Shown here: in pieces, positions 1 through 64,000 of the stretch
Position numbering within the stretch: the first letter of the stretch is position 1
Layout of the letters: each line of letters begins with the position of its first letter
Origin: an uncultured Gammaproteobacteria bacterium
Lineage (GTDB): Bacteria > Patescibacteriota > Patescibacteriia > Magasanikbacterales > UBA922
Assembly: GCA_964447765.1 (NCBI GenBank)
Contig: CAYUTO010000004.1
Span: 22,561 to 86,560 of the forward strand
Reading direction: 5' to 3'
DNA: 64,000 nucleotides
Program-made: the position numbers and the translations under genes
The notes under the pieces: generated by a model
Databases searched by the model: none
Seen by the model: the letters and a program-made list of their open reading frames with translations, nothing else
Told to the model about the DNA's origin: nothing

Positions 1-122
1 GGACAAAAACACAATCATCCCGACTACCAAGAGAATAACAAATTGCCGAGTAGTGATCGGCCCCAAAATTTTATCCTCTACTTCAATGAATTGTGGGACT
101 ATAAACTGTTGCACATTCCAAT

Positions 123-200
123 GGTAAAAGGTAAAAGGTAAAAGTAAAAAGAAAATACTCGCATTCACAAATCTTTTGCCTTTTTACTTTTTCGTTTTGC
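123..200. repeat. A/T-rich palindromic element with tandem GTAAAAG arms (family B), copy 1
   Basis: ggtaaaaggtaaaaggtaaaagtaaaaag, spacer aaaatactcgcattcacaaat, then cttttgcctttttactttttcgttttgcc. Spacer and arms align with 8441..8530. Confidence 0.6.
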
Positions 201-206
201 CTTATA

Positions 207-1475
207 TTAGTCCATCTGTCCTAATTTCTTATTTACTTCTGCAATCGCAAGATATTCTTCATACGTCAATTCACCACTCTGCAACACTGCAGTAATCGTT
301 AGATTTTTTTCTACTGCTTCAGTTGTTTTTTCAATATATAATTGAAACAATGGACTGGTTCTCCAGCTATCACGTACTTGTAAGTATAGCAAGTATGACT
401 CGTCTTTCCAACCACTAAACTTTGCAACCACCATCTCACCTGCAGTTTTTGGAACTCGTGAGAGTCTACGAAAATCCAGAATACTGAGAGATGCAGATTC
501 TTCAATAGGACCCATCACTGCAGTAACATCTCTGGTAGGTGCAATTTCACGAATAAGTGTCGTAGAATTTGGAATGTGATTGAGTTGTGGTTTTTTCTGT
601 GAGGGAGTAGAAAGTGAAGAACTGAGTGGCGCAGCACTAGGCACCGACGCAGGTCGATGTTGTGGTCGTGGTGCACCGAGTGTAGTAGAATGTGAAATCT
701 CTTCAAATAATTTCATTGCATCCACTTTGGTAAGTCCCAATCCTCCTTCTGACGCGGGTCTCTCTGCATACTGAATAAATTGATACTGATCTCTAATCCC
801 CTTTTTCCATGACAAAATCAACGCATCGGTGCGCGCTTTCAAATCTTTTGGAATTATGACTGAACTAGAGAATGATACCGAAGCAGCCGGAGTATGACTT
901 ACCATCTGTCCTTTTTTTTCACCTATTGCCCGAATCTCAGAATCATCTTCGTCGAGAAGCGACTGGTGATCAGAAGCTTTTCCTCGTGCAGTATCAGCTA
1001 ATTTTGGAGTAATCGGATGCTCAAACACCTTGATTACCGGCGTCGTATTCGTTATATGCGTCTCAGTTTGAACCACAGGAGTGGTTGGTACTACTTTGGG
1101 AGCTACCGATGGTTTTACCATTTCCACCTCTTCTACTAGCGGAATTACACGGCGAGGAGGCTGTGATACTACAGGCTTAGGTGCCTGTGCCATCGGACGC
1201 GCAACTTCCTCTTCTTCAACCAGAGGAATCACTCTGCGCGCAGACTGTTTTAGATCAGATTCAATATTTATCGATTTTTGATTAGTATTTCGAGTCTCTA
1301 ACACCTGAGCAGGTGTTACTTCTTGCTTTTGAGATTCCCTTTGTTCGTTGTTCTTTGTTCGTTGTTCATTGTTCGCCTGTTTTCTTTTTCGAAATTCCTG
1401 AAGAGTAATACGCTCAGTCGTACCATCAGCTTTTTTCACGAGAATCGTAGGTTGTGGTTTCTGTGTATCTGCCAT
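207..1475 (-). CDS. Hypothetical protein (422 aa), Pro/Glu-rich, with an internal duplicated RRVIPLVEE motif; last gene of a three-gene operon
   Basis: Long uninterrupted ORF that abuts the upstream gene; no recognisable catalytic motif. Internal tandem peptide repeat ARRVIPLVEEEEVARP.../PRRVIPLVEEVEMVKP.... Confidence 0.5.
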   Translation of the reverse strand: MADTQKPQPTILVKKADGTTERITLQEFRKRKQANNEQRTKNNEQRESQKQEVTPAQVLETRNTNQKSINIESDLKQSARRVIPLVEEEEVARPMAQAPKPVVSQPPRRVIPLVEEVEMVKPSVAPKVVPTTPVVQTETHITNTTPVIKVFEHPITPKLADTARGKASDHQSLLDEDDSEIRAIGEKKGQMVSHTPAASVSFSSSVIIPKDLKARTDALILSWKKGIRDQYQFIQYAERPASEGGLGLTKVDAMKLFEEISHSTTLGAPRPQHRPASVPSAAPLSSSLSTPSQKKPQLNHIPNSTTLIREIAPTRDVTAVMGPIEESASLSILDFRRLSRVPKTAGEMVVAKFSGWKDESYLLYLQVRDSWRTSPLFQLYIEKTTEAVEKNLTITAVLQSGELTYEEYLAIAEVNKKLGQMD

Positions 1476-1483
1476 AGTACAAA

Positions 1484-2458
1484 CTATTCTTCATTAAGTA
1501 ATTCATCATTCCACACAAATTTTTCCAAATTTTCATCGTAATAATAGAGGTCAAGAATACGAGAATCGTTGTACTCCTCTGAATAATTCTGGAGAATGTC
1601 AAAAACTTCTGCTTCATCTACCATTTTCCCACTCGAAAGATCATCTTGTATTTTATTTTTAATCTCAACAAAATAATTGGTACTAATTTCTGGTTCCGAT
1701 TCCTGTTCTTGTTCTACCTCTCTATCAATTTCCGCATTTTGAATAGTATCACTCGATTGAGATTCTGAAGCTGCTATCGCCATTTTATCAGCATTCAAAG
1801 CCTCTTCAACCAGTCCATAAATATACTCTGGCTTAACACCAATAAGAAAATGAACAAATGAGAAAAATGTGGCAACCGATTCTCGTTTATCAATATCCAA
1901 ACGATCGATATATGCAGGATCAGGTAGTTCTGAAAAAAATATAGTTTCCAATTTTGCCTTGAATTCAGCGACCTCAAGCGAAGGATTATTCATTTGATTG
2001 AGACGTACAATTTCTTGCACAATACTCCGTACTGTCTGAGGTTGATTTTTATATGACCCTACTACCACCTCTGATTCAAATACTGCTTTTCGTATACGAC
2101 CATATTCGGTAATAGCATCAGTCTTATCAGGAAAGCGAAGCCCAAGATACCACAGAGTCTCATCAATCGGTTCAAATTTGAGAATACAAGCCATTACGAG
2201 TTGTTTAGCAAACACATGATTTACCACATCATCAGCATACAACACCCGCACCCGATCACACGCTAATTCAGTAAAAAACCGATACTCCCTCCACCAATAG
2301 CGGTGTATAGTTTCATTCGTTGCATCCTTAAAATTCGCATACAACAATCTCCATAACCCATCTTTGCCAGCAGGATCAAGCATAATCTCCCGAAGTCGCT
2401 CTTCAGTGGTTTTAAAATCATCTTCTTGGAAGATTGTATTTTTCTGAATGGATCGCAT
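1484..2458 (-). CDS. Hypothetical acidic soluble protein (324 aa)
   Basis: ORF tightly packed between the large membrane-protein gene (stop 2462) and the gene at 207..1475. A YADD tetrapeptide is present, but no other reverse-transcriptase motifs. Confidence 0.5.
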   Translation of the reverse strand: MRSIQKNTIFQEDDFKTTEERLREIMLDPAGKDGLWRLLYANFKDATNETIHRYWWREYRFFTELACDRVRVLYADDVVNHVFAKQLVMACILKFEPIDETLWYLGLRFPDKTDAITEYGRIRKAVFESEVVVGSYKNQPQTVRSIVQEIVRLNQMNNPSLEVAEFKAKLETIFFSELPDPAYIDRLDIDKRESVATFFSFVHFLIGVKPEYIYGLVEEALNADKMAIAASESQSSDTIQNAEIDREVEQEQESEPEISTNYFVEIKNKIQDDLSSGKMVDEAEVFDILQNYSEEYNDSRILDLYYYDENLEKFVWNDELLNEE

Positions 2459-2461
2459 ATT

Positions 2462-5400
2462 CTAAGGAATATTCAAAGCTTGAAGTTGCTGATTTAAAAC
2501 TGGGTCATTAGATTGGCGCACCACATCCCTTACATTTGTAACAAAATCCCTCATAGCAATAGAAATTGAATTAAAACCATCTGTTTTCATCGTATTTTGC
2601 ATCTGCTCAAGCGCAGCAAGATACGACCTAATATTATTTGAAGTAACAGAGGCACTATTCCAAGAAGCATGTACAGATTTCATTTTGTCATTTGACATTG
2701 CCCGACCATCCATATTGCGATAAAATTCAGCAATAGAGGGTAATTCATGATCGGAAAAACCATTCATCACCATCTTTCCTGTAGCGTCACGCCTAAGATC
2801 AGCATAACCAGAAATACTATCTGCACTAGAACGAGACGCGAACCAAGCAGTAAGTGTAGGATCGTTATTAGCAACAGAACGCCACTTATACTTCATCTTA
2901 CCAGTAGCCACATCTTCATCAGCATCAATAAGTCCGAGACCACTCGAATCACCCTTCATTGCAGCACTCTTAAGAGCACCTGAAAGGTCTTTAAGAGCCG
3001 ACTGGCGCTGATTATCATCAGTATACATATCATTAAATCGTTGTATTAATACCTTAACAAGCTCCTCTTCACGCTGATCATTGTTCAAAGCTGGAAATTG
3101 TTGTGCCACTTGCTGTCTCAAATCATTAACAACTGCATTATCTAAACCAGTGTGCATCTGTAATCTAACTAATAAACGATTTTTAGCATTGAACTCCTGG
3201 ACACCAAGCTCGTCCATTGCACTAACCTTGGTATCACGCACTGTATCTCCATCTGCTTTTGCAACAAGAGTAGAAAATGCATTTTTCTGTTGTCTTAATT
3301 TAGTTAATTTTTCTGTCTCAGATTGGGAGACAGAACCCCCCGCTCGAATCACTTGTGCCTGTCTAGCTTCCTCATTACTTATTTGTCTAATGAGATATTT
3401 CTCCAATACTTTTTTATCATCATATTGCACATCACCAAACGATTCAGTCAATTTTTTTTCTTTTTCCGCAGCAGCTTTTCTGAGAATTGCCTCAGCTCGA
3501 GGATGATCACCTTGACTTTCATAAACCTGAGCACGTTGCTGTGCTGTCGCGTCGATCTGATCAAGTTCTAGCATTCCTTTAACACTTTCTAATTCTGCCT
3601 TCGCTTTTAATGAGGCTGTGAGTCCCCCAGATGCTAATAATTTCGCAATTTCTCCTAAAAGCAAAATTTCTTTCTCTGAATTTCTCGTATCCTCGATATC
3701 CTTCATCCGAGCCTTACTTTCAGCAATAATACCCTCTCTCTGTCCAAAAGCATAGGATGTTCTCGCTAATCGAGCCTCTGTTTCAGCAGCCCCTTGATCC
3801 AACTGAGCCTTATTTGAACCTTTCACATTTTCCAATTTCTTTTCTGCTGTGGTAGCAAGTTCATTGTACTTCTGGTACTCATCTCTCTCTGCAATGTCTT
3901 TTGTTAAATCTTCATCCCCCACAGCAGCAGCACGTTCTGCAGCAGTAATTGGTCTAAGCAATTCTTCAATTCTTTTCTCTTCATGATAATGATGATCACC
4001 TGCAACTTTTTGCTCAATTTGTTCCGTAATTGGCTTAAGTGTTGCCAATCTTTCTCGTATCTTATGAAATTCATCACTACCTTTATCACGATGCTCCTCC
4101 AAATCATCAGTCTTTTTTGCGATAGCCTGTTTCTCCTCAGTTTTTACAAGTTCCTCAAGATCATGACTTTTTGCTTTGGCACCAGCCAAAACCTTTCTAG
4201 ATTCTGTAAAAGACTTGTCACCTTTCTCCTGCAACCTAAGCCACTCTTCAGCCATTTTTTGTGGCCCCTTCGCAGATTTTGCTTTTTCTGCCTCATCAGC
4301 TTTTACACGTGCTGTTAATTTAATTTCACCACCCTTTGATCGACTTGTTGAAATCTTTGCCTCATGTTCTCGATCAGCCGCTGCTGCAATCTCCGACCAA
4401 TTTTCAGCTCGAGCATCCTTTCGTTTGTCAGACTCAAATATACTGCCATAAAGAGTTTTAGCTGCCCACCACCCAACTTTTCCTGCAACACCCTTTGCCT
4501 CTTCTTGTTTTTTCTCCATATCCTGTATCCTCTCATCACGACGCTGACCACTCTTTGTCTTGAGTGTTTTATACATACCAGCAATTTTTTCACCTTTTCT
4601 CGCCAACGACTTACCACCAATAATAGGGAAATCTGATTTCACTTTATCTACTGCACCACCTACGAGCCATCTACCTGCAGCATATCCCGTCGCGATAGTC
4701 GCTACATTCTTGGTAAAATCAATTGCACCACCCACGAGCCCCGCTCCTGTGGCCCCAGTCTCCTCAGTCTTCTTGATACCTACCCACAAAAAACCAATTC
4801 CAAGAAGGAAACTAGCAAAATTCTCCCAGGTAGAGATTTCAAGTACGGTGACTGATTGTTTCTCACCAGAAGAATTCAATTGAATTACATTCGGACCACT
4901 CTGAATTTCAGAGATAATCTGCCCAGTACCTAGCGTTGCAAATGCCAACCACAAGAAAAAAACCATGATTGGAGCAACAATCACATGCTTACTAAACTCA
5001 CTCCACCATTCAGTAGCATACTTCTCTCCCTTGGGAATCGCGTACAACATGAAAGCAAGAGGTGAGAGAACGATCAATGCCCACAAAACCACGATACGGA
5101 AAATCATGACGACCATGTACGCACCAATGGTGAGCGCTGCCAGAAGAGCAAATATAAAGGCAAGCACAGCTCCAGCAAAGAGTGTGAGACTAGCTACCTC
5201 CCGAGTAGCACCGAGCTCACTCGGAGAATTCTGAGCAAGCTCAAGAATCTTATCCATCTGAAACAAGGTAATCAGATTACCGCCCGCAGTTGCAGAAACT
5301 GCATTGAGGAAGGTAATCGTAAAGATATGAGCAACATCAATCACGAGCTGAGCTATCAAATTACTAAAATTAATCAAAATTGCCATGAGGACAATCTTTA

Positions 5401-5827
5401 CCAATCCATGTTTCCATTCATAACTCTCAAAACCTAAGATGGTCGCAAATGCAATAACAAGTAGACCAACGATAAAGAACATATTCGCAACATCCCGAAC
5501 CATTACCCACCCGAGCTTCACTACACTCACATCAATAAAATTGTTATAACTCGCAAGTGTAATAAATGCACGCAAGAAAAATATCGTCAAAAATATACAA
5601 AGCTTGGATAGTTCAATAAGAATGGTTGCAATCATATCTACCAGACCATTCAATACAGTCTCAACAACAACTGCTTGACTACTTACAAACCCCACACTCA
5701 ATACAGCAACCAATAACACACCAACGCCAAAAACCGGCCACCAAGTCCGTTTTTTGAGCGTATTCGGAAACAGTTTTGTATACGCTTGGCCGACACGAGC
5801 AGATACCCGTGCAAAAAAGCGCGTCAT
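2462..5827 (-). CDS. Large polytopic membrane protein (1121 aa): N-terminal domain with about 7 TM helices, then a roughly 600-aa K/E-rich coiled-coil region and a C-terminal globular domain; VirB6/TrbL-like topology (tentative)
   Basis: Hydrophobic segments in the first roughly 350 aa. A long charged heptad-like region follows (KADEAEKAKSAKG...EELVKTEEKQAIAKK...). No Walker motifs. Confidence 0.55.
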   Translation of the reverse strand: MTRFFARVSARVGQAYTKLFPNTLKKRTWWPVFGVGVLLVAVLSVGFVSSQAVVVETVLNGLVDMIATILIELSKLCIFLTIFFLRAFITLASYNNFIDVSVVKLGWVMVRDVANMFFIVGLLVIAFATILGFESYEWKHGLVKIVLMAILINFSNLIAQLVIDVAHIFTITFLNAVSATAGGNLITLFQMDKILELAQNSPSELGATREVASLTLFAGAVLAFIFALLAALTIGAYMVVMIFRIVVLWALIVLSPLAFMLYAIPKGEKYATEWWSEFSKHVIVAPIMVFFLWLAFATLGTGQIISEIQSGPNVIQLNSSGEKQSVTVLEISTWENFASFLLGIGFLWVGIKKTEETGATGAGLVGGAIDFTKNVATIATGYAAGRWLVGGAVDKVKSDFPIIGGKSLARKGEKIAGMYKTLKTKSGQRRDERIQDMEKKQEEAKGVAGKVGWWAAKTLYGSIFESDKRKDARAENWSEIAAAADREHEAKISTSRSKGGEIKLTARVKADEAEKAKSAKGPQKMAEEWLRLQEKGDKSFTESRKVLAGAKAKSHDLEELVKTEEKQAIAKKTDDLEEHRDKGSDEFHKIRERLATLKPITEQIEQKVAGDHHYHEEKRIEELLRPITAAERAAAVGDEDLTKDIAERDEYQKYNELATTAEKKLENVKGSNKAQLDQGAAETEARLARTSYAFGQREGIIAESKARMKDIEDTRNSEKEILLLGEIAKLLASGGLTASLKAKAELESVKGMLELDQIDATAQQRAQVYESQGDHPRAEAILRKAAAEKEKKLTESFGDVQYDDKKVLEKYLIRQISNEEARQAQVIRAGGSVSQSETEKLTKLRQQKNAFSTLVAKADGDTVRDTKVSAMDELGVQEFNAKNRLLVRLQMHTGLDNAVVNDLRQQVAQQFPALNNDQREEELVKVLIQRFNDMYTDDNQRQSALKDLSGALKSAAMKGDSSGLGLIDADEDVATGKMKYKWRSVANNDPTLTAWFASRSSADSISGYADLRRDATGKMVMNGFSDHELPSIAEFYRNMDGRAMSNDKMKSVHASWNSASVTSNNIRSYLAALEQMQNTMKTDGFNSISIAMRDFVTNVRDVVRQSNDPVLNQQLQALNIP

Positions 5828-5864
5828 GTAGTAAATATTAGAAATACTAAGCGATAGCTAGTAT

Positions 5865-5900
5865 ACCATAAATAAAAACCACACGCTATAAAAACGTGTG
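5865..5900 (-). terminator. Hairpin cacacg/cgtgtg followed by a U-rich tail on the minus strand, downstream of the rsmB-like gene
   Basis: Inverted repeat ccacacgctataaaaacgtgtg with tttttatttatgg on the minus-strand side. Confidence 0.5.
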
Positions 5901-5928
5901 TATGATATATAATTCACTTTTTAAAAGC

Positions 5929-7062
5929 CTATTCAACGACTTTTTTTGTTATTTTAGCAACAAAAAATCCTTCGATCTGGCTATTTGGTAAAATTCTCAA
6001 TACATTTTTTCTAATTGATTCACTAATCACGATATTCTTGAAAGAAGTTGCAATTGGTGCCACTTGAAGCTGAGGTAATACAATAGGTAAAAGCTCTGCC
6101 TCAGGAATCCGCTCAATAAATTTTTGTAACTGGACTTCATTTTCCTCAGGAGCAAAGGTACATGTAGAATACACTAGTACACCGCCCGGTTTCAGCATGT
6201 GCCATGCAGCTCGAAGCAAAATTCGTTGCGTATACGCCATTTCTTTAATTTTTCGTTCACTCCAGTACCCAAAACTCTTGGGATCTGTCGTATCAAACCG
6301 AGCTTCAGCGCTACAAGGTGCATCAAGTAGAATTTTATCAAAATAATTCTCATACTCTCGTGAAAGCTGAGCCCCATGCTCCATCCTAAGTGTGAATTTC
6401 CACCCTCCTGTGTCATTTCGAGCGACCGAGTCTCCGAGGGAGTCGAGAAATCCCTTGTTTAACGTAGAATTGCGGTTATGCAAGGGATCCCTCGATTCGT
6501 CGTGTGCCTCCTCACTCGGGATGACACTGCACGTCACCCCCAAAAGCTCCATATTATGCTTCAGCTTGAAAAAACGGACTTTATTCTTATCATTAGCGAC
6601 CAATTCACCTTTTTTCTCCATCATGGCAGTAATCTGGCTAGTTTTACTCCCAGGAGCTGCAGTAAGATCAAGAACTCTCTCCCCAGGTTTCGGATCCAGC
6701 ACTACCGGCGGAACCATACTAGCAAGGCTCTGAATATACAATTTTCCTTCAGAATAAAGCGACAAATCAGTTAGCTCTCGTTTTGATTTGTTGAGCAATA
6801 CAAAAGCACCGGGGTACCATGCAATTTTTTGAACTTTAAAGCCATTTTGCGACAATATAGGTAAGACCTCCGCTGAATTTGATTTGAGACTATTAATTCG
6901 AAACGTGGTTGGTCTACCAACAAACGTTTTCTCGATTTCACGAAAACGAGAAACACCAAAAATAAGAGAAGCCCGTTCAATAAATTTCTCAGGAAGATCT
7001 TTTCTAAATCCGTTTTTTCCTTTTTTCTTTCTTTTCATAATGCAATAGAACACGGATGACAC
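5929..7062 (-). CDS. rsmB: RNA m5C methyltransferase, NOL1/NOP2/Sun (RsmB/RsmF) family, carrying an in-frame insertion of about 40 aa
   Basis: SAM-binding motif VLDLTAAPGSKT; catalytic motifs DKILLDAPCS and PGGVLVYSTCT. A segment of about 120 nt between conserved motifs corresponds to a palindromic repeat element. Confidence 0.8.
   Translation of the reverse strand: MSSVFYCIMKRKKKGKNGFRKDLPEKFIERASLIFGVSRFREIEKTFVGRPTTFRINSLKSNSAEVLPILSQNGFKVQKIAWYPGAFVLLNKSKRELTDLSLYSEGKLYIQSLASMVPPVVLDPKPGERVLDLTAAPGSKTSQITAMMEKKGELVANDKNKVRFFKLKHNMELLGVTCSVIPSEEAHDESRDPLHNRNSTLNKGFLDSLGDSVARNDTGGWKFTLRMEHGAQLSREYENYFDKILLDAPCSAEARFDTTDPKSFGYWSERKIKEMAYTQRILLRAAWHMLKPGGVLVYSTCTFAPEENEVQLQKFIERIPEAELLPIVLPQLQVAPIATSFKNIVISESIRKNVLRILPNSQIEGFFVAKITKKVVE
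6409..6528. repeat. Structured palindromic element, copy 1 (family A), inserted in frame inside the rsmB-like CDS
   Basis: Nested inverted repeats: tgtgtcatttcgagcga...cgggatgacac (outer) and gagaaatcccttg...caagggatccctc (inner). Homologous to 48675..48791. Visibly G+C-richer than the flanking CDS. Confidence 0.75.
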
Positions 7063-7142
7063 GGAATTGTACAGAATGAAAACAGAATTAATTCGGTCTT
7101 TATTCCGTCAAATTCGTTCAATCCGCGTTCCATTATTAATAT

Positions 7143-8438
7143 TTACGGACGTACACGATTTACCAATCGAGGAAATGGAATACATTCACGGATATGCTCA
7201 ACCCCACTCATCCAGCGGACCATACGTTCAACTCCAATTCCAAATCCAGAATGCGGTACACTGCCATATTTTCGAAGATCGGTATACCATGCGTATTCAC
7301 TCTCAGGTAATTGTTCTTCACGTATTCGCTCAAGCAATAAATCAAAATTATCTTCACGCTGAGATCCTCCAATAATTTCACCAGACCCTTCAATTCCAAT
7401 CAAATCATTATTCAATACTCTGGTCGGGTCGGTTGGGTCAAGCTTCATGTAAAATGGCTTAATACTCTTTGGCCATTTGTGAATAAACACAGGAACCAGA
7501 CTATCTTTGGTAAGTAGTGCTTCGTCATCATTACCCAAATCTTCACCATGTTTGATATCACTCCCCCGTTCTTGTAGCCATGGAATCGATTCTTCGTAAG
7601 TAAGTTTTACAAACGGTAACTCTACCATTTTACGAATTGGTTCTGGATCTCTTTCAAGAATAGCAAACTCTTCCGTGCATTTCTCTAAACATGCGCGAGC
7701 AATAAATTTCACCAGACCTTCCTGAATATTCATATTTTCCTCATGTTCAACAAATGCAGCTTCAGCATCCATCATCCAAAATTCAGTGAGGTGGCGTTTG
7801 GTAACAGATTTTTCTGCACGAAACACCGGCCCAAAATCATAGCAGCGACCCACACTCGCAATCGCAGCTTCAATATAGAGCTGACCCGATTGTGACAAAT
7901 ACGCTTCACCCAAATCAAAATACGGAACCGGGAAAAGTGTAGTTGTTCCTTCACACGCATTGGGAGTAAAAATCGGTGAATCTGTTCGTATAAATTTTTC
8001 TTGATGTAGATACTCATTAATCGCCGTTTCTACTACATCTCGGATACGAAGTATTGCCCATTGTTTTTTGCTTCTAATCCACAAATGTCTATTTTCAAGA
8101 AGAAAATCAGGACCATGTTCTTTGTGGGCAATAGGATATTCCACTGCTTTATGAATGAGTGTAGCATTCTCAATTGCGAGCTCATACACACCTGGTTTTT
8201 TTGGGTGTTCTTTTACCATTCCAATAACATCAACTGACGACTCCTGAGTTGCATCAGTAAGTGCTTTCCATGATGTAGTATCAACATCTTTTTCTGAAGC
8301 CACACACTGAATAAATCCCGTACCATCACGTACTTCAACGAATGTTATCGAACCTGAAGAACGACTGTTATACACCCAACCTTTTATTTGAACAGATTGA
8401 CCGACATGTGCTTTGGCATCAGAAATGAAAATTTTCAT
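7143..8438 (-). CDS. asnS: Asparaginyl-tRNA synthetase (class II aaRS)
   Basis: N-terminal OB-fold anticodon-binding region. Class II motifs FRAE..., GSGEIIGGSQRE and GFGIGVERMVRWM. The start was trimmed to the ATG at 8438; the ORF-track N-terminal extension begins at a TTG. Confidence 0.8.
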   Translation of the reverse strand: MKIFISDAKAHVGQSVQIKGWVYNSRSSGSITFVEVRDGTGFIQCVASEKDVDTTSWKALTDATQESSVDVIGMVKEHPKKPGVYELAIENATLIHKAVEYPIAHKEHGPDFLLENRHLWIRSKKQWAILRIRDVVETAINEYLHQEKFIRTDSPIFTPNACEGTTTLFPVPYFDLGEAYLSQSGQLYIEAAIASVGRCYDFGPVFRAEKSVTKRHLTEFWMMDAEAAFVEHEENMNIQEGLVKFIARACLEKCTEEFAILERDPEPIRKMVELPFVKLTYEESIPWLQERGSDIKHGEDLGNDDEALLTKDSLVPVFIHKWPKSIKPFYMKLDPTDPTRVLNNDLIGIEGSGEIIGGSQREDNFDLLLERIREEQLPESEYAWYTDLRKYGSVPHSGFGIGVERMVRWMSGVEHIRECIPFPRLVNRVRP

Positions 8439-8440
8439 AG

Positions 8441-8530
8441 ATAAAGTAAAAAGTAAAAACGAAAAAGTAAAAAGAAAAATGCTCAATCCACGTATTTTCT
8501 TTTTACTTTTGAGCTTTACCCTTTGACTTC
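8441..8530. repeat. A/T-rich palindromic element with tandem GTAAAAA-type arms (family B), copy 2
   Basis: Arm aagtaaaaagtaaaaacgaaaaagtaaaaag, spacer aaaaatgctcaatccacgtatt, inverted arm tttctttttacttttga. Homologous to 123..200. Confidence 0.6.
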
Positions 8531-8557
8531 AGGACTATCCTACTTCATTTTAAGCCT

Positions 8558-9313
8558 CTACGCAAGCTTACCCGAGGTGACTTCTTCCTGAAGGCACGTA
8601 TGCGCCCAATTCCCTATTTTTGCCTCAGCCTGGTACTGGAGATGACCTACCAAAAGACTATGTACCCCAGGAGTAAACGGGGTGCCTTCTCCGAGCACGA
8701 GGGGACTCCCCGATGAAAGACGAGCCAAATCATGGATCGTTTGAGGGGTAACACGAAATAAAGTCTCACCCTCAATATTCTTCGCGGAACACGAAGAACA
8801 TACTACTCCCCCACCTGAAAAAGACCAAAAACCTAGATTATCAACACTTCCACACCTGATGCATACGGAATACGTAGGCTCAAATCCAATAGCGCCCATA
8901 AGTTTCAACATAAACCAATCAAGGAAACGGCAATCAAAAACATCAGTGGCACTATCAAACATCTGTAACCATTCGGAAAATAAATCAAAAACTCCATGTT
9001 CTAAATTTCCAGGTCGTGTGAGACGATAAAGCGCATGTGACGCAAATTCTGCCTGAAGACTTTTGACATAGTGAGTTCGTACATGAGGAAAAAATTCAAT
9101 TGCACTCACCGTAGTCAAAATCATCATTTCCTTCCCTTGTACGGAATCAAATGACACATGGGAAAAAGGTTCTAAATGAGGAGAAAGTTTACTCGTAATT
9201 TTTTTGACACTTTTTGCAAGTACATCGACCCGACCGAAATCTCTGGTAATAAAAGATATTACTTCATCATGTTCACGTAATGAAGTTCGGGTAAGCACGA
9301 TCCCCTCGGGCAT
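8558..9313 (-). CDS. recO: DNA repair protein RecO
   Basis: N-terminal OB-fold region. C-terminal Cys4 zinc motif CIRCG...CSSC typical of RecO. Length 251 aa. Confidence 0.8.
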   Translation of the reverse strand: MPEGIVLTRTSLREHDEVISFITRDFGRVDVLAKSVKKITSKLSPHLEPFSHVSFDSVQGKEMMILTTVSAIEFFPHVRTHYVKSLQAEFASHALYRLTRPGNLEHGVFDLFSEWLQMFDSATDVFDCRFLDWFMLKLMGAIGFEPTYSVCIRCGSVDNLGFWSFSGGGVVCSSCSAKNIEGETLFRVTPQTIHDLARLSSGSPLVLGEGTPFTPGVHSLLVGHLQYQAEAKIGNWAHTCLQEEVTSGKLA

Positions 9314-9321
9314 AGTAGAAA

Positions 9322-9384
9322 AAATTGAAGATTGAAGATTAAAAATAGCTATAAATGAACAATCTTTAATCTTTTATCTTCAAT
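9322..9384. repeat. Palindromic element with tandem GAAGATT arms between recO and ruvX
   Basis: ttgaagattgaagatt, spacer of about 20 nt, then atctttaatcttttatcttcaa. Confidence 0.5.
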
Positions 9385-9403
9385 AGTAAGTATTCCTAAT
9401 ACA

Positions 9404-9778
9404 CTACATGTGTTGTTTTAGATAATCACTCAAAATAAGCATTGCCGCTTTTTCATCCAATGATGCATCCCCTTCCATAGACTGGGCTTCCCTGGTAGTA
9501 AAACTTTCATCAATCGTTTCAATAGGCACTGAAACGAGTAGCGCAAGTTCTCTAATAAACGAACGGACACGTTCTGAATTTTTCGTCTCTTCACCATCTG
9601 GACCATACGGAATTCCTACAAGAACGGTCCCAATTTTTTCTTCTAAAATCAATTTCGGCAATTCAGTTTTCCAATTTTTTGCTTCTACACGTCCATAGGG
9701 CAATACTACATCAACTCCCGACCCTACCCATGCAAGGCCGAGATTTTTGGTACCAAAATCAATCGCTAAAATATTCAT
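9404..9778 (-). CDS. ruvX: Putative pre-16S rRNA nuclease / Holliday-junction resolvase-like YqgF (RuvX)
   Basis: N-terminal ILAIDFGTKNLGLA motif of the RNase H-like YqgF family; 124 aa. Confidence 0.8.
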   Translation of the reverse strand: MNILAIDFGTKNLGLAWVGSGVDVVLPYGRVEAKNWKTELPKLILEEKIGTVLVGIPYGPDGEETKNSERVRSFIRELALLVSVPIETIDESFTTREAQSMEGDASLDEKAAMLILSDYLKQHM

Positions 9779-10590
9779 AATTTTTCACTTGGTCTCTTCG
9801 TCGCAACAATAGGCTTTCCCTCAGTTACAATAACCGTATGCTCAAAATGAGCACTCATCGACTGATCGACCGTACTAATACCCCACCCATCTGGAGCTGT
9901 TTCCACTTTATAGCTCCCGAGAGTAATCATAGGTTCAATTGCGAGTACCATTCCTGGTACAAGCTTAATACCCTCCAAACTCGCATCATAATAATTGGGC
10001 ACACGTGGTTCCTCGTGAACCTGATATCCAACTCCATGACCAACCAAATCTCTCACAATCCCGTATTTGAAAGGTTTGATATATTCTTCGACCGCTTTAC
10101 CAATAGACGCCACAGTATTTCCAACTACCGCAGCAGCAATTCCCCTCTTCAATGATTCGTACGTTCGTTCAAAAAGTAATGTAGTATCAGGTGTTGCTTT
10201 CCCGACCAAGACCGTAAGCGCAGTATCTGTAAAAAATCCATTTCCAAATCGCCCAAGTCCACTTTTGACCGGGTATTCCATTCCAATATCAATAGTAAAA
10301 ATATCTCCATTTTTAAGAACTTTTGTTTTGGTTGCAATACCATGAACCACTTCTTCATTCAGTGAAGCACAAATGGTCGAAGGAAACGGAGGATCACTTC
10401 TTCTCGATCGATAGCCTTTAAAAGAAGGTCTCCCACCTGCTTTCTTGATACGTGCCTCAGCTTCACCATCAATCTCATATGCCGTTGCCCCAGATACAGC
10501 TAGGGTACCCAAATATTCAAGGATTTCTCCTATGACATGACCCCCTTCTTCTATCCATGATTGTTCTTCCTTAGTTTTGGTATATGACAT
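9775..10590 (-). CDS. map: Methionine aminopeptidase type I
   Basis: Metal-binding motifs GDIFTIDIG, HGVGYQVHE, GMVLAIEPM and HFEHTVIV. Confidence 0.9.
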   Translation of the reverse strand: MSYTKTKEEQSWIEEGGHVIGEILEYLGTLAVSGATAYEIDGEAEARIKKAGGRPSFKGYRSRRSDPPFPSTICASLNEEVVHGIATKTKVLKNGDIFTIDIGMEYPVKSGLGRFGNGFFTDTALTVLVGKATPDTTLLFERTYESLKRGIAAAVVGNTVASIGKAVEEYIKPFKYGIVRDLVGHGVGYQVHEEPRVPNYYDASLEGIKLVPGMVLAIEPMITLGSYKVETAPDGWGISTVDQSMSAHFEHTVIVTEGKPIVATKRPSEKL

Positions 10591-10630
10591 AGAGAGTATC
10601 CTAGCAAGATTGTGTTAATTTGTGAAGCAC

Positions 10631-11809
10631 CTATACAATGACCAAAAGGGTGAGGAAACCTATAAGCGTTAGGGCAGACGCAATGACATGGTAGTGCTGG
10701 CGTCGAATTTGAATAACAATTTTAAGTATCAAAGCGCAAGAAAAGAATATAATAAGCCCAAAAAGCACTCCTCGAGACACTGGGGAGATAGTACCGAGTA
10801 CCGCAGGAACTTGTTTTGAAAGTTCATATTTCTGAATAGCACCCATTGGAATTGCAGGAATGGTCTGCCATTCAATCGAAGAATTGGTGACTTCCCCATC
10901 TTCCCACTTAATCACCATTTCCGCAGGCACGACTGATGCAAAAAAATCTTCAAGTGATTCAGAGACAGTAATAGTCCCAACCCATACACCGTCTTCACGA
11001 GTATCGTATAATTCAAATCCATACCCTTGTGTAGTAACGGTCACCTGACTCGCCGATCCTACAATTCGTGCAAATGCTTGAAGTATAATTTTTTCACCTT
11101 CTTTTTTCCACGACAAATATGATGTTCCAAAATCATAATATTGAGTAGCAATCTGAGTATCTTCAGTATTCTCAATAATTCCTCGCACTCGTTCACGAGA
11201 GTCAAAAGCAACAGCGAGCTGATTCGATGGTTGCCCAAAATGTTGCGCAACATACACTGCAATATTCTCGCCGTACATACCAACCGATGAACCAATGCCA
11301 ATATCCTTGAAATCAGGATCAATAATATTCGCAAAATGCGTCGGACTCTCCACCCATGCCTCTACCATAGCTTCAGGTGAAGAAAATCCCACCGCAAGGT
11401 TTTCGCCAGCAACCGAATAACTATATCCTGCTTCAGAGAGAAAATCTCGCAATCGTTTACCATGAGGATTGATATGTTCAAAATACCCAAGCTCAGTCAT
11501 GTCGAGAGCTTTATTCCAAGATGACTCCGCCAAAGGTTCAGTATATTCTAACAATGGAACACCCTCGCGGCTACGGATTTCATTGGTCAGCTCAATAACC
11601 CTCTCCTGTTGTGCGACCAAAACTTCAGGGACAACATATGCTTGAACAGGTAAAAGCAAGGCAGTGACAACAACAATCATCTTTACCGCAATACCAAGGA
11701 AACCATAAAAAAGCACTCGCCCATGGTGAAGTGCATGCGGGTGATAATTATTTTCTTCGTGAGGAATGAAAAAATGTTTTAAGCCTGCAGACATACAAAA
11801 ATATGCCAT
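10631..11809 (-). CDS. Membrane-anchored CAP/SCP (PR-1-like, YkwD-type) domain protein
   Basis: N-terminal TM helix; central CAP-domain signature (NEIRSREGVPLLEY...GENLAVGFSSPEAMVEAWVESPTHFANI); C-terminal TM helix. Confidence 0.6.
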   Translation of the reverse strand: MAYFCMSAGLKHFFIPHEENNYHPHALHHGRVLFYGFLGIAVKMIVVVTALLLPVQAYVVPEVLVAQQERVIELTNEIRSREGVPLLEYTEPLAESSWNKALDMTELGYFEHINPHGKRLRDFLSEAGYSYSVAGENLAVGFSSPEAMVEAWVESPTHFANIIDPDFKDIGIGSSVGMYGENIAVYVAQHFGQPSNQLAVAFDSRERVRGIIENTEDTQIATQYYDFGTSYLSWKKEGEKIILQAFARIVGSASQVTVTTQGYGFELYDTREDGVWVGTITVSESLEDFFASVVPAEMVIKWEDGEVTNSSIEWQTIPAIPMGAIQKYELSKQVPAVLGTISPVSRGVLFGLIIFFSCALILKIVIQIRRQHYHVIASALTLIGFLTLLVIV

Positions 11810-11860
11810 TAGTATAGCATATTTTAAATAAAAAAGTTAACGAAATTCTACAATAGAATA

Positions 11861-12523
11861 TTATTCAGAAACGATTACTGCTATTTCTTTTTCAACTTCA
11901 TCAATACCCTGATTACCATCAACAATACGAAGCAAGCCTTTCTCCTCATAATATTCACGCACCGGTGCGACAGCTTCATTACCCTGCTCTCTCATACGTT
12001 TCTCTACCGTTTCAGGTGTATCATCACTTCGTCGTACCAATGTACCACCACACTTTTCGCAATGAGTCAGCGTATCATTATGCGGAGTATACGGAATAAT
12101 AAAGCCACATTGTTCACACACTTTTCGCTTAAGAATACGGAGTGCACCTTCCTCATCAGTTAGTTTAATTTCAATTGCAACTAATTCCGGTATCAATTTT
12201 TTTGAATCAAAATAGTCCTCATATCCATACGCCTGACTCTTTGTTCTGATTGCCCCATCAAGCACTACCCCCTGCCCATCTGCAAGATAAGTATCAATGG
12301 CCTGAAATGCCAGTTTATAAATCAACTCATCTGAAACTAATTTACCTTCTTTCATTTCGAGAAGAAGTGCCTTATCATCAGCTGATGCATGAGGATTTTT
12401 TTCAAATGTACGAAGTAAATCTCCGGTCGAAATATGTCCATAACCAAAGTGCTGAGCCAAGCGTTTTGCTTGAGTACCTTTTCCACTACCTGGAATTCCG
12501 AGGAGAATAATTACTTTCTTCAT
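11861..12523 (-). CDS. adk: Adenylate kinase with a Zn-finger lid
   Basis: P-loop GIPGSGKGTQA; lid CxxC...CxxC (CEQCG...CEKCG). Confidence 0.9.
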   Translation of the reverse strand: MKKVIILLGIPGSGKGTQAKRLAQHFGYGHISTGDLLRTFEKNPHASADDKALLLEMKEGKLVSDELIYKLAFQAIDTYLADGQGVVLDGAIRTKSQAYGYEDYFDSKKLIPELVAIEIKLTDEEGALRILKRKVCEQCGFIIPYTPHNDTLTHCEKCGGTLVRRSDDTPETVEKRMREQGNEAVAPVREYYEEKGLLRIVDGNQGIDEVEKEIAVIVSE

Positions 12524-12630
12524 AATATATTAGTCAATTGGTTTAGTGAGGATTAAACAGAAATAAATAAGATTGTAAGATTATAAATTTTGTATTTCAC
12601 GCTCAATCTTATAACTTAGTAATCTTTCCC

Positions 12631-12675
12631 ACTTGAACTAAAAACACGCCTCTGAAGTATAGCAGAAGGCGTGTT
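12631..12675 (-). terminator. Hairpin plus U-tract between secY and adk
   Basis: aacacgcct...aggcgtgtt inverted repeat with ttttagttcaagt on the minus-strand side. Confidence 0.5.
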
Positions 12676-12689
12676 CAAAGATAAATAAA

Positions 12690-13961
12690 TTACACATGGT
12701 CGTATTCATGCATCTTGAGTTGTGACTGAATCTGTTTCGTAGTTTCAACCGCAACTGAAACAACAATCAGAAGACTCGTACCACCAATTACCAACCCTTG
12801 TGAACCAGTGAAACCTTGTGCAATAAGTGGAAGGATGGCAATAATACCCAAGAACAACGCACCTGAAAACAAAAGCTTGGTCATGGTTTTTTGCAAATAT
12901 TCTTCTGTTTGTTTTCCTGGTCGAATACCCAAGATAAATGCACCTTGACGCTGTAAATTTTCAGCCATCTTGTCTGGATTGAAAACAACTGAAGTATAGA
13001 AGTAGGTAAAGCCAAACACTAAGACAAAATACACAATTCCGTAAAACCACTGGTTATTAAAAACCGTAATGATCGTATTTGCCGCAGATCCAATAAATCC
13101 TCCGCTATTCACAAAAAATTGTGCAACCATTGGTGGAAAAAGTACCATGGAGATAGCAAAGATAATTGGAATTACTCCTGCCATATTGATTCGAAGCGGT
13201 AAAAAGTTGGTCATACCGCCAAACGAACGAGTTCCTTGATTTTGTCGCGCGTAACTTACCGGAATATTCCTTTGACCTTCATTTACATACACCACACCGA
13301 TAATTGTCGCAATTGAAATAGCCACAAATAAAAGGTATAGATATAATTGTGAAGAATCATAATTAACAATCGCAGTCTGGATAGTAGTTGGAAGTGACGC
13401 AACGATACCTGCAAAAATAAGCAATGAAATTCCATTTCCGACATTTTTTTCAGTAATCAATTCACCAATCCACATGAGGAAAATACTTCCTGCAGTGATA
13501 GTAATCATGATCGAAACAAATTTGAATGTCGTCAAATCTCCCATGATAGCAAACTGTGACTGATGTAAAAGCTTAATAGTACCATACGCTTGAAGCAATC
13601 CGAGAGGAACTGCTGCAATTCTCGTATACATATTAATTTTCTGTCGACCACTCTCCCCTTCTTTTGAAAGTTCTTCAAAATAAGGAACTACCATTGTCAA
13701 AAGTTGGAAAATAATCGAAGCAGTAATGTATGGCGCAACACCAAGCATCACAATAGAAAAGTTTGCAATAGTGCCTCCTGAAAAAATATTAAGAAGACCC
13801 AAAATTTGATTTCCTGCTAAAAATTGTCGCAATCCTTCAACATTGACACCAGGAACCGGAATATGCGCTGCTAATCGAAATATGACCAACATGGCGAATA
13901 CAAAAAGTACACGGTTGCGGATATCAGGAATAGTCCAAATTCGACGTATTTTATTCCACAT
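12690..13961 (-). CDS. secY: Preprotein translocase subunit SecY
   Basis: 10-TM protein of 423 aa with conserved SecY segments; sits after rplO as in spc operons. Confidence 0.9.
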   Translation of the reverse strand: MWNKIRRIWTIPDIRNRVLFVFAMLVIFRLAAHIPVPGVNVEGLRQFLAGNQILGLLNIFSGGTIANFSIVMLGVAPYITASIIFQLLTMVVPYFEELSKEGESGRQKINMYTRIAAVPLGLLQAYGTIKLLHQSQFAIMGDLTTFKFVSIMITITAGSIFLMWIGELITEKNVGNGISLLIFAGIVASLPTTIQTAIVNYDSSQLYLYLLFVAISIATIIGVVYVNEGQRNIPVSYARQNQGTRSFGGMTNFLPLRINMAGVIPIIFAISMVLFPPMVAQFFVNSGGFIGSAANTIITVFNNQWFYGIVYFVLVFGFTYFYTSVVFNPDKMAENLQRQGAFILGIRPGKQTEEYLQKTMTKLLFSGALFLGIIAILPLIAQGFTGSQGLVIGGTSLLIVVSVAVETTKQIQSQLKMHEYDHV

Positions 13962-14013
13962 ATAAATTACAAGTTACGTGGCTTAAAGACAATAATTCCG
14001 ACGGGTGTCGGAA

Positions 14014-14448
14014 TTACAGTACCAATTTTCCTCCAGCCTTTTCAATGGCTTGTAGCGCAGTTTTAGTAGCGAGACAATCGTGCAACACTACTTTTTGAGT
14101 GAGGACACCTGTAGCTACAATTTTTACTCCAGCACGTACATTATTGATGATACCATGAGCCTTGAGTACGTAAGGAGTGATTTCAGAAACAGTCGAAGCG
14201 AGCGTATTAAGCTGACTCAAAGATACGGTTTCAGGCTTAAGAGCACTTGAGGTAAAACCACGAGATTTTGGAACTTTCTGAAGCTGTGCTTTAAATGCAC
14301 GACGCATAATACCACCTGCGCCTGCTCGAGCTTTTTGCCCTTTAATACCACGGGTAGAATAGCTTCCCTTTCCGCTGGAATTACCACGACCCACACGTTT
14401 AACGTTTCGCTTGCGGCCTCGTGAACTGATTGTTGAAGGGGTTAACAT
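14014..14448 (-). CDS. rplO: 50S ribosomal protein L15
   Basis: Gly/Arg-rich N-terminus (RGRGNSSGKGSYSTRGIKGQKARAG); position between rpsE and secY. Confidence 0.85.
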   Translation of the reverse strand: MLTPSTISSRGRKRNVKRVGRGNSSGKGSYSTRGIKGQKARAGAGGIMRRAFKAQLQKVPKSRGFTSSALKPETVSLSQLNTLASTVSEITPYVLKAHGIINNVRAGVKIVATGVLTQKVVLHDCLATKTALQAIEKAGGKLVL

Positions 14449-14474
14449 ACAAAAAAATTTATAAATGCCTTATA

Positions 14475-15122
14475 CTAAGCTACTGATTCAGCAGCTTTCT
14501 TTGGCGCAGCTTTTTTTCCACCAGATGCTCGTGTTTTTCGTTTAGCACCATCTTCTTCCACCACAGAACTCACAGATTCAGAAGTTACTGAAGTAGAAGG
14601 AGCTTCTGCTGGACGACGATCTTGTGAAAGTGTTCGAATTGCTTGTTTTTTGAATTTTTTCAAAGCTTCAAAAGTGGCTTTTACGTTTACTACTTTATTA
14701 TTAGTTTTTCCTAAGATTTTTCCTGACGCATTTCCTACTCCTGCAAGATCAAGGACCATACGTACGGTACTTCCAGCAATAATTCCAGAACCTTTTGGAG
14801 CCGGCTTAATCATGATTTTTCCAGCTTTGAATTTTGCTTCCACCCGGTGAGGGATCGTGCCATTGAAAATAGGAACAGTCAAAATATTTTTCTTTGCCTG
14901 ATTTACAGCCTTATCAACTGCAATCTGAACGTCTTTTCCTTTTTCAATTCCATAAGCGACTCGTCCTTTGCGATCTCCAATAAGGACACATGCTCGAAAA
15001 CTCATGTGTTTTCCACCTTTGGTAACACGTGTTACGCGGGCAAGATCAACAATAGTCTGATCGAACTCAGGTTTTTCTTTAGGCATTCGGCTGCCACGTT
15101 CAGTGCGTTTTTGATTAGACAT
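14475..15122 (-). CDS. rpsE: 30S ribosomal protein S5 with a Lys/Ala-rich C-terminal tail
   Basis: Conserved S5 core (RVTKGGKHMSFRACVLIGD...KPAPKGSGIIAG). Start trimmed to the ATG at 15122; the track ORF overlaps rplR. Confidence 0.85.
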   Translation of the reverse strand: MSNQKRTERGSRMPKEKPEFDQTIVDLARVTRVTKGGKHMSFRACVLIGDRKGRVAYGIEKGKDVQIAVDKAVNQAKKNILTVPIFNGTIPHRVEAKFKAGKIMIKPAPKGSGIIAGSTVRMVLDLAGVGNASGKILGKTNNKVVNVKATFEALKKFKKQAIRTLSQDRRPAEAPSTSVTSESVSSVVEEDGAKRKTRASGGKKAAPKKAAESVA

Positions 15123-15141
15123 ATAGCTAGTCTTATAATGG

Positions 15142-15516
15142 TTAGAATGTGAGCCCGCCATCTCGTGCCCCATCAGCAAACGCAGCAATGCGTCCGTGAT
15201 AAGTGAATCCCCCACGATCAAATACTACCTCAGTAATATTTTTTTCTTTTGCTTTGAGTGCAATTTCGTGTCCGAGAAGATATGCAAGTTTTGTTTTTCC
15301 TTTTCGTTCTCCTGCATCAGCAGTGGTAGTAAGTGTACCAGTACTTGAAACACCCGCAATAGTAACGCTCTTACTGTCATCAATAAGTTGCCCATACATA
15401 CTAAGTAAACTTCGGTACACTGAAAGACGAGGTCTAAGAGCAGTACCAATTACCTGTTTGCGGATTCTTTTGTGTCGTCGCACGCGATATGCGCTGCGTG
15501 TATTAGCTTGTTTCAT
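15142..15516 (-). CDS. rplR: 50S ribosomal protein L18
   Basis: Basic N-terminus RVRRHKRIRKQVIGTALRPRLSVYRS; operon position. Confidence 0.85.
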   Translation of the reverse strand: MKQANTRSAYRVRRHKRIRKQVIGTALRPRLSVYRSLLSMYGQLIDDSKSVTIAGVSSTGTLTTTADAGERKGKTKLAYLLGHEIALKAKEKNITEVVFDRGGFTYHGRIAAFADGARDGGLTF

Positions 15517-15527
15517 ATACTAGAATA

Positions 15528-16076
15528 TTATTCTTTACCTGCGCTTGCAGTCTTACCTGCCTTGCGTCGAACTACTTCATCAAGATACTTAATACCCTTA
15601 CCTTTATAAGGCTCAGGTTTTTTCAAGGCGCGAATTTCAGATGCAGTTTTACCAAGCATTTCAACATCAGCGCTCACCAAGGTAATGATATTTTTTTCTA
15701 CCGTTGCAGTAACTTCAGGGGGCATCTTATATACCACTGAGTGTGAAAAGCCAATTTCAAGCTTAATATCCTTTCCTTGCATTGCAACTCGAAAACCCAC
15801 TCCATTTACTTCAAGTTTTTTTTCAAAACCTTTGGTTACGCCCTCAATCATGTTTTTGATATGAGCAGCAAAGGTGCCCCACAAAGAACGTTCATATTTT
15901 TCTTCAGGTCGCTTAACCGAAACACTAACTGTTCCGTTTTCAATCGTTACAGTAACCACTGAGTGAAGTGTTCTTTCAAGTGTTCCTTTTGGTCCTTTGA
16001 CCAACACTTTACCATTCTGTACATTCACTTCTACTCCCTGAGGAATGCTGAATTGTTGTTTTCCAATACGTGACAT
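15528..16076 (-). CDS. rplF: 50S ribosomal protein L6
   Basis: MSRIGKQ..IPQGVEV start; two L6 repeats; operon position. Confidence 0.9.
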   Translation of the reverse strand: MSRIGKQQFSIPQGVEVNVQNGKVLVKGPKGTLERTLHSVVTVTIENGTVSVSVKRPEEKYERSLWGTFAAHIKNMIEGVTKGFEKKLEVNGVGFRVAMQGKDIKLEIGFSHSVVYKMPPEVTATVEKNIITLVSADVEMLGKTASEIRALKKPEPYKGKGIKYLDEVVRRKAGKTASAGKE

Positions 16077-16096
16077 ATAAGTCTAAATAGTTGCTG

Positions 16097-16486
16097 TTAG
16101 TATACTGAGCAAAGTACTTCTCCGCCAACACCTTTCTTCTCCGCATCCTTTGCAGTCATAATTCCATGACTGGTTGAAACAATTGCAATACCAAATCCAT
16201 TCAATACCTTTGGTAATTCTCCCACTCCTCGATACATACGGTGTCCAGGAGTACTCTCACGAGTAATAGAAGTAATTGCAGGAGATCCTCCAGTATATTT
16301 CAAATCAAGCGCAAGCATTTTTGGCATTCCTTCTTCGGTAGAAACTGCGTCAACATAGCCCTGATCTTTGAGAATTTGAGCAATCGCAAATTTTACCCGA
16401 GAATAGGGTACGAGCACACGTTTCTTTCGCGATTGATGCGCGTTTCTGATTCGTGTGAGCATGTCTGCGATAGGGTCAGTCATCAT
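16097..16486 (-). CDS. rpsH: 30S ribosomal protein S8
   Basis: MMTDPIADMLTRIRNA start typical of S8. Confidence 0.9.
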   Translation of the reverse strand: MMTDPIADMLTRIRNAHQSRKKRVLVPYSRVKFAIAQILKDQGYVDAVSTEEGMPKMLALDLKYTGGSPAITSITRESTPGHRMYRGVGELPKVLNGFGIAIVSTSHGIMTAKDAEKKGVGGEVLCSVY

Positions 16487-16522
16487 ACGTAATTGATAAT
16501 TAGTTTAGGTATAGAGTCAGGC

Positions 16523-16708
16523 TTACCAGCTCGACTTTCGGACGCCAGGGAGCGCTGCTTTATTCGCAAGCTCTCGAAAACAGATTCTGCACAATTTAAA
16601 TTTGCGCATATATCCACGCTTGCGTCCACAATGCCAACATCTGCGTACAACGCGGGTGCTGAATTTTGGTGTTTTTGCTGATTTTGAGATTTGTGCCTGT
16701 GTTGCCAT
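16523..16708 (-). CDS. rpsZ: 30S ribosomal protein S14 type Z (zinc-binding, 61 aa)
   Basis: CxxC...CxxC ([10 protein letters not shown]...CRICFRE). Start trimmed to the ATG at 16708, just after the rplE stop. Confidence 0.85.
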
Positions 16709-16721
16709 AACCGTAAATAAT

Positions 16722-17273
16722 TTATTTCTTTCTGAAAGGGAACCCGAGCTCCTCAAGTAACGCGCGGCCTTCTTCATTCGTTGTAGCAGTGGTCGAAATC
16801 GTCATCTCAAGTCCGTGAATCTGGTCAGCTGAATCTCCTCCGATTTCAGGGAATGCGAGATGTTCCTTGAACCCAATCGTGTAATTTCCTTTTCCATCGA
16901 AACTTTTTGGATTAAGTCCTCGAAAATCTCGTACACGAGGGAGTGTCAAATGGATAAGCTTATACATAAAATCATACATGTGCTCTCCTCGAACGGTCAC
17001 CGATGATCCGATCTCAGTCCCTTCTCGAAGTTTAAAGTTCGAGATAGACTTCTTCGCTTTATTGCGAACCGGCTTTTGACCAGAAATTCTTCGAAGAGTT
17101 TCCTCAACTCGCTCAATGAATGCATTTTCTTTTGCGCGCTTACCATATCCGACATTAAGCACAACCTTCGTGATACGAGGAATCTGCATTACATTAGTAT
17201 ATCCCATTTTTTCTTTGAGTTTTGGGACTACTTGAGTTTTATAGAGTTGATACAGTGATGATTTCATATACAA
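16722..17273 (-). CDS. rplE: 50S ribosomal protein L5
   Basis: Conserved L5 segments ([16 protein letters not shown]...DFRGL); operon position. Confidence 0.9.
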
Positions 17274-17275
17274 AA

Positions 17276-17596
17276 TTATCCGATAATTTCATTACTTCCT
17301 TTTGCAACACGTTTTTTAGCGTCTCCTTCAATTCGATATCCTACACGTGTACCTTTATTAGTTTTAGGATCAATTACAGCCACGGCACTTGCATGTATTG
17401 GAGAAGGTAATTCAATAACCTGACCCTTTTCCCCCTGTCTTCCAGCTCGCAAATGTTTTTTGAGAACATTTACTCCTTCTACCACCACATACGACTGTGC
17501 AGTTGCCTTGTTGCGTAATACCTGAACAATCTTACCGGTTTTACCACGGTCTTTTCCTGATAATATTACTACATTGTCTCCTGTCTTTATTTTCAT
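17276..17596 (-). CDS. rplX: 50S ribosomal protein L24
   Basis: KOW motif MKIKTGDNVVILSGKDRGKTGKI. Confidence 0.85.
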   Translation of the reverse strand: MKIKTGDNVVILSGKDRGKTGKIVQVLRNKATAQSYVVVEGVNVLKKHLRAGRQGEKGQVIELPSPIHASAVAVIDPKTNKGTRVGYRIEGDAKKRVAKGSNEIIG

Positions 17597-17611
17597 ATAA
17601 TTTTTCTGAAT

Positions 17612-17983
17612 TTAGAGGACTTCTGGAGCAAGAGAAACAATACGCTGGTATCCTTTTTGACGAAGTTCACGAGCAATCGGTCCGAAAATACGTGTTCCTT
17701 TTGGTTCACCTGACGCTTTATCGATAATAACCACTGCATTCTCATCAAAACGAATATAGGTTCCGTCGCGGCGGCGTAATTCTTTTCTCTGGCGTACAAT
17801 AACAGCATGAACGACTTCACCTTTTTTCACCTGGGTACGAGGAAGTGCTTCTTTTACACTACAGGTAATGATATCACCAATTTGTGCAAAACGTTTTCTG
17901 TAACCGCCGAGTACGCGAATACACATGAGCTTTTTAGCTCCGCTATTATCCGCTACACTTAGCATACTTCTATGTTGAATCAT
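17612..17983 (-). CDS. rplN: 50S ribosomal protein L14
   Basis: [27 protein letters not shown]. Confidence 0.9.
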
Positions 17984-18003
17984 ATATACAGATTACGTTT
18001 GTG

Positions 18004-18279
18004 TTATGAGCGTGCACGCACGAGAACTTTAACCAATGTCCATCGTTTCGTCTTACTCAATGGACGACATTCTTCAAATAATACCGTATCCCCAACATGC
18101 GCCTGAGCATTTTCATCGTGCACTGGATATTTTTTATCTCGGCTGTACTGCTTGTCGTACTTAGGATGAGTTTTAATACTCTTAACCTTCACGTGGATAG
18201 TTTTATTTTCTTTGGTAGAAACTACTTCGCCTTCAAAACGTCGGCGTTGTGCAGTTTGTTTGGTTGGTACAGTAGTCAT
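18004..18279 (-). CDS. rpsQ: 30S ribosomal protein S17
   Basis: GEVVSTKENKTIHVKV...HPKYDK OB-fold signature. Confidence 0.85.
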   Translation of the reverse strand: MTTVPTKQTAQRRRFEGEVVSTKENKTIHVKVKSIKTHPKYDKQYSRDKKYPVHDENAQAHVGDTVLFEECRPLSKTKRWTLVKVLVRARS

Positions 18280-18293
18280 AATCTAAAATGATA

Positions 18294-18500
18294 TTATTTT
18301 TTCACGTTGTCAGTATTCTTTGCGCTAATCGCACCAAGAATGCGGGCAATGTCAGTTCGTACTTCACGAATAGATCGTACATCCTTCAATTGATTACCAC
18401 TCACTGAAAAACGGAGCGTACGTAATTCTTCCCGTTTCGAAGAAAGGCTCTCATGTAGTTCCTGTACACTTTGTGATTGTAGATCTTTCGCATTAACCAT
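18294..18500 (-). CDS. rpmC: 50S ribosomal protein L29
   Basis: 68-aa helical protein (LQSQSVQELHESLSSKREELRTLRF) between rplP and rpsQ. Confidence 0.75.
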   Translation of the reverse strand: MVNAKDLQSQSVQELHESLSSKREELRTLRFSVSGNQLKDVRSIREVRTDIARILGAISAKNTDNVKK

Positions 18501-18526
18501 ACTAACGAGAATAAATAATCAAGTAA

Positions 18527-18937
18527 TTATCGTTTAACAAATAGCGCTGTAACCGGAAGCTTGTATGCTGCCTGTGTCAGTGCCTCACGTGCTTCAACCT
18601 CTGTTACCCCTTCCATTTCAAACATGACAACTCCTGGCTTGATGGTGCACACATAGTGATCAGGAGATCCTTTTCCTCCACCCATCGGTACTTCGCTTCC
18701 TTTTCTGGTCACTGGTCGATCTGGGAAAATACGAATCCAGATTTTTCCTCCACGTTTCACATATCGAGTCATGACACGGCGAGCTGCTTCAATCTGTCGA
18801 CTTGATACCCATGCATGTGAAGTTGACTTCAAGCCAAAACTTCCAAACGCAACAGTAGTCATGCGTGAAGCAACACCCTTATTCATGCGTCGTGGTTTAT
18901 GCCACTTTCTATGTTTTACTTTTTTAGGGACTAACAT
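18527..18937 (-). CDS. rplP: 50S ribosomal protein L16
   Basis: [16 protein letters not shown] start. Trimmed to the ATG at 18937, which is 1 nt after the rpsC stop. Confidence 0.9.
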
Positions 18938-18938
18938 A

Positions 18939-19625
18939 TTATTTCTTTTTGCGTTTAATTGACTCAGTTTTCTCGGCCAATTTATCAATCTCTACAAATG
19001 ATTCACCAAGATAAATCCAGACTTTAACTCCAATCGCTCCGTAAATAGTGCGTGCAGTATAATTGGTATAATCAACATTACTTCGGAGAGTTGCCAAAGG
19101 AATTTTTCCAGAAGACAATGTTTCTCGGCGTGCAATTTCAGCTCCATTAAGTCGTCCTGATACTGAAATTTTTACCCCTTGCGCTCCAGCTTTCATGACA
19201 CGTTCAATAGTCTGCTTCATGATTCTTCTAAATGGGATACGATTTTCAATATCTTTTGCAATCATTTCAGCAACAATTGGAGCTGAGAGTGATGGACTAC
19301 GAACTTCCTGCACATTGAGCTTGACCACAACTGCCATTTTCAAAAATTTGCGCTCAATATCTTTTTTCAAAACTTCGAGCCCTTGTCCACCTCGTCCAAT
19401 TACTACTCCAGGCTTACCTGCAAAAATAGTAATAGTGATATTTTTTGGGCCACGTTCAATAAATACAGAATCAATCTGTGCATCTTTGAACTTTCCTGCT
19501 AAGTACTCACGAATTCTAATGTCTTGTTCCAAATACTGAGGGTACTTCGAAATAGAGACCCAGCGGGAGACCCAAGGGAATAGAATTCCTGTTCGAAAGA
19601 TTTTGGGGTGGACTTTGTGACCCAT
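18939..19625 (-). CDS. rpsC: 30S ribosomal protein S3
   Basis: [14 protein letters not shown] start, KH domain, [10 protein letters not shown] motif. Confidence 0.9.
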
Positions 19626-19656
19626 ACGAATGAAATAAATCGTTATCTAGATATGA

Positions 19657-20154
19657 TTATGAAACTTTTGTGTCAGTCTTTTTTGCTCGAGGCTTTTTTG
19701 CAGCAGTTGTCTTTTTTGTCGTCTTTTTCGTGGTAGATTTTTTAGTATCTACTGGAGCATCTGTTGCAACCACCTCTTCTGAGGGAGTTACCACTTCAAC
19801 TGGAGCATTACCTGATCCTTCGCCCGTAAGCACGAGAGTAATGTGCGAACTTCTCTTGCGGAGAGGTGTCGCGCGTCCCTGTGCTCGAGGCATCCATCGT
19901 TTAAGCACTGTGCCTTCGTTTACAAAAATTGATGAAATAACTAATGTGGTCGTATCCATGCGATGGTTGTGAACCGCATTTGCAATTGCTGACTGCAATA
20001 GAGTATACAGTGGTTTCGCAGCAGCTTTCCTCGAAAACTGAAGCTGAGCTGACGCATCCTGCACATGCATTCCCCTGATCAAATCAACCACTAGTCGTAC
20101 TTTCTGAGGACTCATGCGTAAACTATTCAATTGTGCTTTTGATTCAAGCTTCAT
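19657..20154 (-). CDS. rplV: 50S ribosomal protein L22 with a Lys/Thr-rich C-terminal extension
   Basis: L22 core (SPQKVRLVVDLIRG...); tail KKSTTKKTTKKTTAAKKPRAKK. Confidence 0.85.
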   Translation of the reverse strand: MKLESKAQLNSLRMSPQKVRLVVDLIRGMHVQDASAQLQFSRKAAAKPLYTLLQSAIANAVHNHRMDTTTLVISSIFVNEGTVLKRWMPRAQGRATPLRKRSSHITLVLTGEGSGNAPVEVVTPSEEVVATDAPVDTKKSTTKKTTKKTTAAKKPRAKKTDTKVS

Positions 20155-20165
20155 ATATCGCTAAA

Positions 20166-20489
20166 TTATTTTGCTGGAGCCGCTGCTGCAGGTTTTGCTG
20201 GAGCCGCTGCTTTAGTTTCTTCTTTTGCCATCTTTCCCCCATGGCTCACAAATTTACGAGTCAAAGAAAATTCTCCCAGTTTGTGTCCTACCATATTTTC
20301 ATCAATCAATACTTCAGGAAAATCTTTACCATTATGAACCTGAAATTTCATACCTACCATTATAGGAGTGATCGTTGAGGCTCGCGCCCAAGTCTTAATT
20401 GGTTTTTTTTCTCCACTCTTAAGAGCCTTCTCTACTTTTTCCATGAGCTTGGCATCAGTATATGGTCCTTTTTTCAAACTTCGTGACAT
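20166..20489 (-). CDS. rpsS: 30S ribosomal protein S19 with a C-terminal Ala/Pro/Lys tail
   Basis: [12 protein letters not shown]...NGKDF; tail [13 protein letters not shown]. Confidence 0.9.
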
Positions 20490-20535
20490 AGGGTATCTTT
20501 ATTCGTAAATTCGATTTATTCGGGTGAAACTTATA

Positions 20536-21381
20536 TTACTTTTTCTTCTTTGAACCCCTTCTCGATACAATAAACTTATCACTTGCTTTCTTCAATCGAG
20601 TCTTCACACCACGGGCTGCTTTTCCCCATGGAGTTCGAGGTCCTCGTCTCTGTCCAATTGGAGAATGTCCTTCTCCTCCACCGTGTGGATGGTCAACCGG
20701 GTTCATATTTTTACCAATAACGGTTGGTCGGATTCCACGAAAACGCATACGTCCAGCTTTTCCCCAGCGAATCAGCTTGTAATCTGCATTTCCCAATTGT
20801 CCTACAGACGCAATACATTCTTTTTTAACCAATCGAACTTCAGAAGATGGCATTTTCAGCTGTGCATATTTTCCTTCAATAACCATGAGTTGTACTCCAA
20901 TACCTGCTCCACGTCCGAGTTGTCCACCTTTTCCTGGTTCCAATTCTACGTTATAGACAAACATTCCGGCAGGGATATGTTCAAGAGGCATTCGATTTCC
21001 AATTTTTGGTTCAAGTTTTTCTTTTGAAGAAACAATAACATCTCCGACTTTGATTCCTTCGTATCCAAGAACATATGACTTCTTTCCACCTGCATATTCA
21101 ATGAGAGCAACGCGTGGTCCACGGTTTGGATCGTACTCAATTGCAATAACAGTCGCTGGTATATCAAACACCTGTTGTTTGAAATCAACCATTCGATAAT
21201 ATCTCTTTACTCCACCACCCTGATGTCGTACGGTAATTTTTCCCGTATTGTTTCGACCAGAATGTTTTTTCAATGGAATAATCAATGATTTTTCTGGATT
21301 ATGCTTAGTGATATCAGAAAAATCCTGAACACTTGAGTTCCGTCGCCCTGCACTGGTTGGTTTATGGATTTTGATTGGCAT
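20536..21381 (-). CDS. rplB: 50S ribosomal protein L2
   Basis: Conserved GRRNSSV...HPHGGGEGHSPIGQRRGP. Confidence 0.95.
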   Translation of the reverse strand: MPIKIHKPTSAGRRNSSVQDFSDITKHNPEKSLIIPLKKHSGRNNTGKITVRHQGGGVKRYYRMVDFKQQVFDIPATVIAIEYDPNRGPRVALIEYAGGKKSYVLGYEGIKVGDVIVSSKEKLEPKIGNRMPLEHIPAGMFVYNVELEPGKGGQLGRGAGIGVQLMVIEGKYAQLKMPSSEVRLVKKECIASVGQLGNADYKLIRWGKAGRMRFRGIRPTVIGKNMNPVDHPHGGGEGHSPIGQRRGPRTPWGKAARGVKTRLKKASDKFIVSRRGSKKKK

Positions 21382-21414
21382 ACGTAATGGATTCTTCTAA
21401 AAAATTGTTTAGGT

Positions 21415-21822
21415 TTATACCCCTTCGTGTATACGGATAGAGTCTCCTTCTTTGAGAATAACGACTGCTTTCTTATAACCTGCTCGTCTTCCGTTGAAAG
21501 TTCCGAATCGTACGCTCTTTCCTTCTACTCTACTCGTACGAATTTTATATGGAGCCACACCATAGACTTGTGTCACTGCGCGTCTAATGTCTGCTTTGGT
21601 AGCACGTGTACTTACGATAAAACTATATGAACGACGTGATTCAAGAAGTGCAGCTTTCTCACTCGTAATTGGTCGGATGAGAACTCGGAATGCTGCCCCA
21701 GTCTGCTTTCCACCTGCTGCGCTTACAGCCTTTGATTCAGCTTTTTTAGCACGTGCTTTTGGAGCACTTTTCACTTCAGAAGCCTCTGCAGGTTTTTTTG
21801 AAAATTTGTTAAGCAAACTCAT
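21415..21822 (-). CDS. rplW: 50S ribosomal protein L23 with a roughly 40-aa basic N-terminal extension
   Basis: C-terminal L23 core (RVLIRPITSEKA...YSFIV...); position between rplD and rplB. Confidence 0.8.
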   Translation of the reverse strand: MSLLNKFSKKPAEASEVKSAPKARAKKAESKAVSAAGGKQTGAAFRVLIRPITSEKAALLESRRSYSFIVSTRATKADIRRAVTQVYGVAPYKIRTSRVEGKSVRFGTFNGRRAGYKKAVVILKEGDSIRIHEGV

Positions 21823-21826
21823 ATAA

Positions 21827-22456
21827 TTATTTTACAAATCGTTTTTCAAGTACTGATACAGCATCCTTTGATGCAATGACATACTGATGATGCATTAAAT
21901 CAATCACACTCACGTCCTGTGCGCGAACAACATCAAGATTATGAACGTTGCGTGTAGCATTAGTCAATTCAGGAGTAAACTCTGACACCAAAAGCATCGT
22001 AGTTCTTCCACTTCCTGGAAGTACACTTCGGAATTGTGAAGCAGTCTGAGATTTACCTTTGAAGTCGTATGCTTCAACCACGATCAATCGATCATTCTGA
22101 ACTTTATCTGAAAGACATGATTTTACTGCACCTGCTTTCATTTTTTTATTGATTTTTTGTGTATAACTTCGTTCACTCAAAGGTCCAAAAGTGATACCTC
22201 CACCTCTCCACAAAGGAGATCGGATAGAACCGTGTCTCGCACGTCCAGTACCTTTTTGCTTCCATGGTTTTTTTCCACCACCACGAACATCTCCTCGCAT
22301 CTTGGTATGTGCAAAAGGCTGACGAGCATTAGCGCGCATTGCGACATATACCTGATGAATCAGAGATGAGTTTGAAGCTACTCCAAACACAGCTTCATTC
22401 ACCTGAAGTTCAGATTGTTTTTCTCCTGATTGGTTGTATACAGCTACCTTAGTCAT
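21827..22456 (-). CDS. rplD: 50S ribosomal protein L4
   Basis: GGGKKPWKQKGTGRARHGSIRSPLWRGGG motif. Confidence 0.85.
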   Translation of the reverse strand: MTKVAVYNQSGEKQSELQVNEAVFGVASNSSLIHQVYVAMRANARQPFAHTKMRGDVRGGGKKPWKQKGTGRARHGSIRSPLWRGGGITFGPLSERSYTQKINKKMKAGAVKSCLSDKVQNDRLIVVEAYDFKGKSQTASQFRSVLPGSGRTTMLLVSEFTPELTNATRNVHNLDVVRAQDVSVIDLMHHQYVIASKDAVSVLEKRFVK

Positions 22457-22480
22457 ACAATTATAAATGGCTCTAAAAAA

Positions 22481-23191
22481 TTATGCCGTAACTGTCTCTC
22501 CGGCTGACGTATCAGCTACTGGTTCGAGAACTGGTGCTTCCACTACTGACTCTTTGATTTCTTCAATAGTAATACTTCCGTCATTCGTAGAAATATAGAG
22601 GAGTCCATTTCGTGCTCCAGGAACCGCTCCTTTAATGAAGAGTTCATGTGCCTCAGGATGTACTTCAACCACTTCCAAATTTTTGACAGTTACCTGATCA
22701 GCTCCCATATGTCCTCCCATGCGCATGTTCTTGAAGACTCTCTGTACACCACCAGCTCCAATACTTCCAGGCATACGAAGGTTGTCTTTGTGTCCATGAC
22801 TTGCAGGACCTCCGGCAAATCCATGGCGTTTTACTACACCTTGGAAACCTTTTCCTTTTGACATACCAGTAACCTGCACTTTCTCGCCTGCAGCAAAAAT
22901 ACTTGCATTGAATTGATCACCTTTCTTAAGATTCTCTGATTCAGCTCTAAAATCCTTGAGGAATCGAACAGTTGCCTGTGGATCATTGTGTGCAGAAATT
23001 CCTTTGAGGTGACCTTTTTCAGATTTGCTCAAGCGGAATAATTTTTGACTTCCAAAGCCAATCTGAACTGCGCCTGGTTTTACCTGGGTTACTACACATG
23101 GACCTGCCTGAACACGAGTAACAGGAACTACCGTTCCATCAGCTCGAAACACCTGTGTCATTCCAATTTTTTTACCAATGATGAATTTCAT
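22481..23191 (-). CDS. rplC: 50S ribosomal protein L3
   Basis: MKFIIGKKIGMTQVF...; conserved L3 segments. Confidence 0.9.
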   Translation of the reverse strand: MKFIIGKKIGMTQVFRADGTVVPVTRVQAGPCVVTQVKPGAVQIGFGSQKLFRLSKSEKGHLKGISAHNDPQATVRFLKDFRAESENLKKGDQFNASIFAAGEKVQVTGMSKGKGFQGVVKRHGFAGGPASHGHKDNLRMPGSIGAGGVQRVFKNMRMGGHMGADQVTVKNLEVVEVHPEAHELFIKGAVPGARNGLLYISTNDGSITIEEIKESVVEAPVLEPVADTSAGETVTA

Positions 23192-23239
23192 ACCAGTTGT
23201 TGATTTTGTGAAAACTTCCTAGTTATTTCTATTAAAAAA

Positions 23240-23296
23240 CTAGAAGTAGCGGCGCCACCTAATACACATGTGTATAAGTGACAATGCTGCTTCTAG
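23240..23296 (-). promoter_or_regulatory. Attenuator-like hairpin plus U-tract in the rplC leader
   Basis: 57-nt imperfect inverted repeat ctagaagtagcg...tgctgcttctag, followed on the minus strand by UUUUUUAAU about 45 nt upstream of the rplC ATG. Confidence 0.45.
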
Positions 23297-23445
23297 CCTC
23301 TAAAAACCATAGTACCTATGGAGTTATCTAAGGCGTTGTAGTGAATATGTAATGAATACTAACCTCATGTATACATCTTGTCTCGGTCCAGATGTTTTCC
23401 TTTTATATGGATCTTATCTGTGCAAAACCAATGTATGTGGGCTCT

Positions 23446-23474
23446 AGTGTAACCTATCTTTATACATCTGTCAA
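23446..23474 (-). promoter_or_regulatory. Sigma70-like promoter inside the rpsJ-rplC spacer
   Basis: On the minus strand: TTGACA, 17 nt spacer, TACACT. The TTGACAGATGT motif is shared with the 16S promoter. Confidence 0.5.
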
Positions 23475-23565
23475 GGGCTACTTCGAGCCGTAAAATACGT
23501 AATTTTTTTGTGAATGTTGACCTCTCGTTTACAGTCCCTAGAAAAGGGTAATTACACCCTTATAG

Positions 23566-23910
23566 TTACATCATTTTGATCTCCACATCAACTCCACTTG
23601 GCAAATTAAGGTTCATGAGAGCATCAATTGCCTTAGGACTTGGAGAATGGATATCAAGCAAACGTTTGTGCGTGCGCATTTCAAACTGTTCTTGTGCAGT
23701 CTTGTGCACAAATGTTGCACGGTTCACACTATACTTCTGAATGTGCGTTGGAAGTGGAACTGGACCTACTACTTTAGCGCCATTGCGCTCTGCAGTATCA
23801 ATAATAGTCTTTGTAGCACCATCAATGATCTTATGATCATACGCTTTAATTTTTACTCGAACGCGTGGACCGACTTCTTCTGTTTTTTTTACGGGTGTTG
23901 GAGTGACCAT
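23566..23910 (-). CDS. rpsJ: 30S ribosomal protein S10
   Basis: [40 protein letters not shown], canonical S10. Confidence 0.9.
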
Positions 23911-23921
23911 ATAAATGAGCT

Positions 23922-23961
23922 AATAAAAAGGGCAACCCAGCCCTCCGATCGGAGGGCTGGG
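23922..23961 (-). terminator. Intrinsic terminator after tuf
   Basis: Hairpin cccagccctccgatcggagggctggg followed on the minus strand by uugcccuuuuua. Confidence 0.7.
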
Positions 23962-23971
23962 TATATTAAAG

Positions 23972-25162
23972 TTAGACAAGAATCTTAGTTACAACTCCTG
24001 CTCCTACAGTTCGTCCACCTTCGCGGATAGCAAATCGCATTTGCTCTTCGATAGCTACAGGAACAATAAGTTTGATTTTAACATTAACCGTATCTCCAGG
24101 CATTACCATTTCAGTTCCCTCAGGAAGGGTTACTTCTCCAGTAACGTCAGTAGTTCGGATATAGAACTGAGGTTTGTATCCATTGAAGAAAGGTTTGTGT
24201 CGTCCACCTTCTTCTTTGGTAAGTGCATATACTTCAGCTTCTACTTCAGTATGAGGTTTGATAGTACCAATCTTTGCAAGTACCATTCCGCGCTCTACTT
24301 CTTCTTTCTTGGTACCACGAAGAAGGATACCAGCGTTGTCTCCAGCCTGCCCTTGTCCCAATGATTTGTTGAACATTTCAACTCCAGTTACGGTAGTCTT
24401 CATAGGTTCAGCGCGCATACCAACAATTTCGATTTCGTCACCGATTTTGATGATACCACGTTCAATACGACCAGTAACTACAGTTCCACGTCCTTCAATT
24501 GAGAACACATCTTCTACGGGCATGAAGAAATTCTTATCAAGATCACGAATTGGATCTGGAATATAATCATCAAGAGTCTTCAAGAGATCAAGAATTGGCT
24601 TAGCTGCTTCAGGATCATTTGGGTTCTCAAGCGCTTTGAGTGATGAACCACGAACAATTGGAGTAGTGTCTCCAGGGAAATTGTATTTCTTCAAAAGATC
24701 ACGAACTTCCTCTTCAACGAGGTCGATAAGTTCAGGATCACTTACCTGATCAACTTTGTTGAGATATACCACGATATAAGGTACACCTACTTGTCTTGCA
24801 AGCAAGATGTGCTCACGTGTCTGAGGCATCGGACCGTCTGCTGCTGAAACTACGAGAATAGCTCCATCCATCTGAGCCGCACCAGTGATCATGTTTTTAA
24901 CATAATCAGCGTGACCTGGACAATCTACGTGTGCATAGTGTCGTTTTTCAGTTTCGTATTCTACGTGTGCAGTAGCAATCGTGATCCCACGAGCTTTTTC
25001 TTCAGGAGCTGCATCGATTTCATCAACACCTTTTGATTGAGCTGTCAAACCATGAGCTGCGGCAACCTTAAGGATTGCAGCGGTCGTAGTAGTCTTACCG
25101 TGGTCAACGTGACCAATGGTTCCCACATTCACATGCGGTTTGTTTCTTAGAAATTCTGCCAT
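23972..25162 (-). CDS. tuf: Elongation factor Tu
   Basis: [17 protein letters not shown] and NKVD G-motifs; 396 aa. Confidence 0.95.
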
Positions 25163-25269
25163 ATATTACTATGGTGTTCCCCGCACTACTTCTGAGTGGT
25201 CAGAGTAGATTTGTATCCAGCGGTTATTATGATAAATATATAAAAAAGTTGCTTCGATTTGCGAGGGTG

Positions 25270-25298
25270 ATTATACGTCAAGTCGTAAAATTCGTCAA
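25270..25298 (-). promoter_or_regulatory. Sigma70-like promoter for tuf
   Basis: On the minus strand: TTGACG, 17 nt spacer, TATAAT, about 100 nt upstream of the tuf ATG. Confidence 0.55.
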
Positions 25299-25347
25299 GA
25301 GGGCGTACCTGGGGATTACCTGGGGAAAAATAGACCAACTACTAAAC

Positions 25348-25977
25348 TTACGAAGCAGGCTCTTCAAAGAACACCACCTCATCATCCTCCCCATCAAGAC
25401 CTGGTTCATTTTCAAGCAATGGCTGAGCACTAATTTCTTCAGGAGATACAGACGAAAAATTAGAAGTAAAAGATGGTTTCGTAAAGCCAACAGTGGGCGC
25501 AAGTGGCTGTTCCGGCACCGGAACATACGTATGTATCGGCTCACTAGCATCGTCTTCTTCTGGTAAATCTGTAGGAGTATCTTGTTTTACCAGAGCACTT
25601 CTCCTGTCAGTAATGAGATCACTCACTCGATGCCAATCAGTGTGATGAGCATAATCCTCTTCAAATGGATCAGACAATGGTTCATCTACAAGCTGATCTT
25701 CGATAAGCGCGGCCTGCTTGTCTTGGGAATTTAACTCTTGATAGGATCTCCAGATCGCAATATCACGATTAATCTTATCAATCAATTCTCGCTCTGACAT
25801 CTCCTCAAGTAAATATTCATCAAAGTCACTATGAGAAACCTTATCAGAAGCCCTAAATTCTTCGTACTGATCAAAGGGTAATACAACCAAATCATGAGCT
25901 TCGGTTGGGTCATGTATAATAACGGTATCCCCTGTTTTTTTGGAAAGCGAAAGTATCCGGTTGAGTCTATCAATCAT
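25348..25977 (-). CDS. Hypothetical acidic protein (209 aa)
   Basis: Uninterrupted ORF with a plausible upstream promoter (TTGACA, 18 nt, TATAAT at 26026..26055); no recognisable domain. Confidence 0.5.
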   Translation of the reverse strand: MIDRLNRILSLSKKTGDTVIIHDPTEAHDLVVLPFDQYEEFRASDKVSHSDFDEYLLEEMSERELIDKINRDIAIWRSYQELNSQDKQAALIEDQLVDEPLSDPFEEDYAHHTDWHRVSDLITDRRSALVKQDTPTDLPEEDDASEPIHTYVPVPEQPLAPTVGFTKPSFTSNFSSVSPEEISAQPLLENEPGLDGEDDEVVFFEEPAS

Positions 25978-26025
25978 AGGATATATTAATAATAAATGGG
26001 GAGGGATATATGGTGATTATACCTA

Positions 26026-26055
26026 TAGAAAAGTCAGAGTGTCAAACAGGGTATT
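26026..26055 (-). promoter_or_regulatory. Sigma70-like promoter upstream of the hypothetical gene at 25348..25977
   Basis: On the minus strand: TTGACA, 18 nt spacer, TATAAT. Confidence 0.45.
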
Positions 26056-26160
26056 TTTCAAAAAATTAACAATGAGCAGCTAACAATTAACAAATGTAAA
26101 TTTTTACTAATTATTTATTGTTAATTGCTATTTGGTAGTGGTATTTATCCACCAAAATTA

Positions 26161-26195
26161 TTGACGGGTGTACAAATAAATTATACAATGATCGT
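26161..26195 (+). promoter_or_regulatory. Sigma70-like promoter for the small G+C-rich ORF
   Basis: TTGACG, 17 nt spacer, TACAAT on the plus strand, preceded by the palindrome caattaacaa...ttgttaattg. Confidence 0.45.
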
Positions 26196-26364
26196 CTGTT
26201 CTTTTTTTGGTAAGAGATGTACTGCATGGAAAACTAGTCCGATGAGGAGCAAGTGCTGGTGAATTATTCACCACCCTTTCTCCTGACCGGACTTCTCTGT
26301 CCACCAGGTAGATCGCGAGTGCGATCTAGCGTCTTTTACCGTCACAACAAGGAGTATATCAGCC

Positions 26365-26613
26365 ATGCTGAACACCACCGAACAACGAATCCGTGCCCAC
26401 ATCACCGTTCGCGAGGAGAATATCCGTAAGACGCAGCCGAAGATAAGAGCTGTACCCATGGAGCCCGCAGACGAGATGTCTCCGACCAACAAGCAGGAAG
26501 AGGTGTCCGCATCGACGAAGCCCAACTCCCCGAAAAGGAACAAGTACATACTCATGTACATTCTACTCACCGTGGGAGCTGGTGTCGCAGTAGGTCTTCT
26601 GTTCATGCGCTGA
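26365..26613 (+). CDS. Small tail-anchored membrane protein (82 aa) in a G+C-rich islet
   Basis: Strong SD AAGGAG 8 nt upstream of the ATG. Hydrophilic N-terminus and a single C-terminal TM helix (YILMYILLTVGAGVAVGLLF). Strong hairpin terminator downstream. Confidence 0.5.
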   Translation: MLNTTEQRIRAHITVREENIRKTQPKIRAVPMEPADEMSPTNKQEEVSASTKPNSPKRNKYILMYILLTVGAGVAVGLLFMR

Positions 26614-26616
26614 GCT

Positions 26617-26708
26617 TCGTCCGATCTTAGGCCCCCTTTCCTTCGGGAAGGGGGCCTCTCGGACGAAAAAAACAAACACAAAAAGAAAACGCGTAACTGC
26701 GTTTTTTT
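26617..26708 (+). terminator. Two successive hairpins after the small ORF
   Basis: GC-rich 49-nt hairpin cgtccga...ggccccctttccttcgggaagggggcc...tcggacg, then acgcgtaactgcgt followed by ttttttt. Confidence 0.6.
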
Positions 26709-26804
26709 GTTTATCAAATTAACGAACAATAAGTGTATACAAAATAATGTTAATTATCTGAATTTTAAATTATAAAATTTCTAAATTTCGAACAATGGGG
26801 GTTC

Positions 26805-26885
26805 GGGGGTCAAAACTGTTCGAGCTCCGAGTGAAGAATAGATAGTGATACTTAGTGAGGCGAGTTTTTTGACCCCCGAAACTTT
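26805..26885. repeat. Stem-loop with a perfect 14-bp inverted repeat
   Basis: ttcgggggtcaaaa...(about 50 nt)...ttttgacccccgaa. Confidence 0.5.
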
Positions 26886-26924
26886 TTGTAAAACTTTTTA
26901 GTTATAAAAAGTTTTAGATAATGT

Positions 26925-26964
26925 ATTTAAAAAAATAAAACAAAAACCGCCCGATTAAGGGCGG
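26925..26964 (-). terminator. Intrinsic terminator downstream of the 16S rRNA
   Basis: ccgcccgattaagggcgg hairpin with a long U-rich tail on the minus strand. Confidence 0.65.
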
Positions 26965-27107
26965 CTTGTTATTGAAGATGATTCACTTAATACATGTGGC
27001 AAAAACACGATTGAACGTTTTCTTATACTTAGAACTGGCCAGATCATACTCTTGCGAGTGTAATACTGACTTTGGATATATTCTAACTTTCATTAGAATT
27101 GACTCCA

Positions 27108-28613
<1,506 letters not shown>

Positions 28614-29041
28614 TGAGTGATTTTCTCCGAAGAGAAAATTAGTGTTTGATTGTAATCAACATATTTACTCAAAAATATGTGTGATTCTCATATACTAGAT
28701 TAAGCATATGAGTTAGCTCTAAGAAAATAGACGATCAATCGGTTTTTGCCACGTGTATTACGTGAACTTATTGCGCATCCTCCGTAGAGCCTGGCGCAAC
28801 ACCGTATTAATCATTTTTGCTGTATTGTTGTTTCACATCTTCAAATTGTAAAGATCGTATCCTTTTTTTTCTTCGCTAAAAGAAAAAAGAGAAACTCTGT
28901 TGCTTTTCCAATAATGTGAATTAGGGGAAAAGCAAATATAGTCGCTCTTTTCTTAGTATCTCGGTCCAGTGACATGCTCGCCTAAGTTAAGGCTAGTAGA
29001 CTTGAGAAAAGGATAAGTTATAAATATCAGATAGCTCGCAT

Positions 29042-29070
29042 ATAGTATAAAACTCTAAGACATCTGTCAA
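29042..29070 (-). promoter_or_regulatory. Sigma70-like promoter for the 16S rRNA
   Basis: On the minus strand: TTGACA, 17 nt spacer, TACTAT, about 420 nt upstream of the 16S 5' end. Confidence 0.55.
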
Positions 29071-29118
29071 GTACCATGACAAGTCCCAATTGTTCACATA
29101 TTGGGGATAAGTCTGGAA

Positions 29119-29220
29119 TAGTCAAAAAGTCGAAAGCTAAAAGTCGAAAGTCGAGAGAGAAAAAACCTACATTACAACAAGACTTTATGGACTTTTGACT
29201 TTAAGACTTTATAGACTTTC
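29119..29220. repeat. Palindromic element with AAAGTC/GACTTT hexamer-array arms (family C), copy 1
   Basis: agtcaaaaagtcgaaagctaaaagtcgaaagtcgagag, spacer, then gactttatggacttttgactttaagactttatagacttt. Homologous to 38962..39056. Confidence 0.6.
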
Positions 29221-29947
29221 CTTTCCTCCATTCAGCGATTTTTTTATGATCCCCACTGAGAAGCACCTCGGGCACCTTCCACCCCTTAAAATCAACTGGT
29301 TTCGTATACTGTGGATACTCAACCTCAATTTCTCCCTCTCCTATACCACCTTTTTCCTTTTGCGTTTTGACATTATTAAACGTTTCATCAGTAAGAGATT
29401 CCGCATTACCTAAAACTCCTGGCACCAGTCGCGACACCGCCTCAACAATTGCTAAAGCTCCCAATTCACCACCCGCCAAAACATATGGACCAATAGAGAT
29501 TTCCTCATCAATCATATGATCTACTACGCGCTGGTCCACGCCTTCATACCGACCACAAATCAAAATAAGTTCATCAAGCTTTGCCCATGATGTGGCAGTT
29601 GATTGATCGAACTGTCTTCCACGTGGAGAAAGCAATACCGTACGTTTTTTCTGCCCAACAGTTCCCGTGGCCAGACGTTTTAATTTGGTAAGTCCAGGAG
29701 CTTTTTTGAAAGGCAATCCGTCAATTGACATAAGCGCCTCATAAATCGGATCAGGTTTCATAAGCATTCCCGCTCCCCCACCACAGAGAGTATCATCCAC
29801 CGTCTTATGTTTGTCATGCGTAAAATCACGAATATACAAAGCCCGAACGTCAATCAATTTCTTTTTTTGCGCACGACCAAGAATCGTCTCATTAGCATAT
29901 GACGTAATAATTTTTGGAAAAAGCGTGAGGACTGAAAATCGAATCAT
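29201..29947 (-). CDS. trmD: tRNA (guanine37-N1)-methyltransferase TrmD
   Basis: SPOUT/TrmD motifs: FSVLTLFP..., LLSPRGRQFDQ, ILICGRYEGVDQRV and GPYVLAGGELGAL. Confidence 0.85.
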   Translation of the reverse strand: MIRFSVLTLFPKIITSYANETILGRAQKKKLIDVRALYIRDFTHDKHKTVDDTLCGGGAGMLMKPDPIYEALMSIDGLPFKKAPGLTKLKRLATGTVGQKKRTVLLSPRGRQFDQSTATSWAKLDELILICGRYEGVDQRVVDHMIDEEISIGPYVLAGGELGALAIVEAVSRLVPGVLGNAESLTDETFNNVKTQKEKGGIGEGEIEVEYPQYTKPVDFKGWKVPEVLLSGDHKKIAEWRKGKSIKS

Positions 29948-30059
29948 AATGTTTTATAGTATACCAGGAACCAGCCTATTAAAAAATCCTCGCAACGAGG
30001 AATTCAGTCGTCCGCACCCATCAACCACACGAAGTGGAGATGGACGCGGACGTCGATAG

Positions 30060-30497
30060 TCAGCTCATCGGAATGACGTCGATATCACCGAAAAGCGACT
30101 TGATCTCCTCGGGCGTGCCAAAGAGTTTTTTGTCCTCATCCGACAGGTAGACCCGCAGATACCCGGAACGCTGTAGAATCGCGTCGTGTACCAAGTAGAA
30201 CACCACCACCTCGTAGAATCGATCCACGATCTGATTGTGGATCTGCCCGATCAGGAGCATGGCACGAGGCTTCTCCTCATAGTACGCAATACTGCGCACG
30301 TACAGAGGGAGTTTATCAGGGAAGACACCTCGCCCGTCGACGTAGAGCGGGGCAGGCTGACGATCCGACGGATCGTAGTAACTGCGATTGGACGCGTACA
30401 CATCCCAGATATTTGGGTTGTGCTCACTCGTAACGATCGGAAGGGTGATAAAATCTTTCCCTTCCTCACCAACAGACACCGTAAACGTAGCTTCCAT
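30060..30497 (-). CDS. Hypothetical protein (145 aa) in a G+C-rich islet
   Basis: ORF with SD GAGAGGA 6-7 nt upstream of the ATG at 30497. The ORF-track N-terminal extension was not used. Confidence 0.45.
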   Translation of the reverse strand: MEATFTVSVGEEGKDFITLPIVTSEHNPNIWDVYASNRSYYDPSDRQPAPLYVDGRGVFPDKLPLYVRSIAYYEEKPRAMLLIGQIHNQIVDRFYEVVVFYLVHDAILQRSGYLRVYLSDEDKKLFGTPEEIKSLFGDIDVIPMS

Positions 30498-30683
30498 GAC
30501 GATCCTCTCACGGCTTGGTAAAAACACGATGCTGGCACCGTAAACCAGACAAGAAAAAATATCATATACGATAAAAAATGTCAATAATAAAATTCCTCTG
30601 TATTAAGGAATTTTGACTCTATCGCATCTGCCGAAGCCTAAAAGCCCCGACAGATGCGATCACCGATACAGAAATCACGATGC

Positions 30684-30977
30684 TCACCGATCCAGAACGA
30701 ATGTGTACGTCACCGCTCGCACCCAGAAATGAAGGAACTTCTCCGAAGGTTTGTAGTACCGATCGATCAAGACGATTCCGTCGTAATTGATAGTACCAAA
30801 CCATACCGTTGGTTCAAGCACCACCTCTTCCTGCGTACCACACTCAGGTTTCCAGTTGAGATAAAAATTACTACCCTGGAGACCCGCGAAAAAAACACGC
30901 CCCTTCCGTGTTCTTCCGTTTGAAAAATGCTCGGTAACCGAAACACCAACAAAATCAATATCACAGAGATCTTCCAT
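30684..30977 (-). CDS. Hypothetical protein (97 aa) in a G+C-rich islet, upstream partner of 30060..30497
   Basis: SD GAGGAGG 9 nt upstream of the ATG at 30977. A hairpin separates the two genes. Confidence 0.45.
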   Translation of the reverse strand: MEDLCDIDFVGVSVTEHFSNGRTRKGRVFFAGLQGSNFYLNWKPECGTQEEVVLEPTVWFGTINYDGIVLIDRYYKPSEKFLHFWVRAVTYTFVLDR

Positions 30978-31102
30978 CCTAGACCCTCCTCAATCTATGT
31001 TGTTTCTGCATATATTTTTTACAATATTTTATATCCAAAGTCAATAAAAGTATTTTACAAATAAACATGCGTCTAGTATGATAAAAAAATAATAAAAATA
31101 CT

Positions 31103-31546
31103 ATGCCCGAACGACACACCATTATCCCCGCGTCATACCTCGTACTCAAAAAAGAAAACAGTGTACTTCTCACTCGTCGCTATAATACTGGCTTTGAAGA
31201 TGGAAACTATAGTATGATCGCAGGGCACGTCGACCAAGGTGAAACATTTACCGAAGGCATGATTCGTGAAGCACACGAAGAAGCTGGTATCACACTTTCA
31301 CCAAATGATATACAATTGGTACATATAATGCACCGAAAATCACATGTCAACGCTGAAGAAAGAATCGACGCATTTTTTCTTGCAAGTACCTGGTCAGGAA
31401 ATCTGGAAAATAAAGAACCACACAAATGTGATGATTTCTCATGGTGTGATATAAATAACTTACCAGAAAATACGATCCCCTACATCAAAGCTGCTGTGGA
31501 ATGCGTAAAACAAAATATACTGTATAGTGAATACGGCTGGAAATAA
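31103..31546 (+). CDS. NUDIX hydrolase
   Basis: Nudix box GHVDQGETFTEGMIREAHEEAGI. Confidence 0.8.
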   Translation: MPERHTIIPASYLVLKKENSVLLTRRYNTGFEDGNYSMIAGHVDQGETFTEGMIREAHEEAGITLSPNDIQLVHIMHRKSHVNAEERIDAFFLASTWSGNLENKEPHKCDDFSWCDINNLPENTIPYIKAAVECVKQNILYSEYGWK

Positions 31547-31557
31547 AAAATATTAAT

Positions 31558-32130
31558 ATGAAAATCGCAATTGACATTGACGACGTACTCGCAAATTTTA
31601 TACCCACCCTCATCCAATTTCACAATACAGTTTATGGAACAAACTATAGACTTACCGACATTGACCGATATCATCTGTGGGAAATTTGGGGCGGTACCAG
31701 AGAAGAAGCAATTGACGAAGTATACACATTTTATAATACTCCCGAATTCAAAAATCTACCCGTAATCCACGGAGCACAAAATGGAATAGGGCAACTCAAA
31801 GAAAAACACAATCTCATAGCCATGACCGCACGTCCCGAAGAAATCAGAAATAAAACCGAAGAATGGATCAGCACGCACTTTCCCGGAATTTTTTCAGAAC
31901 TACACATCGCCAATCGATTTGCAAAATCAGGCCCATCTACTACCAAAGCAGAACTCTGTGAAAAACATGGAGTAGATATGTTGATAGATGACAATCTCGA
32001 GTACGCACTGGAATGCGTTACCTCACAAAGAAAAATTTTACTGTTCAACAATCCCTGGAACCAACATCCTGAATTACCCGTAGGTATCACTCGAGTGCAT
32101 TCATGGGAAGAAATACCAAAGCACATATAG
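31558..32130 (+). CDS. HAD-superfamily 5'(3')-deoxyribonucleotidase-like protein
   Basis: N-terminal DIDDVL (HAD motif I); a length of about 190 aa and overall pattern resemble NT5C/YqfW-type nucleotidases. Confidence 0.65.
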   Translation: MKIAIDIDDVLANFIPTLIQFHNTVYGTNYRLTDIDRYHLWEIWGGTREEAIDEVYTFYNTPEFKNLPVIHGAQNGIGQLKEKHNLIAMTARPEEIRNKTEEWISTHFPGIFSELHIANRFAKSGPSTTKAELCEKHGVDMLIDDNLEYALECVTSQRKILLFNNPWNQHPELPVGITRVHSWEEIPKHI

Positions 32131-32133
32131 CTT

Positions 32134-32622
32134 ATGGAAATTCTAGACATTGTAAATCAATATGATGAAGTGATCGGAAAAGCTTCTCGAGATGAGGTAT
32201 ACGAAAAATTATTACCCCATCGCATCGTGCATGTACTTATTTTTAATGACAACAAAGAAATGGCACTACAACTCCGAAGCAAGACCGTATCCTTTTGTCC
32301 GAACCATTGGTCGACTGCGGTTGGCGGACATGTGCAATCTGGAGAAAACTATGAAGAAGCTGCAATGAGAGAATATGAAGAAGAATTAGGAATAAAAAAT
32401 GCGCTTACCTTCTTCGGTAAAGACATCTATGAAATAGAGAATAGACCAAAAAAATTCTTAACTATATTTACCAGTACATTTAACGGACCATTTTCCAAAG
32501 ATCCCACAGAAGTAGAAAAAGTTGAATTCTTCCCTCTTGAAACCATTAGAGCCATGATACAAAATGAAGAAAAATTTCACCCCGAGTTACTATTTTTACT
32601 TCAAAAATATTTTGCACACTAA
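32134..32622 (+). CDS. NUDIX hydrolase (second copy)
   Basis: Nudix box GGHVQSGENYEEAAMREYEEELGI. Confidence 0.75.
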   Translation: MEILDIVNQYDEVIGKASRDEVYEKLLPHRIVHVLIFNDNKEMALQLRSKTVSFCPNHWSTAVGGHVQSGENYEEAAMREYEEELGIKNALTFFGKDIYEIENRPKKFLTIFTSTFNGPFSKDPTEVEKVEFFPLETIRAMIQNEEKFHPELLFLLQKYFAH

Positions 32623-32658
32623 AAAAAACACCCCGCTTTCACAGGGTGTTTTTTAATC
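32620..32658. terminator. Bidirectional hairpin terminator between the convergent nudix and fusA genes
   Basis: aacaccccgctttcacagggtgtt flanked by A-run and T-run. Confidence 0.65.
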
Positions 32659-32672
32659 TTTCAATGTTTGAA

Positions 32673-34772
32673 TTACTTCATCTTTCCACTTGCAACAAGC
32701 GCTTCAATATTTTTTGGACATTCTGCATACTTAGAAAATTCCATAGCATACGTTGCTCGTCCTTGGGTCATAGAGCGGAGTCCAGTTGCATAGCCAAACA
32801 TACTTGCAAGTGGTACCAACGCACGAATAACTTTTGCAGTTCCTCGTTGAGTCATCTCTTCGATCTGTCCACGCTTTGAAGACAAATCTCCGATTACGTC
32901 TCCCATATATTCTTCAGGAGTCGTGACTTCTACTTTCATAATAGGCTCAAGAAGTACAGGATGTGCTTTGTGTGCAGCTGCTACAAATCCCATAGATCCC
33001 GCGAGTTTGAACGCGATTTCACTTGAGTCGACTTCGTGATAACTTCCATCAAACACCGTAACTTTTACATCAAGGATTGGGTATCCTGCAACGATTCCTT
33101 TACCCACTGCTTCTTTCACACCTTTTTCAATAGCAGGGATATATTCACGTGGGATCAATCCTCCCTTGATATCATCAACGAATACCAAATTTTGCCCTGG
33201 ATATTCTACTTTGTCTTCATCTGAAAGTGGTTCCACGCGGAGCCAGCAGTGTCCGTATTGTCCACGTCCACCCGACTGCTTCACATGTTTTCCTTCAGCC
33301 TCAGCACTCTGACGAATCGTTTCTTTATATGCCACCTGTGGAGCACCTACTTGCGCTTCCACTTTGAATTCACGTCGCATACGATCCACGATAATGTCGA
33401 GATGCAATTCCCCCATTCCCGCAATAATAGTCTGAAGTGTTTCAGGATCACTTGATACTCTGAATGTTGGATCTTCTTCAGCAAGTTTCTGTAATGCCAT
33501 ACTCATTTTTTCAGCATCACCCTTGGTATTAGGTTCAATAGCAACAGAAATAACTGGCTCTGGAAATGTTGGGCGAGCCAAAAGTACTGGTCGTGATTCA
33601 TCACAAAGTGTATCTCCAGTCGTTGTATTTTTGAGTCCAATTGCCGCAGCGATTTCCCCAGCAAATACCTGATCTACATCTTCACGAGTATTTGCATGCA
33701 ATCGCACGATACGACCAATACGTTCTTTGTTACCATTCGTACTATTCAATACATAACTTCCCGCTTTGATATTTCCCGAATACACGCGGAAGAAAGTAAG
33801 GCGTCCAACAAAAGGATCTGTTGCAACTTTAAATGCAAGACCAACAAATGGGTCAGCATCACTCGCTTTGACTTCAATCGTTTTAGCTTCATCATCAGGA
33901 TCGAGTGCTTCAATAACCGGCATATCAAGTGGAGTCGGCAAATACTCAACCACATTATCGAGTACCAATTGTACTCCAATATTTTGGAGAGCTGTTCCAC
34001 ACATGACCGGATAAATTTCATCTTTCAACACCATCAAGCGAATTGCTTTTTTCACTTCTTCAACTGAAAGTGTATTAGTTTCAAGATATTTACTCATGAG
34101 TTCATCAGTTGCCTCAGCTACTTTTTCAAGTAACAGAGCACGATATTCTGCAACCTGTGCTTTCATGTCTTCTGGAATTTCAAATTCAACTACATTGATT
34201 CCATGATCTCCTTCAAATCGGTACGCTTTCTCTTCAACAATATCAATAATTCCTTTAAACTCAGATTCCATACCAATAGGCAATTGGATTGCAAAAGCAT
34301 TTGGAGACAATCTGGTTCTAATTGAATTTAACGTCATGAAAAAGTCAGCGCCCGTCTTGTCCATTTTATTTGCAAAACAAATACGAGGCACGCGATATTT
34401 ATCTGCCTGGCGCCACACGGTTTCAGACTGTGGCTCTACTCCCTGTGAACCATCAAATACTGCAACAGCCCCATCAAGTACACGGAGTGATCGCTCTACT
34501 TCTACAGTAAAATCTACGTGACCTGGAGTATCGATCAAGTTGATACGATGATTTTTCCAGAAACAAGTAGTCGCAGCAGAAGTGATCGTAATACCACGTT
34601 CTTTTTCCTGTTCCATCCAGTCCATTTCAGCAGCTCCTTCATGTACTTCTCCGATTTTGTGTTTTTTTCCTGTGTAAAAAAGAATACGTTCAGAAACGGT
34701 CGTCTTTCCGGCATCAATATGCGCCATGATTCCAATATTTCGCACGCGCTCGAGTGGATAATCTCGTCCCAT
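32673..34772 (-). CDS. fusA: Elongation factor G
   Basis: [17 protein letters not shown] and NKMD G-motifs; 699 aa with EF-G domains III-V. Confidence 0.95.
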
Positions 34773-34800
34773 AAAAAAGTGGGTTAAAAGTAAAAATTAC

Positions 34801-35280
34801 TTAGCGACTAAAACGTGCGAAGTGTGCAAACGCTTTGTTTGCTTCAGCCATACGATGCATGTCATCACGCTTTTTGATTGCTCCTCCAGTTCCTTCGAGT
34901 ACGTCTAAACATTCTTGAGCAAGCTTTTCAGCCATCGTTCTTCCCTTTCGAGAATGTGCAGCAGTCACGATCCATCGGAATGCGAGTGCATTCTGTCTGG
35001 TTCCAGATACGGGCATTGGAACCTGGTAGTTAGCGCCACCCACGCGTCGTGAACGAACCTCTACTTGAGGTCGCACCGTTTCCAATGTTTGTTCAAATAC
35101 TTTAATTGGTTCAGTTTTCTTTTTTTCCTTCAAAATTTCGAGAGCTCCATACACAATATGTTCTGCAGTAGATTTCTTACCATCTTTCATTACAAAGTTG
35201 ATGAACTTTGCTAAGATCTCACTGTTATACAATGGGTCCGGTGTAGGAGTTCGCTTGAATCCTCGTTTTCCTCGTGGCAT
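34801..35280 (-). CDS. rpsG: 30S ribosomal protein S7
   Basis: [10 protein letters not shown]...; conserved S7 core. Confidence 0.9.
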
Positions 35281-35313
35281 ATATTCTTTGATGATTATCT
35301 AATGAAAGGTGAG

Positions 35314-35742
35314 TTATTTCTTTGCAGCTTTTGGACGTTTTGCTCCATAAATTGAGCGACTGCGTCTTCGAGCTTCTACTCCCTGTGTGTCATACACTCC
35401 ACGAACAATATGATAACGTACACCAGGTAAATCTTTTACACGTCCACCACGAATAAGCACGATTGAGTGTTCCTGCAAATTGTGTCCCTCGCCCGGAATA
35501 TAAGCGATAATTTCTGATCCATTAGAAAGACGAACTTTCGCTACTTTTCGAAGAGCTGAGTTAGGTTTCTTTGGAGTCATGGTATACACCTTGGTACACA
35601 CACCACGTTTAAATGGTGCTCCGCGACGAAGTTCAGTTCGTTTGCGGTGTAAACTGTCGAGCGTAAACTGGAGCGCTGGAGACTTGGATTTATTTTTCCG
35701 TGTGATCCGTCCCTTGCGCAAAATCTGATTCATCGTAGGCAT
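35314..35742 (-). CDS. rpsL: 30S ribosomal protein S12
   Basis: [12 protein letters not shown]...[12 protein letters not shown]...; conserved S12. Confidence 0.95.
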
Positions 35743-36033
35743 AGTCTGATTTGCTAAATTAAACTTATAAATAAATTAAAATGCCCCTGGTAGGGCACGT
35801 TCAGACAAACAAAATGAGTGTTTATCGAACGTTTGAGAGCTAATACAAGCTCTGAGACGCTTCACCCTCGAAAATTGAGGATTACTACGTTCTTATACGT
35901 CTTTAGGTGACGTAGGCAGAATATACCTGATATAAAGACATATGTCAAGACAAGAAGTCACCATCGTTGACCAATCCAGTCATACACTATACTATATCCG
36001 AAGTTCAACAGTTCTGTTCTTTCAGGGAGGAGT

Positions 36034-37014
36034 ATGGAAAAATTTCCGAAGCATGTTCTTAGCTCAGACCAGTTCAGTCCCGAAATGATCGAATACCTCT
36101 GCGGTCAGGCAGAAGACATCCGTGCGATCATGGAGACTGGCAAGAAACGCCAGCTTCTCGGAAAACTGCACGGAATGAGCATGTTCACAGTATTCTACGA
36201 GCCTTCGACTCGCACACGTTTTTCCTTCGAACAGGCAGGAAACGTGTGTGGTATGCACAAGTGCTCTACCGAGAATGCCGAGATAACCTCTTCAGTCTCC
36301 AAGGGTGAAAACCTAGAAGACACGGTGAAAACGCTCTCGGGATACTACCCAGATGTATTCGTGCTGCGGCACAAAGTGAAAGGAGCAGCAAAACGCGCAG
36401 CAGAAGTAATCGATGAGAAGAAAAAGAACGTGCACATCATCAACGCAGGTGATGGTAAAGGAGAACATCCTTCACAAGCACTCCTCGACTTCTACACGAT
36501 CTGGCAAGCCAAAGGAAGAAAGCTCGACAATATCCGAATCATGTTCGGAGGCGATCTGAAATACGGGCGTACTGTTCGTTCTCTCGCGCGTGTACTTGCC
36601 AAGTACCCGGGGATTACGATGACGTTCGTAGCGCCTGAAGCGCTCCAGGTCGCAGAAGACATCCGTGCAGACCTCGACACCCATCAGATACCCTACACGC
36701 TCGAATCAGATCCGATGAAGGCGTTCCCGGAAGCAGACGTGATCTATTGGACGCGACTGCAGAAAGAGAGAATCGAAGACGAACGTACACGTATCGAACT
36801 CGAGGAAATTGAACGAAAAGGAACGTACAATATCGGATCGCCACAGCTCTCAGTCATGAAGCCAACCGCGAATATCCTTCACCCACTTCCCCGTGTCGGA
36901 GAAATCCTGCACGAAGTGGACCAAGATCCACGGTCGTGGTACTTCACACAAGCTGAAAATGGGCTGTACATCCGTATAGCGCTCCTGCTGGAGCTGCTCC
37001 GCGAGTCGGAGTAA
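36034..37014 (+). CDS. pyrB: Aspartate carbamoyltransferase catalytic subunit (orphan; G+C-rich)
   Basis: STRTRFSFE, HPSQALLD, GDLKYGRTVRSL and HPLPRVGEI motifs closely match PyrB. SD GGGAGGAG upstream of the ATG. Confidence 0.85.
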   Translation: MEKFPKHVLSSDQFSPEMIEYLCGQAEDIRAIMETGKKRQLLGKLHGMSMFTVFYEPSTRTRFSFEQAGNVCGMHKCSTENAEITSSVSKGENLEDTVKTLSGYYPDVFVLRHKVKGAAKRAAEVIDEKKKNVHIINAGDGKGEHPSQALLDFYTIWQAKGRKLDNIRIMFGGDLKYGRTVRSLARVLAKYPGITMTFVAPEALQVAEDIRADLDTHQIPYTLESDPMKAFPEADVIYWTRLQKERIEDERTRIELEEIERKGTYNIGSPQLSVMKPTANILHPLPRVGEILHEVDQDPRSWYFTQAENGLYIRIALLLELLRESE

Positions 37015-37016
37015 CC

Positions 37017-37055
37017 AAAAGCCGGCCTCGAAAGAGGCCGGCATCTACATTTTTA
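37017..37055. terminator. Hairpin terminator between the convergent pyrB and M50-protease genes
   Basis: aaaagccggcctcgaaagaggccggc followed by a T-run. Confidence 0.6.
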
Positions 37056-37059
37056 GAGA

Positions 37060-37677
37060 CTACATAAGAACTTTACTTCCTACAAAAAGTTGAAAAATAT
37101 ATTGAATCACCGGACTCATAACCCCAGAAAAAAATAAAATAAACGCGATCAGAATCATAAAACCATATCGCTCAAGTATTTCTTTGACCTTCCACATTGA
37201 ATCTGGAAGTATTGCGTACAACACTTTTGATCCATCAAGCGGAGGAATCGGCAGAAGATTGAATACAGCAAGACCAATATTTGCGTATACAATAATCGAA
37301 AAAAACAACGTCATGTCACTAATCGGAAGCACACGAATAACAATGCTAAACAAAAACGCAAGAAATAGATTAGACAAGGGACCCGCAAGCGCCACCCACA
37401 TCGGACCGGTTTTCTGATTTTTCAAATTATAGGGATTGTATGGGACTGGTTTTGCATAGGCAAACAAAAATCTACCCCCGGTCGAAAGATACAAAAAAAT
37501 AGGCAAAATAATCGTTCCCCAGAGATCAATATGGGATTTTGGGTTGAGAGTTAGTCTCCCTGCATAGCGGGCCGTAGGGTCCCCCATTCGATCTGCAACC
37601 CATCCATGCATATATTCATGGATAATGGCTGAAGGGATAATAACGAGAAGATAAAAGAATGCAATAAGATTATCCAT
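37060..37677 (-). CDS. Site-2 protease / peptidase M50 family membrane metalloprotease
   Basis: HEYMH (HExxH) within a TM helix, LTLNPKSHIDLWGT, and several TM segments. Start set at the ATG at 37677 so that the CDS does not overlap rpmB; it remains uncertain. Confidence 0.65.
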   Translation of the reverse strand: MDNLIAFFYLLVIIPSAIIHEYMHGWVADRMGDPTARYAGRLTLNPKSHIDLWGTIILPIFLYLSTGGRFLFAYAKPVPYNPYNLKNQKTGPMWVALAGPLSNLFLAFLFSIVIRVLPISDMTLFFSIIVYANIGLAVFNLLPIPPLDGSKVLYAILPDSMWKVKEILERYGFMILIAFILFFSGVMSPVIQYIFQLFVGSKVLM

Positions 37678-37772
37678 AGGATCCTGACTTGACAAAAAGA
37701 GAATAATAGAATACACTTCTGCGCATAACGCCGTATCAGTATATCCTCTATTCTCTTCTAACGTCAACCAGT

Positions 37773-37979
37773 ATGCGAAAATGCGAACTATGTAAAAAAG
37801 GCTCAGTAAGTGCAGCAAATCGAAGTCATTCAAAAGTGAAGACACTTCGCAAACAACATGCAAACCTCCAGAAATTTATGGGGCTCATGCTCTGCAGTTC
37901 ATGCCGACGAACGATCCAAAAAAGAGTAACCGAAGCTGCTACTCCAAAAAAAGCAGTGAAAGTAGCTCAAACAAAGTAA
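37773..37979 (+). CDS. rpmB: 50S ribosomal protein L28
   Basis: MRKCELCKKGSVSAANRSHS...NLQK matches the L28 family pattern; 68 aa; strong downstream terminator. Confidence 0.75.
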   Translation: MRKCELCKKGSVSAANRSHSKVKTLRKQHANLQKFMGLMLCSSCRRTIQKRVTEAATPKKAVKVAQTK

Positions 37980-37994
37980 TCATTTCAAAAAATA

Positions 37995-38028
37995 AAAATA
38001 CTCTCCAAATCGGAGAGTATTTTTTTAT
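37995..38028. terminator. Bidirectional hairpin terminator after rpmB and trhO
   Basis: aatactctccaaatcggagagtatt followed by ttttttt. Confidence 0.7.
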
Positions 38029-38039
38029 CATCACAGTTA

Positions 38040-38966
38040 TTATTCAAACCGAGCTGGAGGCCGCTTCATACTATCATCACTTTCTACAATCTTTTTACAT
38101 TCAGGAGAACATGCACCGTTGAATTTTTCAACACAGCCATCACAGCCAATAAATAATCTATTACACTCTTTGTACACACAATTGCGATACGTGTCACACA
38201 AAACTCCACAAAGTAAACACTTCCCCACAATCTCTTCAGTATCAGTATGATTCACACGCAAAGCAATTCGATCATCAAACGTAAAGCATTTTCCTTCAAA
38301 AAAACCTTCATTACCATATTTCTCAGCATACGTTACGATTCCCCCATCCAACTGATAAACCTGACTTTTATCAAATCCATAAGCAACGAATAGTGCTGAA
38401 GCCGGTTCACAACGCACTCCCCCAGTACAATACATTACAATCTTTTTTCCCTTGAACTGACCATAAAAATCCATCACGTCTTTCAGATCACGAAAATATG
38501 ATACAGGCGGACGGATAGCATTTTTGAAACGACCGATATCGTATTCATAATCATTCCGCATATCAATAAGAATCATCTCTTCTCCGCGACTAAGCCATTT
38601 ATGGAATGTATCACGATCCACATGTTTTCCACGCTTGGTCCAATCAATAGCATCTTTAATTTCAGTCGTAATAATTTCGTCGCGATGTCGTACACGAAGT
38701 TTCGGAAATGGAAGAAAATCAGCAGTATGTTCTTTCCAGTCAATTTTTTTATATAACCGATGCTGATTCATGTACGCTTTATAGAGCTCAATACTTTCTT
38801 TGGTTCCACCAACATTTCCATTAATACCATAATCACCAATAAGAATTCGTCCTTTGATACCCAAAGCAAGACAAATCTCTTTGTGCATTTCAACTTCTTT
38901 CGCTGGATTCTTGATGTTTACAATTTTGTAATACAGTAAGGTATGGAACATATAAAAGTCTATCAA
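38040..38966 (-). CDS. trhO: Rhodanese-domain protein of the TrhO/YceA (tRNA U34 hydroxylase) family with a Cys-rich C-terminus
   Basis: Rhodanese active-site region MYCTGGVRCE; C-terminal CxxC clusters. Confidence 0.75.
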   Translation of the reverse strand: MIDFYMFHTLLYYKIVNIKNPAKEVEMHKEICLALGIKGRILIGDYGINGNVGGTKESIELYKAYMNQHRLYKKIDWKEHTADFLPFPKLRVRHRDEIITTEIKDAIDWTKRGKHVDRDTFHKWLSRGEEMILIDMRNDYEYDIGRFKNAIRPPVSYFRDLKDVMDFYGQFKGKKIVMYCTGGVRCEPASALFVAYGFDKSQVYQLDGGIVTYAEKYGNEGFFEGKCFTFDDRIALRVNHTDTEEIVGKCLLCGVLCDTYRNCVYKECNRLFIGCDGCVEKFNGACSPECKKIVESDDSMKRPPARFE

Positions 38967-39056
38967 GTTAAAAAGTCAAAAAGTCCATAATGTCTAAAAA
39001 TCTGATTAGTAATATATATTACTTTCAACTTTATGACTTTCAGACTTTTGACTAAC
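38962..39056. repeat. Palindromic element with AAAGTC/GACTTT arms (family C), copy 2
   Basis: aagtcaaaaagtccataatgtc..., central perfect palindrome agtaatatatattact, then actttatgactttcagacttttgac. Confidence 0.6.
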
Positions 39057-39061
39057 ATTCG

Positions 39062-39134
39062 TCGGGCTGACACGACTTGAACGTGCGGCCTCATGACCCC
39101 CAGCCATGCGCTCTACCAACTGAGCTACAGCCCG
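39062..39134 (-). tRNA. tRNA-Pro (anticodon GGG)
   Basis: Manual fold of the reverse complement: acceptor CGGGCTG/CAGCCCG, D-arm GCTC-AGTTGGTA-GAGC, anticodon stem CATGG/TCATG with loop CTGGGGG, T-arm GCACG-TTCAAGT-CGTGT, discriminator A, no encoded CCA. Confidence 0.8.
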
Positions 39135-40126
39135 ATTTAAGCCAATTACCAATAAAACAATTATCAACTAACAAATTGCATAAAATTGTATTTTTGTTAG
39201 TTGTTCCTTGCTCATTGTTCCTTATCCCCAGCATATTAAAACAAAAAACCCTTTTTTTCAAGAGTTCCTTGTATGACCCCAGAGAGGTGCAGTACGAAAT
39301 ACTACTCCTGAATGAAACAGGTGGGTAGCCGCACTTCTAGCCCACGGGCTAGAAAAATATAGGCCTCCCTATGTAGTATATTTGTAGAATAGTATATGTA
39401 CTGTACCACTAGAACCAGGGTCAATTCAAATATACCAAGACGTTCAAAATTGTGCAAATGTGACTCATCCACTACTTAGAACTCTCTAAATACTGGAGGA
39501 GAGACGACCAGGTGAAACAGGTCGCCGAGAAACAAAAGAACAATATACAGCCATGAAAGATCAAGCGCGATAACGCATAAGTCGAGATACCAACTCACAC
39601 GTTACCACTCGATTCTACTCTGACCTCACCTAAGAGTCGTGATTACCTCGCTGCCGTTTGACAGGAGTCGAGACAGGCGCCACTTGTGCCTCAGGGAGGA
39701 AGCGATGTCGACATCCGCGAAGGGAAGCAGGCTCGGGACGAGCCATCTCACTGCTTCGCGGAGGAACCGCTGACTTTTTCTTGAACTTGGCCAAATTCTT
39801 GGCCCACACTTGATACACAGAACCTTCAGGCATGATTACCCTAACGAGCATGCTCGATTGAATATTCTCAAACTTTGAGAAAACTCGCACAAAGCGGAAT
39901 TCAGTCTAAATAAAAATCTTTTTACACCAACACCAACTTACTCTAAAGACATTGAATAAGAATACAAAAATAAAAAAAACTTGTAAAGAATAGTACTACT
40001 AATTCCTTACAAGTTATTCACAGATACATACCACTGTATTCCTATGATGAAAAACAATGGCATATGGGCGATCGATGAGTGGAGTACTCATCGATCGCCC
40101 GGGAAAAAAGAACAAAAACTCGAGAA

Positions 40127-40345
40127 TCAGGCCGCACTAGCGACCTCAGGGACAGGTGGATACGCCGGCGTGTAAGCGCCCGTCCTCGTAACCGCGATGG
40201 TCCGCTTGCACTCACAACCGACGCGATAATCACCATTGCTGCATGGCTCCACGGTATCGATCTTACCGGCACCGCACGAACACTGGAAGTGCTCGCCTTT
40301 CTTGAGATGCTCAATCCGCACCACTCCTTTAATTCCCATAAACAT
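40127..40345 (-). CDS. Small Cys-rich protein (72 aa) in a G+C-rich islet
   Basis: SD AAGGAGAG 7 nt upstream of the ATG at 40345; six Cys (QCSCG...C...GCEC). Several overlapping frames are also open in this GC-rich DNA. Confidence 0.35.
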   Translation of the reverse strand: MFMGIKGVVRIEHLKKGEHFQCSCGAGKIDTVEPCSNGDYRVGCECKRTIAVTRTGAYTPAYPPVPEVASAA

Positions 40346-40459
40346 ACACACTCTCCTTGTGTGAAATAAAGACAAGAGAAACGAAAGATGGGTTGACGAG
40401 TGCGACAACGTGAGAGCTGGAGTTTCCAACTAAGCACGTTGCCGCTCTCAAACGATCGA

Positions 40460-40669
40460 TCAGTCGCCGAACTTGTACCGCAACTCCGAGCGGTCGCGAG
40501 AAGCGATCTCACGATCCCAGACCGCAGCGATCCGGTCGTCGAGGAGGACGGGCGCGGTATTCTTGCGCTCCTTCTTACGCGAAGGGGCGAGAACCGCCTC
40601 CGAGGACTTGATGGACTTGGCGTCGAGGTTCAGCTGCTGTGACGGCAGCTTGGAATTATCTCCAGACAT
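40460..40669 (-). CDS. Small basic protein (69 aa) in a G+C-rich islet
   Basis: ATG at 40669 preceded by GGGGGA; the choice of frame is uncertain. Confidence 0.3.
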   Translation of the reverse strand: MSGDNSKLPSQQLNLDAKSIKSSEAVLAPSRKKERKNTAPVLLDDRIAAVWDREIASRDRSELRYKFGD

Positions 40670-41171
40670 AGCATTCCCCCGAAATTCTCTCGCATGGCAT
40701 TGCAAGAGCAAAGTCGCTCATACAGGCTTCCCCACCGCGGGTAGACTTGTTCAAGCGAGTTTTATATATACACCACAATGTACAAATAACACTCGCCGAT
40801 CAAAGTCTACAAACGTAAATTTCAATATAAACTTTTGAAAGAACTATTTCCCGATATGCGGGAAGAAGAATGTACAAAAGGATACACACTCTTCTTCACG
40901 TATATTTTCCAGAAAAAAAGACCCCAAACACTTGATTGTGCATGGGGCCTAGAAGGTTTAAGGTTACATGAATCTATTTCATCTCAAACCACTTCTTACC
41001 CCATGCGTATAATCCACCATTGCAAAACAAAAGTTCACCTTGCAAAGGCGGTTGAGAATGAGAGTAATAATTGTATGAGAAAATAATTTCATAAGTTTGT
41101 TACAACACATATCTGACTATAACTCTGAATTTTTACGCGGTCAAGTTTTTTGAAGTTACTTATCCACAAGT

Positions 41172-41211
41172 AAAAAATAAAAAAGTCCCGCTTATAGCGA
41201 GACTTTTTTTC
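41172..41211. terminator. Bidirectional hairpin terminator downstream of ndk
   Basis: gtcccgcttatagcgagac flanked by an A-run and ttttttt. Confidence 0.65.
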
Positions 41212-41220
41212 TCTAAAACA

Positions 41221-41703
41221 TTACACTCTCTCATCTTCAGTATACACATGGAGATAATCACTCTTCTCATATCCATGCAATTCATCCGCTTTGAAAAAGC
41301 GTTGTACTTCGGCTTGCGCAGCTTCGACAGAATCTGATGCATGAATCACGTTACATGCGACACTCATAGCATAATCTCCTCGGATAGACCCAGCTTCAGC
41401 AGTCCGAGCTTTGGTAATTCCAGTAATGAGCCGTATTGCATTCACTACTTCAAGCCCTTCCCATACTTGCACAATCACGGGTGAGCTCATCATAAATCGC
41501 TCCACTCCAGGATAAAAAGGTTTTTCAGCAATATGAGAATAATGCTCACGAAGAACTGCTTCTTCGAGCCTCATCATTTTCATACCTACCAATTTCAAAC
41601 CCTTCTGTTCGAATCGATCGGTAATCTTACCTACCAACCCGCGCTGGATTGCGTCTGGCTTAATAATTACAAGTGTTTTTTCTTCTAATCCTTCAAATTT
41701 CAT
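41221..41703 (-). CDS. ndk: Nucleoside diphosphate kinase
   Basis: Conserved NDK block KTLVIIKPDA...NVIHASD. Confidence 0.9.
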   Translation of the reverse strand: MKFEGLEEKTLVIIKPDAIQRGLVGKITDRFEQKGLKLVGMKMMRLEEAVLREHYSHIAEKPFYPGVERFMMSSPVIVQVWEGLEVVNAIRLITGITKARTAEAGSIRGDYAMSVACNVIHASDSVEAAQAEVQRFFKADELHGYEKSDYLHVYTEDERV

Positions 41704-41843
41704 AGAGATTTTTGATTAGATGAATTAATGGGGAGCATTATAGCCGGAAATATGCTTACTGTCAAGCAAGTTGATGACAAAAAAAATATGCTGAAAATAT
41801 AAAAAATGCTATAATACGTCAATCTATAATTTTATTCTTCTAT

Positions 41844-42740
41844 ATGGCACTTGCTTTTGAACGAAATCTTGATGGTCTAAAAAACCATGAACCAAAAAAA
41901 AGGAAAAAGCGTGAGATAAAATTAAAAGAAATACCAGATGCAGAGATGGTTCTTGAACCAGAAGAAGAAAACAAATATGAAGGATTTCATAAATTAATTC
42001 AAGATACATCTGAATCTGATGAAATTCTAGAAAAAATTGAAAAACATCCTGAAGTTAAAAAAGCATTTGATCAGTGGAAAGATGTATCGGAAGACGTTAT
42101 TGGAAATAGTATTTCAAAAGAAGAAGCAATTCATTTCCTTGACTGGGCAATGGACAATAAAAAAATTGATTTCTCTGAATATGATGATGCATGGGAGCTC
42201 TATCTCAAACTCAATGCGCATAATGCATCAAAAAAATCCCACAACATAGACCAACAATCTATCAAAAGAATTTCAGATACTATTGCTTCTCTACCAGATA
42301 AAGCAGAAGGATTTACTCCCACAGAAGACAACCGAAAGCTTGTACTTTACCGTCAACGATTCGAAGAAGTCTATGGCATATTACTAAACGACGAGGGTAA
42401 TCCAGCATCACAGTCAGATGAAGATAAAGTATCAAAAATGATGAGCCTCGTTGATGCAGATGTAAAAAAAATTCAACGCTCTGGAATCCTTGGAAAAATT
42501 AAAGGATTGGTGAGCGATCTCATGGCGTCAGACCAAGACCGACTCCAGGCGCAAGCATTTCAAAGAGATTTCAGTGAATACAATAGATTGTCACAAGAAG
42601 TTTCTGCTGCACGATATAACCCAGATGACTTTGAAGAAACTAGTAACACAGAGGTAGAAGAAGTGGAAAATAAAAAAACAAGAAAGACAAAACCTGCAGC
42701 ACGACGCACCAAGAGACCTCGAAAAGAAAAACTATCCTAA
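41844..42740 (+). CDS. Hypothetical Lys/Glu/Asp-rich protein (298 aa)
   Basis: ORF with an extended -10 region (tgctataat) about 30 nt upstream and a terminator downstream; no recognisable domain. Confidence 0.5.
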   Translation: MALAFERNLDGLKNHEPKKRKKREIKLKEIPDAEMVLEPEEENKYEGFHKLIQDTSESDEILEKIEKHPEVKKAFDQWKDVSEDVIGNSISKEEAIHFLDWAMDNKKIDFSEYDDAWELYLKLNAHNASKKSHNIDQQSIKRISDTIASLPDKAEGFTPTEDNRKLVLYRQRFEEVYGILLNDEGNPASQSDEDKVSKMMSLVDADVKKIQRSGILGKIKGLVSDLMASDQDRLQAQAFQRDFSEYNRLSQEVSAARYNPDDFEETSNTEVEEVENKKTRKTKPAARRTKRPRKEKLS

Positions 42741-42743
42741 CAT

Positions 42744-42776
42744 AAAAACTCTCCCTATATTCGGGAGAGTTTTTAA
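42744..42776. terminator. Bidirectional terminator between convergent genes
   Basis: aaaaactctccctatattcgggagagttttt. Confidence 0.65.
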
Positions 42777-42780
42777 TTCT

Positions 42781-44826
42781 TCAGAGTTCATCCAATGACT
42801 TCAAAAAACTTCGAACCGGCTTATTACTATCATCTGCCTCATAGGTAATATCATCAACATCATCACTCGGATCAGAAAACACGAGCGTACTCGATCCCTG
42901 ACTTCGCTCATGAAGAATAAGACTCCGATCAATCTCTTCGATAAATCTACTCGGTCCCTGAAGGACGCTAAATGAACTCGCGAGCAATGGATATGAGAGG
43001 TATAAAAACTTTTTTGCACGAGTAATTGCAACATAGAATAATCGCCTCTCTTCTTCGACACCATCCACTTCCCTCATCGATCGCTCACTCGGAAATTGAC
43101 CAGCAGAAACATGGAGGATAAATACAGCTTCCCACTCCAGTCCTTTGGCTTGGTGAATAGTAGAAAGTACAATTTTTTCAGTATCTTCTTCTGCATTTTT
43201 TGCAACTTTACCCGAATAACTCTCCTGCAAACTTGCTTCAGCAAGAAATTCTGATAATCGTGATTCTCCAGATTCTGTAATATATTGATCCGCAAATAAG
43301 GCAAGTTGTTCAATATCTTGTAATCGTTCACGATAATCTGGATATTCTGCTTCCAGATAGTCTTTGTAGGGCGAAGCCAAAATTCCACGAATCATTTCTC
43401 CAGGACCCCGAGTCTCAGACGCAATAACTTCATTCCAAATTCGAATAAACTCTCCCCAACCCAATTGTCCACGTACAGAAAGAATACTACCTACATGGTC
43501 AATTGGGTCGTTCGGTGCCAGTCCACGAACCATATCAATAACTTTTTCAGCACCCGACGGACCAATACCAGTCTGCATGGTAAGTACCCGCATCCACGCA
43601 ATAGAGTCTCCTCGGTTCGCAAATATACGCAAATATGCGAGTGTGTCCTTCACGTGTGCGCGTTCAAAAAATCGCACACCTCCACGGTAGTCATAAGGAA
43701 TTTGTCTCCGTGTAAGTTCAATTTCAAGTGATTGTGAATGGAATGCCGCACGAAATAACACAGCGATTTCAGACAGCGGAACTCCCTCTTCTGATAATTC
43801 AAGAATTCGGTCGGCGATAAATCGAGCTTCTTCAAATGCATCGACAAATGCATGTACTTCGGGCTTGGTAAAACTCTCCCGGATACTTCGCAATTCTTTT
43901 TTATACTGTTTTTTATTCTGTGCAATTACTTCATTAGCAACTCCGAGAATATCTGGAGTGGAGCGATAATTCGTTTCAAGTCGAAAAATTTTTGCATCGG
44001 TGTGTGTATGTTCGAAATCAAGAATGTTCGTTATATCAGCAGCACGGAATGAATAAATGCTCTGAGCATCATCCCCCACTACCAATAGGTTCTGATGAAC
44101 AATAGCAAAAAACCGAATAATAGACGCCTGAATCTTATTCGTATCCTGATACTCGTCTACTAAAATATACTGAAACTGTGTTGCGTATTTTTTTCGCACC
44201 TGTTCTGATGATGAAAGTAATAAAAATAAATTCACCAGTAAATCATCAAAATCCATGACATTGCTTTCTCGCTTTCTTCTGCCATAATCTTCTGCAATGC
44301 GGGATAATGCATCAGCAAAATCTACCCACTGTGGATGTTTTTCGAGGAGCACGTCCCCGACCGTGCGCTCTGCATTTCGTGCAAAACTTAAGAGTGATGC
44401 AACCACTGCTGGTGACGGAAATTTTTTATGTGATCGCTGCACCCCTTCACTCCCAATACAAAGTTTGATCATGTCACGCGCATCTTCTGAATCAAGAATA
44501 TTAAACGTATTTGCATAACCAAGTAATGGCGCATACTGTTTGAGTATGCGATACGCAATATGATGGAATGTTCCAGACCACGGTAATTTCACTCCACCCT
44601 CTGTAAACGATTCGACGCGATGAAGCATTTCTCGTGCAGCTTTATTGGTAAAAGTGAGCAACAAAATTGAAGAAGGATCAATACCCTTCTCCAATAAATA
44701 TGCAACTCGATAGGTAATTGCGCGTGTCTTCCCACTCCCGGCTCCCGCAAGTACAAGACACGGTCCATCACCATGCAACACGACATCCAGTTGTTCTGTA
44801 TTTAATTCTTTTTGAAAATCGATCAT
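42781..44826 (-). CDS. pcrA: ATP-dependent DNA helicase, UvrD/PcrA/Rep family
   Basis: N-terminal LNTEQLDVV...LVLAGAGSGKTRAITYRVAYLL (Walker A), DEYQDTN (motif II), and a C-terminal UvrD-like region. Confidence 0.85.
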   Translation of the reverse strand: MIDFQKELNTEQLDVVLHGDGPCLVLAGAGSGKTRAITYRVAYLLEKGIDPSSILLLTFTNKAAREMLHRVESFTEGGVKLPWSGTFHHIAYRILKQYAPLLGYANTFNILDSEDARDMIKLCIGSEGVQRSHKKFPSPAVVASLLSFARNAERTVGDVLLEKHPQWVDFADALSRIAEDYGRRKRESNVMDFDDLLVNLFLLLSSSEQVRKKYATQFQYILVDEYQDTNKIQASIIRFFAIVHQNLLVVGDDAQSIYSFRAADITNILDFEHTHTDAKIFRLETNYRSTPDILGVANEVIAQNKKQYKKELRSIRESFTKPEVHAFVDAFEEARFIADRILELSEEGVPLSEIAVLFRAAFHSQSLEIELTRRQIPYDYRGGVRFFERAHVKDTLAYLRIFANRGDSIAWMRVLTMQTGIGPSGAEKVIDMVRGLAPNDPIDHVGSILSVRGQLGWGEFIRIWNEVIASETRGPGEMIRGILASPYKDYLEAEYPDYRERLQDIEQLALFADQYITESGESRLSEFLAEASLQESYSGKVAKNAEEDTEKIVLSTIHQAKGLEWEAVFILHVSAGQFPSERSMREVDGVEEERRLFYVAITRAKKFLYLSYPLLASSFSVLQGPSRFIEEIDRSLILHERSQGSSTLVFSDPSDDVDDITYEADDSNKPVRSFLKSLDEL

Positions 44827-44948
44827 AGATATAATCTCGTAATATAAACTCGTAAGCTACGTAACCAGGTACGTAGCTTTGTTGTCTCCTTGCGGCGGTA
44901 AGAATAGTACATTCCTCCCGCCGCTCTTGAGTTATCCCCCCACTCTAC

Positions 44949-45251
44949 TCACCCAGCGAGATTGGTTTCTTCCGGAACCTTCAACTTGCTCTGCCTACGC
45001 ATAGCCTTTTTGGAGAGCTTGGACTCGAACGGCACCACCTTTCGATCAGATGAGCCATTCTCGGCATCAGACTCTGCGCTTCGCAAAGACACTTCTTTGG
45101 AATGGTGAGGACACTTAGTGTAATCACCTCCATTGCGATAGCAGCCAGTACATTCACTCGCCACTGTATTGATGACTGTATGATCCTCCGGATCGCCGAC
45201 TGTAATTTTGGCACAAACACAGCCACACCCGCATTGAGCGATCACGTACAT
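44949..45251 (-). CDS. Small Cys-rich protein (about 100 aa) in a G+C-rich islet
   Basis: CGCGCVC...CTGC...NGGDYTKCPHH. Start chosen at the ATG at 45251 without a clear SD; the NG(G)DY-x-C motif resembles the one in 40127..40345. Confidence 0.35.
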   Translation of the reverse strand: MYVIAQCGCGCVCAKITVGDPEDHTVINTVASECTGCYRNGGDYTKCPHHSKEVSLRSAESDAENGSSDRKVVPFESKLSKKAMRRQSKLKVPEETNLAG

Positions 45252-45399
45252 AGGGCCCCGCACTGTAATGAGAAAGGGTAAAGGACAAAAAATTAAATGA
45301 ACGATAAATCGATACAACCTCCTTTACTAAAGAAATACACTGATTCAAATCATAGCCCCAATTGAAAAAAAACACAACTTCTGTTAGTGTTAGCACTAT

Positions 45400-46563
45400 A
45401 TGTTTTGGAAGACAATAAAAAAATCTAGTGAATGTGGTGCACGTGCTGGCATCATTCACACTGACCATGGAGATATTGAAACTCCTATTTTTATGCCTGT
45501 TGGAACTCAGGCAAGTGTCAAAACATTAGATACTCATGACATCAAAAATACGGGCGCAGAAATAATCTTAGCCAATACCTATCACCTCCATCTCCGCCCA
45601 GGAGAAGATTTAATTGATACAGCAGGTGGTCTCCACAAATTCATGGGTTGGGATAAACCAATGCTTACTGATAGTGGCGGATTCCAAGTACTATCACTCG
45701 GAGCACAAAAAACTCGAAATAAAGGCGGAGAGGCGTTATCAAAAATTGATGACAATGGAGTAACGTTCAAAAGCCATATCGACGGATCTACTCATCGCTT
45801 TACTCCAGAAATCGCAATTGATATTCAGCATAAACTTGGCGCTGACATTATTATGGTGTTCGACGAATGCACTCCAGACGATGCAAATGAAGAATATGCA
45901 AAAAAAGCGCTTGAACGAACTCATCGCTGGGCGAAAGAATCACTCGAGGCACACAAAAAAGAAACCAATCGCCATGGTTACAACCAATTCTTATTTGGAA
46001 TTATTCAAGGTGGAGTTCATAAAGACTTACGAATCGAAAGTGCCAAAGCTATTTGCAACATGGACTTTGACGGAATTGCGGTTGGAGGAGAATCAGTCGG
46101 GTACAATATGCCAATAACCCGTGAAATCTTGCAATGGGTAGCTCCACACTTACCAGAAAATAAACCACACTACACCATGGGTGTCGGTTATTCACCTATG
46201 GATTTATTTGATGTAGTAGAACATGGAATTGATATGTTCGACTGTGTTGCTCCGACTAGGGTTGCGAGAAACGGTACATTATTTGATCAGTCAGCAAAAG
46301 ATTCTAACTTTAGAATCTCAATTACTAATGCAAAATATAGAGAAGATTTTTCTCCCATCGATCCAACAAACACCCTTCCTCCACATCTCAACGTTACACG
46401 AGCATACCTTCATCACCTCTTCAAAGCAGAAGAGCTCGCAGCCTATCGAATTGCAACTATGCACAATCTTACCTTCCTTCTCAAACTGATGAAAGAAATG
46501 CGTGTGGCAATTATCGAAGACAGATTTTTTGAATTTAAAAAATCATGGATTGAAGGAAATTAG
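45400..46563 (+). CDS. tgt: Queuine tRNA-ribosyltransferase
   Basis: Conserved TGT blocks (PIFMPVGTQASVK, LTDSGGFQV, zinc-subdomain region); 387 aa. Confidence 0.9.
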   Translation: MFWKTIKKSSECGARAGIIHTDHGDIETPIFMPVGTQASVKTLDTHDIKNTGAEIILANTYHLHLRPGEDLIDTAGGLHKFMGWDKPMLTDSGGFQVLSLGAQKTRNKGGEALSKIDDNGVTFKSHIDGSTHRFTPEIAIDIQHKLGADIIMVFDECTPDDANEEYAKKALERTHRWAKESLEAHKKETNRHGYNQFLFGIIQGGVHKDLRIESAKAICNMDFDGIAVGGESVGYNMPITREILQWVAPHLPENKPHYTMGVGYSPMDLFDVVEHGIDMFDCVAPTRVARNGTLFDQSAKDSNFRISITNAKYREDFSPIDPTNTLPPHLNVTRAYLHHLFKAEELAAYRIATMHNLTFLLKLMKEMRVAIIEDRFFEFKKSWIEGN

Positions 46564-46675
46564 ATTCCGCCTTAATTCTGTTAAATTAGTTCGATTCCGT
46601 GTTCCATTAAGCGAATGTTTAATAGAACACGGATTGGACAGAATCACACGGAATAAAAAACGGATAAAATACCAT

Positions 46676-47146
46676 ATGATGCGAATTACCATAATATCAA
46701 TCGGCAAACTCAAAGAGTCATACTGGAAAGATGCAGAAAGTGAATATCTGAAACGGCTTTCCGCCTTTGCAAAAGTTGAAATTATAGAACACAAAGAAAT
46801 TGGTTTTTCGGAAAAAGATACTATTGAATCAATAAAAGAAAAAGAAGTTGAGATAATATTCAACTCTATTCCAGCGTCTTCGTACATAATTGCGCTTGAC
46901 CCACACGGAAAAGAATTATCATCTGAATCACTTTCAAAAAATATAAGTGACCTTGAACACACGACTTCTCACCTCACCTTCATCATCGGCGGACCACTTG
47001 GAATTCACGAATCAGTTTTCAAAAAAACTAACCTCAAACTTTCACTCTCTCTGCTCACTTTTACCCACCAAATGACCCGTATCATTCTCCTCGAACAAAT
47101 TTACCGAGTGTACATGATCAAAACAGGAAAATCATATCACCACTAA
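46676..47146 (+). CDS. rlmH: 23S rRNA (pseudouridine1915-N3)-methyltransferase RlmH
   Basis: SPOUT-class sequence of about 155 aa (MMRITIISIGKLK...FIIGGPLG...ILLEQIYR). The ORF-track N-terminal extension overlaps tgt and was trimmed to the ATG at 46676. Confidence 0.8.
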   Translation: MMRITIISIGKLKESYWKDAESEYLKRLSAFAKVEIIEHKEIGFSEKDTIESIKEKEVEIIFNSIPASSYIIALDPHGKELSSESLSKNISDLEHTTSHLTFIIGGPLGIHESVFKKTNLKLSLSLLTFTHQMTRIILLEQIYRVYMIKTGKSYHH

Positions 47147-47241
47147 ACCTTGACAAATACGCTCACGTGGAGTAAACTGTCCCGGTCTCTAAACAAACGT
47201 ATACGAGAAGTATACGTTTTGTGTTCCAAAGGAGGAACCAC

Positions 47242-47430
47242 ATGCAAGACATCATCAAGTCGTCCCAGAATCAGATCATCCCAGCCGCCGACCTGTCACG
47301 ACTCGTTCGTAACCAGATCCGTCTGCGGATCAAGAACTTCGGGATGCAGCTCGGTTCCCGAGCCATCGCTACCATGATGGGAAGCTCGCTCTCCGTCGGC
47401 CTCAGCGACAGGAGGAAGTCCAAGAAGTGA
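47242..47430 (+). CDS. Small basic protein (62 aa) in a G+C-rich islet
   Basis: SD AAGGAGG 6 nt upstream of the ATG at 47242; a hairpin with a U-tract lies downstream (about 47440..47545). Confidence 0.4.
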   Translation: MQDIIKSSQNQIIPAADLSRLVRNQIRLRIKNFGMQLGSRAIATMMGSSLSVGLSDRRKSKK

Positions 47431-47581
47431 CAGATGTTGGAGCGGGAGGACAGAGATACAATCAAAAACCACCCGCTACCACAAGATATTCTAAATAGAT
47501 TGGAATACGTTGTGGGAGAATCCGGGTGGTTTTTTGTTTAATTAGCCAATAGGAAAATACAAATTTGTATTTTCCTATGAA

Positions 47582-48664
47582 CTAATAAATAAACATCGCA
47601 TCACCAAAACTATAAAATCGATATTCTTTTTCTACTGCTGTTTTGTAACAATTCAAAATAAATTCTCGATCCCCTGCTAAAGCTGACACAAGCATAAGAA
47701 GCGTTGATTTTGGAAGATGAAAATTAGTAATCATTGCATCAACAATACTGAATTCAAATCCAGGTGTAATAAAAATATTAATATCTCCTGTGTATGCACT
47801 CATTGTCCCATGATGAAGCAAAGCAACACCTTCGAGCGTCCGTGCAGTCGTCGTACCAATAGCAATCACTCGTCTTCCCTCTTTTTTTGCAGCAGTAATA
47901 ATTTCTGAAGTTTCTTCTATTACTTCCACCCACTCACTATGCATCGTATGATCTTCAATTCTCTCAGACTTTACTGGAAGAAAAGTTCCGAGCCCCACAT
48001 GCAAAGTTACTTCTGCAAATATAATCCCTTTTTGTTTTAACTTTTCTATTAATTCAGGGGTAAAATGAAATCCAGCAGTAGGCGCTGCAACTGATCCTTC
48101 AGGCTTTGCATACACGGTCTGATAACTCTCAAGCTCATGTGGTTCATCTTTGACATACGGAGGAATAGGAATTGATCCATATTGATTTGCTTTTCTTCGC
48201 ACCTCATCATCAGTATCAGAAAACTGCACAAGGATTGTTCCATCTTTTTCTTTAAACATCACTTCACAATAAAAATCCGGAGCAAATCGTACCACCATAC
48301 CAGTCTGAATTCTCCGACCTGGTTTTCCAAGTACTTTCCACACACCACTATTTTCCATGGAGCGCACCAAAAATATTTCCACTTCTTTCTGGTTCAATAA
48401 CGCATGGTCGGGAACTCCATCCTGATTCGCATCAGTATTTCCTGCTTCCAATTTTCCAATTAAGCGTGCTTTAAACACTTTGGAATTATTCCAGACAAGC
48501 ACATCACCAGATTGTAAGTAATCAATAATATCATAAAAATGACGATCAACCGTCGTCTTATTTTCCCGGTCAATCACCATGAGTCGTGAATGATCTCGTG
48601 GTTCGACAGATTGCTGAGCAATCCGTTCGTCAGGGAGGATATAGTCAAAGTCTTTGGTATGCAT
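47582..48664 (-). CDS. queA: S-adenosylmethionine:tRNA ribosyltransferase-isomerase
   Basis: N-terminal FDYILPDERIAQ and the overall QueA pattern; 360 aa. Confidence 0.9.
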   Translation of the reverse strand: MHTKDFDYILPDERIAQQSVEPRDHSRLMVIDRENKTTVDRHFYDIIDYLQSGDVLVWNNSKVFKARLIGKLEAGNTDANQDGVPDHALLNQKEVEIFLVRSMENSGVWKVLGKPGRRIQTGMVVRFAPDFYCEVMFKEKDGTILVQFSDTDDEVRRKANQYGSIPIPPYVKDEPHELESYQTVYAKPEGSVAAPTAGFHFTPELIEKLKQKGIIFAEVTLHVGLGTFLPVKSERIEDHTMHSEWVEVIEETSEIITAAKKEGRRVIAIGTTTARTLEGVALLHHGTMSAYTGDINIFITPGFEFSIVDAMITNFHLPKSTLLMLVSALAGDREFILNCYKTAVEKEYRFYSFGDAMFIY

Positions 48665-48674
48665 AGATTAGTAT

Positions 48675-48791
48675 TGTGTCATTCCGAGCGAAGCGTAGCG
48701 AAGTCGAGGAATCCCTTGTTTAAAGTAATATTAACTTAATGCAAGGGATTCCTCGACTCCCCTCAAAGACTCGGGTCGCTCGGAATGACAC
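48675..48791. repeat. Structured palindromic element, copy 2 (family A), intergenic, 11 nt upstream of the queA start codon
   Basis: Perfect nested inverted repeats: gtcattccgagcg/cgctcggaatgac (outer) and gtcgaggaatcccttg/caagggattcctcgac (inner). Homologous to 6409..6528. Confidence 0.75.
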
Positions 48792-48829
48792 CGAGCGTAG
48801 AAAAACTCTACCTTAGAGTAAGCATTTTT

Positions 48830-50158
48830 TCAACTCTTATTTTTAGTCACAAACGCATGTACTGCCGGATCAGTCCAGACATGCTCACGTTTGAGCGGAC
48901 GACGAAGATGAAGCCCTTCAAACGTAGTACAGCGAGATAATGCGACATACACCTGGCCAGATACAAAAGTTCCGCTACCAATATCAAGCAATACTCGATC
49001 AAACGTTTTTCCTTGAGCTTTATGAATGGTGACCGCCCATGCAAGCTTCAGCGGATACTGTATAAATGAACCGACTGTTTCTGATTCCACCTGTTTGGTA
49101 GATGGATCAAAATAAAATCGATACATGTCCCAGGTGTACATCCCAATCAATACCTCATCACCTGAATCAAGAGTAACTTTAATCATTTCATCTTCACCTT
49201 CCACTTTAGAAAAACCTTTTACCACACCCATACTTCCATTATGCCATTTTCCCCACGGATCATTATGAAGGACCATCACTCTCGCACCAATTTTTAATTT
49301 GAGTTCAGCGTCAGTCGGAAACGCTCCCCGATCAAATTTATGCTCTACTCTACCAGTGAACACACGTTCTTTCTCTTCTAGAGCCTGCAGTTGCCCCTGA
49401 TTCACCGCAGACGCAAGTGCATTGGTCGTCGTGACCCACACACCATCATATGCAGCATGATCAAAATCTTCATCTACACAACGCTGATTGAGTACTTGTA
49501 GTTGTTCGGAAGTAAGTGTCATATCTCGCACTGCATTCAAGAGTGATATAAAATCTGTATCTGTCTGGCGATACATTTTTTCAAGCTCAATTATTTCTAA
49601 TTCAAAAATTTCTTCTTCGAGCATTTTTTTCTGCTTATTTCCCCCACACACATGCGCGGCAAAAAAATACGGAGAATCATATCGTTCAGAAAAAAACTGC
49701 TGTTCGCCTCTCGTGACCACGGGCGGCAATTGATAGAGGTCACCAATCAGAATCATTTGCACGCCACCAAATGGTTTTCGTTTATCTCTACCAGCTTTCC
49801 TGAGGAATATATCAATACAATCAAATAAGTCAGCCCGAACCATAGAAATCTCATCAATGACAATTGCATCCAGTTCGCGATAAATCTTTTTCTGCTCATC
49901 ATCTCCTCGAGGATTCTTAATAGTGTCAGGCGTAGTCTCTGGGGTAAACCCAAAAAAAGAATGAATCGTCTGCCCTTCCACATTCACTGCCGCAACCCCA
50001 GTCGGCGCCAATACTACAATCTTTTTCTTGGTATGATGACGAAAATAAGTAAGCAAAGTTGATTTTCCAGTCCCCGCGCGACCGGTAATAAAAAGATTCG
50101 TATGGGTGTTCTCCATACGATCGAGGGCTTTTTTGAACTGTACATTTTTATCAATCAT
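48830..50158 (-). CDS. PIF1/RecD-like ATP-dependent DNA helicase
   Basis: Walker A GRAGTGKST, motif II DEISMV, and LIGDLYQLPPV, typical of the PIF1 family. Confidence 0.8.
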   Translation of the reverse strand: MIDKNVQFKKALDRMENTHTNLFITGRAGTGKSTLLTYFRHHTKKKIVVLAPTGVAAVNVEGQTIHSFFGFTPETTPDTIKNPRGDDEQKKIYRELDAIVIDEISMVRADLFDCIDIFLRKAGRDKRKPFGGVQMILIGDLYQLPPVVTRGEQQFFSERYDSPYFFAAHVCGGNKQKKMLEEEIFELEIIELEKMYRQTDTDFISLLNAVRDMTLTSEQLQVLNQRCVDEDFDHAAYDGVWVTTTNALASAVNQGQLQALEEKERVFTGRVEHKFDRGAFPTDAELKLKIGARVMVLHNDPWGKWHNGSMGVVKGFSKVEGEDEMIKVTLDSGDEVLIGMYTWDMYRFYFDPSTKQVESETVGSFIQYPLKLAWAVTIHKAQGKTFDRVLLDIGSGTFVSGQVYVALSRCTTFEGLHLRRPLKREHVWTDPAVHAFVTKNKS

Positions 50159-50176
50159 AGCATCGTCAACTGTACC

Positions 50177-50704
50177 TTATAAGTGATACTTTTTCAATTC
50201 CCGCTCACGTACTCGATAATCCGGTAAAATAGTACCAACCTCTGCCCAGAATTTTGCTGAATGATTATGATGTCTCAGGTGGCAGAGCTCATGCACAACA
50301 ACATAATCAAGCAATGCTTCAGACAAAAAAATTAGTTTATAATTAAAATTCAAATTTTCTTTAGTAGAACAACTCCCCCAGCGACTCGAGGTATTTTTAA
50401 TTGAAATCCGCTTGAAGGTAAATCCATGGACATGCGCAAAATGCTTTACACGCTCAGTAATTATTTTCTTTGCACGGGCTTTATTCGCATGATATGAAAA
50501 CTTCGGACCAGAAAACTCAGATTTTTTGACTGTTTTTAATTTTTGCAACACCCCATCAATCCAATCATGCTTAGTTTTTACAAATTTTTCAATCACTGAT
50601 TTTGAAACGCTCTTAGGAGCAGTTACTCGCACTTTTCCTTTGGAATTTACGGATAACGTAATACGTCGCAGTCGTGCGCGTCTATGTAAACTAAAATCAT
50701 GCAT
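50177..50704 (-). CDS. YgjP-like (DUF45 / WLM-type) zinc metallohydrolase
   Basis: HELCHLRHHNHSAKFW (HExxH...H) near the C-terminus; about 175 aa. Confidence 0.75.
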   Translation of the reverse strand: MHDFSLHRRARLRRITLSVNSKGKVRVTAPKSVSKSVIEKFVKTKHDWIDGVLQKLKTVKKSEFSGPKFSYHANKARAKKIITERVKHFAHVHGFTFKRISIKNTSSRWGSCSTKENLNFNYKLIFLSEALLDYVVVHELCHLRHHNHSAKFWAEVGTILPDYRVRERELKKYHL

Positions 50705-50708
50705 AATA

Positions 50709-51836
50709 CTAAGCGTTTTTCACTGCCTCGGCAACTCGCTCTGCAACTCGCTTATCAAACACATCAGGAATGATGTTCTCTTCAGAAGGATTTTCAACGC
50801 ACGAAGCAATCGCTCTCGCTGCTGCAAGTTTCATTTCAGTCGTGACTGTTCGTATTCGAGCATCGAGAAGCCCTCGAAAAATTCCAGGAAACGCGAGTAC
50901 GTTATTAATTTGATTTGGAAAATCACTTCTGCCCGTTGCAACAATTCGAGCTCCTCCGAGCTTAGCCTCATCTGGCATAATTTCAGGAGTTGGATTTGCA
51001 AGCGCACATACGATTGCATCACTGCTCATAGTACGAACCATTTCAGTACTCAAGACTCCAGCTTTACTTACGCCAATAAAAACATCAGCACCCTGTATTG
51101 ATTCAGCTAGCTTTCCACGAACCATTTCTCGATTCGTAATACGCGCCATTTCAATTTTCTCATCATTCAAATCTTCCCTGCCTTCATAAATAGTTCCCGT
51201 AGAATCAACAAGGATAATTGAAGTGGCTCCAGCGGCAATAAGTAATTTTGCAATTGCAATTCCAGCCGCACCCGCACCATTAATAACTATTTTTGCAGTC
51301 TCAATTGATTTGTTAGTGACTTTAAACGCATTAATCAACCCAGCTAGAACAACAATAGCTGTACCATGTTGGTCATCATGAAAAACAGGAATATCCAGTC
51401 GCTCACTCAATTTTCGCTCTACCTCAAAACAGCGAGGAGCCGCAATGTCTTCGAGATTGATTCCACCAAATCCTGGAGAAATACGAACTACAGTTTCAAC
51501 AATCTCATCCACATCCTGTGTATTCAAGATAATCGGAAAAGCATCTACTCCACCAAATTCTTTGAACAAAATACATTTACCTTCCATTACCGGTAACCCC
51601 GCCTCTGGGCCAATATTCCCTAATCCTAATACTGCGCTCCCGTCAGAAACTACGGCAACCAAGTTTCCTTTTCGTGTATAGTCATAGACTTTACTCACAT
51701 CCTTCGCTATCTCCTTACACGGTTCAGCAACGCCCGGGGTATACGCAAGACTTAGCTCCTCCCGATTGGTAACTGGAACACGAGAAACTACTTCTATTTT
51801 ACCGTTATATTTTTTGTGAAATTCTAATGAATCCAT
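50709..51836 (-). CDS. NAD(P)-dependent malic enzyme (short form)
   Basis: Malic-enzyme N-terminal block (LSLAYTPGVA...VVSDGSAVLGLGNIGP) and Rossmann segment GAGAAGIAIAKLL. Confidence 0.85.
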   Translation of the reverse strand: MDSLEFHKKYNGKIEVVSRVPVTNREELSLAYTPGVAEPCKEIAKDVSKVYDYTRKGNLVAVVSDGSAVLGLGNIGPEAGLPVMEGKCILFKEFGGVDAFPIILNTQDVDEIVETVVRISPGFGGINLEDIAAPRCFEVERKLSERLDIPVFHDDQHGTAIVVLAGLINAFKVTNKSIETAKIVINGAGAAGIAIAKLLIAAGATSIILVDSTGTIYEGREDLNDEKIEMARITNREMVRGKLAESIQGADVFIGVSKAGVLSTEMVRTMSSDAIVCALANPTPEIMPDEAKLGGARIVATGRSDFPNQINNVLAFPGIFRGLLDARIRTVTTEMKLAAARAIASCVENPSEENIIPDVFDKRVAERVAEAVKNA

Positions 51837-51838
51837 AG

Positions 51839-52876
51839 TTATCTCAAATATTTCGCCACATTCATATTATGTTCATCAAGCGTACGTCCATACTTTACTT
51901 CTCCCGTATCAAGAGTAGTCAAAAAATACCAATAACTATTAGGAGTTGGATGGAGCACTGCCTCAATTGAAGAAACACTCGGAGCTGAAATAGGACCAGC
52001 AGGAAGTCCGGGATATTTATACGTATTCCATGGTGAATCAGTATCCCGGTCCTTTGCAGTAGTAAATACACTATCAGGAGTACCTACAATATAGTGCACC
52101 GTGGAGTCAGCTTGCAGAGCCCAGCCAGACTTAAGTCTTCTCCAAAAAATATCAGCAACAATTTTTCGATCTTCCAAACTTCGTACTTCCCGCTCAAGTA
52201 CACTCGCAAGTGTCAAAATTTCAAACACACTCCGACCCGATTTTTCGATATCAGACCTAAATTTTTCAATCTGATCCTCTCGTTCGTTAATAAATTTATT
52301 CACTACTTCAAGTAGTGTTGCTTGTGCAAATACATTAAATGTCTCGGGAGCAAGATACCCTTCCAAACTTACATTTTCAGACTTACCATGAAATAAAAAA
52401 CGATTCACATCAATATCCAATTCAGGTTTTTGTAATTTCACTGGGGTACCGAGCAATGTATACACCTCAGCACTCGTCGCTATTCCCTGCTTTTCAAAAC
52501 TCTCCGCAATATCTCGTAAATTTGAACCCGGGATAATCGTCACTACACGCTCTGCCCCTGGTTTTTCCTCTGAAAGTAATTCAGCAACGCCAACAATCGT
52601 CAGAGCCTTATCAAAAATGATAGTACCATGTGTGATCGAACGGTCGAACTTTTTCCACGCAACATACTTTTGCAAAATTGATGCACTGGAAACAATATTC
52701 ATCTCCTCTAGACGCTTCGCAATTGAAGCGACGCTCTCCCCTTGCTCAATAGCAAAGGAGACTTCGGAAGTAAAATCAAACTTCGTAACATAGATTTTTC
52801 TATACAAAACAAAAACAACGATACCCAAAATAAGGACGATTAACAAAAATAATCGTTTCAGTAGTTTAAAACTCAT
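51839..52876 (-). CDS. mltG: Endolytic murein transglycosylase MltG (YceG-like)
   Basis: N-terminal TM anchor and the YceG-type C-terminal catalytic region (SPWNTYKYPGLPAGPI...YWYFLT). Confidence 0.8.
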   Translation of the reverse strand: MSFKLLKRLFLLIVLILGIVVFVLYRKIYVTKFDFTSEVSFAIEQGESVASIAKRLEEMNIVSSASILQKYVAWKKFDRSITHGTIIFDKALTIVGVAELLSEEKPGAERVVTIIPGSNLRDIAESFEKQGIATSAEVYTLLGTPVKLQKPELDIDVNRFLFHGKSENVSLEGYLAPETFNVFAQATLLEVVNKFINEREDQIEKFRSDIEKSGRSVFEILTLASVLEREVRSLEDRKIVADIFWRRLKSGWALQADSTVHYIVGTPDSVFTTAKDRDTDSPWNTYKYPGLPAGPISAPSVSSIEAVLHPTPNSYWYFLTTLDTGEVKYGRTLDEHNMNVAKYLR

Positions 52877-53925
52877 AAATAATTTTCTTTACCGTCTTCT
52901 TGAAGTTTAGATAACAACGCTTTGATTTCAGGAACCTGATCTTTATGAACCACCAAAAGTGCATCCTTGGTATTCACCACAACCATCCCTTTCAAACCAA
53001 TCACAGAAACTAATTTATCAGGCTCATCATTGAAAACAAAAGAATCACTCGAACCCATTTCATAAGTATTACCAATCGTAACAGTTTGATCAGGTCTACT
53101 CTGTAATGCTTCTTTGAGAGCATACAGTGTTCCTGGATCACTCCAACCCAAATCTACGGGCAATACAACTGCCTGTGATTGATCAATTTTTTCAATAATT
53201 GCATTATCAAAAGATGAAACCAGCACACTCGAATATTCTGTTTCAAGATTGCGAGATCCCTCAACCATTGCAGAGACTGCAGTATATAGGTCATGTTGAT
53301 GTTCCTGGTACAGTCCTAGTACAAAATCAATGTCTGCAACAAAATATCCCGGATTCCACTGCCACATACCCGAATCAAACATCTCTTCACATTCAACAAG
53401 ATCTGGTCGATATTTCCATCCCTCAAAAGTAAACACTCCTTCTCCAATCTCTTCACCAACTTGTATCCAACCTAAATTATGATTAGGAAATCGTGGTTTT
53501 TCTGCGAGAAAAATAAATCGATTACTATTTTCAGCAATCAATTCTTCTGCACGAACAAGAGCAGCGCGAAAATTGTCTGGTCGATCCATAAAATGATCTG
53601 CCCAGAGCAAGGCAACCGTGCCTGAAATCCCCTTCTGTTTGAGTCGCAAAAGTCCGAGCAATACTGCTGCAGCCAAATCTCTCCGCGCAGGCTCACTCAT
53701 AATATGGTCCACTGGTATTCCAGGGATCTGACCCTCGACCAATTCTACATATCGACTATTAGTTGAAATATAGACATGCTCAAGCCCAAACGGCGAGATT
53801 CGCTCGACCGCCATCTGAAGCGTAGACTTGTCATCTTTTAATTTTTCAAACTGTTTTGGAGACTGTGACCGGCTAATAGGCCACAATCGAGTGCCTGCTC
53901 CACCTGCAAAAATAAGAAAATTCAT
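52873..53925 (-). CDS. Mannose-1-phosphate guanylyltransferase-like nucleotidyltransferase
   Basis: N-terminal FAGGAGTRLWP sugar-nucleotidyltransferase motif; start trimmed to the ATG at 53925 (the track ORF starts at a GTG). Confidence 0.75.
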   Translation of the reverse strand: MNFLIFAGGAGTRLWPISRSQSPKQFEKLKDDKSTLQMAVERISPFGLEHVYISTNSRYVELVEGQIPGIPVDHIMSEPARRDLAAAVLLGLLRLKQKGISGTVALLWADHFMDRPDNFRAALVRAEELIAENSNRFIFLAEKPRFPNHNLGWIQVGEEIGEGVFTFEGWKYRPDLVECEEMFDSGMWQWNPGYFVADIDFVLGLYQEHQHDLYTAVSAMVEGSRNLETEYSSVLVSSFDNAIIEKIDQSQAVVLPVDLGWSDPGTLYALKEALQSRPDQTVTIGNTYEMGSSDSFVFNDEPDKLVSVIGLKGMVVVNTKDALLVVHKDQVPEIKALLSKLQEDGKENYL

Positions 53926-53936
53926 AGATACGTACC

Positions 53937-54503
53937 TTACCACAAGAAACTAAATGGTTCAATAATATAATACAAAGCCAGTGGTAACAGCGCCAAAATA
54001 GCACTAGCTACAATAAATCCCCCCACAATATCACGAGGATAATGCACTCCTACATATACCCGAGAAAATGAGACAAAAATAGCAGAAATATACATGATGG
54101 CCATTAACCATAGAGGCGTCGAGGGTAGGAACAGTAATACTCCCGCGAGAAGAAAAGCACCAATAGTATGATCAGAAGGAAACGATTTCCAGGTGCCCAC
54201 GGTATGTATGAGTTGTCTACTCTCAGGAAATTCAATTCGTGGACGAGGATGCTTGAATAAAACAGCAAAAAGATAACTAACCATCTCAGCACAAATAAAC
54301 GCAATAATAAATAACTCAAGATAAAGTTTTAACCAAGAACTGTTCCCCTGACTCCATACATACAATCCATAGACAGTAACCAAAACAAGCATGAGAAAAA
54401 CTAAAATATTGGCACAAAAAATCATAAATCGATCACGACGAGGATTTTTTCCAATAGACGCGTTAATCCTCAAAAATAATTTGTGGCTCCAAGATTGTTT
54501 CAT
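53937..54503 (-). CDS. PAP2-family membrane phosphatase
   Basis: KxxxxxxRP...PSDH...SRxxxxxHxxxD motifs (KHPRPR, FPSDHT, SRVYVGVHYPRD). Confidence 0.7.
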   Translation of the reverse strand: MKQSWSHKLFLRINASIGKNPRRDRFMIFCANILVFLMLVLVTVYGLYVWSQGNSSWLKLYLELFIIAFICAEMVSYLFAVLFKHPRPRIEFPESRQLIHTVGTWKSFPSDHTIGAFLLAGVLLFLPSTPLWLMAIMYISAIFVSFSRVYVGVHYPRDIVGGFIVASAILALLPLALYYIIEPFSFLW

Positions 54504-54512
54504 ACGAACCCT

Positions 54513-55622
54513 TTATTGTTTGGATTTAATAAACCTAAGATACGCTTCGACAAATTCATCTAATTCTCCATTCAAAATAGCGTCCGTATCTGCAGTCTCA
54601 TGTCTAGTGCGAACATCTTTCACCATTTTATAAGGCTGCAATACATAGGATCTAATTTGATTCCCCCATTCAGCGCTCTTATGTTCTCCACGAAGTTTCA
54701 GTCGTTCTTCCTCTTCTTTTTCATCCTGAAGCTTAAGCAACTTTGAAAGCAATACTTTCATTGCAGTTTCTTTGTTTTGTAATTGTGATCGTTCATTCTG
54801 ACATTGCACCGTAATCCCCGTAGGAATATGAACTAACCGCACAGCTGAATAAGTAGTATTTACGCTCTGCCCACCTTTTCCACCTGCCATGAATGTATCA
54901 ATACGAAGATCTTTGGGATCAATAGTGACCGCATCAGCACTTTCAACCTCAGGAATTACTTCAATCAAAGCAAAGGAGGTGTGTCGCATCTGTTCAGCAT
55001 CAAACGGTGAAATTCGTACCAGGCGATGGGTACCATGCTCACTTTTCAGATGACCGTAGGCGTAACGCCCTTCAACTCTAAAGGTTACTGATTTAATCCC
55101 CGCTTCATTCCCTCGTGATTCATCAATCATGATTGTATTCCAACTTTTTTTCTCAGCATAACGCATCACCATACGAAGAAGCATCTCCGCCCAATCTTGA
55201 GCTTCAGTCCCTCCGCTCCCCGCATGAATGGATACAATCGCACCAAGTTTATCATGCTTTCCACTCATCAAAACCAAAAATTCTAATTTTTCAAACTTCC
55301 TCTCCAACTCTTCTGTTTTTGTTATGACATCAACCTCGAGTGACTCATCCGGACTTTCCACCAAATCTTGTGCAAACGAAAAAAGCTCACGAGTTTCTTT
55401 CTGAAGAGTTTCCCATGTTTCAATTTCAGACGCCAAACTCTCTCGCTGTTTTGATACTTGTCCAGCTCGCTCTGAATCGGTCCAAAATGCAGGATCCTGC
55501 ATACTTTTTTCCAAATGTACCACCTGCTCTTTAAGCTCATCAATCCGAAGAAGTTTCCACGTATCAGTGATTTTAGTATCAAGCGTTTCTAGTCGTCCAA
55601 TTACGTCTTTAATAGTACTCAT
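54513..55622 (-). CDS. prfB: Peptide chain release factor 2 (single uninterrupted ORF)
   Basis: SPF tripeptide (RISPFDA) and GGQ region (GGKGGQSVNTT); QCQNERSQLQNK as in RF2. 369 aa. Confidence 0.9.
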   Translation of the reverse strand: MSTIKDVIGRLETLDTKITDTWKLLRIDELKEQVVHLEKSMQDPAFWTDSERAGQVSKQRESLASEIETWETLQKETRELFSFAQDLVESPDESLEVDVITKTEELERKFEKLEFLVLMSGKHDKLGAIVSIHAGSGGTEAQDWAEMLLRMVMRYAEKKSWNTIMIDESRGNEAGIKSVTFRVEGRYAYGHLKSEHGTHRLVRISPFDAEQMRHTSFALIEVIPEVESADAVTIDPKDLRIDTFMAGGKGGQSVNTTYSAVRLVHIPTGITVQCQNERSQLQNKETAMKVLLSKLLKLQDEKEEEERLKLRGEHKSAEWGNQIRSYVLQPYKMVKDVRTRHETADTDAILNGELDEFVEAYLRFIKSKQ

Positions 55623-55784
55623 AATAGAGCTAGTGTAACGAAAATAGAAGGATAATTCAAGTATAAAAATGAAGAAGCCCGGACCGTTGTTACACGATTC
55701 GGGCTTCGGTCATAGTCCGAGTCGCCACAGCAGACCGGGGTCTGAAATGATAGGATGTCGAACTAATGTTGTGTTGTAGTTCCG

Positions 55785-56534
55785 TCAGGTCGGGAGGTAT
55801 CCCGACGCAGAACCGTTGTACGGACTAGCTTCATCGATCCAGCGTGCACTGAAATACAGACAATCCATGTTCTGAATATTGAAGTTCGGGGCGCACATTT
55901 CTCGTCCAAGGAGATCCAACGGATCGTATGCATCTCCAGCACAATCGATATTCAAATCACTACGATGCTGCAGACGTTCAGGATGCGTCAGAAGCATGGT
56001 CCCGACCATGTATGAGTCGAGACCGAACTCATTTCGACCGAACATCTCACGCGCTCGACGGATCGAACGTCCGCGGTGACGGAGTCCGAATTGAGCAGGA
56101 ATGATGAGGATATCGCCCGACTGTTGTTCCGTGAGCCGCGTGAGCCATGTCCAGTGCAGAGACTTCGTGCGGTGTATCTGCTGCGGAACGAACTTGGAAT
56201 TTCCAAGACGCACGCCCGTGCCACGACTCAGACGAAGCGCTGCCAGCACATGAGCCAACTGATTTGTCTCTTTTTCAAACGTACGAGAGTCACTACCATC
56301 ATGGCAGTACAGATTCTTCGGTCGGACGAGAGCGAAGGGGTCCTCCACCCACCTGGGAATCTTGAGGTTCGGATACACCTCGCGCATGTACCGCAGAGCA
56401 GGATCAGGATCCAGATTCGACCAGTGAGACCGGATGATGTCGATCTGGTCCTCCACACTCTTCGGCTTCTCATAGCCAGAGTAATAACCCCACTTGGACA
56501 CCTTCTCTTCGTTAGCGAATCGGTTGCTCATCAC
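55785..56534 (-). CDS. Hypothetical protein (249 aa) in a G+C-rich islet
   Basis: Uninterrupted ORF, visibly GC-richer than its neighbours, with a hairpin downstream (gaagcccg...cgggcttc); no recognisable domain. Confidence 0.45.
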   Translation of the reverse strand: MMSNRFANEEKVSKWGYYSGYEKPKSVEDQIDIIRSHWSNLDPDPALRYMREVYPNLKIPRWVEDPFALVRPKNLYCHDGSDSRTFEKETNQLAHVLAALRLSRGTGVRLGNSKFVPQQIHRTKSLHWTWLTRLTEQQSGDILIIPAQFGLRHRGRSIRRAREMFGRNEFGLDSYMVGTMLLTHPERLQHRSDLNIDCAGDAYDPLDLLGREMCAPNFNIQNMDCLYFSARWIDEASPYNGSASGYLPT

Positions 56535-56673
56535 AGATCTCCTGATTGATTGTGGTTCGGTCTGACAATGTGCCAGATTCTAATACTAAACTTCTCAGAA
56601 CAAAGCAAACTACCATAATAAGTGCTTTTTGTCAATACAAAAACTCCCCGCTTTAGACGGAGAGTTTTTAAAA

Positions 56674-59600
56674 CTATTTCAACTCTTCACCATCCTCATA
56701 CACTTCATTCTCATCAATTACGATGATGCGATCTCCTCTAAAGTTAAGTTTAGTGAATGCATCTTCAGTTACGATCCATCGTTTGATGAGCTTAGATGAA
56801 TCAGTAGGATCTACTTCAAGACGATACACTTTGGGAGAAGTAGTATATTTGATGAGGGTGTAGGCAGGATGAACGTCGGTTCTCGTAATCTCTTCACCCA
56901 CCTTATATGCATCAAGAAGACGAGGGTCTACATCTTCAATCCAGTCTGAGCGATAGTTCAACTTGTTGAACACTTCTTCACTGGTAATCCAGTATTTCGT
57001 ATCATTAATGAGTACATAGACTTTAGGATCATAGGGAGTTTTAATGAGTGCTCCATAGGTTGGACGATACAGGGGTCCGAGAGGTAAGAATGACAGCGGA
57101 TCAAGAGGGACTGAAGTGAGGGTTACATTGGTAACCACACCTACATCACTCCATGATGAGAAGTAAGTAAAATACGTTCGTTCATTCGGAATTGGCCGCC
57201 TCGTACAGTCTGACGTGACATAGAATACTGAAGGAGAGCCTGATGATTTATATGGCTGCTCCGGAGTAAGTGGACATGCGTTTGAGGTAAGGGTAATCGT
57301 GTCTGAAAGAATGAGTTCTCCCCCTTCAGGAGTTCGTAATTTAACGTATACGGTCTTTTCTCCATTCCCAAGAGGGAGCGTGTACCAGAGTGGAGAGATG
57401 AGTGATTCAAATGATCCATTGGCGAATGTAGGGTCAGTAGAAACAGCAACCATGGAAGCATTAGGTGAAGTTATATGCAGAGACACCAAGCGACTGTTTG
57501 TTGAGAGTGCTCCCTGGTTGATCGTGAAGTGAGATGCTGAAGACGGAAGGGTGGGAGGAAGGTATGGGATACCGCCGTTTGAGGAAGATGTATCGTTAGA
57601 GTCACTGTCACCCTCCCCTTCTTCACCCATCAGAGCAAAAAGTGAGAATCCAGGAGTGTCACAGGTGACGGTAAAAAGACTCGTGTTAATTGTGCACGGA
57701 GAGAGTTCGGTCCATGTGCTAGTTGCATAACGATAAATAACTAAGGTAGTAGGGTCGAGACTCCCAAGTGTATCTGGATCGTAGGTCATGGTGAGTTCAA
57801 TTGGTTCATCGAATTCTGAGATGATAGTTGAGGTGTTTGCAATTGCTTTGAGATGAAAAACGAGAGAACCAACGACTGTTCTACCAGCAGGAATGCCTCC
57901 GTCTTCAATCACCGTTACAGTATCTACTTGTTTAATCTGGAACACAACATCAGTGGAAGTAGTAAATGCAGGAGGAATATCAAGAGCAATACTCTCAGCT
58001 ACCGTCTCAAGTTGAATAGTAGCACCTAAACTTGAAGAAACTGCAGAACTCTCTGAAGCAATTACCGGCGCTGAAAATGAACACCCTTGAGTCACAAACG
58101 TGCGATGAGAACTAGTTGCAACATCACCATCAGCTGTCACAGCACGAGGAGTGTAGTGATAAACCGTACAAGGTAGTAACCCAGTCATCAAAACTTCATG
58201 AGTAGTAACTCTGGAAGATGTATTACTCTCAGTAGTCGAAACTCCCAGTGATGCAACCAACCCATACAACACTCGAGATGAAGCAAGTCGATTAGTAGAC
58301 CACGAGATAGTAGCAGTTGAAGTGCTGATATTAGTTGAAGTGACACTAGAAATGCTTAATAGTGCGTTAGTGATAGTAGAAGTAACAGAAGAATACGCAC
58401 TCGAAGTCGATACGTTATCAGCGCGCACTTGAAATGAATAACTAGAATTAGGAGTGAGTCCAGTAAAAGTATAACTTGTCTCAGTAGTAGTAACGACTGA
58501 CCCCACAGTACTAGAGATAGAGTAGAATGTTGCACCTGCAGCAGAAGACCACGACAATTGAACTGAAGAAGTAGAAAAAGTACTTGTAGTAAATTCAGGA
58601 GAGGAAAGACTAGTCAATTCTGAAAATGTCAAAATATATGCAGCTCCTGAATTAGAACCATTTACATTTGTTTCACTTGGAGCACCTACAATCAACACAT
58701 CATTAGTTTTATCAAAAGAAACCTCAACACCAAACCATGAATCAATACTTGCATCAGATGCAACCAATTTTTCATTCTCTTCCCAATCTCCACTTTCTCG
58801 GTCAAAAATATATACGGCTCCAGTGTCAGTAGTATTACCAGATGCACCAATCGCAACTTTCTCACCTAGACCATCGATTGCAACAGCTTCACCAAAAAAG
58901 TTACTTGCTGCAGCATCACTTGCGACAACCTTTTGATCTAATGACCACGATACCCCACTCCGCACAAAAACATACCCCGAACCAGAAGCACTCCCAGCGT
59001 CATCATTTGAATAAGCTCCAACAACGACATACTCCCCTGAATCAGAAATGGAAACTGCATTACCAAAAAAATCACTAGCGGCAGGATCATTTGCATTTAG
59101 TTTTGCCTGTTGAGCCCAAGTACTGGTCGTACGATAAAACACATAGGCAGAACCAGAACTAAGAGCAGTATCATCATCATTCGGAGCTCCGACAAGTATA
59201 TAATCACCTGATTCTGAGATATCTACAGCTCGACCAAACCAATCGTCAGCCGCCCGGTCGGTAGGAACTATTTTTTGCTGTTGTGACCATACTCCACTTC
59301 CATCTCTTTTAAAAATATATGCAGAGCCTGCTGCACTCAATGTATTAGCACCCGCAGCATCCTGATCCTCGCGATATGCACCAATAATTGCATATTCACC
59401 CGCCATAGCAAGTTTATCACCAAAAAAATCTTGATTTGCAAGATCACTTGAAACAAGTCTTTGATGAAGATCCCATGAGGAGCCCGTACGTTTATAGACA
59501 AACACCGCACCAGCCTGCGACCCATCATTATGGTCGGTCACCATAGCATAATCACCCGCAATCGCTACATTTTCCGCAAAAAAAGTAGAACCAGTCGATG

Positions 59601-59868
59601 TGGTAATCATCGCCTGCTGAATCCAAGAACCATCCTCAAAATGAAAAATATAAGCTTTCTTTTGATTATCAACTCCAACTATTGCATAGTCGCCAGAGAC
59701 ATCAACTGAGTATCCAAATCCCTGACTAGCCACTCCATCTGAAGGAAGAATTTTAGCATCTTCTACCCAAGCGGCCCGAATAAAATCAAAATGAATATAA
59801 AAAGATAAAAAACCAAAAGCAATAATGCTTAAAATCCAAAAAGATTTGTTAAAAAGAAATTTTTGCAT
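56674..59868 (-). CDS. Giant secreted or surface-anchored protein (1064 aa): N-terminal signal/anchor, FG-GAP-like beta-propeller repeats, two FN3-like domains, conserved C-terminal module of about 450 aa
   Basis: N-terminal hydrophobic segment. Repeats of the type DFFGxAVxIxxxGDYxxVGAP. FN3-like segments (LSWSSAAGATFYSIS...SYSFQVRADN). The C-terminal region is nearly identical to its downstream paralog. Confidence 0.7.
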   Translation of the reverse strand: MQKFLFNKSFWILSIIAFGFLSFYIHFDFIRAAWVEDAKILPSDGVASQGFGYSVDVSGDYAIVGVDNQKKAYIFHFEDGSWIQQAMITTSTGSTFFAENVAIAGDYAMVTDHNDGSQAGAVFVYKRTGSSWDLHQRLVSSDLANQDFFGDKLAMAGEYAIIGAYREDQDAAGANTLSAAGSAYIFKRDGSGVWSQQQKIVPTDRAADDWFGRAVDISESGDYILVGAPNDDDTALSSGSAYVFYRTTSTWAQQAKLNANDPAASDFFGNAVSISDSGEYVVVGAYSNDDAGSASGSGYVFVRSGVSWSLDQKVVASDAAASNFFGEAVAIDGLGEKVAIGASGNTTDTGAVYIFDRESGDWEENEKLVASDASIDSWFGVEVSFDKTNDVLIVGAPSETNVNGSNSGAAYILTFSELTSLSSPEFTTSTFSTSSVQLSWSSAAGATFYSISSTVGSVVTTTETSYTFTGLTPNSSYSFQVRADNVSTSSAYSSVTSTITNALLSISSVTSTNISTSTATISWSTNRLASSRVLYGLVASLGVSTTESNTSSRVTTHEVLMTGLLPCTVYHYTPRAVTADGDVATSSHRTFVTQGCSFSAPVIASESSAVSSSLGATIQLETVAESIALDIPPAFTTSTDVVFQIKQVDTVTVIEDGGIPAGRTVVGSLVFHLKAIANTSTIISEFDEPIELTMTYDPDTLGSLDPTTLVIYRYATSTWTELSPCTINTSLFTVTCDTPGFSLFALMGEEGEGDSDSNDTSSSNGGIPYLPPTLPSSASHFTINQGALSTNSRLVSLHITSPNASMVAVSTDPTFANGSFESLISPLWYTLPLGNGEKTVYVKLRTPEGGELILSDTITLTSNACPLTPEQPYKSSGSPSVFYVTSDCTRRPIPNERTYFTYFSSWSDVGVVTNVTLTSVPLDPLSFLPLGPLYRPTYGALIKTPYDPKVYVLINDTKYWITSEEVFNKLNYRSDWIEDVDPRLLDAYKVGEEITRTDVHPAYTLIKYTTSPKVYRLEVDPTDSSKLIKRWIVTEDAFTKLNFRGDRIIVIDENEVYEDGEELK

Positions 59869-59929
59869 AGTCCTATAATAAAGTATAGTGATAGTATATC
59901 ATATCAAAAAATAAAAATTTTAACCTTCT

Positions 59930-62900
59930 TTATTCCAAACTTTCACCATCTTCATACACTTCACTCTCACCAATCACGATGATTCGATCTCCTCTGAAGT
60001 TGAGTTTCTTGAACGCGTCCTCAGTTACAATCCAGCGCTTGATAAGTTTGGTTGCATCAGTAAGATCAACTTCAAGACGATAGACCTTGGGGGAATTTTG
60101 GTACTTAATCAGAGTGAACGCAGGATGAACGTCAGTTCGAGTTATTTCTTCTCCTACATTATATGCATCAAGAAGACGAGAATCTACATCCTCGATCCAG
60201 TCTGAGCGATAGTTAAGTTTAGCGAATACTATCTCATCCGTGACCCAATATTTGGTGTCGTTAATCAAAACGTATACTTTGGGATCTCCCGGTGTCTTGA
60301 TGAGTGCTCCATAGGTAGGACGGTACAAAGGACCAAGAGGAAGGAAAGAGAAAGCATCGAGAGGCACTGAAGTAAGAGTAGCAAGAGATACAACACCTAC
60401 ATCGCTCCATGATGAAAAGTAAGTAAAATACGTTCTTTCATTCGGAATTGGCCGTCTCGTACAGTCTGACGTGACGTAGAATACTGAGGAAGAACTCAAT
60501 GTTTTGTAGGGACGCTCTGGTGTAAGTGGGCATGCGTTTGAGGTTAGAGTAATAGTATCTGAGAGGATGAGCTCTCCCCCTTCAGAGGTTCGTAATTTGA
60601 TATAAACCGTCTTTTCTCCATTCCCGAGAGGGAGTGTATACCAGAGTGGAGAAATCAGTGATTCAAATGATCCATTGGTAAATGTAGAATCAGAAGAGAC
60701 AGCAACCATCGAAGCATTAGGTGAAGTTATATGCAGAGACACCAAGCGACTGTTTGTTGAGAGCGCTCCTTGATTAATAGTAAATTGAGATACCGAAGAC
60801 GGAGGGGCGGGAGGGATATATGGGATACCACCGTTTAAGGGAGATGTATCACCAGCACCACCCTCATCATCCCCTTCTTCTCCCATAAGAGCAAAAAGTG
60901 AGAATCCAGGGGTGTCACAAGTAACGGTAAAGGCGTTCGTATTTACAGTGCAAGGAGAAAGTTGTGTCCATTCGTCATCAGTATATCTAAAGATTGACAA
61001 CGTCGTTGTATCAATCCCCTCAAGGTCACTTGGATCATACGTCATAGTAACCTCAACCGGTTCATCAAAAGTTGAGATAATAGTTGAAGTGTCTGAAATA
61101 GCTTTAAAATCAAAAACAAGAGACCCGATAATATTTTTACCCGCAGGCAACCCTCCATCAGTCGTAACAATATCCTTCTCAAGTCGCTTGAGCTGAAAAG
61201 CGGCGGCAGTCGTACTTGTAAATCCAGTTGGCACAGTAAGGGAAACCCCGTTACCTGATTCCAAAAACGTAATCGACCCTCCAGACGAAGAAGACACTAC
61301 GGAAGCTTCATGAGATATAATTGGTGCAGAAAATTGACACCCCCGAGTAGCAAAGGTGCGTTTAGAACTCGTAGTAAAATCTCCTGATCCTGCAACCGCT
61401 CGAGGTGTATAATTATAAACCGTACAAGGAACAAGATTAGTAAGAGAAACCTCATGATCAAGAACTCGAGTGAGTGTATTGATTTCTGTAGTAGACACAC
61501 CGAGGGAAGTAATAAATCCGTATAAAATTCGAGAAGACGCAGGGCGGTTCGTAATCCAAGAGATAGTTGCAGTCGAAGTTCCAACGTTAGTTGAAGTCAC
61601 ATTTGAAATAACAAGAGTTGGTTGTGTTGAGGTGGTAAAAACAGAAGAATAAGAACTTGAAGTTGATAAATTATTTGCTCGTACTTGGAACGAATAACTC
61701 GTATTAGGATTAAGTCCAGAAAAAGTATAATTAGTTGCAGCAGTAGTAACTGGAGAAGTCGCAGTTGAAGAAACAGTATATGAGGTTGCACCAGAAACAG
61801 GTGACCATGAAAATGGTATAGAAGCTGCCGCAGCGGTAAAAGAAACAAACGAAGGAACTCCAAGAGAACTTCCCTCGGAGAGGGTGAACATCATAATTCG
61901 AGAATTCCCATTATCAGCCACATATAACCGATCATTATTAGAATCATAGGTTACCCCCTTAGGTGTTGCAAATTTTGATTGCGAAGCAGAGCCTGCTGCA
62001 CCCGTAAAATCAGTCTGCCCAAGAACATAACTTGCATTCATGCCATTTGAAATTGTGGTTGTTGAAAAGTCATATACTACCACTCGATCACTATCATTAT
62101 CTCCCACAAATAAACGTTGATTTTCTGCATCATACGCAAGACCTTGCGGATCATCTAATCCCGATTGTGTTGCAGCTGCAGAACTCCCTGTAAACGTTGA
62201 CTGACCAAGAACATAACTCGCACTTGGAAAATCAACTTCAGTCGTATTTGCAGGCGAAGCATCAAAAATAGATATTCTGTGAGCTGTAGTTTGAGTAACA
62301 TACAGACGTTCATTATCAACATCATAGGTCACGCCTCGCGTGCTAGGTAATGATGAAGTACTGATACCTGAATAGCCATTATCGAAATCCGGTGCACCAA
62401 AAATATATTTAGCATTCATACCATTTGAAATGGTACTCGTTGCAACATCGAACACAATAACTACTGCACCGCCCACAAAAAGTCGCTGATGTACAGGGTT
62501 ATAAGCCAACCCTGCTGGACTTGATAAACCTGCTTGTGTACCTAAAGCACTACCGTTCGTAAATAGAATCTGTCCAAGAACATAATTAGCAGGCATGCCG
62601 TTCGAAATTGTCGTTGTAGAAAAATCGTATACCTTAACACGATTATTACCTGTATCAGAGACAAACAAACGATTACTCACCAGATCATATGCAAGTCCGT
62701 CAGTATTATTGAAACCTACTTGGGTAGTCGCCGAACTATTGCCAGTAAATAAAGCTTGTCCAAGAATATGTAACGCAGGCTTACCATTTGAAATAGTCGT
62801 TGTGGAAAAATCAAAAATACTTACACGATTCGAATTAGACACAAAAAGTCGGCTATTATTTGAATCATACACGAGACCGTCAGGTGAAACCAATCCTACC

Positions 62901-64000
62901 TGAGTACTACCACTACTACCTACAGTAAAAGTGGTTTGTCCAAGCACATAGCTTGCACTCATACCATTCGTAATGGATATTGAAAGATCAAATACTAACA
63001 CTCGATTATTACCACCATCCGTAACAAAAAGATAATCATTTTCATAGTCATAGGCAAGACCCTGAGGAGCACTCATACCACTTTGAGTAGTAGCTTGCGT
63101 CTTAGTATTAAAATTAGACTGGCCCAATACATAATCAGCCTCATAATCAATTAAATCATTATTACTATCAAGAGTATGGACCAACACTCGATGATTCTGA
63201 TCATCCGACACAAACAACCGATGATTCACCGTATCAAGAAAAGTATAGTAAGGAAAATCAAACCCAATTCGTGTAGGACCATTATTGTAGCCAACTCTCG
63301 TATAAACTGGCACCAACTGATCACTGTCATTATAGTCAAAATGTCCAAGTAAATCAGTTGCGTTCATCCCATTAGTAATAGTTGATGTAGCCGCATTAAA
63401 AATACTCACTCGATTAGTACTATCTTGGACTACATACAATTTACCAGTCGTCTCATTATAAGCAAGCCCCCCTGACCCAAGAGTACTCGACTGTGTCGTA
63501 GCAAACGTAGAAGTAGTAAAATTCGGTTGACCTAACTGATAAGTAGCATTTTCTCCATTAGTAATAGACGCAACATCATATACTACAACTCGTCGATTAG
63601 AAGAATCATTTACAAATAAACGATTACTTATAGAATCATATGCGATACCACTAGGTGCACTCAATCCCGATTGAGTTGTAGCAGCAGTACTACCGGTAAA
63701 CGTAGTTTGTCCCAACACATAATTAGCAGGCATACCGTTCGAAATTGTCGTTGTAGAAAAATCATAGACGCTAACACGATTCGCATTTCCACCTTGCGCA
63801 ACAAATAAACGGTTATAAACCGAATCATAAGCAAGTCCCGTAGGGCCCCGAGTACTAGTTTGAGTCGTAACACCAGTGCTGGCCGTGAATGTAAGTTGTC
63901 CCAACACATAATTAGCAGGCATACCGTTCGAAATTGTCGTTGTAGAAAAATCATAGACGCTAACACGATTATTACCTGTCTGTCCAACAAATAATCGACT
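59930..64000 (-). CDS. Giant surface protein, paralog (more than 1356 aa; N-terminus lies beyond the window): NHL-type beta-propeller repeats, FN3-like domains, shared C-terminal module
   Basis: The frame stays open from the first in-window ATG (63922) up to the window edge. The repeat unit is LAYDxxxNRLFVxDxxNNRVxVYD. The C-terminal 450 aa are about 90% identical at the DNA level to 56674..58200. Confidence 0.7.
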   Translation of the reverse strand, partial: SRLFVGQTGNNRVSVYDFSTTTISNGMPANYVLGQLTFTASTGVTTQTSTRGPTGLAYDSVYNRLFVAQGGNANRVSVYDFSTTTISNGMPANYVLGQTTFTGSTAATTQSGLSAPSGIAYDSISNRLFVNDSSNRRVVVYDVASITNGENATYQLGQPNFTTSTFATTQSSTLGSGGLAYNETTGKLYVVQDSTNRVSIFNAATSTITNGMNATDLLGHFDYNDSDQLVPVYTRVGYNNGPTRIGFDFPYYTFLDTVNHRLFVSDDQNHRVLVHTLDSNNDLIDYEADYVLGQSNFNTKTQATTQSGMSAPQGLAYDYENDYLFVTDGGNNRVLVFDLSISITNGMSASYVLGQTTFTVGSSGSTQVGLVSPDGLVYDSNNSRLFVSNSNRVSIFDFSTTTISNGKPALHILGQALFTGNSSATTQVGFNNTDGLAYDLVSNRLFVSDTGNNRVKVYDFSTTTISNGMPANYVLGQILFTNGSALGTQAGLSSPAGLAYNPVHQRLFVGGAVVIVFDVATSTISNGMNAKYIFGAPDFDNGYSGISTSSLPSTRGVTYDVDNERLYVTQTTAHRISIFDASPANTTEVDFPSASYVLGQSTFTGSSAAATQSGLDDPQGLAYDAENQRLFVGDNDSDRVVVYDFSTTTISNGMNASYVLGQTDFTGAAGSASQSKFATPKGVTYDSNNDRLYVADNGNSRIMMFTLSEGSSLGVPSFVSFTAAAASIPFSWSPVSGATSYTVSSTATSPVTTAATNYTFSGLNPNTSYSFQVRANNLSTSSSYSSVFTTSTQPTLVISNVTSTNVGTSTATISWITNRPASSRILYGFITSLGVSTTEINTLTRVLDHEVSLTNLVPCTVYNYTPRAVAGSGDFTTSSKRTFATRGCQFSAPIISHEASVVSSSSGGSITFLESGNGVSLTVPTGFTSTTAAAFQLKRLEKDIVTTDGGLPAGKNIIGSLVFDFKAISDTSTIISTFDEPVEVTMTYDPSDLEGIDTTTLSIFRYTDDEWTQLSPCTVNTNAFTVTCDTPGFSLFALMGEEGDDEGGAGDTSPLNGGIPYIPPAPPSSVSQFTINQGALSTNSRLVSLHITSPNASMVAVSSDSTFTNGSFESLISPLWYTLPLGNGEKTVYIKLRTSEGGELILSDTITLTSNACPLTPERPYKTLSSSSVFYVTSDCTRRPIPNERTYFTYFSSWSDVGVVSLATLTSVPLDAFSFLPLGPLYRPTYGALIKTPGDPKVYVLINDTKYWVTDEIVFAKLNYRSDWIEDVDSRLLDAYNVGEEITRTDVHPAFTLIKYQNSPKVYRLEVDLTDATKLIKRWIVTEDAFKKLNFRGDRIIVIGESEVYEDGESLE

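Follow-up and report, generated by a model that had tools for sequence, protein, structure and literature searches.

Directly upstream of trmD, in a 64,000-nucleotide stretch of DNA from an uncultured bacterium (the window), two short, G+C-rich open reading frames raise the question of whether they form a foreign module of two cognate genes or a different kind of locus. A preliminary description presented them as a compositionally foreign two-gene cassette resembling toxin-immunity, anti-phage or phage-derived modules. Its account of the layout holds. The sequence contains two co-directional ORFs of 97 and 145 aa (orf97, gene 1, and orf145, gene 2; both on the minus strand, which had been left unstated), each has the strong Shine-Dalgarno (SD) sequence attributed to it, a G+C-rich hairpin of 18 bp lies between them, and Pfam assignments of the flanking genes place them between trmD and a nudix cluster. 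The start of orf145 is an ATG and not the TTG at 30584 of the mechanical ORF list, since the TTG extension crosses a promoter. The features, in window positions, are as follows.

29201..29947, minus strand, trmD (Pfam)
29981..30002, minus strand, intrinsic terminator of gene 2, TTCCTCGTTGCGAGGA followed by T6, directly upstream of the trmD promoter region
30009..30052, minus strand, long RNA hairpin 3' of gene 2, about 19 bp, z = -5.4
30060..30497, minus strand, orf145 (gene 2), 145 aa, ATG start
30186..30521, plus strand, antisense ORF of 111 aa, a by-product of high GC3
30498..30551, minus strand, leader of gene 2, with the 5' stem-loop S1 at 30530-30551 and the SD GAGAGGA
30503-30509, minus strand, SD GAGAGGA of orf145, 5 nt before the ATG
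30537-30541 with 30510-30514, minus strand, candidate H-type pseudoknot S2 (ACGGU loop and GCCGU), just upstream of the SD
30556..30588, minus strand, putative promoter of gene 2, TTGACA, 17 nt, extended -10 TG-n-TATTTT
30586..30610, minus strand, intrinsic terminator of gene 1, TTCCTT...AGGAA and U run
30621..30660, minus strand, long RNA hairpin 3' of gene 1, 18 bp, several pairs being G.U on the sense strand
30684..30977, minus strand, orf97 (gene 1), 97 aa
30978..31012, minus strand, leader of gene 1, with a conserved CAGAAACAAC block and the SD GAGGAGG
30985-30991, minus strand, SD GAGGAGG of orf97, 7 nt before the ATG
31013..31047, minus strand, putative promoter of gene 1, TTGACT, 17 nt, TAAAAA, assigned from consensus and conservation
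31103..32622, plus strand, nudix-NT5C-nudix cluster (Pfam)

The two genes lie within a variable islet between EF-G/nudix and trmD, the gene content of which varies and includes Nudix, NT5C, MazG-like and C39-like genes. The genes for 16S rRNA, EF-G, S7 and S12 (str operon) are nearby. The 16S rRNA is only 72.8% identical to that of E. coli, which conflicts with the "Gammaproteobacteria" titles of related MAGs.

Both orf97 and orf145 are real protein-coding genes. Substitutions in both are most frequent at the third codon position and least frequent at the second, and in 6 to 8 homologs the frames are intact, with conserved length, SD and ATG. The dN/dS ratio is 0.13 to 0.22 for orf97 and 0.30 to 0.48 for orf145, the latter 3 to 4 times that of trmD. 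Selection within each allele type is purifying, and positive selection is not seen within the types (omega of 0.13 to 0.48). The dS of the cassettes is about equal to that of trmD, which, together with their syntenic site, argues against recent import. The term "compositionally foreign" is therefore apt for the atypical G+C content and inappropriate as far as it implies a recent arrival, the synteny extending to all nine related loci.

Each gene shows its own putative promoter, leader, 3' RNA hairpin and intrinsic terminator, and on this reading of the sequence the two are separate transcription units and not the two-gene cassette first proposed. The order of elements forms what may be called an expression slot, in which a near-consensus sigma-70 promoter is followed by a strong-SD leader, the coding sequence (CDS), an RNA hairpin of 17 to 20 bp and an intrinsic terminator. 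Expression from such signals may be strong. The 186-nt spacer between orf97 and orf145 accordingly holds the 18-bp hairpin and the terminator of gene 1 followed by the conserved extended -10 promoter of gene 2. This promoter is the best-conserved noncoding block of the locus. It occurs once in the window, is matched exactly in seven retrieved loci corresponding to five distinct sites (L001, L002 and L009 being counted as one) and has variant forms in L012 and L013. A stretch of about 45 nt stays invariant despite the differing CDS families behind it. For gene 1, the alignment shows the -35 and -10 blocks to be kept in the window, L003, L005, L010 and L011. An origin of promoter, leader and terminator as dispersed repeats was rejected, each being single-copy.

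The 3' hairpins are conserved as structures. The hairpin of gene 1, folded together with the small terminator hairpin after it, reaches a minimum free energy (MFE) of -44.7 kcal/mol (z = -7.5 versus shuffles) and shows compensatory changes at 14 of 26 pairs among 5 loci; that of gene 2 shows them at 6 of 24 pairs, with almost none broken (5 loci). The G.U pairs occur on the sense strand only, indicating an RNA rather than a single-stranded DNA hairpin. The gene 1 hairpin is homologous to hairpins behind unrelated CDSs in L004 and L011, and these two loci are near-identical from the hairpin onward; the hairpin is thus part of the slot rather than of the cassette.

Comparison of the related loci, nine in number and several of them on short contigs, shows one to three slots at the same place in every locus, filled with three families in mosaic combinations: A/B (orf97-like), X/Z (orf145-like) and C, mutually unrelated in profile-profile comparison. 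L003 carries an orf97 of 86% identity, but its gene 2 is a 122-aa gene of type Z, related to orf145 by hhalign only (probability of 92%). Gene 1 of L010 has 29% identity to orf97 (hhalign probability of 96.8%), and L011 contains two tandem orf97-like paralogs. L001 and L004 have the unrelated type C as gene 1 and no orf97 homolog; the 99-aa gene of the L001 type was considered as a diverged orf97 and rejected (hhalign probability of 0.2 to 0.5%). L013 has a single type C gene under the gene 2 promoter and neither an orf97 nor an orf145 family member. In comparisons of close relatives, identity changes abruptly at the SD and the hairpin/terminator. Between the window and L003, it is 0.8 to 0.95 in the flanks and 0.13 to 0.55 in the gene 2 CDS, and loci with nonhomologous slot proteins have TrmD proteins that are 86 to 93% identical. 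The slots are conserved and vertically inherited, and the CDSs within them are idiomorphic. Examination of presence and absence across relatives, which the preliminary description had recommended, thus reveals a hypervariable, conflict-type site with nonhomologous alleles and variable copy number. The outcome named there as evidence against an accessory role, core genes of ordinary G+C content present throughout the relatives, is found in part: the slot is universal, whereas its content is not constant and its G+C content is not ordinary.

The proteins themselves are lineage restricted, being confined to a single narrow clade of CPR/Patescibacteria-like bacteria with small genomes, with nine loci found in about 15 billion proteins. 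orf97 is acidic (pI 5.3) and predicted to be all-beta, with a seven-stranded AF2 model (pLDDT of 71); its homologs show 87, 86 and 71% identity, and the distant types show 22 to 35%. Every invariant residue of this family is either a glycine or hydrophobic or aromatic. orf145 is also acidic (pI 4.8), its homologs show 41 to 56% identity, and a full HMMER search of 1.84 billion representatives returned 2. Its AF2 model is unusable (pLDDT of 38), and the X-type members have polar motifs such as VGEEGKDF, DR and H104 in common, so that orf145 may have an enzymatic role. Nearly all cassette products are acidic, with a pI of 4.3 to 6.4 in every allele but Z, and no signal peptide is evident in the products of orf97 and orf145. 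A common origin of the two as paralogs or carriers of a shared domain was rejected (hhalign probability of ≤2.6%).

The absence of a recognizable motif was borne out, as Pfam, PADLOC, PHROGs and NCBIfam gave no match even at E values of ≤1 to 10; the searches covered the two proteins and all 14 family members. The suspected defense affiliation received no support from PADLOC-DB v2, with zero matches for orf97, orf145, type C, type Z and B2 and only a generic Nudix similarity (PDC-S07) in the neighboring nudix genes. The same is true of the proposed phage or toxin affiliation, for which PADLOC, PHROGs, BFVD, IMG/VR, INPHARED and PLSDB, the last two searched by tblastn, contain no match to the cassette proteins. 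The promoter/leader pattern, scanned in two versions against JGI metagenomes, had 0 matches. In PDB profile searches, orf145 gave chance matches to antibody heavy chains only. A borderline match of the orf97 family to the GT2 domain of Listeria GmaR (E = 0.0056) was rejected because it sets an alpha/beta GT-A segment against a protein that is predicted to be all-beta and lacks the size for such a fold; the literature on GmaR shed no further light on the family, and nothing relevant was found in that on hypervariable small proteins or on GC content in Patescibacteria. In sum, the proposal of candidate undescribed accessory genes is supported: the genes are real, lineage restricted and compositionally atypical, and their families are undescribed.

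The explanation preferred here, to which somewhat less than an even chance is given, is that orf97 and orf145 are binder- or immunity-like, strain-specific genes exchanged in conserved expression slots and are not a cognate toxin-antitoxin or toxin-immunity pair. Strains would swap alleles through homologous recombination within the conserved flanks. The 5' stem-loop or pseudoknot and the 3' hairpins would be RNA-level elements of the transcripts, with a stabilizing or regulating role as a guess. The products would act as nonenzymatic binder or inhibitor proteins in strain-specific conflict, be it toxin immunity, defense or counterdefense. That the proteins are nonenzymatic and immunity-like and under strain-specific selection is proposed with low confidence. 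The nonenzymatic part follows from the restricted set of invariant residues in the orf97 family and from the acidic pI range outside type Z. Since selection within types is purifying, the argument for conflict comes entirely from allele replacement and from the turnover of copy number and family. Against it stands the finding that the genes neighboring the slots, at every locus, include no identified toxin, secretion-system, phage or defense gene.

Base composition is a further point at which this explanation falls short. The G+C content is 0.463 in orf97 and 0.527 in orf145, compared to 0.36 to 0.43 in trmD, the nudix genes, NT5C and EF-G, in agreement with the excess over the flanking genes reported earlier. 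The excess sits at third codon positions: GC3 is 0.49 for orf97 (z = 2.8) and 0.66 for orf145 (z = 5.5) against 52 other ORFs of the window (mean of 0.319 and standard deviation of 0.061), only two of which exceed 0.40. All three cassette families are GC3-rich, and they have the avoidance of A and the preference for G at third positions in common with an orphan gene at 55785-56534. GC2 and amino acid composition are native-like. An interpretation of the high GC3 as translational optimization was rejected, as the codon choice is opposite to that of the EF-Tu and r-protein genes. Neither the persistently high GC3 with native-like GC2 nor a codon usage that runs counter to highly expressed genes is accounted for by an exchange of immunity-like genes. 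A wider reading, rather improbable, would take up the first point: the site may be an undescribed "plug-in" locus of CPR-like bacteria, with fixed slots, unrelated small ORFs exchanged precisely at CDS boundaries, a process of the locus keeping synonymous sites G+C-rich and a cargo forming the strain-specific immunity or defense repertoire. Candidates for this process would be strong biased gene conversion, if the site is a recombination hot spot, and an exchange of cassettes guided by the hairpins.

An origin as remnant or moron-type genes of a lineage-specific mobile element or phage, with functions in antidefense or superinfection exclusion and fixed at a recombination hot spot, is similarly improbable. 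The GC3 signature would then reflect a common foreign gene pool, in line with its occurrence in three cassette families and the orphan gene; autonomous promoter-gene-terminator units are also typical of morons, and the variable islet would be a suitable setting. The native-like GC2 and amino acid composition and the dS matching that of the flanks speak against a foreign pool, as does the lack of homologs in the phage, viral and plasmid collections (IMG/VR, INPHARED, BFVD, PHROGs and PLSDB). The site further shows no mobile-element boundaries in the form of flanking direct or inverted repeats and no tRNA or integrase.

A lineage-specific housekeeping role in translation, with the two proteins as diverged stand-ins for rpsP and rimM or as ribosome- or rRNA-associated factors, is slightly less probable still. 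rpsP and rimM usually precede trmD, which is the position occupied here, close to the 16S rRNA gene and the str operon; the promoters and SDs have a strong, constitutive look, every related locus found carries a cassette, and the model predicts orf97 to be a small beta protein. Housekeeping genes are, however, difficult to reconcile with nonhomologous proteins in the same slots of close relatives, with L013, which lacks both families, with the raised dN/dS of orf145 and with a codon usage contrary to that of r-protein and EF genes, and none of the 14 members matches Ribosomal_S16, RimM or a PRC barrel (Pfam, E ≤ 10).

A recently acquired foreign module of two cognate genes (toxin-antitoxin, toxin-immunity or two-component anti-phage), the reading with which the locus was introduced, is disfavored and given a low probability. 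In its favor, the genes are small, adjacent and co-directional, have strong SDs and are atypical in G+C content, and both families occur together in 5 of the 7 loci readable at both positions (the window, L003, L010, L011 and L012). The allele types nevertheless do not covary: type A as gene 1 pairs with X or Z, and X as gene 2 pairs with A, B or C. The lone type C gene of L013 and the absence of an orf97 homolog from L001 and L004 separate the partners altogether, and the terminator and conserved promoter between the genes, the dS and synteny shared with trmD and the empty PADLOC, Pfam and PHROGs searches point in the same direction.

The leader of gene 2 suggests another alternative of comparably low probability, in which the products are small-ligand-binding or regulatory proteins (beta-barrels, GrlR- or lipocalin-like) under riboswitch-like control by a pseudoknotted leader sensing a metabolite or host factor. 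In helix 2 of the candidate pseudoknot, 4 of 5 pairs are changed on both sides, with 91% of cells paired, among 7 loci only; a score as high as the observed one arises in 3 of 500 shuffles and in none of the slid controls. S1 is invariant and for this reason uninformative for covariation. The linear-fold MFE of the leader is unremarkable and not better than that of shuffles, Rfam 15 gives no match in it at an E value of ≤10 (two chance-level matches lie elsewhere, with E values of 6.5 and 8.6), and the fold matches fall short of significance. Three unrelated protein families follow the same leader, unlike a ligand-specific regulon. A hairpin in this leader, flagged in a scan as an attenuator or terminator, was rejected as such because its pairing is not conserved in relatives.

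That the ORFs are accidental and the G+C-rich stretches are structured RNAs is hardly credible, for although G+C-rich islands of A+T-rich genomes are often RNAs and long antisense ORFs are open here too, the codon-position pattern (GC1 of 0.59, GC2 of 0.34 and GC3 of 0.66), the third-position bias of substitutions, the dN/dS ratios, the conserved frames, SDs and start codons, the varying length of the antisense ORF among loci (111, 155, 104 and 68 aa) and the lack of an Rfam match all contradict it.

CPR/Patescibacteria genomes are tiny, mostly from uncultured organisms and rich in unannotated small genes, and to our knowledge, very little has been established about how these bacteria handle phages, competitors and hosts. 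The locus offers a clean and compact example of strain-level variation in a CPR-like genome, with a regulatory scaffold more conserved than any neighboring gene and at least three orphan families exchanged within it. If the products are immunity or defense factors, they would represent a new repertoire together with a genomic signature by which it can be recognized, a conserved slot with GC3-rich idiomorphic cargo; the plug-in reading, if true, would place such a strain-specific repertoire in organisms without most known defense systems. Whatever the function of the proteins, three features are of general interest: the GC3 excess with native-like GC2, which bears on whether biased gene conversion or selection on mRNA is at work, the conserved 3' hairpins and the candidate SD-proximal pseudoknot.

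Among known systems, type II toxin-antitoxin modules likewise consist of two short adjacent co-directional genes with good SDs. The present locus differs in the apparent terminator and promoter between orf97 and orf145, in partners that do not covary, either of which can be missing or replaced by an unrelated family, and in the lack of toxin-antitoxin domains in any family member (Pfam, NCBIfam and PADLOC, E ≤ 10). Integron gene cassettes resemble it in having short ORFs, each with an imperfect hairpin behind it, in variable number and identity at one site. Those cassettes are promoterless ORFs with attC sites carrying R''/R' cores, in contrast to the promoter found here for each ORF and to a slot hairpin that is homologous behind unrelated CDSs and, by its G.U pairs, an RNA hairpin. 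No R'/R'' core (GTTRRRY) was seen by eye, and the EF-G-to-16S interval, in which all genes are accounted for, contains no integrase.

At the RNA level, the G+C-rich 3' hairpin before the terminator and the 5'-terminal stem-loop recall protective mRNA stem-loops such as REP-like 3' elements and 5'-terminal hairpins. The candidate H-type pseudoknot, which adjoins the SD and has a U-rich loop 3, recalls the SD-proximal pseudoknots of rpsO/S15, the alpha operon/S4 and T4 gene 32 and the H-type riboswitches SAM-II, preQ1-II and guanidine-III. The elements described here differ from all of these in being single-copy, locus-specific and without an Rfam family match (E ≤ 10), and autogenous control by the product is unlikely since the gene 2 leader precedes unrelated CDS families.

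Orphan immunity-gene arrays are known from the acquired interbacterial defense islands of Bacteroidales and from orphan cdiI/rhsI arrays. By analogy, the present locus resembles orphan and polymorphic-toxin immunity loci in its small, acidic, cytoplasmic and nonenzymatic-looking proteins, in unrelated families at one site with variable copy number (the tandem paralog in L011), in deep allele classes among close relatives with atypical base composition and in the lack of detectable homologs outside a narrow group. Small size, acidity, hypervariability and arrangement in arrays are compatible with immunity without being diagnostic of it. Unlike such loci, this one has no toxin gene, toxin C-terminal fragment, Rhs/CDI remnant or recombinase nearby, and orf97 and orf145 do not match Imm, SUKH or similar families; each gene instead has its own conserved putative promoter, hairpin and terminator, in a reduced-genome CPR-like host.

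Idiomorphic or allelic-class loci include the pneumococcal pherotype and bacteriocin-immunity loci and capsule loci. Conserved flanks, sharp identity breaks, purifying selection within types and nonhomologous or deeply diverged alleles among close relatives would be analogous features of the present locus. It differs from them in that its units are single small cytoplasmic proteins and that the conserved flanks appear to be the expression signals themselves.

As judged from sequence, the two small minus-strand genes between trmD and the nudix cluster, orf97 (gene 1) and orf145 (gene 2), are separate units sharing one grammar: each occupies a slot made of a promoter, a leader with an SD, a CDS position, a 3' hairpin and a terminator. 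Comparison of nine independent loci (the window; L001, equivalent to L002 and L009; L003; L004; L005-8; L010; L011; L012; and L013, equivalent to L014; L numbers denote related loci from other genomes or contigs) indicates that conserved, syntenic slots hold a mosaic of cargo genes from three families, A/B (orf97-like, including B2), X/Z (orf145-like) and type C. TrmD identity across the related loci is 86-93%. The main features are as follows.

27109-28612, minus: 16S rRNA gene, alone, without an adjoining 23S gene
29201-29947, minus: trmD
29981-30002, minus: gene 2 terminator, TTCCTCGTTGCGAGGATTTTTT
30009-30052, minus: gene 2 hairpin, ~19 bp
30060-30497, minus: orf145, ATG taken as start; SD GAGAGGA at 30503-30509
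Between the gene 2 promoter and CDS: gene 2 leader, 54 nt
30556-30588, minus: predicted extended -10 promoter of gene 2, ATTATTGACATTTTT-N7-TATGATATTTTTT, ~45 nt invariant
30586-30610, minus: gene 1 terminator, small hairpin and U-run
30621-30660, minus: gene 1 hairpin, 18 bp, between orf97 and orf145
30684-30977, minus: orf97; SD GAGGAGG at 30985-30991
Upstream of orf97: gene 1 leader, CAGAAACAAC block and SD
31013-31047, minus: predicted gene 1 promoter, TTGACT-17-TAAAAA
31103-32622, plus: nudix-NT5C-nudix cluster

The window (G+C, 41%) also contains a ribosomal-protein/EF-Tu block and EF-G/S7/S12. Its 16S gene shows only 72.8% identity to that of E. coli and lies apart from a 23S gene, and no L30 gene was found between S5 and L15 (14014-15221). 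The host lineage is not gammaproteobacterial and is probably CPR/Patescibacteria-like. The title "uncultured Gammaproteobacteria" of related MAGs is almost certainly a mislabel. One source study covered Polish wastewater and river water (PMC9405806).

The promoter, leader and terminator are each single copy in the window and in every locus. The stability of the long hairpins greatly exceeds that of shuffled sequences (z of -4 to -9), and compensatory changes affect 14 of 26 pairs in the gene 1 hairpin and 6 of 24 in the gene 2 hairpin, with pairing kept. Many G.U pairs can form on the sense strand only; the hairpins are therefore read as RNA elements of the mRNAs. The gene 2 leader is a candidate H-type pseudoknot. 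Its 5' stem, CUGGU/RCCAG, is invariant, and the stem loop ACGGU is complementary to GCCGU, which lies immediately 5' of the SD. In a comparison of seven loci, both partners differ in four of the five pairs of this second helix, with U-A in place of C-G in L013 and A-U in place of G-C in L010 among the cases, and 91% of cells are paired; the score was reached by 3 of 500 shuffles and by none of the slid controls. The leader has no Rfam match.

Both ORFs are real genes. Frame, length, start and SD are kept in homologs, substitutions read in the minus-strand frame decrease from the third to the first to the second codon position, and selection inside each allele type is purifying, with dN/dS values of 0.13 to 0.22 for the orf97 family and 0.30 to 0.48 for the orf145 family, compared to 0.05 to 0.12 for trmD at the same dS. 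These codon statistics exclude a noncoding RNA. A TTG start for orf145 at 30584 was rejected, as the extension would cross a promoter, and so was an antisense 111-aa ORF (30186-30521), a by-product of high GC3 whose length varies among homologs.

By sequence searches, both families are orphans, and the distribution of the locus is very narrow. When 5.8 billion proteins were searched with k-mer seeding, three relatives of orf145 and four of orf97 appeared, the latter rising to six by profile search; 1.84 billion representatives, searched in full with an HMMER profile, yielded only two for orf145. For 14 family members, Pfam, NCBIfam, PHROGs, PADLOC and PDB sequences gave no match at permissive thresholds. 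The AF2 model of orf145 is not usable (pLDDT, 38). Among members of the orf97 family, the residues that never change are glycines, tryptophans and hydrophobics; polar residues are not conserved. Nearly all alleles are acidic. Profile-profile comparison shows families A/B, X/Z and C to be mutually unrelated. The preliminary description was accurate in reporting two ORFs with these SDs, a hairpin between them, elevated G+C and no recognizable motif; the architecture of the locus is more interesting than was visible to it.

The site is occupied in all nine loci, with differing contents. L003 (TrmD, 93% identical) carries orf97 at 86% identity, followed by a 122-aa protein whose kinship to orf145 is visible only by hhalign (probability, 92%). 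In L010, gene 2 is 52% and gene 1 29% identical (hhalign probability, 96.8%), and in L001 and L004 gene 1 is an unrelated 99-aa type C protein. In L011, orf97-like genes occur as a tandem pair of paralogs sharing 29% identity, and L012 has an apparently frameshifted orf97-like gene; in both loci an orf145 homolog follows. The L012 orf97-like gene is split into two overlapping frames (66-409), either by a frameshift, making it a possible pseudogene, or by assembly error. L013 has one slot only, with a 107-aa type C gene behind the gene 2 promoter and leader (36% identity to the L001 type C protein; E, 4e-12). Allele types at the two slots do not covary. Between the window and L003, sliding identity is 0.8 to 0.95 over nudix2, NT5C, orf97, the promoter/leader and trmD and falls to 0.13 to 0.55 exactly across the gene 2 CDS and hairpin. 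L004 and L011 have nearly the same sequence from the gene 1 hairpin on, behind a type C and a B2 CDS, respectively; the hairpin therefore belongs to the slot and not to the cargo.

The entire interval from EF-G to trmD is a variable islet. A second drop in identity to L003 marks the replacement of nudix1 by a gene for a basic 116-aa protein, L010 has extra MazG-like and C39-peptidase-like genes, L005-8 are devoid of the nudix cluster, and L004 has an inserted 219-aa membrane protein gene.

The cassettes lie directly upstream of trmD, in the same place in every locus, and their dS equals that of trmD (0.63 for both orf97 and trmD, window versus L003); the locus is therefore old and vertically inherited, and did not enter the window genome by recent import. 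A phage derivation, one of the options in the preliminary description, found no match in PHROGs, IMG/VR or INPHARED, and PLSDB plasmids gave none either.

The G+C content is 0.46 for orf97 and 0.53 for orf145, compared to 0.36 to 0.43 for the neighbors, and the third codon positions carry the excess: GC3 is 0.49 (z = 2.8) and 0.66 (z = 5.5), against a mean of 0.32 (standard deviation, 0.06) for the 52 other ORFs of the window. GC3 is raised throughout, at 0.49 to 0.83 in all cassette alleles of all families versus 0.31 to 0.47 in flanking genes of the same loci, with a native-like GC2 (0.34 to 0.50). Chiefly A is avoided and G and C are gained (A at 4-fold sites, 0.06 to 0.12 versus 0.30 to 0.39 in core genes), opposite to the codons favored in EF-Tu, EF-G and r-protein genes. 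A single ancient transfer with simple amelioration is insufficient because the allele types are mutually saturated. Possible sources are biased gene conversion acting strongly at a hot spot of recombination, mRNA selection or a common foreign pool.

Another orphan of the window, of 249 aa (55785-56534, minus), has a GC3 of 0.59, the same avoidance of third-position A, its own TTGACA promoter, a structured 3' end and no Pfam or NCBIfam match; immediately upstream of it, two giant FG-GAP/NHL/fn3 surface proteins are encoded (56674-63922, minus), whose ~450 C-terminal residues are without annotation. An aspartate/ornithine carbamoyltransferase gene (36034-37014, plus; GC3, 0.57; genome, ~0.32) may be horizontally acquired. 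Downstream of the 16S gene, a stretch of 0.51 to 0.53 G+C (26237-26730) without codon periodicity includes a very stable hairpin (26613-26668; -39 kcal/mol), has no Rfam match at an E of ≤1 and may be an undescribed structured RNA. A 6S RNA match adjoining tRNA-Pro (39272-39424, minus; E, 3e-5) scores 36.4 bits, below the gathering score of 46.4; ~600 nt beyond it, 40045-40604 (G+C, 0.52) contains several strong hairpins and lacks both a coding signature and an Rfam match. Two near-identical palindromes of ~56 nt (6441-6496 and 48701-48756; GTCGAGRAATCCCTTG...CAAGGGATYCCTCGA) suggest a small dispersed inverted-repeat element.

We propose that alleles pass between strains when the expression signals, which are conserved, recombine homologously, and that the products would be nonenzymatic proteins that bind or inhibit a target and play a part in strain-specific conflict; their closest analogy would be orphan immunity proteins. 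The architectural and evolutionary part of this explanation is quite probable, the explanation as a whole is tentative, and the functional part on its own is doubtful. The accessory reading of the preliminary description survives in part, as an accessory slot that is hypervariable and filled with orphan cargo; its toxin-antitoxin, toxin-immunity or defense pair is disfavored, since a terminator and a promoter separate the genes, slot alleles vary independently, L013 carries a lone gene and domain matches are nil. A housekeeping function replacing rpsP/rimM ahead of trmD is likewise disfavored, as close relatives carry unrelated families instead and no family match exists. An integron-like cassette fails because the slot genes have their own promoters, the hairpin is linked to the slot instead of the cargo, the G.U pairs are of RNA type and the islet contains no integrase.

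Follow-up and report, generated by a model that had tools for sequence, protein, structure and literature searches.

The aspartate carbamoyltransferase (ATCase) gene pyrB in the window (the whole 64-kb stretch of DNA analysed) is probably carried on a self-contained, mobile accessory cassette found in a subset of Candidatus Magasanikbacteria, with divergent alleles swapped by recombination and an enzyme predicted to be competent. In relatives with flank identities of 88-99%, the slot between rpsL and a peptidase M50 gene is empty, holds a pyrB of 54-57% protein identity, or holds the window's allele. The features of the locus, in window coordinates, are as follows.

35920..35948, minus strand: predicted rpsL promoter (TTGACA, 17 nt, TATATT; 11/12 matches) in the left flank of the cassette, from a promoter scan
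35950..37053, plus strand: pyrB cassette of 1,104 bp (promoter, 5' UTR, pyrB, hairpin terminator), delimited by homology breaks against empty-site relatives
35960..36990, plus strand: allele-variable cassette core, presumed to be the recombination-replaced tract, from sliding identity and alignment
35967..35995, plus strand: putative sigma-70-like pyrB promoter (TTGACC, 17 nt, TACTAT), from a promoter scan
36025..36032, plus strand: Shine-Dalgarno sequence GGGAGGAG, just 5' of the ATG at 36034, read from the sequence
36034..37014, plus strand: pyrB coding sequence, ATCase catalytic chain, from HMMs, residues and a fold model
37021..37042, no strand assigned: G+C-rich hairpin GCCGGCCTC-GAAA-GAGGCCGGC in the gap where pyrB and the M50 gene converge, from a hairpin scan
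37060..37863, minus strand: peptidase M50 (site-2 protease) gene forming the right flank, from Pfam and homologues

The pyrB reading frame encodes 326 amino acids; the end coordinate given in the first-pass annotation, 37055, takes in the hairpin and ~11 extra bases. Among relatives the cassette was present or absent as an all-or-none unit. Upon comparison with the empty sites of L086, L089, and L091, homology to the window ended at 35949-35951 and restarted at 37042-37075, and the clean empty junction of L089/L090 read GTCAAG followed directly by TAAGACTACAT. The rpsL promoter is the last conserved core sequence to the left of the cassette, while the M50 stop codon lies 6 nt from its other end. 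The -35 and -10 boxes of the pyrB promoter were conserved among the window, L005, and L003 within divergent surrounding sequence, and AAGGAG or GGAGG occupied the equivalent Shine-Dalgarno position in other alleles. The hairpin is a predicted bidirectional terminator and part of the cassette, being kept in L005 and absent at empty sites. With rpsL and M50 as neighbours, pyrB is the sole content of the cassette, which has no second ORF. No integrase, transposase, att or terminal repeats, or clear target-site repeats were found flanking it, and the junctions showed only a 4-5-nt AGAC microhomology. No close pyrB copies were found in IMG/VR (≤49% identity) or INPHARED (≤40%), and a phage- or plasmid-like carrier was rejected on the basis of these distant matches.

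Filled slots were found in the window, in L003, in L005, and in L004/L100-102. The cassette was precisely missing from four lineages, namely the closest relative, with 96.6% identity in M50, and three others. These empty-slot lineages (L086-88, L089/90, L091/92, and L098) shared their breakpoints. One of these, L086, retained a TTGACT remnant together with the last 11 nt of the cassette and is therefore read as a deletion scar. The cassette is thus an accessory trait. Exact-pattern scans of metagenome contigs with conserved 20-22-mers of the rpsL leader, the second of which matches all 12 syntenic loci of the comparison, returned no further filled or empty sites.

Where the slot is filled, the alleles differ far more than their surroundings. 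Between the window and L005, identity was 99.3% for S12 and 96.6% for M50 vs. 56.6% for PyrB; between the window and L003, it was 98.6% for EF-G vs. 54.4% for PyrB. DNA identity to both relatives was ~60% inside the variable core and ~93% on either side, with boundaries that were sharp (within ~20 nt) near 35960 and 36990 and that spared the promoter boxes and the terminator. Inside this tract, pyrB had a dS of 2.0-2.4, a dN of 0.34-0.36, and a dN/dS of 0.15-0.17, whereas the dS of the flank genes was 0.21-0.39. The sharp boundaries and the saturated dS of pyrB, set against the low dS of its flanks, indicate allele replacement by homologous recombination. Across the pyrB alleles dN/dS was 0.14-0.22; the alleles are under purifying selection and represent old lineages with saturated dS. 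Since such saturation separates the alleles of four cassette-carrying lineages, the cassette itself is old. Some close relatives carry pyrB, some lack it, and some hold a very different version, which marks the gene as mobile and accessory, as opposed to one newly received from a high-GC host.

According to the mechanism we propose, homologous recombination within a CPR gene pool would pass pyrB alleles from one related genome to another, with crossovers on the rpsL side, which is highly conserved, and on the side of the cassette end or M50. In keeping with a common origin, the alleles share a clade-specific insertion of 4-5 residues before the INAGDG motif. The 5′ end of rpsL in L003 carries a patch (VSKRSKSQ) similar to that of the L004 lineage. 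Conserved genes on either side are known to let accessory islets be replaced by homologous recombination and, where the bacteria are naturally competent, also by homology-facilitated illegitimate recombination. The pyrB cassette shares with them a fixed chromosomal slot, presence or absence with identical junctions, the lack of an integrase, deeply divergent alleles in near-identical backgrounds, and flanks (rpsL and its leader) that rank with the best-conserved parts of the genome. It differs from the usual islet in that its cargo is a single housekeeping-type biosynthetic enzyme instead of surface-antigen, defence, or resistance genes, and in that this cargo is G+C-richer than the host. Natural transformation, already demonstrated for one other CPR lineage, would make allele exchange plausible; the com genes are conserved throughout CPR, and in Saccharibacteria a cassette was inserted via homologous flanks in this way (PMC10633639).

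The gene had initially been identified as pyrB from its hallmark motifs, and this identity was confirmed. All four motifs were located (STRTR, residues 58-62; HPSQ, 145-148; GDLKYGRTV, 173-181; HPLPRV, 283-288), and Pfam returned the two domains in the expected order, OTCace_N (PF02729) at residues 6-157 (6e-39) followed by OTCace (PF00185) at 166-319 (1e-26). The protein exceeded the NCBIfam equivalog cut-offs of TIGR00670 (282.8 vs. 236.95 bits) and NF002032 (272.7 vs. 263 bits). When ATCase models were set against ornithine and putrescine transcarbamylase models, the ATCase models scored better; the OTCase models fell well under their cut-offs, the top one at 119.9 vs. 306. In E. coli numbering, S52, T53, R54, T55, S80, K84, R105, H134, Q137, R167, R229, Q231, and L267 were kept in all four alleles. 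These include the carbamoyl-phosphate ligands (S52, T53, R54, T55, R105, H134, Q137) and the aspartate-specific residues (K84, R167, R229, Q231), the latter accompanied by HPLP, which is HCLP in OTCase. The sole motif change was a conservative T136S next to the ligands, in the window allele alone.

An AF2 model of PyrB (pLDDT 90.0, pTM 0.90) superimposed on the Arabidopsis ATCase-PALA structure with an rmsd of 1.7 Å, and ATCases made up 50/50 of its top Foldseek matches in the PDB. Arabidopsis PYRB (6yw9/6ypo) is its best solved relative, with the same two-domain fold (TM 0.89/0.94), 44-45% identity, and the same active-site residues. Judging from residues and model, PyrB appears to be an intact, predicted catalytically competent ATCase that lacks a PyrI partner and would convert carbamoyl phosphate and L-aspartate to N-carbamoyl-L-aspartate (EC 2.1.3.2).

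We take PyrB of the window to be of the E. coli, plant, and archaeal type, the "ATC II" family in Labedan's classification; it scored ~200 bits against E. coli-type chains vs. ~115 bits against chains of the B. subtilis type. It departs from E. coli ATCase in having no pyrI gene nearby, in not conserving E239 and Y240 of the 240s loop, which take part in the allosteric transition of the E. coli enzyme, in two clade-specific insertions (before INAGDG and in the 240s region), and in its location on a strain-variable cassette of a CPR genome. It probably works like the ATCase of Bacillus subtilis, an unregulated trimer of class C, with the catalytic trimer acting on its own, unaccompanied by regulatory chains. 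The two nevertheless belong to different sequence sub-families (115 bits), and B. subtilis pyrB lies in a full pyr operon, as at the Alicyclobacillus locus L046, whereas pyrB of the window is alone.

The lack of pyrI, pyrC, and carAB nearby, also noted in the first-pass annotation, was borne out by tblastn and Pfam scans, in which pyrB was the sole pyr gene of the 64 kb covered, out of a contig of 160.6 kb. Queries from the Alicyclobacillus operon gave no tblastn match in the window for pyrR, pyrC, carA, carB, pyrF, or pyrE, even at E ≤ 1. For pyrI and pyrD only noise was seen (pyrI best E 0.57), using E. coli sequences that did find true homologues in other loci; the PyrI query found true pyrI beside pyrB in seven of these. 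Pfam identified no pyr gene among 30 window ORFs (the larger ones whose identity was not obvious on inspection, together with a few that were). Of the pathway in KEGG M00051, neither carA/carB nor pyrC, pyrD, pyrE, or pyrF was present in the window or in the flanks of the syntenic contigs with pyrB from other samples (L003, L004, L005, and L100-L102). An adjoining or nearby pyrI, as expected for a regulated class B holoenzyme (PyrB6-PyrI6), was absent from the window. Across 12 other CPR loci, no conserved partner of pyrB emerged, as the neighbourhoods all differed; carbamate kinase, pyrI, and DHOase did not recur beside CPR pyrB, the exceptions being L057 (pyrC-carAB) and L024 (pyrD). Our literature search found no paper on an orphan ATCase in CPR.

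Physiologically, PyrB could contribute to a pyrimidine pathway whose other enzymes are encoded outside the window, or it could be a stand-alone enzyme. It is possible, and we advance it only tentatively, that the enzyme acts outside a complete pathway in a nucleotide-auxotrophic episymbiont, the cassette being conditionally useful and its long-diverged, lastingly G+C-rich alleles being kept in the Magasanikbacteria pangenome by frequent recombination (GC-biased conversion) or balancing selection. In that case, host- or arginine-derived carbamoyl phosphate and aspartate would yield carbamoyl-aspartate to be exchanged with the host; alternatively, ATCase might run in reverse, with carbamoyl phosphate feeding ATP formation. 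Mammal-associated Saccharibacteria are reported to have acquired an arginine deiminase system (PMC8764695). Both behave as horizontally acquired, lineage-variable accessory traits of CPR bacteria, in carbamoyl-phosphate-linked metabolism that involves an enzyme of the transcarbamylase family. The Saccharibacteria system is a multi-gene catabolic operon with OTCase and carbamate kinase, whereas the ATCase gene of the window is single, and neither carbamate kinase nor any other partner accompanies it there.

That pyrB might instead belong to the core and be inherited vertically as part of a complete de novo pyrimidine pathway, with the other genes elsewhere and its odd composition incidental, appears unlikely. 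Some CPR do have multi-gene pyr clusters (the Saccharibacteria locus L057 reads pyrC-carA-carB-pyrB), the Yanofskybacteria locus L024 has pyrD ~8 kb from pyrB, bacterial pyr genes are often scattered, and purifying selection implies that the enzyme is used. A core gene is nevertheless hard to reconcile with the precise absence of the cassette from the closest relative and three further lineages, or with PyrB proteins that are 54-57% identical between flanks that are 96-99% identical. The gene tree was likewise incongruent with flank relationships: in neighbour-joining trees, the only kind built and with moderate bootstrap at key nodes (69-71%), the four alleles formed one clade (70-71%) with the window allele outside {L004, L003, L005} (69%), whereas the flanks unite the window with L003 and L005. 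In addition, de novo nucleotide synthesis is missing from 93% of Patescibacteria genomes, and its genes have a scattered phylogenetic distribution (bioRxiv 10.64898/2026.06.21.733656). The cassette model would still allow for a complete pathway elsewhere, so that the contradiction concerns the "core and vertical" part alone.

The first-pass annotation had read the lone ATCase of a CPR-like organism as horizontally acquired, possibly with a high-GC host as the donor, and as serving in salvage or moonlighting or else being a recent, non-functional arrival. The organism was correctly placed, as the M50 homologues are Candidatus Magasanikbacteria and no L30 gene lies between S5 and L15. Horizontal mobility likewise stands, given the precise absence in four related lineages and three deeply divergent alleles in near-identical backgrounds, and so does the foreign composition of the ATCase. 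The composition of pyrB was indeed distinct: its GC was 0.510 vs. 0.413 for the whole window, and its GC3 of 0.566 was 7.9 standard deviations above that of 50 core genes (0.308 ± 0.033).

What did not survive is the recent high-GC host donor and the lack of function. A single recent transfer, perhaps of a gene not yet functional or decaying, would fit this GC3 deviation, the lack of pyr neighbours in the window, and the uptake of DNA by CPR organisms (PMC10633639), yet we judge it very unlikely. Among 5.8 billion clustered proteins, none exceeded 57% identity, and the only ones above 53% were three alleles at the same rpsL/M50 locus of sister Magasanikbacteria; outside the locus identity was ≤53%, and no close high-GC, non-CPR homologue was found. 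Among the matches listed for GTDB representatives, the best named relatives were CPR (Saccharibacteria at 46-50%), not Actinobacteria or Chloroflexi hosts; pyrB of high-GC Chloroflexota, Terriglobia, and Dormibacterota reached 44-48%, and none of the listed matches had a syntenic rpsL/pyrB/M50 locus. In the phylogeny, which had been proposed as a means of finding the donor, the alleles grouped together; no donor clade could be named, nor was a donor genome found with the window allele in a matching-GC background. The age of the cassette in its four lineages also argues against a recent arrival, and catalytic residues kept in all alleles, a dN/dS of 0.14-0.22, and an intact promoter, Shine-Dalgarno sequence, and terminator argue against a non-functional one.

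The G+C offset was common to all alleles, whose GC3 was 0.52-0.59 vs. ~0.30 in their genomes despite a dS > 1.5. In 50 GTDB loci, the GC of pyrB mostly followed that of the locus, with a few excesses of +0.05 to +0.07 compared with +0.10 in the window. A sister allele (P0007) occupied a different locus of a low-GC genome, between signal peptidase and KhpA genes, where it formed an island of 0.558 GC in a 0.402 background; its terminator stem matched that of L100. Polarised third-position changes between L003 and L005, based on few unambiguous sites, gave S>W vs. W>S counts of 9:8 on one branch and 13:4 on the other. High G+C appears to be a stable property of the pyrB clade, which may stem either from a history in a G+C-richer CPR gene pool or from upkeep by recombination-associated GC bias.

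A further explanation, that the same copy diverged rapidly in place through positive or diversifying selection or local hypermutation with no exchange of DNA, is highly improbable. The whole allele clade is somewhat fast-evolving, with a mean identity to other ATCases of 49-50% vs. 52-57% (mostly 54-57%) for typical members; other G+C-rich stretches of the window also outpace their flanks in divergence; and pyrB differs 2-3 times more than the flanks between L003 and L005. However, synonymous sites were saturated (dS ~2) at a dN/dS of 0.15-0.17, and the divergence therefore did not arise from selection on the protein. The ~20-nt boundaries that spare the promoter boxes and terminator, the position of the window allele outside that of the more distant genome L004, and the absence of diversity-generating retroelement features around pyrB also speak against it. 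A diversity-generating retroelement was dropped as a candidate, because the divergence runs the full length of the gene and extends to synonymous sites, and because a template/variable repeat pair was not found. Lastly, although the compositional jump falls exactly at the pyrB boundaries, the chance that an assembly or binning artefact joined a fragment of a G+C-richer organism into a CPR contig is negligible, as two independent Logan contigs from separate sequencing runs, jointly spanning 35627-38342, matched the window over both junctions at 100% identity, and five more contigs, derived from other samples, had the same architecture.

The current view is that CPR/Patescibacteria rely on hosts for their nucleotides, and reports on the phylum describe its biosynthetic genes as "scattered". 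As a mobile cassette, the pyrB locus reveals, down to the base pair, how this scattering comes about: the gene of a single biosynthetic enzyme moves as a promoter-to-terminator unit, settles beside a highly conserved gene, and is then lost or replaced by very different alleles in genomes whose local identity is otherwise about 90-99%. The locus is a tangible example of recombination-driven gene flux in uncultivated ultrasmall bacteria, and one that lends itself to testing. Should the genome truly have no further genes of the pathway, an ATCase kept by selection on its own would suggest that episymbiont and host are linked by a metabolic hand-off so far unrecognised.

Elsewhere in the window, G+C-rich ORFs other than pyrB had no match in PHROGs or Pfam, and G+C-rich stretches diverged faster than their own flanks. 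Acquired DNA is usually A+T-richer than its host; the window turns this rule round, most of its variable stretches being richer in G+C than the core.

In the window, pyrB lies between the divergent rpsL-rpsG-fusA operon on one side and a convergent M50 peptidase gene on the other. An assembly artefact at the pyrB junctions was ruled out: two contigs, assembled independently from separate sequencing runs, are 100% identical to the window across both junctions. Searching for the nearest homologues of PyrB and M50 yielded the locus in 17 further contigs from other samples (L-numbers below). In seven of these, pyrB was present between rpsL and M50 (L003, L005 and an allele common to L004 and L100-102), while in eight, representing four lineages (L086-88, L089/90, L091/92 and L098), rpsL directly adjoined M50. 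In two others (L096, L097) the sequence stops at M50, leaving the slot uncovered. The window's own allele was found on two Logan contigs of the same organism (L001, L002). When the empty-site genomes were compared with the window by BLASTN, homology ended at 35949-35951 and restarted at 37042-37075, and the cleanest empty junction consisted of GTCAAG joined to TAAGACTACAT. These breakpoints define the unit that is gained or lost, which begins one base past the rpsL -35 hexamer.

Parts of the cassette
35950-37053: unit gained or lost, 1,104 bp
Within the cassette: sigma-70-like pyrB promoter (TTGACC, 17 nt, TACTAT)
Within the cassette: Shine-Dalgarno site of pyrB, GGGAGGAG
36034..37014 (+): pyrB ORF, 326 aa
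Cassette end: G+C-rich hairpin common to pyrB and the convergent M50 gene

In L086, a TTGACT box and the final 11 nt of the cassette remain as a deletion scar.

Where the slot is filled, the alleles differ far more than their surroundings. The window PyrB shares 54.4% identity with that of L003 and 56.6% with that of L005, which are 84% identical to each other. DNA identity drops from ~93% to ~60% over roughly 35960-36990 and recovers within ~20 nt, and this low-identity tract spares the promoter boxes, the final 25 nt of pyrB and the terminator.

Divergence of the window from L003/L005 (protein identity; dS and dN by Nei-Gojobori)
S12: 96-99%
S7: 98%
EF-G: 98.6%
M50: 96.6%
NT5C: 96%
Six flank gene comparisons: dS 0.21-0.39, dN 0.003-0.043
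pyrB: dS 2.0-2.4 (saturated), dN 0.34-0.36, dN/dS 0.15-0.17

Over all pairwise pyrB comparisons, dN/dS was 0.14-0.22 (Nei-Gojobori). Saturated synonymous divergence combined with strong purifying selection excludes pseudogenisation of pyrB, and likewise a single resident copy made to diverge by selection, and indicates that old allele lineages were put into young backgrounds. The first-pass annotation had considered a recent, possibly non-functional acquisition; the alleles are instead old and show no decay. Its view of pyrB as horizontally acquired was right in so far as the gene looks foreign and is mobile: relatives carry the cassette, lack it or hold a different allele. The defined ends of the unit, the several states found at a single slot, the age of the alleles and the purifying selection on them show pyrB to be an accessory cassette.

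In 5.8 billion protein clusters, nothing exceeded 53% identity to the window PyrB apart from the three alleles at this locus. The four alleles formed one clade in a 170-sequence neighbor-joining tree (bootstrap 70-71%), with P0007, an allele from another low-GC genome, as its sister (48-49% support), and an insertion before the motif INAGDG is specific to the clade and common to all its alleles. Within the clade, the window allele fell outside L004, L003 and L005 (69%; flank-congruent alternative, 23%). This conflicts with the flanks, which group the window with L003 and L005, M50 identity to L004 being 77%. Among the GTDB matches listed, the nearest named relatives were Saccharibacteria (46-50%), followed by a mix of Paceibacterota, Terriglobia and Chloroflexota (44-48%); viral and phage collections held distant pyrB copies only. 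Neither the clusters, the tree nor the GTDB matches listed allowed a donor clade to be named. Nothing indicates the high-GC host donor proposed earlier, the best named relatives among those matches being the Saccharibacteria.

We infer that alleles are exchanged through homologous recombination. The homology would be supplied by rpsL and its leader, both extremely conserved, and at the opposite side by either the cassette end or M50. Exchange following natural transformation is plausible, since com genes are conserved throughout CPR and Saccharibacteria have been shown to insert cassettes via homologous flanks (PMC10633639). At codons 13-20 of rpsL in L003 (8977-9000; window 35683-35706), the S12 N-terminal patch VSKRSKSQ resembles VSKRTKSK of the distant L004/L100 lineage, unlike ITRKNKSK of close relatives. 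It is a small mosaic beside the cassette and suggests a recombination tract, which may have spilled into the flank.

The G+C-richness noted at first pass was confirmed: pyrB has a GC of 0.510 (window, 0.413) and a GC3 of 0.566, giving z = +7.9 against 50 core genes (0.308 +/- 0.033). In most of 50 other genomes pyrB GC follows locus GC, a few lying at about +0.05 to +0.07, and every allele of the window's clade is 0.07-0.10 above its locus (GC3 0.52-0.59). P0007 forms an island of GC 0.558 in a background of 0.402, with its own promoter, between genes for signal peptidase and KhpA, a locus unrelated to the rpsL/M50 slot; its terminator stem (ACGCCGAC/GTCGGCGT) is the same as that of L100. Because all clade alleles are elevated and P0007 is an island at an unrelated locus, we take high G+C to be a lasting property of this mobile pyrB clade, even though the CPR genomes that carry it are A+T-rich. 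It might reflect residence mostly in G+C-richer CPR, given that the names of some Sungbacteria and Kaiserbacteria genomes indicate 54-60% GC, or possibly recombination-associated GC bias.

The product itself is an ordinary ATCase, the population genetics being the notable part. A domain search found two transcarbamylase domains, and both NCBIfam ATCase equivalog cut-offs were passed (TIGR00670, 282.8 bits vs 236.95; NF002032, 272.7 vs 263), with scores far under the cut-offs of the ornithine and putrescine transcarbamylase models. Alignment to E. coli PyrB showed that all carbamoyl-phosphate and aspartate ligands were kept (S52, T53, R54, T55, S80, K84, R105, H134, Q137, R167, R229, Q231 and L267); the sole change, T136S, accounts for the motif HPSQ in the first-pass annotation, whose assignment as PyrB holds. 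The AlphaFold2 model was confident (pLDDT 90.0, pTM 0.90) and its best 50 PDB matches were all ATCases, led by Arabidopsis PYRB with PALA bound (TM 0.89/0.94, 44-45% identity). With about 200-247 bits against the E. coli, archaeal and plant type and about 115 bits against the B. subtilis type, the protein is much nearer the former in sequence. As the window has no pyrI and the 240s-loop residues of the allosteric E. coli enzyme are not conserved in the alignment, we predict that PyrB works as a catalytic trimer without regulation.

The reported lack of pyr neighbours also stood within the 64 kb. Six Alicyclobacillus pyr-operon proteins, verified by Pfam, gave no tblastn match, also at E <= 1. 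E. coli PyrI and PyrD queries gave only noise in the window and found genuine homologues in other loci. No pyrimidine gene was found in Pfam scans of 30 window ORFs (the larger ones unrecognisable by eye and a few recognisable). Some CPR loci do contain pyrC-carAB-pyrB, or pyrD near pyrB. Since the cassette is lost from the nearest relatives, pyrB is dispensable in some settings; de novo nucleotide synthesis is missing from 93% of Patescibacteria genomes, its genes being phylogenetically scattered (bioRxiv 10.64898/2026.06.21.733656).

Homologues of the neighbouring M50 peptidase, at no more than 88% identity, are named Candidatus Magasanikbacteria, which upholds a CPR/Patescibacteria host. 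The window contains S10/spc/str ribosomal gene clusters, one tRNA-Pro (39061-39134) and a 16S rRNA gene alone at 27109-28612 (-), with no 23S, 5S or spacer tRNA genes anywhere in 64 kb. The spc cluster lacks L30, S5 being followed directly by L15 (14014-15221). A lone 16S rRNA gene and missing L30 are typical of CPR genomes.

The 173-nt 5' leader of the rpsL-rpsG-fusA operon (35743-35915, -; promoter 35920-35948, rpsL start 35742) folds into a strong structure (MFE -49.2 kcal/mol, z = -5.0 vs shuffles) and is conserved in eight relatives, and RNAalifold gave five hairpins and 41 pairs, seven with compensatory double changes. Its final hairpin and U-run resemble an intrinsic terminator, as in an attenuator. 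Rfam gave nothing at E <= 1, and the element is a candidate for a ribosomal-protein leader of an undescribed kind. At 30060-30584 (-), a G+C-rich 174-aa ORF (GC3 0.62) is replaced in L003 (3407-3775), otherwise 91-93% identical, by an unrelated G+C-rich 122-aa ORF, while the adjoining 97-aa ORF (30684-30977) is 86% conserved; this is a further variable G+C-rich slot. A second G+C-rich gene at 55785-56534 (-; 249 aa, GC3 0.59) had no Pfam or PHROG match and belongs to a CPR-wide hypothetical family (Paceibacterota, Sungbacteria, Kaiserbacteria, Liptonbacteria and others), with an identity profile shaped like that of pyrB (100%, 87%, then 53%). Between tRNA-Pro and ndk (41221-41703), a 1.4-kb stretch (about 39440-40840, GC 0.48-0.52) showed no convincing ORF and matched neither Pfam nor Rfam, and may hold either small fast-evolving genes or an RNA. 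It is 76% identical in L086 (flanks 88-91%), whereas L089 lacks part of it and L091 all of it; relatives carry a PF05635 (23S_rRNA_IVP/Avd-like) gene in this interval, which the window lacks. Nearby, 39272-39424 (-), 93% conserved in L089, gave a sub-threshold 6S RNA match (36.4 bits vs gathering score 46.4, E = 3e-5). Not all variable segments are G+C-rich, as a Lys/Glu-rich, A+T-rich 298-aa ORF (41844-42740, +; GC 0.36; no Pfam match) is also poorly conserved or absent in relatives (L086, no match; L089, 113 nt at 73%). Two very large predicted surface proteins, both with fn3 and purple-acid-phosphatase N domains, carry FG-GAP repeats (56674-59868, -; 1,064 aa) and NHL repeats (59930-63922, -; 1,330 aa) and are possibly host-interaction proteins.

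Follow-up and report, generated by a model that had tools for sequence, protein, structure and literature searches.

We asked what a perfect nested palindrome directly upstream of queA is for: whether it acts on that gene, as a regulator or as a terminator for the gene before it, or whether it is one copy of a non-autonomous repeat, all of which the preliminary description had raised. The window, by which we mean the whole 64-kb stretch of DNA analyzed, comes from a Magasanikbacteria-like bacterium of the candidate phyla radiation (CPR).

A nested palindrome between a helicase gene and queA

The palindrome measures 116 nt (positions 48676 to 48791) and lies between a gene for a PIF1-like helicase upstream (48830 to 50158, minus strand; Pfam PF05970 and synteny) and queA downstream (47582 to 48664, minus strand), which encodes the tRNA preQ1(34) S-adenosylmethionine ribosyltransferase-isomerase (Pfam Queuosine_synth, PF02547, E = 6.5e-124). 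Its outer stem joins GTGTCATTCCGAGCG (48676 to 48690) to CGCTCGGAATGACAC (48777 to 48791), and its inner stem joins GTCGAGGAATCCCTTG (48703 to 48718) to CAAGGGATTCCTCGAC (48742 to 48757). Both stems are perfect, as had been described, with 0 mismatches in either arm, and the sole further matches to the arms in the window belong to a copy at 6411 to 6526 within an rsmB-like gene; we refer to the two as copy 1 and copy 2. Exactly 11 nt (48665 to 48675, minus strand) separate the foot of copy 1 from the queA ATG, which bears out the intergenic position and the spacing first reported. This leader is A/U-rich (AAUACUAAUCU) and has no Shine-Dalgarno motif. Such motifs were found for 6 of 47 window open reading frames (ORFs) of at least 150 amino acids, though the 16S rRNA 3′ end carries CCUCC; since the genome rarely uses them, the leader is normal in this respect. 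The 16S rRNA itself ends at about 27109 to 27125 (minus strand) with the canonical ...GGAUCACCUCCUUUCU.

As an inverted doublet, copy 1 consists of two hairpin units around a central loop, closed by the pair G48676/C48791, and a family profile recovered it at E = 4.6e-30 (nhmmer). The queA-proximal unit A (48677 to 48717, plus strand) reads TGTCATTCCGAGCG-AAGCGTAGCGAA-GTCGAGGAATCCCTT and is identified by a half-unit HMM (E = 1.8e-12), by covariation, and by motif counts; it has a basal stem ATTCC/GGAAT, then a tandem G.A, then a covarying G-C pair, and its spacer holds the mini-hairpin motifs GCGAAGC and GCGTAGC. The helicase-proximal unit B (48743 to 48790) reads TGTCATTCCGAGCG-ACCCGAGTCTTTGAGGGGA-GTCGAGGAATCCCTT on the minus strand (half-unit HMM E = 2.1e-11). 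Between them, the loop (48718 to 48742) comprises 25 A/T-rich nucleotides whose end bases lengthen a CCCTT/AAGGG helix and whose sequence differs among copies. The 10 nt to the left of the element (48792 to 48801, minus strand; CTACGCTCGG), a flank shared with two related loci (L048 and L242), resemble the right end of a unit, CTACGCTTCGCTCGG, and may be the remnant of an earlier tandem copy; they are also complementary to the adjoining CCGAGCG arm.

Folding places the transcribed minus strand of copy 1 at −73.9 kcal/mol, far below shuffled sequences (−34.6 ± 3.8; z = −10.5; 0 of 200 shuffles as good), and the plus strand at z = −8.5. Between about 56.5 kb and queA the genes all point the same way and are separated by tiny gaps, so the element is almost certainly transcribed within a polycistronic RNA, in which the predicted fold leaves the queA AUG region unpaired. 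The proposal that copy 1 terminates transcription of the helicase gene did not hold up: no U-tract follows the hairpin on the transcribed strand (AAUACUAAUCU) or the other (CCGAGCGUAGAA), a terminator scan was negative at the element, and convergent gene pairs hold no excess of family members. The only terminator-like feature in this spacer is a small hairpin, ACTCTA-AGG-TAGAGT followed by T5 (48801 to 48819, minus strand), which lies between the helicase stop codon and the element and is kept in L048 and L242. It is weakly terminator-like, its fold is not above shuffles, and it overlaps a promoter-like consensus match, the one match that a promoter scan returned upstream of the element and no more than chance would give.

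Searches of the 64-kb window with the family profile and the half-unit HMM returned two copies in total, with no third copy and no lone half-unit. The window holds several other repeats. A 48-nt direct repeat (7044 to 7091 and 46621 to 46668; 73% identical) is rich in ACACGGA/ACAGAAT motifs; one copy overlaps the rsmB/F-like ORF at its start, and the other falls within the 5′ portion of an rlmH-like ORF. Purine-rich repeats of the AAAAGGTAAAAG type (125 to 206 and 8443 to 8529) form inverted pairs both mutually and locally, and two similar terminator-like palindromes (TAAAAACTCTCCC...GGGAGAGTTTTT) stand at gene ends (42743 to 42774 and 56639 to 56670). Large genes for FG-GAP/fibronectin-type surface proteins (56674 to 64000) carry extensive internal and paralogous repeats, assigned to families D1 to D10, including 300-nt and 185-nt repeats 3256 nt apart.

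The hairpin unit and its family

Copies of the palindrome are numerous beyond the two in the window, and they occur in Patescibacteria metagenome-assembled genomes (MAGs), metagenomes, and phage contigs. A genome scan with a 17-mer of the inner arm gave mostly chance matches, as expected at such a length, along with true full-length relatives in Magasanikbacteria, Komeilibacteria, Roizmanbacteria, Peribacteria, and unclassified Patescibacteria MAGs, as well as in two MAGs labelled Verrucomicrobia; one MAG, JBAZTX01, has at least 6 loci. A metagenome scan for the inner hairpin gave at least 120 loci. Across all fetched loci, the nhmmer profile gave at least 97 matches and at least 71 distinct full-length copies, and full-length relatives overall, metagenomes and phage contigs included, come to at least about 75. 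Taxon names here are the labels of public records, and genes in related loci are simple ORF calls. Several records (L079 and L242 from CAYSXR01, L087 from CAZMEW01, and L067 and L111 from CAZHNI01) are titled "uncultured Gammaproteobacteria." The label is probably wrong for at least L087 and L242, judging from sequence comparison: L087 is syntenic with the Magasanikbacteria-like window at 75 to 82% DNA identity, and L242, from the same assembly as L079, has a queA about 85% identical in DNA and the same neighbor genes.

A half-unit pattern scanned over viral contigs matched 8 stretches, spread over 6 contigs. One of these contigs, from a Mu-like phage (IMGVR_UViG_3300029288_000501; 34 kb, 62% GC), carries at least 9 full-length copies, located at L253 4245 to 11017, L248 303 to 399, and L250 2792 to 2878. 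The genes of the Mu-like phage include MuA, a MuB-like ATPase, Gam, an amidase, and an S24 repressor, and the copies mostly stand directly before the GGAG ribosome-binding site of the next gene. Other phage-like contigs (L247, L249, and L251/L252) have one copy apiece; the first viral match, L121, was rejected as a chance hairpin without outer arms. GC content of the host loci ranges from 36 to 67% and that of the element is near 52%, and the unit arms are conserved in sequence across these very different hosts. The family is apparently undescribed: neither topic searches of the literature nor searches with its sequence strings returned a description of it, Rfam has no family for it, the window passes Rfam gathering thresholds only with rRNA and tRNA, and permissive thresholds gave only sub-threshold microRNA-hairpin noise at the element.

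All copies share one plan, TGTCATTCCGA-N-CG, a variable spacer, N′-GAGGAATCCCTT, and a variable loop, followed by the mirror image. Among the matches listed, all 71 distinct full-length copies consist of a unit, a loop, and an inverted unit, with units of about 41 to 48 nt. The bases N and N′ pair within a half-unit, as G-C in 65, C-G in 42, and A-T in 6 of 126 half-units, and the ATTCC/GGAAT stem covaries, appearing also as ATTTC/GAAAT and ATCCC/GGGAT. When N and N′ were tested on distinct half-unit types, 97.1% of cells were paired and 28 cells showed double changes, against 8.5 ± 2.1 after shuffling (0 of 500 shuffles as high), and in a pair-counting test the signal collapsed in registers slid off the true pairing. 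A single long hairpin predicts the same base in both halves at N and N′, a prediction that holds at N, in the outer arm, for only 20 of 64 elements and at N′, in the inner arm, for only 18. At these diagnostic positions, 38 of 64 elements fit the intra-unit model alone, 16 fit both models, and none fits the long-hairpin model alone. Since covariation is intra-unit here and does not follow long-hairpin pairing, each half of the element is itself a hairpin unit.

In each unit, then, a 5-bp basal stem leads into a tandem G.A and the covarying pair, beyond which come a purine-rich internal loop and an optional apical stem-loop. The last varies by subfamily, and 30 of 105 long spacers fold significantly into a distinct apical hairpin. 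The motif GCGNAGC, an extraordinarily stable DNA mini-hairpin (PMC13037366), is present in 42 of 134 units. The outer TGTCA/TGACA and central CCCTT/AAGGG helices, which join the two units, covary as well, and the next 1 to 3 positions are complementary well above chance, as are loop positions 1 to 3 across the family. The element therefore has the architecture of a REPIN, two REP-like units in inverted orientation (PMC3116915).

This architecture changes how the two window copies are to be read. The preliminary description had taken copy 1 as master-like for its perfect stems and the rsmB copy as less well preserved. Perfect long stems arise whenever the two halves share one unit type, which is so in 16 of 64 elements, and those of copy 1 only mean that both of its units are of the G-C type. 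The rsmB copy is not decayed; its two units differ, and each is internally compensated (ATTTC/GAAAT and ATCCC/GGGAT). Two folds are open to the element, a single long hairpin and a four-way structure. Copy 1 has its minimum-energy fold in the former, for which nearest-neighbor models give −69.5 kcal/mol against −30.6 for the unit hairpins as RNA, and −39.3 against −8.0 as DNA. Because these modeled energies favor the long hairpin so strongly, the unit hairpins must matter when one half is exposed or held by a protein.

Placement and history of the copies

Copies occur in short intergenic gaps irrespective of gene orientation, or in frame in protein loops that tolerate them. Among the matches listed, 26 of 71 copies are flanked by tandem genes, 7 by divergent and 3 by convergent ones, 9 lie inside ORFs, and 26 have one flank unknown or distant; the tandem/divergent/convergent split mirrors the background of adjacent gene pairs (236/51/48). 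Neighbor and host genes are unrelated housekeeping genes, including those for aldehyde dehydrogenase, SufB, an E2 acyltransferase, PriA, OGG, pilins, sigma factors, and ribosomal protein S16. Many copies lie 1 to 11 nt past stop codons. A fixed spacing to start codons was considered and dropped, as distances run from overlap to more than 300 nt, with no more than a loose cluster at 8 to 14 nt. Tandem clusters are present in L201, L135, and L210, an arrangement that has been described for REPINs (PMC3116915).

Copy 2 (6411 to 6526; units at 6411 to 6456 on the plus strand and 6526 to 6482 on the minus strand) is oriented opposite to copy 1, and its spacers are S1 and an inverted S3. The opposite orientations and unrelated flanks reject a segmental duplication of the two window copies, as do the many copies elsewhere. 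Its host is an ORF for an RsmB/F-like rRNA methyltransferase (5929 to 7062, minus strand), recognized by alignment and by Pfam PF17125 and PF01189, the latter in two stretches; copy 2 lies in frame and splits the Methyltr_RsmB-F domain. The copy is read through as about 39 to 41 codons in a hypervariable loop of RsmB/F. A homologue that is 91% identical (P0002) also has it, one that is 87% identical bears a different insert, and those that are about 70% identical have none; an exhaustive protein search with the 41-residue peptide from the rsmB copy returned 0 matches. In related loci, in-frame hosts include a nucleotidyltransferase and an HD-domain protein.

Other in-frame inserts occupy the same loop in the RsmB/F homologues P0003, P0006, P0042, P0067, and P0113, and palindrome-like in-frame inserts occur in a loop of the QueA homologues P0132, P0136, P0140, and P0146. 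The insert peptides (e.g., PTLPLQGRE, PSPLLQGEG, and PPRPSPNRGG) look like translations of different palindromic repeats. Given these RsmB/F and QueA inserts, in-frame colonization of the kind known for Rickettsia palindromic elements (PMC10969869) seems common in these bacteria.

The history of copy 1 can be followed at orthologous helicase-queA junctions from six relatives (L048, L242, L087, L243, L244, and L245). The queA tree, ((L087,((L048,window),L242)),(L243,L244)),L245, unites the four loci that have the element (the window, L048, L242, and L087) in one clade, and the other three lack it; copy 1 is inherited at this junction in four related Magasanikbacteria. Where the element is absent, the spacer is empty in L243 (3976 to 4000; 25 to 34 nt), is 109 nt long and unstructured in L244 (3892 to 4000; z = −0.8), and holds an unrelated perfect 17-bp hairpin in L245 (2110 to 2212; AAGGCTTATGAGGCTTA...; z = −5.6). 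Since close relatives make do with an empty site or with unrelated sequence at this position, queA does not need the element. The expectation of a non-autonomous repeat in the queA 5′ region, 11 nt before the ATG, stands, and copy 1 is probably not a dedicated regulator of queA. The helicase-queA junction as a whole is a hot spot of turnover, and in L244 a cas4-cas1-cas2 module (1 to 1274) lies a few kilobases upstream of the ygjP-helicase-queA block, a position at which the window has none.

Between the window and L048, none of 67 arm positions has changed, compared with 10 of 99 positions of other noncoding sequence (P = 0.006) and 155 of 1083 in queA (P = 7e-5). Units at this junction have undergone exchange, with spacers S1/S2 in the window, S3/S2 in L087, and S3 plus an inverted S1 (rcS1) in L242, a pattern consistent with recombination among copies or with an arrangement that was once tandem. 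L087 also lacks the PIF1-like helicase gene. Its junction (6160 to 6172) shows a deletion relative to window positions 48791 to 50169, with one end a few bases ahead of the helicase start and the other precisely at the element's left boundary, and since the left unit, S3, differs, the sequences suggest recombination between element copies.

Origin and role of the family

Target-site duplications, a possibility raised for each copy in the preliminary description, do not occur above chance: 54 of 62 copies lack them, and shuffled flank pairs give the same distribution. The flank signal is limited to T at −1 and A at +1, which lengthens the outer helix. Nor is a transposase present within about 8 kb of copy 1, so that the non-autonomous appearance first reported is borne out. 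We searched for a partner gene by all-against-all clustering of 690 neighbor ORFs, by Pfam annotation of 50 neighbor or host ORFs, and by tblastn with IS200 TnpA and E. coli RayT as probes. In about 1.8 Mb around roughly 110 copies, these found no RAYT- or IS200-like gene and no recurrent neighbor family, turning up housekeeping or phage genes only; this is a weak negative, as the probes were of limited sensitivity and the search covered the fetched loci. Weak tblastn matches in L192/L204 and in L250 were traced to an HD-domain protein and an S24 peptidase, respectively.

REPINs are REP doublets that form hairpins and are mobilized by RAYT tyrosine transposases (PMC3116915, PMC3337134), and their populations are described as lineage specific and vertically inherited. 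Like them, the present elements consist of two short imperfect-palindrome units inverted around a spacer, can form a long hairpin with compensatory changes, are mostly extragenic among the matches listed, occur in tandem clusters, lack target-site duplications, and persist at orthologous sites. However, no RAYT was found in the sampled loci, the unit sequence is unrelated to known REPs (its tail is TGTC rather than the GTAG of E. coli-type REPs), and the family extends across phyla, over a broad span of host GC content, and into phages, with several copies in frame inside genes. Given the missing RAYT and a distribution that is not lineage restricted, the family should not be filed with REPIN-RAYT systems; it only works like one, in those features that could be tested. 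By description, Rickettsia palindromic elements (PMC10969869) are similar in being palindromes of about 100 to 150 bp that sit in frame in housekeeping proteins without destroying them, but the present hosts are CPR and other bacteria and most copies are intergenic.

Integron attC sites are nested imperfect palindromes that are recognized in a folded single-stranded form, with mismatches marking one strand, as the present element would be. The analogy is structural only, as the present element has no R″/R′ GTTRRRY cores, no cassette arrays, and no integrase, and an attC-like or dif-like site was rejected on sequence grounds.

Taken together, the family looks like a set of selfish palindromic repeats scattered through CPR bacteria, other bacteria, and some phages, and we think it probable that these are REPIN-like inverted doublets of hairpin units, non-autonomous and maintained by a putative hairpin-recognizing enzyme. 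The conserved unit hairpins with their single-stranded tails would be the recognition sites of an enzyme that binds hairpins in single-strand DNA. This enzyme is the step on which the proposal chiefly turns; it would be of the HUH/Y1 type, as in REP-RAYT systems, and would copy or move the doublet. Phages may aid the spread of the family between hosts. Several observations weigh against this: the lack of a RAYT/IS200-like gene in the 1.8 Mb sampled, the preference of copy 1 energies for the long hairpin over the unit hairpins, the presence of only two copies and no single units in the 64-kb window, and a span of hosts from 36 to 67% GC and of phages where REPINs are described as lineage specific. 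The invariant arms, moreover, could equally reflect a function at the level of the host. A classical miniature inverted-repeat transposable element (MITE), that is, a deletion derivative of a DDE-transposase insertion sequence with the outer arms as terminal inverted repeats (5′-TGT...ACA-3′), would account for the TG...CA ends, the conserved 14- to 16-nt terminal repeats, and the short length without coding capacity, and DDE-derived MITEs such as Correia/NEMIS, ERIC, and RUP (PMC10969869) are likewise small, non-coding, and dispersed, with terminal inverted repeats. We consider such an origin very improbable. The lack of target-site duplications rejects a DDE-type MITE, no DDE transposase recurs near the copies in the neighbor clustering, and the intra-unit covariation of the doublet interior, together with the conserved inner arms, would be unexpected of plain terminal inverted repeats.

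Two further explanations would have the host keep the element. It could be a cis-acting structure of the helicase-queA transcript, whether a terminator or attenuator, an RNase III-type site, a stabilizer of the helicase 3′ end, or a brake on queA translation. The −73.9 kcal/mol hairpin in a co-directional string of genes, with its foot 11 nt from the AUG, would suit such a role, as would arms that stay invariant between the window and L048 while their surroundings change, the Mu-like phage copies directly upstream of ribosome-binding sites, and the unrelated strong hairpin that L245 has at the same junction (z = −5.6). We nevertheless judge it unlikely, since the same sequence stands by unrelated genes in all orientations at background rates and is also read in frame within proteins, L243 has an empty orthologous site and L244 an unstructured one, covariation at diagnostic positions backs intra-unit pairing and not the long hairpin, and no Rfam family matches. 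Intrinsic terminators and terminator-like repeats (e.g., SPRITE) are also stable G+C-rich hairpins in the spacer after a gene, but the present family has no U-tract and no convergent-end bias, and its sequence recurs inside ORFs. Alternatively, the element could be a domesticated DNA signal, such as a binding or structural site for a conserved nucleoid, replication, or recombination protein, that spread by recombination and not by transposition. Arm conservation across hosts of 36 to 67% GC is unusually strong, units are swapped between orthologous copies, and the L087 deletion stops exactly at the element boundary, all of which this explanation would accommodate. Against it stand the haphazard placement, which includes coding loops and phage genomes, the tolerance of empty sites in related genomes, and the fact that no candidate protein was found, and we regard it as distinctly unlikely.

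Under the REPIN-like reading that we prefer, the hairpin in RNA would be a by-product: the helicase-queA transcript should carry a structure of about −70 kcal/mol ending 11 nt before the AUG, which could hinder exonucleases, be a substrate of RNase III, or lower the rate of initiation. Such effects on stability, processing, or initiation are possible, and relatives do without them. A broader proposal, conceivable though doubtful, is that these elements form a phylum-spanning, phage-carried class that can fold as a four-way, cloverleaf-like structure, with strictly conserved arms that would be read by a new hairpin-specific mobilizing enzyme or by a conserved host or phage factor, and that its insertions would routinely remodel essential CPR proteins in frame.

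For annotation, the striking hairpin before queA should not be recorded as a riboswitch-like regulator or a terminator, and the family accounts for spurious short ORFs and for odd insertions seen in many proteins from metagenomes. Covariation within the unit gives a testable recognition structure, a hairpin with a tandem G.A that is often capped by GCGNAGC and could guide a search for a partner protein. The family is common to phages and distant bacteria and inserts in frame into enzymes such as RsmB/F. CPR genomes are very small and compact, so a repeat family able to persist in them is a useful marker of the ways in which mobile DNA endures strong streamlining.

Follow-up and report, generated by a model that had tools for sequence, protein, structure and literature searches.

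Two adjacent genes, here termed gene A and gene B, occupy the far end of the window (the whole stretch of DNA analyzed, 64,000 nucleotides in length), both on the reverse strand. Their features are as follows.

56638..56670 (-), intrinsic-terminator hairpin immediately 3' of the gene A stop codon (14-bp stem, then a U-run)
56674..59868 (-), gene A, complete ORF of 1064 aa (ORF call and translation, Pfam)
56677..57276 (-), gene A three-repeat module, putative cell-wall-binding anchor (aa 865-1064)
57127..57576 (-), possible old gene-conversion tract in gene A (aa 765-914), with its gene B counterpart at 60383-60832; lower silent divergence, holds a 53-bp identical run
57283..57540 (-), gene A Ig-like domain just before the module (aa ~777-862)
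57541..58083 (-), gene A beta-rich domain and acidic Ser/Asp/Glu linker (aa ~596-776), without a Pfam match
58090..58611 (-), gene A two FN3-type domains (aa ~420-500 and 509-593; PF00041, E=1.8e-10; PF16656, E=1.7e-9)
58624..59766 (-), gene A FG-GAP (integrin-alpha-like) beta-propeller of 7 repeats (aa ~35-415; PF14312 FG-GAP_2)
59773..59868 (-), gene A putative N-terminal signal peptide or membrane anchor (aa 1-32: MQKFLFNKSFWILSIIAFGFLSFYIHFDFIRA)
59930..64000 (-), gene B, 3' part, 1356 of at least 1887 codons within the window
59933..60532 (-), gene B three-repeat module, with 86% amino acid identity to the gene A module
60539..61339 (-), gene B beta-rich domain, acidic linker, and Ig-like domain, colinear with A 57283-58083 (BLASTP, ungapped identity profile)
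61346..61855 (-), gene B two FN3-type domains (PF00041, E=1.7e-11; PF16656, E=4.3e-10)
61883..64000 (-), gene B NHL/SGL-type beta-propeller repeats (window aa 1-706), continuing upstream of the window

The first-pass annotation had described two adjacent genes of 1064 aa and more than 1356 aa, the second running past the window, and this description holds. Gene A is complete, and an ORF scan found the reading frame of gene B open, without a stop, through base 64000, so that gene B exceeds the window. Residues 532 to 1887 of the database protein P0014 (1887 aa) are 100% identical to all 1356 gene B residues in the window. Protein A consists, in order, of a signal peptide or transmembrane segment, an FG-GAP propeller, an FN3 domain, an FN3-like domain, a beta domain, an acidic linker, an Ig-like domain, and the three-repeat module. 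In protein B the order is NHL propellers, FN3, FN3-like, beta domain, linker, Ig-like domain, and three-repeat module. The first 32 residues of protein A, with a basic start followed by ~20 hydrophobic residues, were judged by eye to be a probable signal peptide or membrane anchor. The N terminus of gene B falls outside the window, and that of P0014 has no signal peptide.

The heads of the two proteins are of different types, FG-GAP-like in A and NHL-like in B, as had been proposed. The head of A matched PF14312 FG-GAP_2 in seven stretches, above the Pfam gathering threshold (E=1e-76; 253 bits, cutoff 23), and that of B matched both PF01436 NHL (E=4.4e-26 for the part in the window and E=8.9e-43 for the full P0014) and PF08450 SGL; the N-terminal parts share no significant mutual similarity. 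The FN3-like domains ascribed to the shared region were recovered by Pfam in both proteins, PF00041 fn3 above the gathering threshold (41.3 and 44.6 bits, cutoff 25) and the second, fn3-like domain as PF16656 Pur_ac_phosph_N. The beta-rich domain and acidic linker form the part of the shared region in which A and B diverge most; in gene A, NCBIfam yielded a subthreshold match to PGF_pre_PGF there, upstream of the module (E=0.024; 14.6 bits, cutoff 28). The Ig-like domain of A matches the tandem repeats of proteins P0007 (E=2.7e-6) and P0008 (E=9.2e-5), and in many family members whose module is C-terminal, such a domain comes before it (consensus A3). The window holds two module copies only, one in each gene. 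The hairpin that follows gene A (dG -17.9 kcal/mol, z=-5.6; none of 200 shuffled sequences folded equally well) is predicted to mark the end of the transcription unit. No terminator-like site was detected in the 61-bp spacer between B and A by a consensus scan that also missed the gene A terminator, which folding revealed, and that was uninformative on promoters.

Proteins A and B are homologous and colinear over their C-terminal ~650 aa (1.95 kb), covering two FN3 domains, the beta domain, the Ig-like domain, and the 200-aa module. The shared region is thus longer than the 450 aa (1.5 kb) first reported, and its DNA is less similar than the ~90% identity claimed over ~1.5 kb: without gaps, the last 600 nt are 79% identical, the last 1000 nt 81%, the last 1500 nt 75%, and the last 1950 nt 73%, and the longest identical run is 53 bp. 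The encoded proteins are 87% identical in their last 300 aa, 77% in their last 450, and 72% in their last 650. The unrelated upstream parts of A and B align at a baseline of ~40% (MAFFT), and identity at four-fold sites is 0.54 against 0.30 expected, which places the similarity far above chance. Silent sites are near saturation (dS ~1.1 to 1.6), with the exception of gene A aa 765 to 864 (dS 0.55), and dN/dS over the last 300 codons is 0.06 to 0.09. Such silent divergence indicates an old duplication rather than an active recombination cassette. Judged from the sequences, A and B are an old tandem duplication under purifying selection, and the high identity of their C termini reflects constraint on the module rather than recent exchange. 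Taken alone, the tandem pair is unremarkable: many Gram-positive surface-protein families likewise contain anciently duplicated genes whose products carry different heads on a conserved stalk.

It had been suggested that high-identity repeats would permit recombination between the copies, and the shared 3' regions could then serve frequent gene conversion or head swapping and generate surface variation. The genes are indeed co-oriented tandem neighbours sharing long colinear homology, and a tract of ~450 bp, including the longest identical run, shows lower silent divergence (four-fold-site identity 59/80, against 88/191 elsewhere; Fisher p=3e-5, for a window picked after data inspection). This tract of ~150 codons hints at one old gene-conversion event. 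In the closest relative, NHL and FG-GAP propellers are fused in a single ORF, showing that these domains have been shuffled. However, dS is near saturation over most of the shared region and is still ~0.55 in the best tract; DNA identity is 75 to 81%; tandem pairs are rare in the genome scan (2 of 70 related loci); and strong purifying selection alone accounts for the C-terminal identity gradient. The recombination claim was thus overstated, and a role of the repeats in frequent exchange is very unlikely. The first-pass annotation had itself named an assembly collapse or duplication artefact as an alternative source of the 3' identity, and the two module copies are indeed adjacent. That alternative is refuted by the A/B divergence itself, the copies differing at ~20 to 25% of bases, mostly silently; in addition, the exact gene A and gene B proteins are both recorded from one NCBI contig of 160,648 bp.

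The conserved C-terminal module comprises ~200 aa in three repeats. Two repeats of ~45 aa had been noticed previously; both are real (repeats 2 and 3 are mutually similar at a profile-profile E of 1e-15), but the unit is ~63 aa long, and a third, degenerate copy, which aligns in register (E=1e-4 and 6e-4), is present at the N-terminal side and shares the beta-beta-beta-alpha pattern of the other two in the structure model. The repeats are joined by a highly conserved GPxYxPxYG linker. Invariant positions include two cysteines and many aromatic and acidic residues (Y, W, WxWIEDVD), a pattern that would fit an extracellular glycan-binding domain. Pfam searches of the C-terminal 465 aa and 185 aa at E values up to 10 returned zero families, with no SLH, CWB2, LysM, SH3b, GW, choline-binding, or dockerin match in the module region, and NCBIfam likewise gave zero families on the module. 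Searches of PDB sequences with the module as a single sequence and as a profile (E up to 10) gave nothing usable, and at the sequence level the module matched neither PF05108 (EccB) nor any solved wall-binding domain (Pfam and PDB, E up to 10). In the structure model, the units appear to be PlyCB/EccB-repeat-like beta-beta-beta-alpha elements, and the nearest predicted folds of known function are phage-lysin wall-binding domains.

A profile search with the module gave 3969 matches at E<1e-3; at the stricter limit of E<1e-30, there were 337 cluster representatives. The proteins concerned are 228 to 4666 aa long. Of the 70 module loci in species-representative genomes, almost all belong to MAGs of Magasanikbacteria, Uhrbacteria, or further Patescibacteria, a single MAG yielding up to 3 copies. 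Cluster mates at identities of at least 90% are annotated as Candidatus Magasanikbacteria, in agreement with the earlier assignment of the DNA to a CPR cell. The module defines a large family that is absent from the domain catalogues searched (Pfam and NCBIfam) and almost confined to Magasanikbacteria and related Patescibacteria; we found no prior description of it in Patescibacteria in the literature. To our knowledge, Magasanikbacteria have no cultured member, and there is no experimental knowledge of their cell surface.

The proposal of a constant module joined to variable heads extends well beyond this locus, to hundreds of proteins with many partner domains. These partners include fn3, Big_13, FG-GAP, BNR, CAP, GH9, SNase, Peptidase_S8, Kazal, DsbA/thioredoxin, Laminin_G_3, and cadherin-like domains, as well as HExxH protease-like regions. 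Among 152 representatives, the module is C-terminal in 93, directly after a signal peptide in 34, internal in 21, and stand-alone in 4; in a set of 155 (the same 152 and three others), an N-terminal hydrophobic stretch is present in 108 of the 146 Met-initiated proteins. PF01471 PG_binding_1 directly follows the module in 11 of 46 members scanned with Pfam (best E=1.1e-17), and, on inspection by eye, 18 of the 21 proteins with an internal module have PG_binding_1-like sequence in the tail that follows it. Pfam detected no PG_binding_1 within A or B. Type IV pilus genes are located near the closest homologue.

These positions bear on the earlier description of the region as an anchoring or secretion module. 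The C-terminal location in both window genes and in most representatives would be expected if the module directed secretion or sorting from the C terminus, as T9SS-CTD, sortase, or PEP-CTERM signals do. However, placement after a signal peptide or internally, in 34 and 21 of the 152, makes secretion unlikely and led us to reject the sorting-signal interpretation; moreover, the module is a folded domain of 200 aa for which no LPXTG motif, terminal transmembrane helix, or NCBIfam sorting-domain match was found. The pair of explanations in which the module is such a signal or the repeat an assembly artefact is therefore given almost no credence. The anchoring half of the description is supported, in that anchoring fits the predicted fold, the frequent PG_binding_1 adjacency, and the placement at either end of secreted proteins.

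On balance, we lean towards the explanation that A and B are old tandem surface-protein paralogues and that the module, a portable domain specific to the lineage, retains proteins non-covalently on the producer's own wall. A ligand-binding beta-propeller of the FG-GAP type in protein A, and multiple propellers of the NHL type in protein B, would form the head; FN3, Ig-like, and beta-sandwich domains common to A and B would form the stalk; and the terminal 200 residues would provide three PlyCB/EccB-repeat-like units and the conserved linker. After Sec export, the module probably attaches, without a covalent bond, to the producer's peptidoglycan or to a polymer associated with its wall, which would keep heads, proteases, nucleases, and glycosidases at the cell surface. 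MltG/YceG is encoded in the window, indicating that the source genome makes a peptidoglycan wall. We infer both that the module binds a wall and which wall this is. The PG_binding_1 adjacency may also be read in reverse, with PG_binding_1 holding the wall and the module doing something else.

One such function would be docking, in which the module is a dockerin-like protein-protein domain that links exported enzymes and adhesins to a scaffold protein, an S-layer, or a pilus. The module is distributed much as dockerins are, being conserved, built of repeats, and found at one end or the other of many secreted enzymes that are otherwise unrelated; PG_binding_1 after the module could take over wall attachment, and the pilus genes near the closest homologue would be in line with such a system. 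Pfam gave no dockerin or cohesin signal, however, and no conserved partner gene was found; the nearest predicted folds are wall-binding domains rather than dockerins, and so many invariant aromatic residues would be more usual in a glycan-binding domain. Docking is accordingly improbable in our judgment.

Because the wall-binding domains of phage lysins recognize the wall of the cell under attack, the fold does not tell whose wall the module binds. Many CPR bacteria are episymbionts, and the module might direct adhesive propellers and degradative enzymes to the surface of a host or partner cell, as a phage-lysin wall-binding domain does. These lysin domains are the closest predicted folds of known function, and a host could be the target of the fused proteases, nuclease, glycosidases, and CAP domains. 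A protein whose sole non-catalytic domain binds a foreign cell would, however, be lost from the producer unless it were also tethered, and the DsbA/thioredoxin and Kazal inhibitor partners better fit housekeeping at the producer's surface. We consider host targeting unlikely. To the same limited degree, the module could be a CPR-specific domain for an envelope polymer of the organism on which Magasanikbacteria live, making the hundreds of tagged proteins a host-interaction secretome; a labelled module could in that case locate hosts in environmental samples. Proteins A and B might then attach to a host, and their producer might be epibiotic.

Retention on the producer's own wall remains the reading that we prefer. 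One recognizable 200-aa module on varied secreted proteins permits a listing of the surface-associated proteome of the lineage from sequence only. Being compact and modelled with confidence, the module could also be produced as a binding probe, which would turn what CPR cells display and what they attach to into experimental questions.

SLH, CWB2 (in the Cwp proteins of Clostridioides difficile), LysM, GW, choline-binding repeats, and PG_binding_1 are modular non-covalent wall anchors of monoderms. The module seems to follow the same logic as these anchors, being conserved, internally repeated, located at the N or C terminus of unrelated secreted proteins, and present in several copies per genome, although none of these Pfam families matches it at E values up to 10. 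PG_binding_1 is a separate domain beside the module in relatives and does not occur in A or B. PlyCB and the wall-binding domains of enterococcal phage lysins (PDB 4f87; LysIME-EF1, 6ist; Lys170, 7d55) have no detectable sequence similarity to the module and form homo-oligomeric rings, whereas the module joins three units into a single chain and has a conserved linker and cysteine pair. It is also cellular rather than phage-borne, and its partners are adhesin-type domains and non-lytic enzymes instead of muralytic domains. EccB1 has four repeats with quasi-two-fold symmetry, which were themselves likened to the wall-binding protein PlyCB, and its wall binding is unproven (PMC4769845). In contrast to EccB1, the module has no PF05108 or PDB sequence match, no T7SS context, no membrane anchor, and no central domain.

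The only sequence-level relative outside the module family is phrog_9616, a phage protein family without known function. It was matched by all 41 of 41 module sequences in HMM searches (best E=2.6e-10); for the gene A module (E=0.0018), residues 83 to 199, covering repeats 2 and 3, align with profile positions 12 to 117 of 118. No phage contig carrying the module was found among IMG/VR viral contigs, and tblastn of repeats 2 and 3 against phage records gave chance matches only (E of 1 or more). By Foldseek, the module resembles small actinophage proteins of Rhodococcus phage Weasels2 (A0A1I9SA71; E=3.6e-7) and Streptomyces phage LukeCage (A0A345MGB2; E=5e-4). The phrog_9616 and actinophage proteins differ from the module in being stand-alone proteins of ~100 to 118 aa with two repeats, lacking repeat 1 and the conserved linker. 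The BFVD structure matches of the module include weak ones to CHAP, amidase, and lysozyme lysins.

Genes A and B lie head to tail at the edge of the window:

56674-59868, minus strand, gene A, complete ORF of 1064 aa
59930 to the window end (64000), minus strand, 3' part of gene B, with no in-frame stop throughout

Because its reading frame stays open to base 64000, gene B continues past the window edge, and its ORF listing starts only at the first in-window ATG. The database protein P0014 (1887 aa, from a public collection) is 100% identical to all 1356 visible residues of B and is encoded, together with protein A, on the same 160,648-bp NCBI contig. The N terminus of P0014 lacks a signal peptide; that of A was judged by eye to be hydrophobic. 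The 61-bp spacer between B and A contained no terminator-like site in a consensus scan, and folding placed a strong terminator hairpin directly 3' of the A stop codon (dG -17.9 kcal/mol, z=-5.6), so the pair probably closes one transcription unit. Beyond this terminator, A is adjoined by a 249-aa ORF (55785-56534, minus strand) that matches no Pfam family and shows no obvious signal peptide. Around the pair lie unremarkable housekeeping genes, coding for RF2, PAP2, a nucleotidyl transferase, MltG/YceG, malic enzyme, a YgjP-like metallopeptidase-domain protein, and a PIF1-type helicase.

The head of A consists of seven FG-GAP_2 repeats (Pfam, E=1e-76), followed by an fn3 domain and an fn3-like Pur_ac_phosph_N domain. 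B carries NHL/SGL repeats where A has FG-GAP, and then the same two FN3-type domains. No significant similarity was found between the two heads. A and B then align colinearly and gap-free for ~650 aa, from the first FN3 domain through to the stop codon. In the best-supported interpretation, A and B are surface proteins retained at the wall, each with its own type of beta-propeller head on a common stalk, and the terminal three-repeat module would serve as a lineage-specific, non-covalent cell-wall anchor.

The closest relative found is GCA_964565405.1, whose module is 69% identical. Its single giant ORF (locus L001, CAZMEW010000003.1, 6573-12016) encodes, in order, a signal peptide, NHL propellers, two FN3 domains, and FG-GAP repeats broken by a run of Ns at a scaffold gap, beyond which FG-GAP, FN3, Ig-like, and module sequences follow. 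The same building blocks thus make up one gene there and two genes in the window. Upstream, the L001 ORF is flanked by genes of type IV pilus formation and competence (ComEC-type, PilM, an N_methyl-bearing pilin, and prepilin peptidase) and by one for an NAD-dependent DNA ligase.

The similarity between A and B is real, but the numbers initially attached to it, ~90% identical DNA over 1.5 kb and a near-identical 450-aa C terminus, were overstated, as the 1500-nt and 450-aa values below indicate.

Identity between A and B, measured from the 3' end (DNA values ungapped)
Last 600 nt / 200 aa: DNA 79%, protein 86%
Last 1000 nt: DNA 81%
Last 300 aa: protein 87%
Last 1500 nt: DNA 75%
Last 450 aa: protein 77%
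Last 1950 nt / 650 aa: DNA 73%, protein 72%

By the Nei-Gojobori method, dS was 1.1 to 1.6 over the greater part of the shared region, with the last 200 codons included, and dN/dS was 0.06 to 0.09 in the last 300 codons and 0.18 to 0.34 further upstream, so the C-terminal rise in identity reflects stronger purifying selection and not recent duplication. The same dS values exclude an assembly artefact as the source of the similarity. Within A residues 765 to 914, four-fold sites were identical at 59 of 80 positions versus 88 of 191 elsewhere (p=3e-5, in a window picked post hoc). This stretch also contains the longest identical DNA run (53 bp), and dS was 0.55 at residues 765 to 864; the pattern fits a single, old gene conversion. 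There was no sign of ongoing exchange in the A/B sequence divergence, and with dS mostly at 1.1 to 1.6, the proposed recombination cassette finds no support.

The GC skew is positive in bins 56001-58000 (+0.07) and 60001-62000 (+0.10) versus -0.04 to -0.26 elsewhere in the window, and GC is raised to 0.46 in the former bin. These two 2-kb bins are those with the shared 3' regions, and the shift probably arises from the composition of the Ser/Thr-rich stalk and the module.

The module comprises the last 200 residues, starting at an invariant cysteine (C865 in A). Searches of Pfam (E up to 10) and NCBIfam gave no match, and neither did PDB sequence searches, whether run with one sequence or with a profile. 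The two repeats reported earlier, PKVYVL...KYWI...LNYRSDWIEDVD and PKVYRLE...KRWI...LNFRGDRIIVID, are indeed homologous (profile-level E=1e-15, probability 98.6%), but the count is three, since a degenerate copy precedes them in register (E=1e-4 and 6e-4). Fully or almost fully conserved features include the Cys1-Cys24 pair, which is predicted to form a disulfide (Cys865-Cys888 in A), the GPxYxPxYG linker between repeats, and a large number of aromatic and acidic positions (e.g., WxWIEDVD). AlphaFold2, given 41 family members, produced a confident model (pLDDT 94.5, pTM 0.81) with a beta-beta-beta-alpha(-beta-alpha) pattern occurring three times; a shallower model from 8 sequences (pLDDT 79.6) had identical topology.

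Fold comparison of the module (PDB entry, protein, score)
3x3m, EccB1, 5.9 / 6.0
4f87, PlyCB, 4.6
6ist, LysIME-EF1 wall-binding domain, 4.6
3l9a, S. mutans C-terminal domain, 4.2-4.3
7d55, Lys170 wall-binding domain, 3.6-3.8

In BFVD, Foldseek picked out small proteins of actinophages (E=3.6e-7 and 5e-4); CHAP, amidase, and lysozyme lysins were weak matches. The predicted resemblance to these folds is consistent across models and libraries, but weak. All 41 module sequences matched phrog_9616 (best E=2.6e-10), a 118-aa phage family without assigned function that corresponds to module repeats 2 and 3. This family and the actinophage proteins are the only sequence-level relatives of repeats 2 and 3 outside the CPR family. 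The actinophage relatives, A0A1I9SA71 of Rhodococcus phage Weasels2 and A0A345MGB2 of Streptomyces phage LukeCage, are small, stand-alone proteins. The main rival to a self-directed wall anchor is that the module targets the envelope of another organism, which would mirror how lysin wall-binding domains act.

A word-indexed search found the module in only six proteins; two further proteins matched weakly in the Ig-like domain that precedes it. A HMMER profile run against 1.84 billion cluster representatives gave 3969 matches at E<1e-3, of which 1079 passed E<1e-10 and 337 passed E<1e-30, and the complete module occurred in proteins of 228 to 4666 aa. Among 152 representatives, it was C-terminal in 93 and directly followed the signal peptide in 34; it was internal in another 21 and made up essentially the whole protein in 4. 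Such varied placement rules out an obligatory C-terminal sorting signal and leaves the suggested secretion role unsupported. An N-terminal hydrophobic stretch was present in 108 of the 146 Met-initiated proteins (drawn from 155, the representatives plus three others). In 18 of the 21 internal cases, PG_binding_1-like sequence was read by eye in the remaining C-terminal tail, and Pfam detected PF01471 in 11 of 46 scanned members (best E=1.1e-17).

The idea of a constant module with variable heads was right and holds family-wide. Pfam partners include adhesin-type or structural domains (fn3, Big_13, FG-GAP, BNR/PSII_BNR, Laminin_G_3, WG_beta_rep, cadherin-like, and beta-helix) and enzymes or inhibitors (CAP, GH9, SNase, Peptidase_S8, Kazal inhibitors, and DsbA/thioredoxin); several partners have HExxH protease-like regions without a Pfam match. 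In P0003, P0018, P0026, P0031, and similar database proteins, the module is N-terminal, often followed by tandem cysteine-rich repeats of ~20 aa (GCQYNNPSCGSNYDCVNNACI...) and then by such an HExxH metalloprotease-like region. It would make no sense for a substrate-specific carbohydrate-binding module to be shared by nucleases, proteases, and thiol oxidoreductases. General surface retention fits all partner classes. A dockerin-like docking role is less likely; no candidate partner was identified. Putative wall binding by the module is suggested by its predicted fold, the adjacency to PG_binding_1, and the deployment pattern. SLH, CWB2, LysM, and GW modules of Gram-positive bacteria are functional analogues of the proposed anchor. 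The principle is well known; the domain itself is uncatalogued and restricted to a CPR lineage, and, being also confidently modelled, it has its value as a marker and probe more than in any surprise.

Scanning one genome per species with a sequence pattern yielded 70 module loci, nearly all in Candidatus Magasanikbacteria, with some in Uhrbacteria, Paceibacter, and unclassified Patescibacteria. The highest count in a single MAG was three, itself a lower bound; the window has only two, A and B. Tandem pairs are rare elsewhere (2 of the 70 loci). Both, L063 (5025-8573) and L065 (4933-8576), are of Magasanikbacteria type, and each has an ORF of ~1800 aa with a partial module (profile positions about 3 to 133) and, roughly 3 kb downstream, an ORF of ~660 to 670 aa with a complete one.

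The window DNA is assigned to Magasanikbacteria on the annotation of cluster mates sharing at least 90% identity with its proteins. Many module-bearing MAG records (L005, L007, L012-L014, L038, L040, and others) are titled "uncultured Gammaproteobacteria bacterium," and one record so titled, OZ246405.1, is a complete 1.23-Mb chromosome. The inspected record (L001/L005) had CPR-like gene content, and these titles look like mislabelled taxonomy. The window contains a complete bacterial 16S rRNA gene (27109-28612, minus strand; 1436 bits, model positions 1 to 1533) and no 23S or 5S rRNA match anywhere in its 64 kb, so the rRNA genes appear unlinked. At 12690-25162 (minus strand), a dense run of small ORFs between a 396-aa and a 423-aa ORF looks, from ORF sizes alone, like a ribosomal-protein cluster layout (EF-Tu ... 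SecY).
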